Source of the DNA: Candidatus Heimdallarchaeota archaeon
Lineage (GTDB): Archaea > Asgardarchaeota > Heimdallarchaeia > Heimdallarchaeales > Heimdallarchaeaceae
NCBI GenBank assembly: GCA_021399395.1
Contig: JAAFKJ010000098.1
Span: 1 to 15,022 of the forward strand
Reading direction: 5' to 3'
DNA: 15,022 nucleotides
The translations under genes were made by a program, and so were the position numbers. Shown here one piece after another: positions 1 through 15,022 of the stretch. The notes under the pieces were generated by a model that was not told the origin of the DNA, ran no database searches, and was given only the letters and a program-made list of their open reading frames with translations. Within the stretch, counting starts at the first letter, position 1, and the number at the start of each line of letters is the position of its first letter.

Positions 1-398
1 GCTTTTATCTGGTCTCTAATTTTTCTAAAGAACACCAATGTTTCTTCTTCAGTGCCTTCAAAGCTAGATGGATCTTCGAAAGACCAGTGTAATTTAGTTT
101 TTACTCCCGGTATAGCTGGACATTTTTCTTCGGCTACCGAACAAACAGTAATCACAGTGTCAAAATGTATATGTCCCAAGAAATCTGAAAGGTTTTTGGA
201 ATACTGTTCGGATAAATCATAATTTAATTCTTCTAGTACTTTAATTGTAAAAGGATTAATCCTAGTCCTGTCCATTCCCGCACTGAACACCTCAAAATGA
301 TCATTTGCCAGATCTCGTAAGAAAGCTTCCGCCATCTGACTTCTTGTGGAATTGTGACTGCAAATGAAGATTACCTTAACCTTATCTTTAGAATTCAT
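1..398 (-). CDS. arsC: Arsenate reductase ArsC, thioredoxin-coupled LMW-PTP family (3' end runs off the window)
   Basis: Manual translation from ATG at 398: MNSKDKVKVIFICSHNSTRSQMAEAFLRDLANDHFEVFSAG...VITVCSVAEEKCPAIPG...LHWSFEDPS...FRKIRDQIK. It has the CX5R P-loop (CSHNSTR), the two resolving Cys (TVC..., KCP) and the HWxFxDP motif. Not in the ORF track because no stop codon lies in the window. Confidence 0.93.
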   Translation of the reverse strand, partial: MNSKDKVKVIFICSHNSTRSQMAEAFLRDLANDHFEVFSAGMDRTRINPFTIKVLEELNYDLSEQYSKNLSDFLGHIHFDTVITVCSVAEEKCPAIPGVKTKLHWSFEDPSSFEGTEEETLVFFRKIRDQIK

Positions 399-480
399 AT
401 AGAAGAATAATCTTACAATATTAAAAATATCTCTGTGCAAAATCTGTTGAAGAATAAATCGATCCAACCATCTTATCGGT

Positions 481-516
481 TGTGCATTTGCTTGCACATT
501 TGCAATAGCTTATAAG
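481..516. promoter_or_regulatory. Inverted repeat TGTGCA-N6-TGCACA next to a TATA-like CTTATAAG in the divergent arsC / large-ORF intergenic region
   Basis: TGTGCA 481-486 and TGCACA 493-498, overlapping TTGCA-N4-TGCAA at 492-505, and TTATAA at 510-515. Another TGTGCA half-site is at 434-439. An operator role is inference. Confidence 0.3.
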
Positions 517-600
517 TGAAATTACAGTAAACTAAATTGTGTAAGCAGTTCTATTGTAAACCTGGGGGTTTAAGGTTGAATGGACTTAGGGGATTGATTT

Positions 601-3600
601 ATGCGAAATATCATAGGTACTACAAAAGCAATTATTATTATCATTTTTGTTGCTAGTTCACTAGTTTATCATGAGATGTCATCACCTGAAAGTACTGTAA
701 CTAACCATCAGGTAGATGCAATAATTTCTCTCCAAGATATAATCAATGATGTTTCTTCTGAACCTATAAGTATGAATCAGAAACCAGAAGGAATTTTGAG
801 AACCACATATATCGAAGGTGACTATGAATTACAAGGTTTCTTTACTCATAATGATTTTGTAGACCTGGATGATGACGGGAATACTTTCGTTTTAGAGAAT
901 TTTGATAGTATGAAAGGTAAAGCATCATCAGCAATTGGAACTCAATTTTTCATGGATTCTTCTGAACCTCAAACTTGGCCTAGTTTAGTTGATACTTACT
1001 TCCCTTTGACAGAAGATGTTTCTCCATTTCGCAATTCAAGTATATTTACTCCAGTCTTCTTTGAATCCACTAATATAGCTGGTAAAATACATGTGCTTTC
1101 TCATATTAATACTCAATATTTTGAGCCTGTCGATTTCACAATTCGGGTACGTGTTTTTATCTTCAATCCAAGCACAGAAATTTCAACCGAAATCGCTTCA
1201 GTGGAGGAGATTCTTCCTGATGGATTGCTCATTTCAAATCAACAAATATTTGATCTAACACTTAATAATACCTACTTAATTCCAGCTGGAAATCGATTAA
1301 AACTAACCTTTGAGGGTAAAGTAAATGATTTGAGTGCATCAGCAGAAGTTTCCTTAAGCACAAGTGATAAAGGTTCTGGCCAATATTCTTGGAATATTGT
1401 AGATGGTGTATACAGCAACAGCTATTCGTTTGGAACTTACGACCAAGTACTTGGAATGCAGATTCAGTACAAAAGTGCAACATTTCCAGATATAGTTGTT
1501 TCAGGGATATCCAACTCAACTCTTTATTACGAAGAACAAGAAGTATTTATTGATGTTTCTGGAGCAATTAGTAGTTCCTATCGTTGGGATTTGGAGAGTT
1601 ATGTTTCTTTTAGTAATTCGACAAGTACTTTCCTCCCTACTATCGATGGATGGCACTATCTAGAAGTTAGGGCAAGTGATTCTTTTAATAACACTGCAAT
1701 AGAAATTTATGATATAGGATATGATTCTACAGAGAGTTCTCTTACTTTAAACAATCCAACAAACAATTCAATAATCCTAGCTGGTTCGTTTCTAAACTTC
1801 TCAACTTATGGAGCAAATGAACTCACCTATGAGTGGGATAACAATGGTACAATATTTGATCTGTTATCCATACCAGAATATAATGTTTTAACACCCTCAA
1901 TTGAAGGATACCATAATCTTAGTGTAATTCTAAATGATACTTGTGTATATGATGAGTATTTCTACATTTTTGGTATAGACTCCTCAGCACCTCAAATCTC
2001 TTTGTTAAGCCTGACAAATGATACTCTTCAAGCTTCAGGGAAGCTTTTAGAAGTTGAGATTACTGATTTCTCACCTGATCTTACCATAAACTACAAGTGG
2101 GATGATAATATCTTTCTTCCTTGGTTACCAAGTGAAGGATCAATTTATCGAACTTACATCCCTGAGACAGAAGGTTATCACAATCTAACAATAACTGCTG
2201 AAGACTCATTAGGGTGTATTTCCAATCGTTTTTATCGATTCAATGTAAGTTCGGAGACTCTTCTTATTGAGCTTAGAACTATGGTTAATGAATCTTGGTA
2301 TTTAGGGGGAGAAACTGTTGAAGTAACTATAAGTGGTACTAATGATACAATATTATTCAGCTGGAATGATACTCCTTTACAAGATGGAAACCCATTCATG
2401 TTTGGAGGAACAATTCTTACTTTATCTGGGATTAACTCATTACCTAACGATATAGAACGTTATCATTATTTGAAAATTGTAGTAGGAGGTATTGATAACT
2501 TTGAATATATGTATATCTTTGAGTTTAGGATAGATAATGAAAATCCTATAATTGATTCTAGTTTTCTTGATCTCACCGATCAGAGGTTCAAAAGTGGGGA
2601 TACATTCACTTTCATTTTGTATGATAACGCAACCCAAATAGCTGATCTAATTGTTCAAATTTCAATTGATGGAGAATCTAATATCACTCTAAGTTTTCCA
2701 TTTGAATTGCATCTTTCAATATTCACTGATGGAATCCATAACATAACCATTTATGTTAGTGATATTGCAGGTAATATTGTAACTGAGTTTATTTCTTTCT
2801 ACATTGATTCAACTGCACCTGATATTGAAATAATATACTTTGAAGGCCTAGTTTCTCTACCTAATTCTAGTCTTTATGCACCATCTGGATCAACCATTGA
2901 GATATCAATTGATGATGCTGATCCCTCCTATACAGCAACATATTCATGGAAAGGTGGAGAGTATCAATCGTTTAATGAAACGATAATACTGAATTATGAT
3001 GATGATTTTGGTATTCTGATTATTAATGCAAGTGATTCTTTAGGAAATGAAGAGATAATTGTATATGAGTTAACTCTCGACAGTCTCGCTCCCACAGTTT
3101 CCCTAGTATTTCCATATGAACATTCAAAAATAAATGAACATACAAGTTTAATTTTCAATACAGAAGATATTTCACAACAAACGATTTCACATCTTGACTT
3201 CCATTGGGATATTTATCCAAGTTACACTCCTGAAATTTTCCCAGACAGCAAAGGTGATTTCGATCTAGCCTTGTTACCTCTCTATACTACAGGTGAATAT
3301 GCAACACTTTCAATTTATGCAGTGGATATTGTAGGAAATAATCAAACCTACTATTTTGTTTTTGAAGTAGATCTGACACCTCCTGATTCTACATTATTTA
3401 TTTTTGATGAAGAAACAGGGGAATATCACGATGCTTTAGACTATGATTATATTAAGGTTGGAGAAGAAATCTGGTATAACATTAGCACATCTCCTGATCT
3501 TTCTACATTTATTTACTACTGGAATAGTGAAGCTGGAGAAATTCTTGACAGCCCTTGGATAATTCACGCTCCTACAGAAGTAGGATCACATAATCTAACC

Positions 3601-4959
3601 GTTATTCTTCGGGATTCCACAGGAGAAAGCACATCCCCTAATGAAATAGAGCTGACTATTACTTTTCTAGTAAAAGATGAAGGTTACTTAACCATCTTAG
3701 AAACAAGTGATCATCATTGTTATTATGGTGAAGATGCCATTATTGAATTAAATCTTAAGAATACTTCGATGGTAAATCTCGAAATTAATGAAGTCAATAT
3801 TAGTGGCTCTATATTAGATATTCTCCACATCTCTGATTTTAATTATCGTGTTTTCTTTCCCACTAATTTGCTTGTAAGTAAAGGTAATTATTCTCTGTAT
3901 ATCTGTGTTGAATCTTCATACTACTTCGGACAAACTAACGAAAGTTATATGTTTGAAATAGAGATCCTTCCAATACCTTTAGCTATGGAATTATCTGTAT
4001 CTGATACAGAAATCGTTCAAGGAAGTTCTGTTGTGATATCTGGAATTCTCTCCTATCTTAACGGCACTCCCATTGCTGGAGTAGAAATAACTTTCTTGAT
4101 TTATATTTATTACAAGTCAGATCAAGGTTCAGCTAATGCTGCAATTGAAGGTTATGATGAAATAATTTCACTGAGTGACATCACTGGAGTAACTGGAGAA
4201 GCTTCAGTAGATTATATTTTAACTAAGGAAATTGAACAAATAGCCGTATCCGCTACCTTCGAAGGATCTAGCATTCTAGATGGGATCTTTCAGGAGTTTT
4301 CAGAGATAATAACCACAATAAAAGCAGGACTATCACCAGTCATCTTATATTCGATTGTTGGTGTAAGCGTTTTTCTATTAGGATTAGTAGCTTTTATTGT
4401 CTATAAAGCAACTAAACGTAAACCATTTGAGAAATATCTTGATAAAGTTTCAACCAATGATTTAGTTTTGAAAATAAATGAAATCTGTCCTGGAGTTATT
4501 CTTAGTATATTTGATCAGCGTAAGGGTCCCGTTCCTCTCATAAGTGATCATTCTTTTGATTATGATTATGGAGGAAGATTAAGTGTTGGCACAGAAAATT
4601 TCTTGCTAAAGATTTGTGATCAAGCATATTCGACTTTGGGCTTTGAAGACGTACATCAAGGTAGAAAGACAAGTGCGGTAAACTTGCCTAATGAAGGTCT
4701 TGTAGGGTTTGTTCATGCAATACAACTAGAAAATAAGGATTCAAGAGGAGGGTTAGAAAATCTCTCTGTTATCTTATTAACTCAAGCAGATTATGGTAAT
4801 TGCCTTCTAGCTTACAGTGATTTTATCTATGATCATATTGATGATTTAGTATCTAAATTGAACTCAAAGAAAGGTTTAGAAGAAATCAGATCCCAGATTG
4901 AAGAAATACGCCTTAGAACAACCCAAGTTATCTTAGCTGGTATAGAAGATTCAAAATAG
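601..4959 (+). CDS. Large single-pass cell-surface protein: signal/anchor, beta-sandwich domain, ~8 Ig-like repeats, TM helix, cytoplasmic longin/uDENN-like domain
   Basis: Hydrophobic N-terminus (AIIIIIFVASSLV). Repeats of ~85 aa with Y-x-W-D ... G-x-H-x-L-x-(I/V)-x-A-x-D-x-x-G-N and IDxxAPxI linkers. Many N-x-S/T sequons before the TM. TM at aa ~1247-1268 (nt 4339-4404) followed by KATKRK. The C-terminal ~180 aa contain GVILSIFDQRKGPVPL and FVHAIQLENKDSRGGLENLSVILL. Confidence 0.85.
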   Translation: MRNIIGTTKAIIIIIFVASSLVYHEMSSPESTVTNHQVDAIISLQDIINDVSSEPISMNQKPEGILRTTYIEGDYELQGFFTHNDFVDLDDDGNTFVLENFDSMKGKASSAIGTQFFMDSSEPQTWPSLVDTYFPLTEDVSPFRNSSIFTPVFFESTNIAGKIHVLSHINTQYFEPVDFTIRVRVFIFNPSTEISTEIASVEEILPDGLLISNQQIFDLTLNNTYLIPAGNRLKLTFEGKVNDLSASAEVSLSTSDKGSGQYSWNIVDGVYSNSYSFGTYDQVLGMQIQYKSATFPDIVVSGISNSTLYYEEQEVFIDVSGAISSSYRWDLESYVSFSNSTSTFLPTIDGWHYLEVRASDSFNNTAIEIYDIGYDSTESSLTLNNPTNNSIILAGSFLNFSTYGANELTYEWDNNGTIFDLLSIPEYNVLTPSIEGYHNLSVILNDTCVYDEYFYIFGIDSSAPQISLLSLTNDTLQASGKLLEVEITDFSPDLTINYKWDDNIFLPWLPSEGSIYRTYIPETEGYHNLTITAEDSLGCISNRFYRFNVSSETLLIELRTMVNESWYLGGETVEVTISGTNDTILFSWNDTPLQDGNPFMFGGTILTLSGINSLPNDIERYHYLKIVVGGIDNFEYMYIFEFRIDNENPIIDSSFLDLTDQRFKSGDTFTFILYDNATQIADLIVQISIDGESNITLSFPFELHLSIFTDGIHNITIYVSDIAGNIVTEFISFYIDSTAPDIEIIYFEGLVSLPNSSLYAPSGSTIEISIDDADPSYTATYSWKGGEYQSFNETIILNYDDDFGILIINASDSLGNEEIIVYELTLDSLAPTVSLVFPYEHSKINEHTSLIFNTEDISQQTISHLDFHWDIYPSYTPEIFPDSKGDFDLALLPLYTTGEYATLSIYAVDIVGNNQTYYFVFEVDLTPPDSTLFIFDEETGEYHDALDYDYIKVGEEIWYNISTSPDLSTFIYYWNSEAGEILDSPWIIHAPTEVGSHNLTVILRDSTGESTSPNEIELTITFLVKDEGYLTILETSDHHCYYGEDAIIELNLKNTSMVNLEINEVNISGSILDILHISDFNYRVFFPTNLLVSKGNYSLYICVESSYYFGQTNESYMFEIEILPIPLAMELSVSDTEIVQGSSVVISGILSYLNGTPIAGVEITFLIYIYYKSDQGSANAAIEGYDEIISLSDITGVTGEASVDYILTKEIEQIAVSATFEGSSILDGIFQEFSEIITTIKAGLSPVILYSIVGVSVFLLGLVAFIVYKATKRKPFEKYLDKVSTNDLVLKINEICPGVILSIFDQRKGPVPLISDHSFDYDYGGRLSVGTENFLLKICDQAYSTLGFEDVHQGRKTSAVNLPNEGLVGFVHAIQLENKDSRGGLENLSVILLTQADYGNCLLAYSDFIYDHIDDLVSKLNSKKGLEEIRSQIEEIRLRTTQVILAGIEDSK

Positions 4960-5008
4960 TTATTCTTGTCTTACTTCTTATCCAATTTATTAGATATCAT
5001 ATGTCTAA

Positions 5009-5030
5009 TTTTCTTCTTTTTTTTCTTTTT
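5009..5030 (+). terminator. Archaeal-type oligo-T terminator candidate
   Basis: TTTTCTTCTTTTTTTTCTTTTT about 50 nt after the stop of 601..4959, between convergent genes. Confidence 0.45.
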
Positions 5031-5054
5031 ACTATTAAATAAAGCAATCCTATA

Positions 5055-5984
5055 TTATTTCTTCCTTCTCTTATAAACAATTACTGTTGAAGTAACGATA
5101 AACGCTCCTATTCCATATACCCAAGAATGAGCTACAACTAATACCTCGTCATAAGAATCAATATAGTATTTGAAGACACCTTCAGTCTCCACTTCGAAAT
5201 CACCAGTTATGTTTGTTGAGAATTTGTAATCATTATAGAACTCATATAGTACTCCTTGAACATTGTAAGAGTAGTATCTACATACTTCCTCTCTGTAACT
5301 AACTCCTGGATACAGTGAACCTTCATATACATATGAGATTCTGTAGTGATATCCCTCAAACTTCTTTCTCTGAAATTTAAAAGAGTCTTTAAATTCTATT
5401 TCAAACTCCTTGTAAGCTAATTCATAGATTTCATAATCAGTTTGAAAGGAGAAATTACTGCTTAAAACTGGTAGAAATGTAAATCCAAATCCTCTCCAGA
5501 ACATGAATAAATCAACATGGATTTCCATCATATTAACGGGAACACCAAGGTTCGAACTCATTAAATCTAAACTAATTGGGTCAACAAAACCTATTTCTTG
5601 TGTTATGTTATCATATCTGTAGGTAACTTTGAAACTCTCTGTCTCATTTTCATATAACCAAGCTGCACGATAGAGGTCATAACAAGCTTGACTTTCACAG
5701 TGGATCATCCCCATGAAAACAGTCAATTTATTTGTTCGAAAAGAAATCTCGTTTTCTTCACTTTCCACATCCCATATAGTAATCTCCTCATAATTTTCAA
5801 TCAGAGGATTTTCTAGATTGTAATTGTAGTGTGTATCATCCCAAATGTAAGTGTAAGTTTCTCTTAGAGGACCCCAGTATTCTTCTTCTTGGGTTGTGTT
5901 GGAATTAGCAAAAAAAGATCCAAATAACAAAAACACTAAAATTCCACACAACAACATATTCTGATACAAATCTCTCTTCCGCAT
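5055..5984 (-). CDS. Hypothetical secreted, C-terminally membrane-anchored protein (paralog A)
   Basis: N-terminal basic + hydrophobic signal (MRKRDLYQNMLLCGILVFLLFGSFFA) and C-terminal TM + KRRKK. The track starts at TTG 5993; ATG 5984 is preferred given the TATA box (TTTATA) at 6019-6014. Confidence 0.85.
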   Translation of the reverse strand: MRKRDLYQNMLLCGILVFLLFGSFFANSNTTQEEEYWGPLRETYTYIWDDTHYNYNLENPLIENYEEITIWDVESEENEISFRTNKLTVFMGMIHCESQACYDLYRAAWLYENETESFKVTYRYDNITQEIGFVDPISLDLMSSNLGVPVNMMEIHVDLFMFWRGFGFTFLPVLSSNFSFQTDYEIYELAYKEFEIEFKDSFKFQRKKFEGYHYRISYVYEGSLYPGVSYREEVCRYYSYNVQGVLYEFYNDYKFSTNITGDFEVETEGVFKYYIDSYDEVLVVAHSWVYGIGAFIVTSTVIVYKRRKK

Positions 5985-6052
5985 GTGTATCAACTAGATA
6001 ATTATTTCATTACTATAAATATGTATGGAATCAGAAAGAAGTGAGGAGTTTT

Positions 6053-6976
6053 TCACTTTCTTCTCTTGTAAACAATTACTGTTGAAGTAATTAGAATCGC
6101 ACCTATTCCATATACCCAAGAATGAGCCACAACTAATGTTTCGTCATACGAATCAAGATAATATCTAAGGATACCCTTTACCTGAAGTTTATAATCTCCG
6201 GATTCATTAGTATAGTGCTTGATTTCGTTATAGAAATCATACAGAACTCCTTGAGTATTAAAAGAGTAATATCTGCTGATTTCCTCTTTGTACCATAATC
6301 CTGGGTATCTTTCATCCTCAACTGTGTAAGACATTTTATAGTAATACCCTTCAAATTTCTTTCTCTGAAACCTGAAAGTATCTTTGAACTCTATCTCAAA
6401 ATCTGGATAAGCTAATTCATATATTTGAAAGTCTGTTTCAAATGAGAAATTACTATGAAACACTGGTAGAAATGTAAAACCTAATCCTTGATAGTACATG
6501 AACAAGTTTTTGACTAATTCCATTGGATTAACAGGAACATCGGCATTCAAACCTAATAGGTCTAAAGTTATAGGATTGACAAATCCCAGTTCTTGAGTTT
6601 CGTTATCGTATCTATAAGTAACTTTGAAGCTTTCTGTTTCGTTTTCATATAACCAAGCTGCACGGTAAAGGTCATAACATGTTTCATTATCACAAGAAAC
6701 CATACCTAAGAAAACTTCCCACATATCAGTTCGAAATGATATTTCGTTCTCTAGGCTCTCCACATCCCAAATTGTTATTTCTTCATAAGTTTCAGTTAAT
6801 GGATCTGCAAAATTATAATTATAGAATTCATTATCCAAGATATAAGTGTAAGTCTCTCTTAAATCTCCCCAGCATTGTCCTTCTTGGGTTGTTTCGGAAT
6901 TAACTAGAAAAGATCCGAACATTAAAACTATAAATATTCCACACAACATATTCTGATACAACTTTCTCTTCCGCAT
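6053..6976 (-). CDS. Hypothetical secreted, C-terminally membrane-anchored protein (paralog B)
   Basis: Collinear with paralog A over its whole length, sharing an identical 26-aa block (CYDLYRAAWLYENETESFKVTYRYDN) and the tail LVVAHSWVYGIGA...TSTVIVYKRRK. Track start is TTG 6985; ATG 6976 is preferred. Confidence 0.85.
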   Translation of the reverse strand: MRKRKLYQNMLCGIFIVLMFGSFLVNSETTQEGQCWGDLRETYTYILDNEFYNYNFADPLTETYEEITIWDVESLENEISFRTDMWEVFLGMVSCDNETCYDLYRAAWLYENETESFKVTYRYDNETQELGFVNPITLDLLGLNADVPVNPMELVKNLFMYYQGLGFTFLPVFHSNFSFETDFQIYELAYPDFEIEFKDTFRFQRKKFEGYYYKMSYTVEDERYPGLWYKEEISRYYSFNTQGVLYDFYNEIKHYTNESGDYKLQVKGILRYYLDSYDETLVVAHSWVYGIGAILITSTVIVYKRRK

Positions 6977-7042
6977 ATGTATCAACTAGATTATTGTTTC
7001 ATTGCTTTAAATATGTATGGAATAAGAAAGGAGTGAAGAGGA

Positions 7043-7131
7043 TTATTTCTTTCTCCTTAGCTAATAACTATAAATCCAACTACAAATAGAATTAAACCTA
7101 GATAGACCTGGAAATCTATTATCGTTCCTAG
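7043..7131 (-). pseudogene. C-terminal remnant of a probable third family member (TM + RRKK tail, frameshifted)
   Basis: The minus strand reads LGTIIDFQVYLGLILFVVGFIVI, then after a 1-nt shift LRRKK-stop. The VY-to-end length matches paralog A (VYGIGAFIVTSTVIVYKRRKK), and the stop sits where the repeat period predicts. Confidence 0.45.
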
Positions 7132-7235
7132 CTAATATCTGGAACAATTGAAAAAATAATTTTCTTTTTTTATACTTGGTCTTGCAACTAGAATAATCCA
7201 TTTAAACAGAATCGCTTTTATGGTATATAGTGAAT

Positions 7236-7286
7236 GCTGGGGTTGCAGCTTAGTAGGTAAGGAATCGTTTTATTCTGCTCTCCAGC
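7236..7286 (+). promoter_or_regulatory. GC-rich stem-loop in the probable 5' leader of the wHTH-V4R pair
   Basis: GCUGGGG (7236-7242) pairs with CUCCAGC (7280-7286), and GCAG (7245-7248) pairs with CUGC (7275-7278). TATA-like TTTAAA at 7201-7206. Confidence 0.35.
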
Positions 7287-7304
7287 TATCTAAAAAGTGG
7301 TTCT

Positions 7305-7550
7305 ATGAGCAGCCCAACATATAGTGGATTAATATCATCTGAAGAAGCATTGGAAAGAGAAAAAAGTGCATTTATACTCGATAAAGCTATTCTTCGAGCT
7401 ATCTGCGAGGAAGGTCCTCTCTCACTGGAAGATATAAGAGTTCAAACTCTTCCTCTAGAAGCTGCTATTGGTGTAAAAATTGATCTTCCTACAATTCAAG
7501 AAATTATCAACAAATACATCAAGCAAGGGCTAATCTGGGAAAACAAATAA
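7305..7550 (+). CDS. Small winged-helix-like protein
   Basis: The pattern AILRAICEEGPLSLEDI ... TIQEIINKYIKQGLIWE resembles the wHTH consensus (ILxxL..GPxoxxEI ... LxxxGLI). It lies 12 nt upstream of the next gene. Confidence 0.65.
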   Translation: MSSPTYSGLISSEEALEREKSAFILDKAILRAICEEGPLSLEDIRVQTLPLEAAIGVKIDLPTIQEIINKYIKQGLIWENK

Positions 7551-7562
7551 TGGGGTGAAATT

Positions 7563-8045
7563 ATGGCAAGATTTTTCTCAAGAAAAGATCCAGCAAAAAA
7601 TTATTTAAATAAAGCAATTATAGGTTTAGGAGCAGGTTTAGTAAAATCTCAGAAAATTTTGAATCTCAGTTTCGGTCCTCAAGGTGCTATGGATATCCTT
7701 AGTATCTGGATAGGTCAGGAACTTGCCAAGGAATTACTGGCTCAGAAGAAAATTAAGGTCGGTATTTCAGATCAAGATTTGATTTCAAAACTACTTGATG
7801 AAATTCAACTTGCAGAAGACTTAACTTTTGAAAATGTTGAAGGGAAATCTTCAGTTACAATTCAAAATTGTTTAATCTGTCCAAAGAAAGTTGGTGGTTA
7901 TGATTTGGACGGTGATACAGCTTGTCCTGTTGGGGGTATTCTTATGGGTGCTCTCACTTATGTCAAAGGTGAATCTCCTTCCTTACCAAACATCAATCTT
8001 AAACCTGGTGAATTATGTAAAATTAGTTTGGACGTATCTCCTTAG
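7563..8045 (+). CDS. V4R-fold (Bet3/TRAPPC3-like superfamily) protein with four Cys, probably Zn-binding
   Basis: IGQELAKEL helix, VTIQNCLICP, TACPVGGILMGAL and GELCKISL match the V4R pattern. RBS GGGGTGA at 7552-7558. Confidence 0.75.
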   Translation: MARFFSRKDPAKNYLNKAIIGLGAGLVKSQKILNLSFGPQGAMDILSIWIGQELAKELLAQKKIKVGISDQDLISKLLDEIQLAEDLTFENVEGKSSVTIQNCLICPKKVGGYDLDGDTACPVGGILMGALTYVKGESPSLPNINLKPGELCKISLDVSP

Positions 8046-8055
8046 ATTTACATCC

Positions 8056-8074
8056 TTTCTTTTCTTTTTATTTT
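8056..8074 (+). terminator. Oligo-T terminator candidate
   Basis: T-rich tract immediately after the V4R stop, between convergent genes. Confidence 0.4.
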
Positions 8075-8090
8075 GATTCTTTAGATTATT

Positions 8091-9272
8091 TTAACAATAT
8101 TTGAGTGGTGTTTGAACTTCTCCAGGTGTTCTTGTTTTCAAAGGATCCATAGTTTTACACTCCATCAAAACTACATCTTCTTCAAAGATGAATCTACCCA
8201 TTTTATCTAATTGATTTTTTACTTCTTCCAATAGTTCTTTTGATAGCTTTTCCAGAAGGAAGAATTTTATTATTGGTTTTTTGCTACTTATGAAATCCCA
8301 GATACCTTTGACTTTCCCATTAATCAATATCGTAGTTGTAGCATTTCCAGATCGATCAAAGATGTAATCATAGAATTTTTGGTTTACATATCTTGTTCGT
8401 TCTTTATATCCCATCATATAAGGATCTAAATCGGGAAGAAGATTGATAATCGCTTGATCAGGAATAGCTGTTTGAGCAAGTCTTTCCAAGTCTCTAGTAA
8501 GCATATACTGAGGGTTAAGAAGCCCTTTGGGGTCTATCGGGTTCTGGGTCGCATAATCCTTCAGTTTTTCAAGTGCGATTCTCGTTTCTGTTATAGTAAA
8601 ACCGGCCCACCATGCAATATCCTTCAGTGTAACTGGTCCAAAACATTCCAGATAATACCTCACTAATTTCGTTCTACTTTCCTCTTCTGAATATTCTTCT
8701 AAATTCATATCTGGAAAATACTCTTCGAAAGCTGAGTAAGTGTGTCTTCTATCTCTCCAGCTTTTGATGGGTTTGTTCCTGATTATTTTGAACTGATCAC
8801 AGGCAAGATTTACCATCGCTGAAATATTTTCACTGCTGTTGAGTTCCTTCTTGATTTCTGAAACAGAGAGATTTCTACCTTCTAGAACTTTGAGAATGTC
8901 TTCTACTAGTTTCTGATACTTCATTTCAGATACACCTAGATTGACTAGATAATCCACATGACGCTTTGCATGTTGTTTCTTCGTTGCTTGAATTATCCAT
9001 GGAACAAATTCCTTGTTATGTATGAAAACTGTCTTTCTAATGCATCGGATTTTTCCAAGATTTTTCTTGACATATGCTTCTTCATCAAGTTGATTTCTAG
9101 AAAAATTATCTATGCGATTAAATAATGACAGATAAGGAGTTGTTTGACTTGTACTATGCAATCCTCCAATATCTCTCGTAACAATCATAATGTTACTCGT
9201 TTTCGATTCAGCTGTAAGGTGCTGTTTATGAAGGATATATCGATTTATTTGTTCTATAGAGAACTTTTCCAT
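8091..9272 (-). CDS. HTH_42 / AlkZ-family DNA glycosylase (winged-helix DNA-binding domain protein)
   Basis: Family motifs IGGLHSTSQTTPYLSLFNR, RCIRKTVFIH, LVRYYLECFGPVTLKDIAWWAGF, LLPDLDPYMMGYKER and ILINGKVKGIW. The 393-aa length is typical. Confidence 0.85.
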   Translation of the reverse strand: MEKFSIEQINRYILHKQHLTAESKTSNIMIVTRDIGGLHSTSQTTPYLSLFNRIDNFSRNQLDEEAYVKKNLGKIRCIRKTVFIHNKEFVPWIIQATKKQHAKRHVDYLVNLGVSEMKYQKLVEDILKVLEGRNLSVSEIKKELNSSENISAMVNLACDQFKIIRNKPIKSWRDRRHTYSAFEEYFPDMNLEEYSEEESRTKLVRYYLECFGPVTLKDIAWWAGFTITETRIALEKLKDYATQNPIDPKGLLNPQYMLTRDLERLAQTAIPDQAIINLLPDLDPYMMGYKERTRYVNQKFYDYIFDRSGNATTTILINGKVKGIWDFISSKKPIIKFFLLEKLSKELLEEVKNQLDKMGRFIFEEDVVLMECKTMDPLKTRTPGEVQTPLKYC

Positions 9273-9426
9273 ATATTAGGTTAAGTTGAGAGATATTTAT
9301 TATTTTTCTGTTGAGTTTTCCAAATTTAGATGTGTAAATATGAATCGTGAAGATAGGATGATTGAAGAAGAATTTAGAAAACATCAAAAATGCAAAGAAA
9401 TTGAAAGAAATAGTAGAAAAGTAGTC

Positions 9427-9885
9427 TTATCCATTCTTTTCAAACTCTAACAACCATTTCTTACGATCTAATCCCCCTCCATAACCTACAAGTTCTCCAT
9501 CACTACCAATTACTCTATGGCAGGGGATGATTATACTCACAGGATTCTTTCCATTGGCATTTCCTACAGCTCTAACAGCTGTTTCCTTGCCTATTCTAGA
9601 AGCAAGATCTTTGTAAGAAATAGTCTCTCCATAAGGGATTTTGAGAAGTTCCAACCAAACCTTTTGTTGGAATTCTGTTCCAGCTGGTGCTATAAGGAGG
9701 TTAAACTGTTTCCTTTCTCTTTGGAAATATTCATCTGTTTGAGCTAGAGCTCTAGCTAGTACATCAGGTAAATCGGTTGTACAACCTTCTTTTTCAACGA
9801 AATTACAGCTATAAATGAATGTGTCATCACTTGTGATTTCTATAAAACCTATTGGAGAATCATAGTATGCTCTATATGTGTTCAT
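9427..9885 (-). CDS. ogt: Methylated-DNA--protein-cysteine S-methyltransferase
   Basis: YDSPIG, GTEFQQKVW, IPYGETISY, AVRAVGNANGKNP, active-site PCHRV, GYGGG, KKWLLEFE. Confidence 0.97.
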   Translation of the reverse strand: MNTYRAYYDSPIGFIEITSDDTFIYSCNFVEKEGCTTDLPDVLARALAQTDEYFQRERKQFNLLIAPAGTEFQQKVWLELLKIPYGETISYKDLASRIGKETAVRAVGNANGKNPVSIIIPCHRVIGSDGELVGYGGGLDRKKWLLEFEKNG

Positions 9886-10072
9886 TACCTCATCTCTTAG
9901 AGCAATATTTGATATCCTTTTTTAATTGTTCTTATTTTCCTAAAATAACTTCTTGTGCTATTCCTTTGTTCCAAAGAGGTTAACCATCTTCTACGCTTAT
10001 TCTCTTAAAAACTATTGAGGCTACAAAACGTTTTTATAAACCTTAGATTATTTCAGCTCGGTGAAATTAAAA

Positions 10073-10306
10073 GTGGCATCAGCTTACATTTTAATAAATT
10101 GCGAGATAGGCGAAGAAAGCAGCGTTATGACTCAACTCAAGGACATGCCGAACGTAAGTGAAGTACACATCGTTTACGGCGTTTATGATCTTATTGCTAA
10201 GATTGAGGCAGAAGATACTGACTCTTTGAAAAAGATAGTTACAGAGAACCTCAGAGTCTTGGAAAAAGTACGATCAACCATGACCATGATTTGTGTCGAT
10301 CAATAA
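10073..10306 (+). CDS. Stand-alone Lrp/AsnC ligand-binding (RAM) domain protein
   Basis: AYILINCEIGEE...VSEVHIVYGVYDLIAKIEA...VRSTMTMI, with no HTH. GTG 10073 is preferred over track start 10061 because GGTGA (10060-10064) then serves as the RBS. TATA-like TTTTTATAAA at ~10031-10040 and a T-rich tract after the stop. Confidence 0.9.
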   Translation: MASAYILINCEIGEESSVMTQLKDMPNVSEVHIVYGVYDLIAKIEAEDTDSLKKIVTENLRVLEKVRSTMTMICVDQ

Positions 10307-10413
10307 TCCTTTTTTCCTTTCTTTCTTCCTTTCTTAGTCCTTAGTTTTTTTATTAATTCTAGTATTTCCGCTTATATTCTTGTATCTTTGTTTTGAATCT
10401 AGAATGAGAAATT

Positions 10414-10683
10414 CTATATATTTTTCAGTTTTTCTAATAAATTATTTACTTGATCTTCGAATTCGCTAGGATTTGATACATTCCTTAAGAAGAATTCTAG
10501 AGGTTCTATTGCTTTTTTATCCTCAAATTCCCCTATAGCATCAATTAAGTTATAACTAGAAAAAATTAATGATTCCATTTCTAAAAGTAGGAGAGAAAGA
10601 AATCTAGAGCATATTCTGTTCTATCTCCTAATAATTTGTTTAGATAATATTCCAGTAAAGTATTATAATCTGATCCTAATTTT
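10414..10683 (-). pseudogene. Degraded gene or short ORF with a HEAT/PBS-lyase-like repeat
   Basis: ORF 10578..10414 (54 aa) reads MESLIFSSYNLIDAIGEFEDKKAIEPLEFFLRNVSNPSEFEDQVNNLLEKLKNI. A protein-like fragment, KLGSDYNTLLEYYLNKLLGDRTEYALDFFLSYF, lies just upstream in another frame. Confidence 0.4.
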
Positions 10684-10733
10684 TATTCAATTATTTTTAG
10701 ATTCTATATTTCTCATCTTTTAGGATTGTTCTT

Positions 10734-11600
10734 TTATTCAATTCCTTTTATTGGAAAGACTATACCATATTCATCAAAGTATTTTATTAACTCCAACTTC
10801 TCTATCCCCAGATCTTTTGCAAAATATTCTACCCCAACTATTGTAATATGTGAATTCAGATCATAGTCCTTGTATCCTGGAACACGACGTGTTACAATTG
10901 TCGGGCCAAGGAAATCATGTTTTACAGAGGAGGTTCCACTCAGCGGTAAAATGAAATCAACGATTTCACCATCACTTTTGGTTATTATTGCACCAAATTT
11001 CTTTACAAGTATATCAAGAAACATCCTCATTGGGAAAAATTCCTGTTTGATAGATTTTACTATATGGTTGTTAATGGAATCACACATCAATCCACGTATT
11101 TTCTGAATCCTTGTTTTATCTCTGTATGATGAAGGTCCTCTAAAAACAAACTTGCGGTCACAAAAATCACAAAATAAACGAGCTACTTCCTCATAAGGTG
11201 CTCTTTTTGCCAATTTCATCATATATTTCACGAGACCAACGCTATTCTCATCGTTCTCTTTGTCTTTTATAACCTCATAAGCTCGAACCAACTGTTGAAA
11301 TATCATAAGTTCTAATCTGTCATTAGGATACCTTGTTTGCGTGCTATCTATCTTCTTTAAGTAATATTCCAGTTTTTCTGAATTTCCTTTTATTATGTAA
11401 TAAATCATCATCTCAGTGTATACTGTAAACAGTTCTTTTCTTACTTCAGACAACGAATTGGATTTGTGGATTTTTGCGATATTCTCAATTAGTGCTTCAA
11501 CATTGCCTTCTTCATCGTTTTCAAGCAAGTTTATAATTTCCTTTCTAACTCTCTTTGCTTCATTTATAGTTTTGATCTTTTCTGGTTGATTCTGAATCAA
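10734..11600 (-). CDS. Hypothetical protein: helical (TPR-like) N-terminal region and HicA-like C-terminal domain
   Basis: 288-aa ORF with a TTG start and a good RBS (GAGGTGA) just upstream. Amphipathic helices in the N-terminal part. The C-terminal pattern is described in findings. The domain calls are tentative. Confidence 0.7.
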   Translation of the reverse strand: MIQNQPEKIKTINEAKRVRKEIINLLENDEEGNVEALIENIAKIHKSNSLSEVRKELFTVYTEMMIYYIIKGNSEKLEYYLKKIDSTQTRYPNDRLELMIFQQLVRAYEVIKDKENDENSVGLVKYMMKLAKRAPYEEVARLFCDFCDRKFVFRGPSSYRDKTRIQKIRGLMCDSINNHIVKSIKQEFFPMRMFLDILVKKFGAIITKSDGEIVDFILPLSGTSSVKHDFLGPTIVTRRVPGYKDYDLNSHITIVGVEYFAKDLGIEKLELIKYFDEYGIVFPIKGIE

Positions 11601-11769
11601 TTTATCACCTCAATTGAAGTAAGAATCTACTTAATGTTCCAACTTAACAATAAAAGATTGTTTTTCAATTTAAAAACCTATTTCCGAATTTTTCATCATG
11701 CTTCATGAAAAACCTCTAATTATTCTTTACAGTCAAAACTTTTTTAATTGTTTCAACTTATCTTGATGT

Positions 11770-11960
11770 GATAACAATGTCAATCCCTGTGCTTTGCTTA
11801 TAGGTTCATGCGAGGTGAACTCGCGCTAATATTTCTAATGATCTGGAGTAGTAGCGGGTAGCTTACATTGTTGTCGGTTTCTTTCAGTTTTATTTCTGAA
11901 TCGAGTCTTATCAACAATTTTCTTACTTCTGCTACTCTTTCAGAGCTAAGTTAATCACAG
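11770..11960 (+). ncRNA. Putative structured RNA (leader or stand-alone ncRNA), family not recognised
   Basis: Closing stem 11787-11800/11947-11960 (12 of 14 positions pair), hairpin GCGAG-GUGAA-CUCGC at 11810-11824, and a ~100-nt imperfect hairpin at 11842-11944. Many G-U pairs favour the + strand. TATA-like TTTTAATT at ~11742-11749. Confidence 0.55.
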
Positions 11961-12008
11961 CATTTCCGAAACTAATAAAACAACACATGAGAAATAAGAG
12001 GTGAAATA

Positions 12009-12998
12009 ATGAGTACTAATCGCTATACCAAACTTAAATGGTATAGATTCAATATCGCAAGAAGAATAAGAAATCTTGAAGGAGAAGAACTAATAGCTGA
12101 GTTAGAGGATATTATCGAAGATATCAAGGAGAAAAAGCTCGACAAATTAGGTGTTTTCAAGATTCAGCTTCAAGAATTAGAGAACATGATTGCTGAGTTA
12201 AAAGAAAAACCTAAAGCTAAAGGACGTCAGTATGATCCTTTTTATATTCCAATTTCTGGAGATGGTCGCATTGCTCTTTTTGGTCTTTCTAATGTTGGTA
12301 AGAGCACTCTGATGAATGCTATAACCAATACCGATGTCAAAACTGGAGCTTATCTTCACACTACTAGAGAGGCTCTTGCAGGAACTTGTGAATATGAAGA
12401 TATTCGCATTCAAATTGTAGACTTACCCGGGTTCTTGGATTTCAGAGAAGATTGGAATACCAGCAAGCAGATAGTTCGAGTCACTAGAACAAGTGATGCA
12501 ATAATGATGGTTATTGATCTTTCTATGGACATAGATCGACAATACAACTTCCTTATGAAACAGCTGGAAGATTCGAAATTGATAGTTAATGGTGAGACTC
12601 CTTACAAGCTTAGTATTATTGCAACTAAAGGAGACTTAGTAGGTTCCAAAGAACGTTATCAAGAACTTCTTTCTAAAACTGATCTACCTGTTTGTCCTAT
12701 AACTATTAAATCTGAAGAATCGCTTGAAAAACTCAGAGAGGCGCTCTTCCAACAGCTTGATGTAATCAGGGTTTATACCAAAAAACCCGGTGGAAGGGTG
12801 GAATATGGTAAGCCCTTTGTACTTCCAGAAGGTACCATCGTAGCTGATGTGACCAAGAGAATTCATACAAGTTTTCTTCAAAACTTCCGATATGGAAGAG
12901 TATGGGGAACATCTGTTGATCATGAAGGTCAACATGTTGGTCTTGAGCATGAGCTTGCAGACAAAGATGTTCTAGAGATAGTAGTTTCTAGAAAATAA
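12009..12998 (+). CDS. DRG/OBG-family GTPase with C-terminal TGS domain (short variant)
   Basis: G1 GLSNVGKS, G2 YLHTT, G3 DLPG, G4 TKGD. The TGS region reads IRVYTKKPG...RVWGTSVDHEGQHVGLEHELADKDVLEI. RBS GAGGTGA at 11998-12004. Confidence 0.92.
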   Translation: MSTNRYTKLKWYRFNIARRIRNLEGEELIAELEDIIEDIKEKKLDKLGVFKIQLQELENMIAELKEKPKAKGRQYDPFYIPISGDGRIALFGLSNVGKSTLMNAITNTDVKTGAYLHTTREALAGTCEYEDIRIQIVDLPGFLDFREDWNTSKQIVRVTRTSDAIMMVIDLSMDIDRQYNFLMKQLEDSKLIVNGETPYKLSIIATKGDLVGSKERYQELLSKTDLPVCPITIKSEESLEKLREALFQQLDVIRVYTKKPGGRVEYGKPFVLPEGTIVADVTKRIHTSFLQNFRYGRVWGTSVDHEGQHVGLEHELADKDVLEIVVSRK

Positions 12999-13079
12999 TC
13001 TAGAACTCTTCTCCAATCTTTTTTAATGTCATTTTCTGTCCACATGTTTTAAAATGTGAAAAGTCTATATATATTCGGT

Positions 13080-14528
13080 ATGACTTCTATTACACTACAT
13101 GGAGCTGTTGGAGAAATCGGAGGGAATAAGATTCTAATTGAAACTGGTTCAACAAAACTCTTCTTTGATTTTGGTCTTAGTTTCGGCAAATTCGGTGAGT
13201 ATTTTACTCCTTATTTACAACCAAGAAGATGGAGTTTCGTCAAGGATTATATGAGTCTAGGTTTACTACCTGATTTAACTGGTCTTTATCGTCAAGATTA
13301 CGAAAAACGTTTTAGAGAGAGTACTAAAGAACCGAAATATGATGGTGTGGTTTTATCTCATCCTCATTTAGATCATGCTGGCTTTGTTTCTTATCTTAGA
13401 CCTGATATACCTGTCCACTGTTCTCCAGGTTGTAAAGGTATTCTAGAAGCTTTTGAGGCAACATCTTGGGGTTTTCATGAATATACTCACATTAAGGAAG
13501 CTTTCAAATTTAGGCCTGGTAAACGAGATGCTACAAAGATGGTAAAAGACAGAAATAGTGTCATTCCTCGAGAAATATGTAAATTCAAACCTTCTTTCAA
13601 AATTGATGATTTCACCATTCATACTTACCCTGTAGATCACTCTGCTCCTGGATCAAATTCCTTTGTGATTGAAACTACTGAAGGAAATATTGTCTATACT
13701 GGGGATATAAGATTCCATGGAAGAAAGGGGAATTTCAGCGATTTCTTTGTAGAGAAAGCTAAAACATTTGATCCTGTTCTAATAATTACCGAAGGAACAA
13801 ATATTGATTCACCTACTGCTTTTGGGGAGCTAGATTTACAACAAGCTCTTTTTCCATTAATTGATGAAATTACTGGTTTGGTAATAGTAAACTTCCCAGT
13901 AAGAGATTTCGACAGAATGAGATCATTTATCGAAGCAGCTAAACAAACAGATCGCTCTCTAATTATCAGTTTAAGACAAGCTTATACACTCAGGAAACTT
14001 GAAGAAAATGGTGTCACTAACATCCCAAGGGTGGATGAAGTGGGCATATTTGTACCAAAGAAAGGTTGGGGAGTTCATAATGATATTAACTATCCTATAG
14101 AAATCCAAATGCAAGATTATCAATCTTGGGAAAATGAATTCATTGAACATGATAATAGTGTTACAGCTGATGATATCATAGAAAATCCAGACAAATACAT
14201 CTTCCGATGCGATTTTTCAGAATTGAAGTATCTCTTTGATATTCAACCTCCAAAGGGTTCGATATACATCCGTTCTGTAACTGAACCTGTTGACGAAGAG
14301 ATGGAACTAGACCAAAGAAAAGCTGACAACTGGTTAAAGTTTTTTGGACTCTATCCCTATAAACAACTTCACTGCTCAGGTCATGCTTCAGGTTATGATT
14401 TACAAGAGATGATAAAGAAGATCAATCCTAAGAGTGTTATGCCTATCCATACAGAGAAACCAGCTGATTTCAGTAACTTACATGGTAACGTAATTCTGAG
14501 TAAACTAGGCGAAATACATAATCTCTAA
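13080..14528 (+). CDS. MBL-fold beta-CASP nuclease (RNase J-like)
   Basis: GAVGEIGGNKI, DFG, SHPHLDH, VDHS, YTGDIRFHG, ITEGT, HCSGHAS and PIHTE motifs. ATG 13080 is preferred over track GTG 13056, with TATA-like TTTTAAAA at 13047-13054. Confidence 0.9.
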   Translation: MTSITLHGAVGEIGGNKILIETGSTKLFFDFGLSFGKFGEYFTPYLQPRRWSFVKDYMSLGLLPDLTGLYRQDYEKRFRESTKEPKYDGVVLSHPHLDHAGFVSYLRPDIPVHCSPGCKGILEAFEATSWGFHEYTHIKEAFKFRPGKRDATKMVKDRNSVIPREICKFKPSFKIDDFTIHTYPVDHSAPGSNSFVIETTEGNIVYTGDIRFHGRKGNFSDFFVEKAKTFDPVLIITEGTNIDSPTAFGELDLQQALFPLIDEITGLVIVNFPVRDFDRMRSFIEAAKQTDRSLIISLRQAYTLRKLEENGVTNIPRVDEVGIFVPKKGWGVHNDINYPIEIQMQDYQSWENEFIEHDNSVTADDIIENPDKYIFRCDFSELKYLFDIQPPKGSIYIRSVTEPVDEEMELDQRKADNWLKFFGLYPYKQLHCSGHASGYDLQEMIKKINPKSVMPIHTEKPADFSNLHGNVILSKLGEIHNL

Positions 14529-15022
14529 CGGAAGCAAGTTAGAAATCTTCCGCCATCTATACTCACTGTTTCACCAGTTATCCATAATGCTTTATCTGAA
14601 GCAAGGAATAATATCAAATCAGCAATCTCATCTGGTGTTCCTACTCTTCCTAATGGATGAGTAGTTCTACTGTGTTCTAGAAATTCTTCATATCTTGTAT
14701 CACTCATCCCACTTTCTTTGTGCAAGCTAGTTATTACTACACCGGGATTAACTGCATTTACTCTTACACCAAATTCTGCTAATTCTAAAGCAGAACATCT
14801 TGTTAGATGATCAAGCCCTGCTTTGCTAACACAATAAGCTAAGATATTTGGAAAAGCTCTCACACCAGTTACACTTGAGACATTCACAACATTTCCTTTA
14901 CTTTCCTTGAGAAAAGGTAGAGCTGTTTGCATTAGAAGAAATACTGATCTTAAGTTGATATCCATCATATAATCGAATTCGTGAATTGGTGTATTCATGA
15001 TATTTCCAGACCGGAGTATCCC
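14525..15022 (-). CDS. Classical SDR family oxidoreductase (5' end outside the window)
   Basis: The frame stays open to the window edge (GILRSGNI precedes the track Met). Motifs NVSS, catalytic YCVSK, GVRVNAVNPG, PLGRVG, ITGETVSIDGG. The stop overlaps the convergent nuclease stop by 4 nt. Confidence 0.95.
   Translation of the reverse strand, partial: GILRSGNIMNTPIHEFDYMMDINLRSVFLLMQTALPFLKESKGNVVNVSSVTGVRAFPNILAYCVSKAGLDHLTRCSALELAEFGVRVNAVNPGVVITSLHKESGMSDTRYEEFLEHSRTTHPLGRVGTPDEIADLILFLASDKALWITGETVSIDGGRFLTCFR

Follow-up and report, generated by a model that had tools for sequence, protein, structure and literature searches.

The 15,022-nucleotide stretch of Candidatus Heimdallarchaeota DNA that was analysed (the window) carries a gene at 601..4959 which, from the ORF list and translation, encodes a 1452-aa single-pass surface protein with a predicted cytoplasmic longin tail. 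The evidence presented here gives about an even chance that the product is a type-I Heimdallarchaeial surface receptor whose longin tail acts as an arginine-finger GAP on a Rag-type (or related) GTPase. A receptor-GAP was put forward in a preliminary description of this DNA; the observation is correct and confirmed, and the interpretation is supported, with GAP catalysis as its predicted element. The linkage of longin-tailed receptors to Rag-family genes in a sister clade is new here.

Architecture and topology of the receptor

From its N-terminus, the protein has a signal or anchor, a jelly-roll and eight Ig-like repeats; a single TM helix then leads into a cytoplasmic tail of 183 aa. All of these parts are encoded on the forward strand. 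Full-length homologues of 1431-1584 aa were found in Asgard/Heimdallarchaeaceae records, and an over-long gene call for 601-4959 was rejected because their alignments cover the whole length of the protein. Use of the ATG at 601 as the start is supported by the N-terminal hydrophobic segment, a signal peptide or anchor (601..669, aa 1-23; hydropathy peak at aa 3-23), which homologues keep and which was present in most complete genes among the family loci. An identical protein in the database (P0002) was called as 1427 aa, 25 aa shorter, with 100% coverage of the tail; if the shortfall is N-terminal, it would remove the hydrophobic segment. The source records of ten family proteins gave names for four, all four being 'hypothetical protein'.

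The membrane-distal part of the ectodomain (aa ~67-292, 799..1476) was assigned as a jelly-roll beta-sandwich with AF2 and Foldseek, the AF2 model of aa 40-400 being all-beta with a pLDDT of 87. The jelly-roll matched the non-catalytic C-terminal domain of CocE/X-Pro dipeptidyl peptidases (E 1.5e-6) and, further, GH2 sugar-binding domains and the MAM-Ig-FN part of PTPRK (E 1.5e-4). An iterated HMM seeded with the first repeat delimited eight tandem Ig-like repeats (1498..3672) at aa 300-375, 383-460, 468-549, 558-645, 659-736, 750-827, 835-924 and 943-1024. Two Pfam families were matched above their thresholds, Big_13 with 32.5 bits at aa 706-736 (threshold 27) and PKD with 26.2 bits at aa 954-1012 (threshold 23.5); with the tandem repeats, these matches place the protein among Ig-like/PKD repeat surface proteins. 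A membrane-proximal segment conserved in homologues (aa 1025-1244, 3673..4332) lies between the last repeat and the single TM helix (aa 1245-1268, 4333..4404); the range 4339-4959 of the preliminary description therefore begins in the TM helix and ends with the stop codon.

By hydropathy, the protein has just two hydrophobic segments, one at aa 3-23 and a strongly hydrophobic one at aa 1245-1268; the latter is followed directly by the basic stretch KATKRK. The ectodomain contains 30 N-x-S/T sequons versus 14.0±3.3 in 2000 shuffles, of which 0/2000 reached 30, and the tail contains one; the surface protein is probably N-glycosylated. Since the sequon distribution, the N-terminal signal and the basic stretch past the TM helix agree, the tail is predicted to be cytoplasmic, and a type-I single-pass receptor topology is predicted from the sequence. 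The Ig-repeat ectodomain, the glycosylation, the single TM helix before the tail and the location of the tail inside the cell proposed in the preliminary description were all borne out, the glycosylation and the location as predictions.

Longin fold of the tail

The tail begins with a juxtamembrane linker of two short helices (aa 1269-1297, 4405..4491; AF2 helices at 5-13 and 16-26 in tail numbering, to which 1269 is added to obtain the protein residue number). The longin domain (aa 1298-1451, 4492..4953) was assigned with AF2 and Foldseek against the PDB. The model of the tail was confident (pLDDT 90.0, pTM 0.87) and contained b1 (1298-1305), b2 (1309-1317), a1 (1331-1346), b3 (1357-1362), b4 (1367-1377), b5 (1385-1395) and C-terminal helices (aa 1396-1451), which is the b-b-a-b-b-b-a(-a) order of the longin superfold with a five-stranded sheet on helices.

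The top Foldseek matches were also longins. The best was the Lokiarchaeal longin 8yqg (E 8.4e-7; TM 0.68 on the target, rmsd 3.3 Å over 161 columns, 14% identity), while the highest identity among the PDB fold matches was to 8dhb_J (19% over 140 columns, E 3.1e-4), a chain of an FLCN-FNIP2 entry that is either FLCN or FNIP2, as are the further matches 6nzd_H and 6ulg_N. Other neighbours were the GATOR1 chains 9v0j_A (E 8.5e-4) and 9o5d_D, both probably NPRL2 as judged by length, the Lst4 longin 4zy8 (E 1.6e-3), the C9orf72-SMCR8 chains 7mge_C and 7o2w_A, and a chain of a DENND10 entry, with MglB and Ego3 among the weaker matches. The TM-scores to eukaryotic chains were modest (0.36-0.50, query-normalised).

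At the sequence level, Pfam PF11704 (Folliculin) matched aa 1370-1432, a span that includes R1382, with 11.7 bits (E 0.22), below the gathering threshold of 23.3 bits. The family recurred at E<=1 in 32 of 46 tails (best 5.2e-4), in every case under the gathering cut-off; the next Pfam family recurred in just 2/46. The Atlas leads were an Asgard cluster with NPR2, and LST7/Folliculin. Profiles of the family alignment run against PDB sequences returned only designed helical proteins at E>1 and no FLCN, NPRL2 or SMCR8, and NCBIfam returned nothing for the tail. The Pfam scan detected no DENN domain C-terminal to the longin, and the protein stops at aa 1452 after the longin helices; 'uDENN' therefore denotes a fold resemblance only. 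FLCN, SMCR8, FNIP and C9orf72, by comparison, are longin-DENN proteins. The tail is best explained as a longin domain belonging to the FLCN/NPRL2/SMCR8 class.

GP hairpin and candidate arginine finger

A scripted search of the translated ORF located the motifs quoted in the preliminary description, GVILSIFDQRKGPVPL at aa 1298-1313 (nt 4492-4539), ENFLLKICDQAYSTLG at aa 1332-1347 and GFVHAIQLENKDSRGGLENLSVILL at aa 1369-1393, as well as R1382, encoded by AGA at nt 4744-4746. The 'GP motif' hairpin FDQRKGPVP (aa 1304-1312, 4510..4536) occupies the b1-b2 turn, with G1309-P1310 beginning b2 in the AF2 model, and the candidate arginine-finger loop RGGLEN (aa 1382-1387, 4744..4761) places R1382 between b4 and b5. 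Over 46 aligned tails, reaching down to 21% identity, the residues G29, F35, D36, Q37, G40, P43, D71, F79, R113, G114, G115 and N118 (tail numbering) were invariant and P41 and E117 were at least 90% conserved. The hairpin and the Arg were also kept in 74 aligned tails. The GP hairpin was present at 53/53 family loci and the RGGxEN motif at 52/53, the remaining locus ending before the motif position.

In GAP longins, the GP motif falls where the b1-b2 loop ends or b2 starts (PMC12290439, section 2.4), and the position of the hairpin in the tail agrees with this placement. The portions of that article drawn on here confine the motif to the GAP longins FLCN, NPRL2, SMCR8 and C9orf72, where it adjoins the Arg finger, and describe it as missing in FNIP2, NPRL3, adaptins, TRAPP and DENND proteins. 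From longin topology, the b4-b5 loop and the b1-b2 turn of the tail are expected on the same edge of the sheet, and R1382 is a candidate arginine finger for GTP hydrolysis. The arginine fingers of known longin GAPs are FLCN R164, NPRL2 R78 and SMCR8 R147.

A tail that instead served as a GEF, activating neighbouring GTPases like the longins of DENN, TRAPP or Mon1-Ccz1, would be in keeping with the majority of characterised longin-containing regulators, which are GEFs (PMC12290439, section 2.4), and with the function proposed for an Asgard longin/DENN module in the portion of Liu et al. (10.1101/2020.10.19.343400) considered here. However, the nearest eukaryotic neighbours of the tail in fold and sequence are GAP longins and, according to section-level statements in PMC12290439, the pair of GP and Arg distinguishes that group; a GEF is considered very improbable.

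Conservation of the tail and its Arg-less paralogue

An exhaustive phmmer search with the tail retrieved 60 proteins at E<=1e-3 and 27 at E<=1e-30, far more than chance would give. A TM helix lies directly upstream of the tail at 51/53 genome loci, nearly all Heimdall/Hod-archaeal, and an ectodomain-TM-longin layout is conserved over these genomes. Judged by sequence identity, the tail is better conserved than the ectodomain, with 70-73% vs 56-60% in close homologues and 42-50% vs 33-42% in farther ones.

Gene neighbourhoods were compared for the window's clade (the window gene and three orthologous loci), a sister clade (30 loci, L004-L033) and a distant (Hod) clade (20 loci). Hod-clade receptors are encoded in operons that comprise two or three surface-protein genes; there, Arg-bearing tails stand beside a homologous tail (94% probability and E 9.6e-8 in hhalign) from which both GP and Arg are missing. 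When this Arg-less tail served as an Atlas query, nothing usable was returned. The existence of this paralogous tail shows that the longin fold can persist without those residues. By analogy, the Arg-bearing and Arg-less tails recall the catalytic and non-catalytic longin pairs of eukaryotes, the GAP complexes of which are described as having dimeric longin pockets with one Arg finger (in the part of PMC8213707 consulted).

Linkage to Rag-family GTPase genes

A Gtr1/RagA-family gene was found directly downstream of the receptor, or of a tandem receptor copy, at 25/30 sister-clade loci; such tandem copies occur in this clade. The gap between receptor and Rag gene was 51-113 bp in 15 of the 16 loci with a whole Rag ORF directly after the receptor, and 233 bp at the broken L033. 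Seventeen sister-clade loci contained a second, convergent Rag gene. A Ras-like GTPase gene was likewise present at 17 loci of this clade, lying 3-210 bp upstream when directly preceding the receptor, with exceptions of 2061 bp in L018 and 561 bp at the broken L033. The identity of the Rag-like neighbours was indicated by Pfam PF04670 (E 7e-26 and 2e-32) and by PDB profile matches to Gtr1 (3.3e-29) and RagA (1.2e-26); for the long Rag, 19/19 PDB profile matches were Rag family. The sequences of these neighbours include roadblock-like C-terminal halves of their own. The sister clade is tied genomically to Rag-family GTPases, which gives independent support for small-GTPase coupling. All three genomes with a window-type gene (3/3) also contain a Rag-linked paralogue.

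The same synteny also fits a tail that brings in and holds a Rag-type GTPase dimer as a membrane anchor or platform, like the roadblocks of Ragulator/EGO or the SRX longin, with the Arg and GP used for binding. The roadblock-like halves of the neighbours and the weaker fold matches MglB and Ego3 are in favour of such a platform, and longin and roadblock domains are described as common GTPase platforms (in the relevant part of PMC3747258). On the other hand, the strict R-G-G and GP hairpin invariance in 46 tails is more typical of a catalytic site, the GP motif is reported in GAP longins only (in the same portions of PMC12290439), and the paralogous tail without R and GP keeps the fold. A platform is regarded as unlikely. 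Against a GAP, the greater part of longin and DENN modules serve as GEFs or platforms. Complex prediction of the L004 tail with its two Rag-like neighbours and 2 GTP, run without controls, scored 0.00 twice and speaks neither for nor against binding.

Neither the window nor the surroundings of the three orthologous loci contained a GTPase of the Rag, Arf or Ras type (0/4), and a search for a roadblock or longin partner adjoining these four genes found none. The only GTPase near the window gene is of the DRG/Obg type with a TGS domain (12009-12998), 7 kb away and syntenic in L002; it is unlikely as a client because it is of the TGS-domain translation type and unrelated genes lie between. In the distant clade, Rag-like neighbours were found in just 1/20 loci, the operons being without GTPases in 19/20. 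The lack of a GTPase neighbour in these two clades, together with the adhesin-like ectodomain, would be expected if the tail worked independently of GTPases, serving an adhesin or S-layer-like surface protein in dimerisation, in sorting or as a cytoskeleton adaptor, and if the Rag genes next to the paralogues had no bearing on this function. This reading is distinctly improbable in view of the Rag gene kept directly downstream in 25/30 sister-clade loci from many genomes, and known partners of the fold class of the tail are small GTPases.

Comparison with known systems

A 2025 article (Traffic, PMC12290439) describes Asgard longins of an 'FLCN/SMCR8-type' that have both the GP motif and an arginine finger, and therefore the domain class is already known, as the preliminary description had stated for longin/DENN-like domains in Asgard archaea. 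The tail shares with those proteins, as far as the article was drawn on, the class, both motifs and their places, and the emphasis on Heimdallarchaeia, and GAP activity on Rag or Arf-related GTPases is suggested there. Unlike the present work, the article in those portions describes no ectodomain, receptor architecture or gene neighbourhood, and 'transmembrane' has 0 occurrences in its main text; some of the 15 sequences in its Data S1 could be members of the receptor family. No published description of the receptor architecture or of the Rag linkage was found.

The closest structural match, the Lokiarchaeal Roadblock-Longin protein 8yqg, is a crystal dimer according to its entry title; its longin is fused to a roadblock domain, whereas that of the window is fused to a membrane receptor. 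The part of Liu et al. (10.1101/2020.10.19.343400) considered here reports Asgard NPRL2-like longins fused to two-component signalling domains, which resemble the receptor in wiring a GAP-type longin to prokaryotic-style sensory input. The input module differs, being two-component in those fusions and a large Ig-repeat ectodomain here, and the operon that they describe as conserved encodes a LAMTOR1-like protein, a non-Rag Rab-like GTPase and a DENN protein, whereas the neighbours in the sister clade are Rag-family.

The tail resembles FLCN in its longin fold, sub-threshold PF11704 match and motif positions, with Arg between b4 and b5 and GP where b1 turns into b2. The window protein differs from FLCN in being membrane-integral rather than soluble and in lacking both a DENN domain and the N-terminal zinc region. 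FLCN (Lst7) is the GAP subunit of FLCN-FNIP, for RagC/D; by analogy, Rag-family GTPases are likely clients of the tail as well. GATOR1 NPRL2-NPRL3 is the GAP for RagA/B, and C9orf72-SMCR8 the GAP for Arf. The family resembles both in fold matches and in the Arg-bearing and Arg-less tails side by side in Hod operons. Those eukaryotic proteins are cytosolic multi-domain subunits of lysosome-recruited complexes, whereas the longin described here is the tail of a cell-surface protein. Plexins are transmembrane receptors with a cytoplasmic GAP for Rap that is switched on by ligand-induced dimerisation and are not known outside animals. The single-pass architecture, Ig-type ectodomain and (here predicted) small-GTPase GAP tail are common to both, by analogy and not homology, the plexin GAP fold being RasGAP-like and unrelated to longin.

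Proposed mechanism

For the receptor-GAP, it is proposed that the tail would bind the G domain of a small GTPase, Rag-type or related, on the cytoplasmic side of the membrane, where R1382, backed by the adjoining GP hairpin, would stimulate GTP hydrolysis as an arginine finger. The active form would probably be a longin dimer, as in FLCN-FNIP, NPRL2-NPRL3 and SMCR8-C9orf72, and clustering of the ectodomain by ligand or contact may set GAP activity in a plexin-like manner. For the copy in the window, the target Rag GTPases would be encoded elsewhere in the genome, and the receptor would act on them in trans.

More tentatively, the Heimdall/Hod receptor family as a whole may control a Rag pair through Arg-finger tails of the FLCN/GATOR1 type, with the Arg-less tails as the non-catalytic half of the dimer. 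If so, the window gene would be a diverged member acting in trans, and the eukaryotic Rag-longin GAP module would have begun as an outside-in pathway of the plasma membrane that predates lysosomes and TOR.

Implications

Rag GTPases and their longin GAPs are part of the human nutrient-sensing pathway. Asgard archaea have many small GTPases and longin and roadblock proteins in which regulator-client pairs are hard to tell, and genome layout has been of little help for pairing Asgard GTPases with GAPs or GEFs, as stated in the part of Tran et al. 2024 (PMC10933270) considered here. In the receptor family, a GAP-type longin is hard-wired to the membrane and joined to a large sensing or adhesion domain outside the cell, and the conserved gene trio or quartet of the sister clade offers Rag-family members, on which FLCN and GATOR1 act in eukaryotes, as candidate cognate GTPases. 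With candidates named by synteny, the origin of the Rag/FLCN/GATOR1 switch becomes directly testable with recombinant proteins. The results suggest that outside-in signalling to small GTPases was already present in archaeal relatives of eukaryotes.

Topology and ectodomain of the receptor

ORF listing and translation of the window (34% G+C) revealed one very long ORF (601-4959, forward strand) encoding a putative receptor of 1452 aa. A scripted check of the translation confirmed the observation: all sequence strings cited in the preliminary description were found at the residues given there, and the candidate arginine finger R1382 is an AGA codon at nt 4744-4746 as had been placed. Only two strongly hydrophobic segments were revealed by hydropathy analysis, aa 3-23 and aa 1245-1268, the latter directly followed by KATKRK. 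Thirty N-x-S/T sequons lie between the two segments, a count reached by 0 of 2000 composition-preserving shuffles (14.0±3.3), and the tail contains one. The hydrophobic segments, KATKRK and the distribution of sequons therefore suggest a type I protein with a signal or anchor, an outside ectodomain and an inside tail. One database gene call for the identical protein (record P0002) is 1427 aa, 25 aa under the ORF length; if the missing residues are N-terminal (window 601-675), it would be without the hydrophobic signal segment, which is conserved among homologues, and the start of the gene may be prone to mis-calling by annotation pipelines.

The ectodomain contains Pfam Big_13 and PKD domains, both over their cut-offs, and an HMM iterated from the first repeat revealed eight tandem Ig-like repeats from aa 300 to 1024. 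In the AF2 model of aa 40-400 (pLDDT 87), a membrane-distal beta-sandwich precedes the first Ig-like domain. Structures in the PDB that resemble the model are the CocE/X-Pro dipeptidyl peptidases (their non-catalytic jelly-roll), GH2 enzymes (their sugar-binding domains) and the receptor phosphatase PTPRK (its MAM-Ig-FN head). The ectodomain is adhesin- or receptor-like. The gene upstream of the orthologous receptor in locus L001 (187-1440) encodes a PepX_C domain (E 1.6e-35), the jelly-roll family that the N-terminal domain of the receptor structurally resembles.

Distribution and conservation of the tail

An exhaustive phmmer search of 1.84 billion representatives with the tail as query returned 60 proteins at E≤1e-3; in 58 of them, 85 to 2596 aa long, the match is at the C-terminal end, and the other two, with multi-stretch matches elsewhere, were regarded as spurious. 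A TM helix lies shortly upstream of the longin domain in 50 of the 57 newly returned proteins, the remainder being four fragments starting inside the tail, the two spurious matches and one further record (P0080) in which no TM helix was seen. Scanning one genome per species (GTDB) for the pattern FDQxxGPxP, which finds only members keeping it, yielded 53 confirmed loci (L001-L053), of which nearly all carry Heimdall- or Hod-archaeal labels and as many as three share a genome. Complete genes encode 981-2321 aa, and of ten members whose source names were looked up four were named, all "hypothetical protein".

Conservation of the TM-longin architecture and of the RG motif, raised in the preliminary description, was found in both respects. 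A TM helix precedes the tail in 51/53 loci, the exceptions being a broken gene (L033) and a 172-aa ORF (L049). The motif R[GR][GRK]x[ED]N is present in 52/53 loci, and the 53rd is truncated by a contig end. Residues G29, F35, D36, Q37, G40, P43, D71, F79, R113 (R1382 of the receptor), G114, G115 and N118 are invariant across the 46 rows of tail alignment A2. A 74-row alignment likewise keeps the Arg column, and the glycines that follow differ in two of its rows (ARGRFEN, TRRRKEN). Within the receptor it is the tail that is conserved best, with 70-73% identity vs 56-60% for the ectodomain among close homologues and 42-50% vs 33-42% among farther ones.

Fold of the tail and relation to Folliculin

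The 183-aa tail was modelled by AF2 from an alignment of 24 sequences (pLDDT 90.0, pTM 0.87). Two juxtamembrane helices are followed by b1, b2, a1, b3, b4, b5 and helices, and the predicted topology is that of a longin domain. Foldseek against the PDB gave four matches at E≤1e-3: two chains of 8yqg, a longin domain from a Roadblock-Longin protein of Lokiarchaeal origin (8.4e-7, TM 0.68 on target); 8dhb_J, from the FLCN GAP complex in its active form (3.1e-4, 19% identity); and the GATOR1 chain 9v0j_A (8.5e-4). Just under this set were the Lst4 longin (4zy8), more FLCN-FNIP2 and GATOR1 chains, the C9orf72-SMCR8 chains 7mge_C and 7o2w_A, and DENND10; chains are named by PDB entry, the subunit identity of each not being given in the output. 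Element order and the longin matches thus bear out the fold that had been proposed, and the receptor architecture together with the fold class is very likely correct. No published paper on PDB 8yqg or 8yl2 was found in the mostly non-subscription literature searched.

In the model, G1309-P1310 opens strand b2 and R1382 lies within the seven-residue b4-b5 loop, which we take to be equivalent to the loop holding FLCN R164. Since b5 is antiparallel to b1 in the longin sheet, the b4-b5 loop and the b1-b2 turn should share an edge. The accessible text of PMC12290439 (Traffic, 2025) places a GP motif where the loop leading into the second strand ends, beside the arginine finger in space, in FLCN, NPRL2, SMCR8 and C9orf72, and reports it absent from FNIP2, from NPRL3 and from other longins that are not GAPs; the GP motif of the tail is exactly as described there for GAP longins.

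In the window tail, aa 1370-1432 matched PF11704 (Folliculin) with 11.7 bits and E 0.22, under the Pfam cut-off, and R1382 falls inside this match. With tails scanned singly, 32/46 matched this family at E≤1 (best 5.2e-4), all under the Pfam cut-off, and any other Pfam family was matched by at most 2/46. HMMER family profiles searched against the PDB found no FLCN, NPRL2 or SMCR8 chain. A language-model look-alike search gave, as leads only, an Asgard cluster in which 19% of the members carry NPR2 (0.88), together with LST7/Folliculin of eukaryotes (0.75). The tie to Folliculin at the sequence level is weak but consistent.

Rag GTPase genes beside receptor genes of the sister clade

Neighbouring ORFs of all 53 loci were clustered and representatives scanned against Pfam, which revealed a conserved neighbourhood in the clade sister to that of the window (L004-L033). 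Upstream on the same strand lies a gene for a small GTPase of Ras-like type (about 240-275 aa; PF00071, 28 bits), with only weak PDB matches to Rab, Cdc42 and Sec4; where it is directly before the receptor the distance is 3-210 bp, except for 2061 bp in L018 and 561 bp in the broken locus L033. Next comes the receptor gene, duplicated in tandem at some loci, and downstream on the same strand a gene for a long member of the Gtr1/RagA family (490-686 aa; PF04670, E 7e-26). The gap between these two is 51-113 bp in 15 of the 16 loci in which a complete Rag ORF immediately follows the receptor, the 16th being L033 (233 bp). The opposite strand encodes a second member of the Gtr1/RagA family (about 407 aa; E 2e-32). 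PDB profile matches of both Rag groups include Gtr1, RagA and RagC chains (best 3.3e-29 and 2.2e-14), and for the long form 19/19 are of the Rag family. In both groups HKxD replaces NKxD, as is typical of Rag GTPases.

By tblastn, able to catch genes cut by contig ends, the long Rag gene was found directly downstream of the receptor or its tandem copy in 24/30 sister-clade loci, the second Rag gene in 17/30 and the Ras-like gene in 17/30. L016 is a 25th Rag-linked case, its tandem neighbour being the L010 gene followed by the Rag gene. Among the five others, the sequence downstream measures 2 bp in L032 and 825 bp in L029, in L005 a small Rag-like gene lies 87 bp upstream instead, and L006 and L018 have none within about 8 kb.

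The window and its orthologous loci L001-L003 have no Rag/Ras-like neighbour (0/4), and a Rag-like neighbour occurs in 1/20 loci of the distant clade L034-L053 (L039 only). All three genomes with a window-type gene also have a Rag-linked paralogue (L001+L009, L002+L031, L003+L019). An ML tree of 46 tails, with a midpoint root only, places the window group beside a clade of 24 rows (support 99/99) that includes a 21-row group, 20/21 Rag-linked.

The sister-clade block (L004:3210-11302 and equivalents in L008-L031) comprises the Ras-like GTPase, receptor, long Rag-like and convergent short Rag-like genes. The long Rag-like protein carries an acidic low-complexity C-terminal extension. Invariant C336, C339, H379 and C381 suggest that the extra C-terminal region of the short form is a zinc-binding module. 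A decayed copy (L033:7075-10867) retains an intact long Rag gene, with the receptor gene reduced to fragments of 94, 117 and 80 aa and the Ras-like and short Rag genes fragmented too.

Tandem receptor operons of the Hod-archaeal clade

In the distant, Hod-archaeal clade the receptor-family gene is in operons of two or three large surface-protein genes with gaps of -3 to +17 bp (L034-L048, L050 and L051), for example L034:298-3927, 3924-8534 and 8537-11518. The upstream gene likewise ends in a TM helix and RGG-type tail, and the downstream gene in a TM helix and a tail of roughly 220 aa. This third tail is homologous to the family (hhalign, 167 columns, probability 94%, E 9.6e-8) and is without GP motif and Arg, having Q-x-E-G vs Q-x-x-G-P and G-x-G-Q-G vs A-R-G-G. 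Such side-by-side longins, some with the Arg and one without it, are reminiscent of FLCN/FNIP, NPRL2/NPRL3 and SMCR8/C9orf72, as a resemblance only; the accessible text of PMC8213707 describes a dimeric longin pocket in eukaryotic complexes.

Other genes in the window and loci

Two tandem paralogues (5055-5993 and 6053-6985, reverse strand; 214 identical residues of 312 and 310) each carry a hydrophobic segment at the N-terminus and, at the C-terminus, a membrane anchor whose last residues are KRRK; they matched no Pfam family and have no counterpart in the fetched loci. A DRG/Obg-type GTPase with TGS domain (12009-12998, forward strand), probably unrelated to the longin tail, is syntenic with L002:9170-10033; the receptor gene, a gene resembling AsnC and an unknown gene of 160 aa share this synteny between the window and L002. 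An IS605 OrfB/TnpB-like gene with a Cas12f1-like TNB domain (L002:6029-7288, reverse strand) separates the receptor gene of L002 from the stretch syntenic with the window. The window further encodes an AlkZ-like DNA glycosylase (8091-9272, E 8.5e-42) adjoining an O6-methylguanine-DNA methyltransferase (9427-9885, E 2.5e-36), both DNA-repair genes on the reverse strand, and a metallo-beta-lactamase protein with an RMMBL RNA-specificity domain (13056-14528, forward strand; beta-CASP type nuclease). A low-molecular-weight phosphotyrosine phosphatase/ArsC-like gene (3-497, reverse strand) runs off the window divergently from the receptor gene and was not found beside receptor orthologues.

Discussion

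That Asgard archaea have longin and DENN proteins has been established for a long time. The tail described here quite probably binds or regulates a small GTPase. The fuller reading, in which the cytoplasmic longin of a receptor would regulate a Rag-type GTPase, most likely as a dimeric Arg-finger GAP, has about an even chance of holding as a whole chain. As rivals, the tail may be a non-catalytic platform for Rag dimers at the membrane, a GEF, or an adaptor that acts independently of GTPases. The receptor-GAP interpretation of the preliminary description is supported as a candidate.

The accessible text of Liu et al. (preprint 10.1101/2020.10.19.343400) describes longin-DENN proteins similar to FLCN in Heimdallarchaea, fusions of NPRL2-like longins with two-component domains, and an operon whose GTPase is of a non-Rag family. 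PMC12290439, in the text available, describes Asgard FLCN/SMCR8-type longins with GP motif and Arg finger and proposes that they may act as GAPs for Rag or Arf-related GTPases; therefore the domain class and its motifs are not new. According to the available text of Tran et al. 2024 (PMC10933270), operons of strain MK-D1 generally do not tie GTPases to longin/roadblock genes. Full-text searches of mostly non-subscription literature and the accessible main-text passages of PMC12290439, PMC10933270, PMC13734099 and two preprints revealed neither a single-pass receptor of this architecture nor conserved linkage with a pair of Rag genes nor Arg-less paralogous tails. The interest of the family lies in its candidate cognate longin-Rag pairs, directly testable, and in a plausible route by which archaea would signal outside-in to a small GTPase.

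Follow-up and report, generated by a model that had tools for sequence, protein, structure and literature searches.

The DRG-type GTPase gene in this Candidatus Heimdallarchaeota genome is preceded by a structured RNA that is conserved, occurs in single copy, is tied to this one gene in three or more families and also in a second Asgard class, and is accompanied downstream by a conserved alternative helix. We consider it probable that this RNA represents a new family of structured 5′ leaders that cis-regulates the gene for a DRG-like TGS GTPase in Asgard archaea by moving between two states. When the regions upstream of the GTPase gene are aligned within the genus, the conserved unit is an RNA of about 106 nt (11770-11875, plus strand) in the window, that is, in the whole 15,022-nt stretch of DNA that was analyzed. 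Its parts and the elements around it are collected in Table 1.

Table 1. Coordinates of the leader RNA, its flanking signals and the downstream gene in the window.
Feature	Position	Strand	Description
A-rich BRE-like stretch and TATA-like box	11734..11747	+	TATA-like box TTTTTTAA at 11740-11747
P1, 5′ strand	11770..11780	+	GAUAACAAUGU; pairs with 11865-11875
Variable region (lineage-specific hairpin 'P2')	11781..11809	+	contains a conserved pyrimidine-rich tract, UCCCU here
P3 hairpin	11810..11824	+	GCGAG-GUGAA-CUCGC
P4 hairpin	11825..11855	+	GCUA/UAGC base, A.G mismatch, UAUUUC/GGAGUA, loop UAAUGAUCU
Junction strand	11856..11864	+	GGGUAGCUU; consensus G[A/G]GUAG (11856-61); joins P4 to P1
P1, 3′ strand	11865..11875	+	ACAUUGUUGUC
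U-rich tract	11878..11896	+	UUUCUUUCAGUUUUAUUUC; longest run U4
Anti-junction segment	11922..11937	+	CUUACUUCUGCUACUC; complementary to 11847-11862; core of the long third hairpin as originally drawn
Shine-Dalgarno sequence	11998..12004	+	GAGGUGA; complementary to the 16S 3′ end of the genome
DRG-family GTPase paralogue, 329 aa	12009..12998	+	G domain and C-terminal TGS, no S5D2L insert; Pfam MMR_HSR1, TGS

In the aligned upstream regions, conservation is concentrated in blocks rather than spread over 190 nt. These blocks are the TATA-like box, an invariant UGAUAACAAUG, the hairpin CAUGCGAGGGGAACUCGCGCU and the block UUAGUAGCGAGUAGUUUACAUUGUU, past which conservation ends and a run of T follows. 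The two strands of P1, GAUAACAAUGU and ACAUUGUUGUC, are complementary, and the conserved unit is therefore an RNA of about 106 nt closed by this helix. P1 joins both ends of the RNA and encloses the variable region, P3, P4 and the G(A/G)GUAG junction strand. Throughout the genus alignment the T-G-A at 11769-71 does not vary, and the junction strand is a nearly invariant block over three families. The variable region is little conserved except for its C/U tract. P4 begins immediately 3′ of P3 in every lineage and ranges in length from about 30 to about 190 nt. The core has a minimum free energy of -33.4 kcal/mol (z = -3.46), a value equaled by none of 200 shuffles; its minus strand gives z = -1.34. 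Two further interactions within the core were considered. A helix between the pyrimidine tract and the junction GAGU is 65.9% paired, with no covariation and with at least 475 of 500 shuffles as good. The P3 loop might also form a pseudoknot with the pyrimidine tract; this idea was dropped, as judged by eye, since the loop variants come without matching changes in the tract.

The helices P1, P3 and P4 are backed by covariation. Over 33 sequences from three families, 88.4% of 640 cells hold standard pairs, compared with 32-50% in slid controls, in which partners were moved by 1-3 columns. Both sides have changed in 15 of the 20 pairs (37 cells), and none of 500 shuffles reaches any of the five measures used. 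P1 is 85.8% paired, with nine of its 11 pairs doubly changed and with variants such as UUACAC/GUGUAA and GUGGAC/GUCCAC. P3 is paired in 99.4% of cells, with two of five pairs doubly changed, and has the compensated variants GCGAA/UUCGC, CCGAG/CUCGG and GCGCU/AGCGC. All four pairs at the base of P4 are doubly changed (81.7% of cells paired), and GCUCUAAUU/AAUUAGAGU and CGCUAAC/GUUAGCG occur in other genera. This alignment was fitted by the covariance model and so leans towards the structure, and its sequences are mutually related; the 3′ sides of three sequences with a long P4 are misaligned, and this lowers the apparent support for the structure. RNAalifold on the same alignment recovered P3 only. 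For the genus alone, a MAFFT alignment of 15 sequences shows 92% pairing of the structure, compared with 26-59% in slid controls, and covariation is thin: two pairs are doubly changed, and between 48 and 364 of 500 shuffles reach the observed values.

This architecture differs from the original prediction, which drew a three-way junction of about 190 nt. The letters it quoted match the DNA exactly, and its drawing is essentially the minimum free energy fold of 11770-11975 (-50.8 kcal/mol, z = -2.44, with two of 200 dinucleotide shuffles as good). The strand asymmetry that it read from G-U pairs is also real, with the minus strand of the same segment giving z = -0.29. The closing helix that it proposed, 11787-11800 with 11947-11960, is not conserved: across 15 leaders of the same genus it is 50-53% paired, which is background, and the true closing helix, our P1, was missed. 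Its second helix is our P3 and is 100% paired in these leaders. The long third hairpin fared unevenly. Its GAGUAGUAG:CUGCUACUC helix survives as a conserved alternative pairing, while the other local pairings are not conserved (UCUG/CAGA, 58% paired; AUUGUUG/CAACAAU, 57%; UUCAG/CUGAA, 40.5%). Taken whole, the drawn structure is 64.4% paired in the 15 leaders, against 40-45% in slid controls. The helix formed by GAGUAGUAG and GGGUAG reaches 76%; some of this pairing is trivially expected between a purine-rich strand and a U-rich spacer, and the helix was therefore tested separately. What the drawing captures is thus not the element itself but the second of two proposed states of the leader.

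The central proposal of an uncatalogued structured RNA under selection at the RNA level is borne out by the covariation and by the catalogue searches. Rfam 15 gave no match at the gathering score anywhere in the window. For 11550-12100 at E ≤ 10 the one match was snoZ194 (E 9.7, 16.4 bits against a cut-off of 50), which lies outside the element and which we take as noise. The RNA is not a tRNA, as had been judged by eye, and ARAGORN found no tRNA or tmRNA genes in the window. Small open reading frames in the region encode 22-40 aa, and none is credible. A scan for bacterial-type promoters and terminators, which is not relevant to archaea, returned the P3 hairpin only. In the full-text literature, as distinct from subscription journals and supplements, we found neither this RNA nor any regulatory RNA specific to Asgard archaea described.

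The element is not a dispersed repeat. BLASTN finds it once in its own 2.8-Mb genome (34% G+C), and among 40 relatives it finds the stretch in 11 genomes of the same genus (E ≤ 1.8e-4). Each of these 11 places is upstream of a GTPase orthologue on the same contig, except in G021, where an assembly break lies between the two. R1, a covariance model trained on 14 sequences of the genus, detected a single copy in each of 17 genomes out of 25 in the genus, with no second site in the genome, and matched 33 of 83 class genomes at E ≤ 0.1. A second model, R2, built from 33 matches, raised the number to 36 of the 83 (E ≤ 2.4e-4), again one per genome; two further weak matches (E 0.37 and 0.86) were taken as noise.

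The link to the GTPase gene is strict. Of the 36 R2 matches, 35 are beside the gene or on a matching contig end, and the 36th (G003) is itself at a contig end. By tblastn, the GTPase lies directly 3′ of the RNA in 27 of 30 loci, the exceptions being G013, G021 and G003. Adjacency was verified in G071 and is given by coordinates in G079, G072 and G073. In G013, a 646-aa open reading frame on the opposite strand interrupts the GTPase frame after about codon 9 and leaves the leader intact; this frame has a weak Cas12f1-like TNB match (24.1 bits, cut-off 26.3). Genera g1 and g10 are the only ones in which a beta-CASP nuclease gene directly follows the GTPase.

Of the 83 class genomes, 43 encode the GTPase, and genus genomes without it are also without the RNA. 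Six GTPase genes of genus g14 were missed by the models, and the element was seen before them on inspection: five have a P3 of the form GCGCU-GUYGAGA-AGCGC, the sixth has an altered P3 loop, and all six retain the same P4 and junction strand. Within the class we found no GTPase gene with available upstream sequence that lacks the element, the genes in G006, G010 and G076 beginning at contig ends.

Across the phylum the GTPase occurs in 52 of 400 genomes. The RNA precedes its orthologues in one genus of a second Asgard class (G140 and G141, E 3e-4; G142, E 0.009 with filters off only). With strict filters, R1 gave nothing better than E 0.52 in 41 genomes of this neighboring class, G142 included. 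In family f20 the GTPase orthologues have no such RNA before them, and the same is true of the more distant copies in G135 and G137. A pattern scan of metagenomes returned 17 stretches, of which only three are family members; two of these have the GTPase downstream, and the contig of the third is too short. Searching genome contigs with the GTPase alignment gave no useful locus, as bacterial GTPases dominate through the P-loop pattern.

The original prediction placed the element upstream of a DRG-type GTPase, and the downstream open reading frame does carry the corresponding Pfam domains. Like DRG and Rbg proteins, it has an Obg-class G domain followed by TGS, and its best solved relatives are Rbg2 (7nrc, 5e-41) and Rbg1 (7rr5 and 4a9a). 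The matches to these structures are limited to residues 76-196 and 232-324. Canonical DRGs consist of an HTH, a G domain with S5D2L, and TGS; in the protein described here the G domain and TGS are matched, whereas only about 35 residues stand at the place of S5D2L and the N-terminal 75 residues are unmatched to HTH. The first 25 residues are nearly invariant and rich in basic and aromatic residues. No NCBIfam equivalog was found at its cut-off, and the closest homologues (57-88% identity) are labeled Heimdallarchaeota, Heimdallarchaeaceae, Hodarchaeales and other Asgard. The gene is thus a DRG-like paralogue and not the canonical DRG, which at 370-390 aa is encoded elsewhere in the same genomes; the 329-aa protein is an extra copy, patchily distributed. 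According to one review, archaea may have just a single DRG, and the same source describes the TGS domain as an RNA-binding fold in relatives (PMC8629797).

A TATA-like box had been noted about 25 nt before 11770, and its place is fixed among the relatives inspected: in 40 of 40 leaders a distance of 22-25 nt separates the end of the box, which follows an A-rich stretch, from the start of P1. In a leave-one-out position weight matrix the window's promoter scores 14.7 bits and the best site in the spacer between RNA and open reading frame 4.5 bits, against a background in random 150-nt windows with a median of 4.1 and a 90th percentile of 6.4 bits. Within the genus, 12 of 15 promoters score 10-15 bits (G002, 7.6; G011 and G004, -4.2). 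The matrix found no second promoter above background in the genus spacers, where the best sites score 2.3-7.9 bits. Outside three genera it is uninformative, as the test uses a fixed register and the register varies. From the usual geometry of archaeal promoters and the invariant T-G at the start of P1, transcription probably starts at about G11770.

A U-rich tract follows the core. In the 45 nt that follow the junction strand, five or more consecutive T occur in 25 of 38 leaders and four or more in 36 of 38, at a near-fixed offset that is mostly 8-19; random genomic windows contain such runs in 12% (T5) and 32% (T4) of cases. The tract is missing in two of the 38 relatives. Archaeal oligo-U tracts signal termination, and aCPSF1 cooperates with terminator U tracts, according to one study (PMC8716108). 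The leader resembles such sites, as there described, in having oligo-U at a fixed position after a structured RNA, and differs in that the window's tract, a candidate terminator, is U4 only and that two of the 38 relatives lack the tract. Further downstream, the start codons of all orthologues are preceded by a conserved GAGGTG block. When pairing of the spacer with this ribosome-binding site was compared with shuffles, it gave z near 0 in most of 38 leaders.

In most lineages the spacer also contains a complement of the junction. We compared the best duplex between a window covering the 3′ side of P4 and the junction and the spacer up to the start codon with duplexes formed by shuffled spacers. 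This was done in 38 leaders; G013 and G003, which are without an intact spacer, were left out, and G071, G082, the members from the other class and the metagenome members also stand outside this set. A junction complement is found downstream at z ≤ -2 in 19 of the 38, compared with none of 38 for the reversed window and two of 38 for a 5′ window of equal length. The window's own 14-bp duplex (11847-62 with 11922-37) reaches z = -1.08 only, with 27 of 200 shuffles as good. In most lineages the downstream complement changes along with the strand: UUAGUAGCG is matched by CGCUACUAA, GAUUAGUGGCGAAUAGAG by CUCAUUUGCUGCUGAUC, GGGUAGUA by UACUACUC, and GGGCAGU (in G065) by ACUGCUC. In this last case GGGCAG replaces GGGUAG, and CUGCUC replaces CUACUC downstream.

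The competing helix excludes the core because it uses the 3′ strand of P4 and crosses P1. Folding whole leaders with either the core fold (state A) or the competing helix (state B) imposed gives nearly equal energies, with B lower in 20 of 38; in the window the energies are -51.0 for A, -54.7 for B and -55.3 for the unconstrained fold. In 16 leaders the Shine-Dalgarno sequence is more open in B, its mean unpaired probability exceeding that in A by over 0.1; in five it is more open in A, and in 17 the two are similar (n = 38, from lineages that are not independent). This weak trend is absent in the window (0.26 vs 0.28).

We propose that these elements may act together as follows. Transcription would begin at about G11770, and the first 106 nt or so would fold as the P1-closed junction of state A. 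The U-rich tract directly after this fold could serve as a termination or pause signal, as such tracts do in archaea. In transcripts that read through, the segment at 11922-11937, 50-60 nt further on, would pair with the 3′ side of P4 and the junction strand, and since this helix crosses P1 and replaces P4, states A and B would be mutually exclusive. An effector that holds state A may favor a stop at the U tract and leave the ribosome-binding site less accessible; without it, the downstream segment would invade, state B would form and the GTPase would be made. In our judgment the likeliest effector is the GTPase, which could contact the RNA with its TGS domain or with its basic and aromatic N-terminus, a nearly invariant stretch; this would amount to negative autoregulation. 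That the GTPase binds its own leader is conjecture on our part. A gene-specific signal is favored because the RNA has a single gene context.

Ribosomal-protein leaders of bacteria, and the autoregulation of ribosomal proteins in archaea, are known cases of mRNA leaders that bind their own protein product. The RNA described here is like them in being a probable structured leader of one gene, in the presumed RNA-binding, ribosome-associated character of the product, in occurring once per genome and in having an alternative pairing. It differs in that the product is a GTPase, the lineage is Asgard, no resemblance to the presumed rRNA or tRNA target of the protein was found, and the system is predicted from sequence. 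Mimicry of rRNA or tRNA by the leader was looked for with ARAGORN and with an R1 search of the genome, and no resemblance was found. A likeness to the sarcin-ricin loop was rejected, as it amounts to nine of 11 letters between the 5′ half of P3 and a segment of contig C21, and the fold differs. The P3 loop, which bears on rRNA mimicry, is not constant among lineages.

The U tract could end all transcripts, making the RNA a separate small RNA. A stand-alone gene of about 110-120 nt would then have its own promoter and a U-tract end and act in trans; it might, for instance, join the neighboring GTPase in a ribonucleoprotein as its stable partner or cofactor, with the mRNA made separately or by incidental read-through. 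The promoter lies exactly at the 5′ strand of a helix that joins the RNA ends, as in many stable small RNAs, and the U tract follows P1 at a fixed short distance. The strict one-to-one co-occurrence with a protein bearing an RNA-binding TGS domain would suit this account, as would an A-rich spacer with weak TATA-like matches near the open reading frame (4.5-7.9 bits in the window's subgroup). We nevertheless consider this account, the chief alternative to ours, unlikely, since the junction complement is conserved and co-varying beyond the U tract, where it would be purposeless if transcripts ended earlier. In addition, the spacer promoter candidates are at background, starts predicted from them would delete the conserved Shine-Dalgarno sequence, and the window's own tract is only U4. 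Conservation at the DNA level, with transcription-factor operator sites around the promoter and incidental RNA folds, would account for the palindrome TCTAATnnnATTAGATCTA, which in five g14 genomes forms twice, within P4 and near the ribosome-binding site. This is highly improbable: the conserved blocks lie downstream of the predicted start, helices with arms at least 85 nt apart stay paired through two-sided changes, G-U pairs and the strand asymmetry in energy point to RNA, and with the model the reverse strand scores about 17-20 bits against at least 100.

The RNA could instead be a small-molecule riboswitch, such as a sensor of a guanine nucleotide or an alarmone, that controls the GTPase gene. 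Few riboswitches are known in archaea, among them those for fluoride and TPP. The RNA has a junction fold at the predicted start of the transcript with an invariant junction strand and loop, a mutually exclusive helix downstream and a U tract after the closing helix, which together recall the classical layout of an aptamer and its expression platform. Most metabolite riboswitches serve several genes, however, and all 36 matches in the 83 genomes have one gene context. No Rfam riboswitch matches even at E ≤ 10, the Shine-Dalgarno sequence is not clearly sequestered, and the P3 loop and P4 vary considerably among lineages, and we therefore find a metabolite sensor doubtful. A bolder suggestion, which we hold to be rather unlikely, is that the RNA serves the GTPase as its dedicated sensor or partner, either as the first Asgard-specific riboswitch-like regulator, one that responds to a guanine nucleotide or to the nucleotide state of the GTPase, or as a stable RNA cofactor. 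If the cofactor form were true, the RNA would occupy the TGS or N-terminal surface of the GTPase as DFRP does for eukaryotic DRGs, and the archaea most closely related to eukaryotes would possess an RNA-GTPase particle.

Archaea have so far yielded very few structured cis-regulatory RNAs, and neither Rfam 15 nor our full-text literature searches returned one specific to Asgard archaea. With its clear boundaries, conserved promoter, covariation and one-to-one tie to a gene, the probable leader described here, 106 nt long and paired with a 329-aa protein, offers a compact system that is open to experiment. Through it one could study how expression may be controlled after transcription initiation in the archaeal lineage closest to eukaryotes, and what role a second, trimmed DRG-type GTPase plays there. 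Should the GTPase bind it, the RNA would moreover be a defined ligand for a TGS-domain GTPase.

The GTPase gene is followed directly by a gene for a beta-CASP nuclease of the RNase J-like type (see table). In genera g1 and g10, most genomes with a close orthologue have the nuclease gene adjoining that of the GTPase or no more than about 2 kb away, with the exception of G005, G019 and G023, where it is found on a different contig or approximately 6 kb from the GTPase. Outside these two genera, the nuclease is encoded 15 kb from the GTPase or elsewhere. Among the genomes of the window's own genus without the GTPase, five are without this nuclease as well. We also identified genes for a protein with Ig-like and PKD domains and for an AlkZ-like glycosylase and an O6-methylguanine methyltransferase in the window, the latter two forming a small DNA-alkylation repair pair.

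Coordinates of genes in the window and of interrupted or split GTPase orthologues in related genomes
Feature	Position	Strand	Description
Beta-CASP nuclease	window 13056-14528	+	490 aa; RNase J-like metallo-beta-lactamase nuclease
AlkZ-like DNA glycosylase and O6-methylguanine methyltransferase	window 8091-9885	-	adjacent genes
Ig-like/PKD protein	window 601-4959		1452 aa
ORF within G013 GTPase orthologue	L173:392-2332 (G013:C4 about 3490-5430)	-	646 aa; weak Cas12f1-like TNB (TnpB-type) match
G016 GTPase orthologue	G016:C14:737-1714		one in-frame TAA
G023 GTPase orthologue	G023:C209:17204-18174		two overlapping pieces

Three related genomes retain the RNA leader in front of a GTPase gene whose reading frame is interrupted or split in the assembly. 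The G013 orthologue, which has ATT as its start codon, is interrupted after about codon 9 by an ORF on the opposite strand, probably a recent mobile-element insertion that inactivates the GTPase gene; the leader upstream is intact. The orthologues of G016 and G023 are possibly pseudogenes or assembly errors, and the RNA is retained 5' of both.

Other orthologues are not preceded by the RNA. It is absent before the GTPase orthologues of family f20 (L177, L178 and L179, from G179, G215 and G210, respectively), and in G179 and G210 an ORF of about 80 aa with its own Shine-Dalgarno sequence precedes the gene. Farther upstream, all three genomes share a conserved stretch of about 90 nt starting with CTTTGGCCGGATTATGATTCAA, which may be a different non-coding RNA. 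The element is likewise absent before a partial, 60% identical GTPase fragment in G037 (L039, contig C346); by eye, the gene 5' of this fragment ends in a eukaryote-like actin C-terminus, which fits an Asgard origin.

Among genomes with the leader, G048 and G051-G054 (L162 and L165-L168) carry two copies per leader of a palindrome of the form TCTAATnnnATTAGATCTA, one on the 5' side of the variable hairpin P4 and the other 50-60 nt ahead of the start codon. The palindrome could be a DNA operator or, alternatively, a repeated RNA hairpin.
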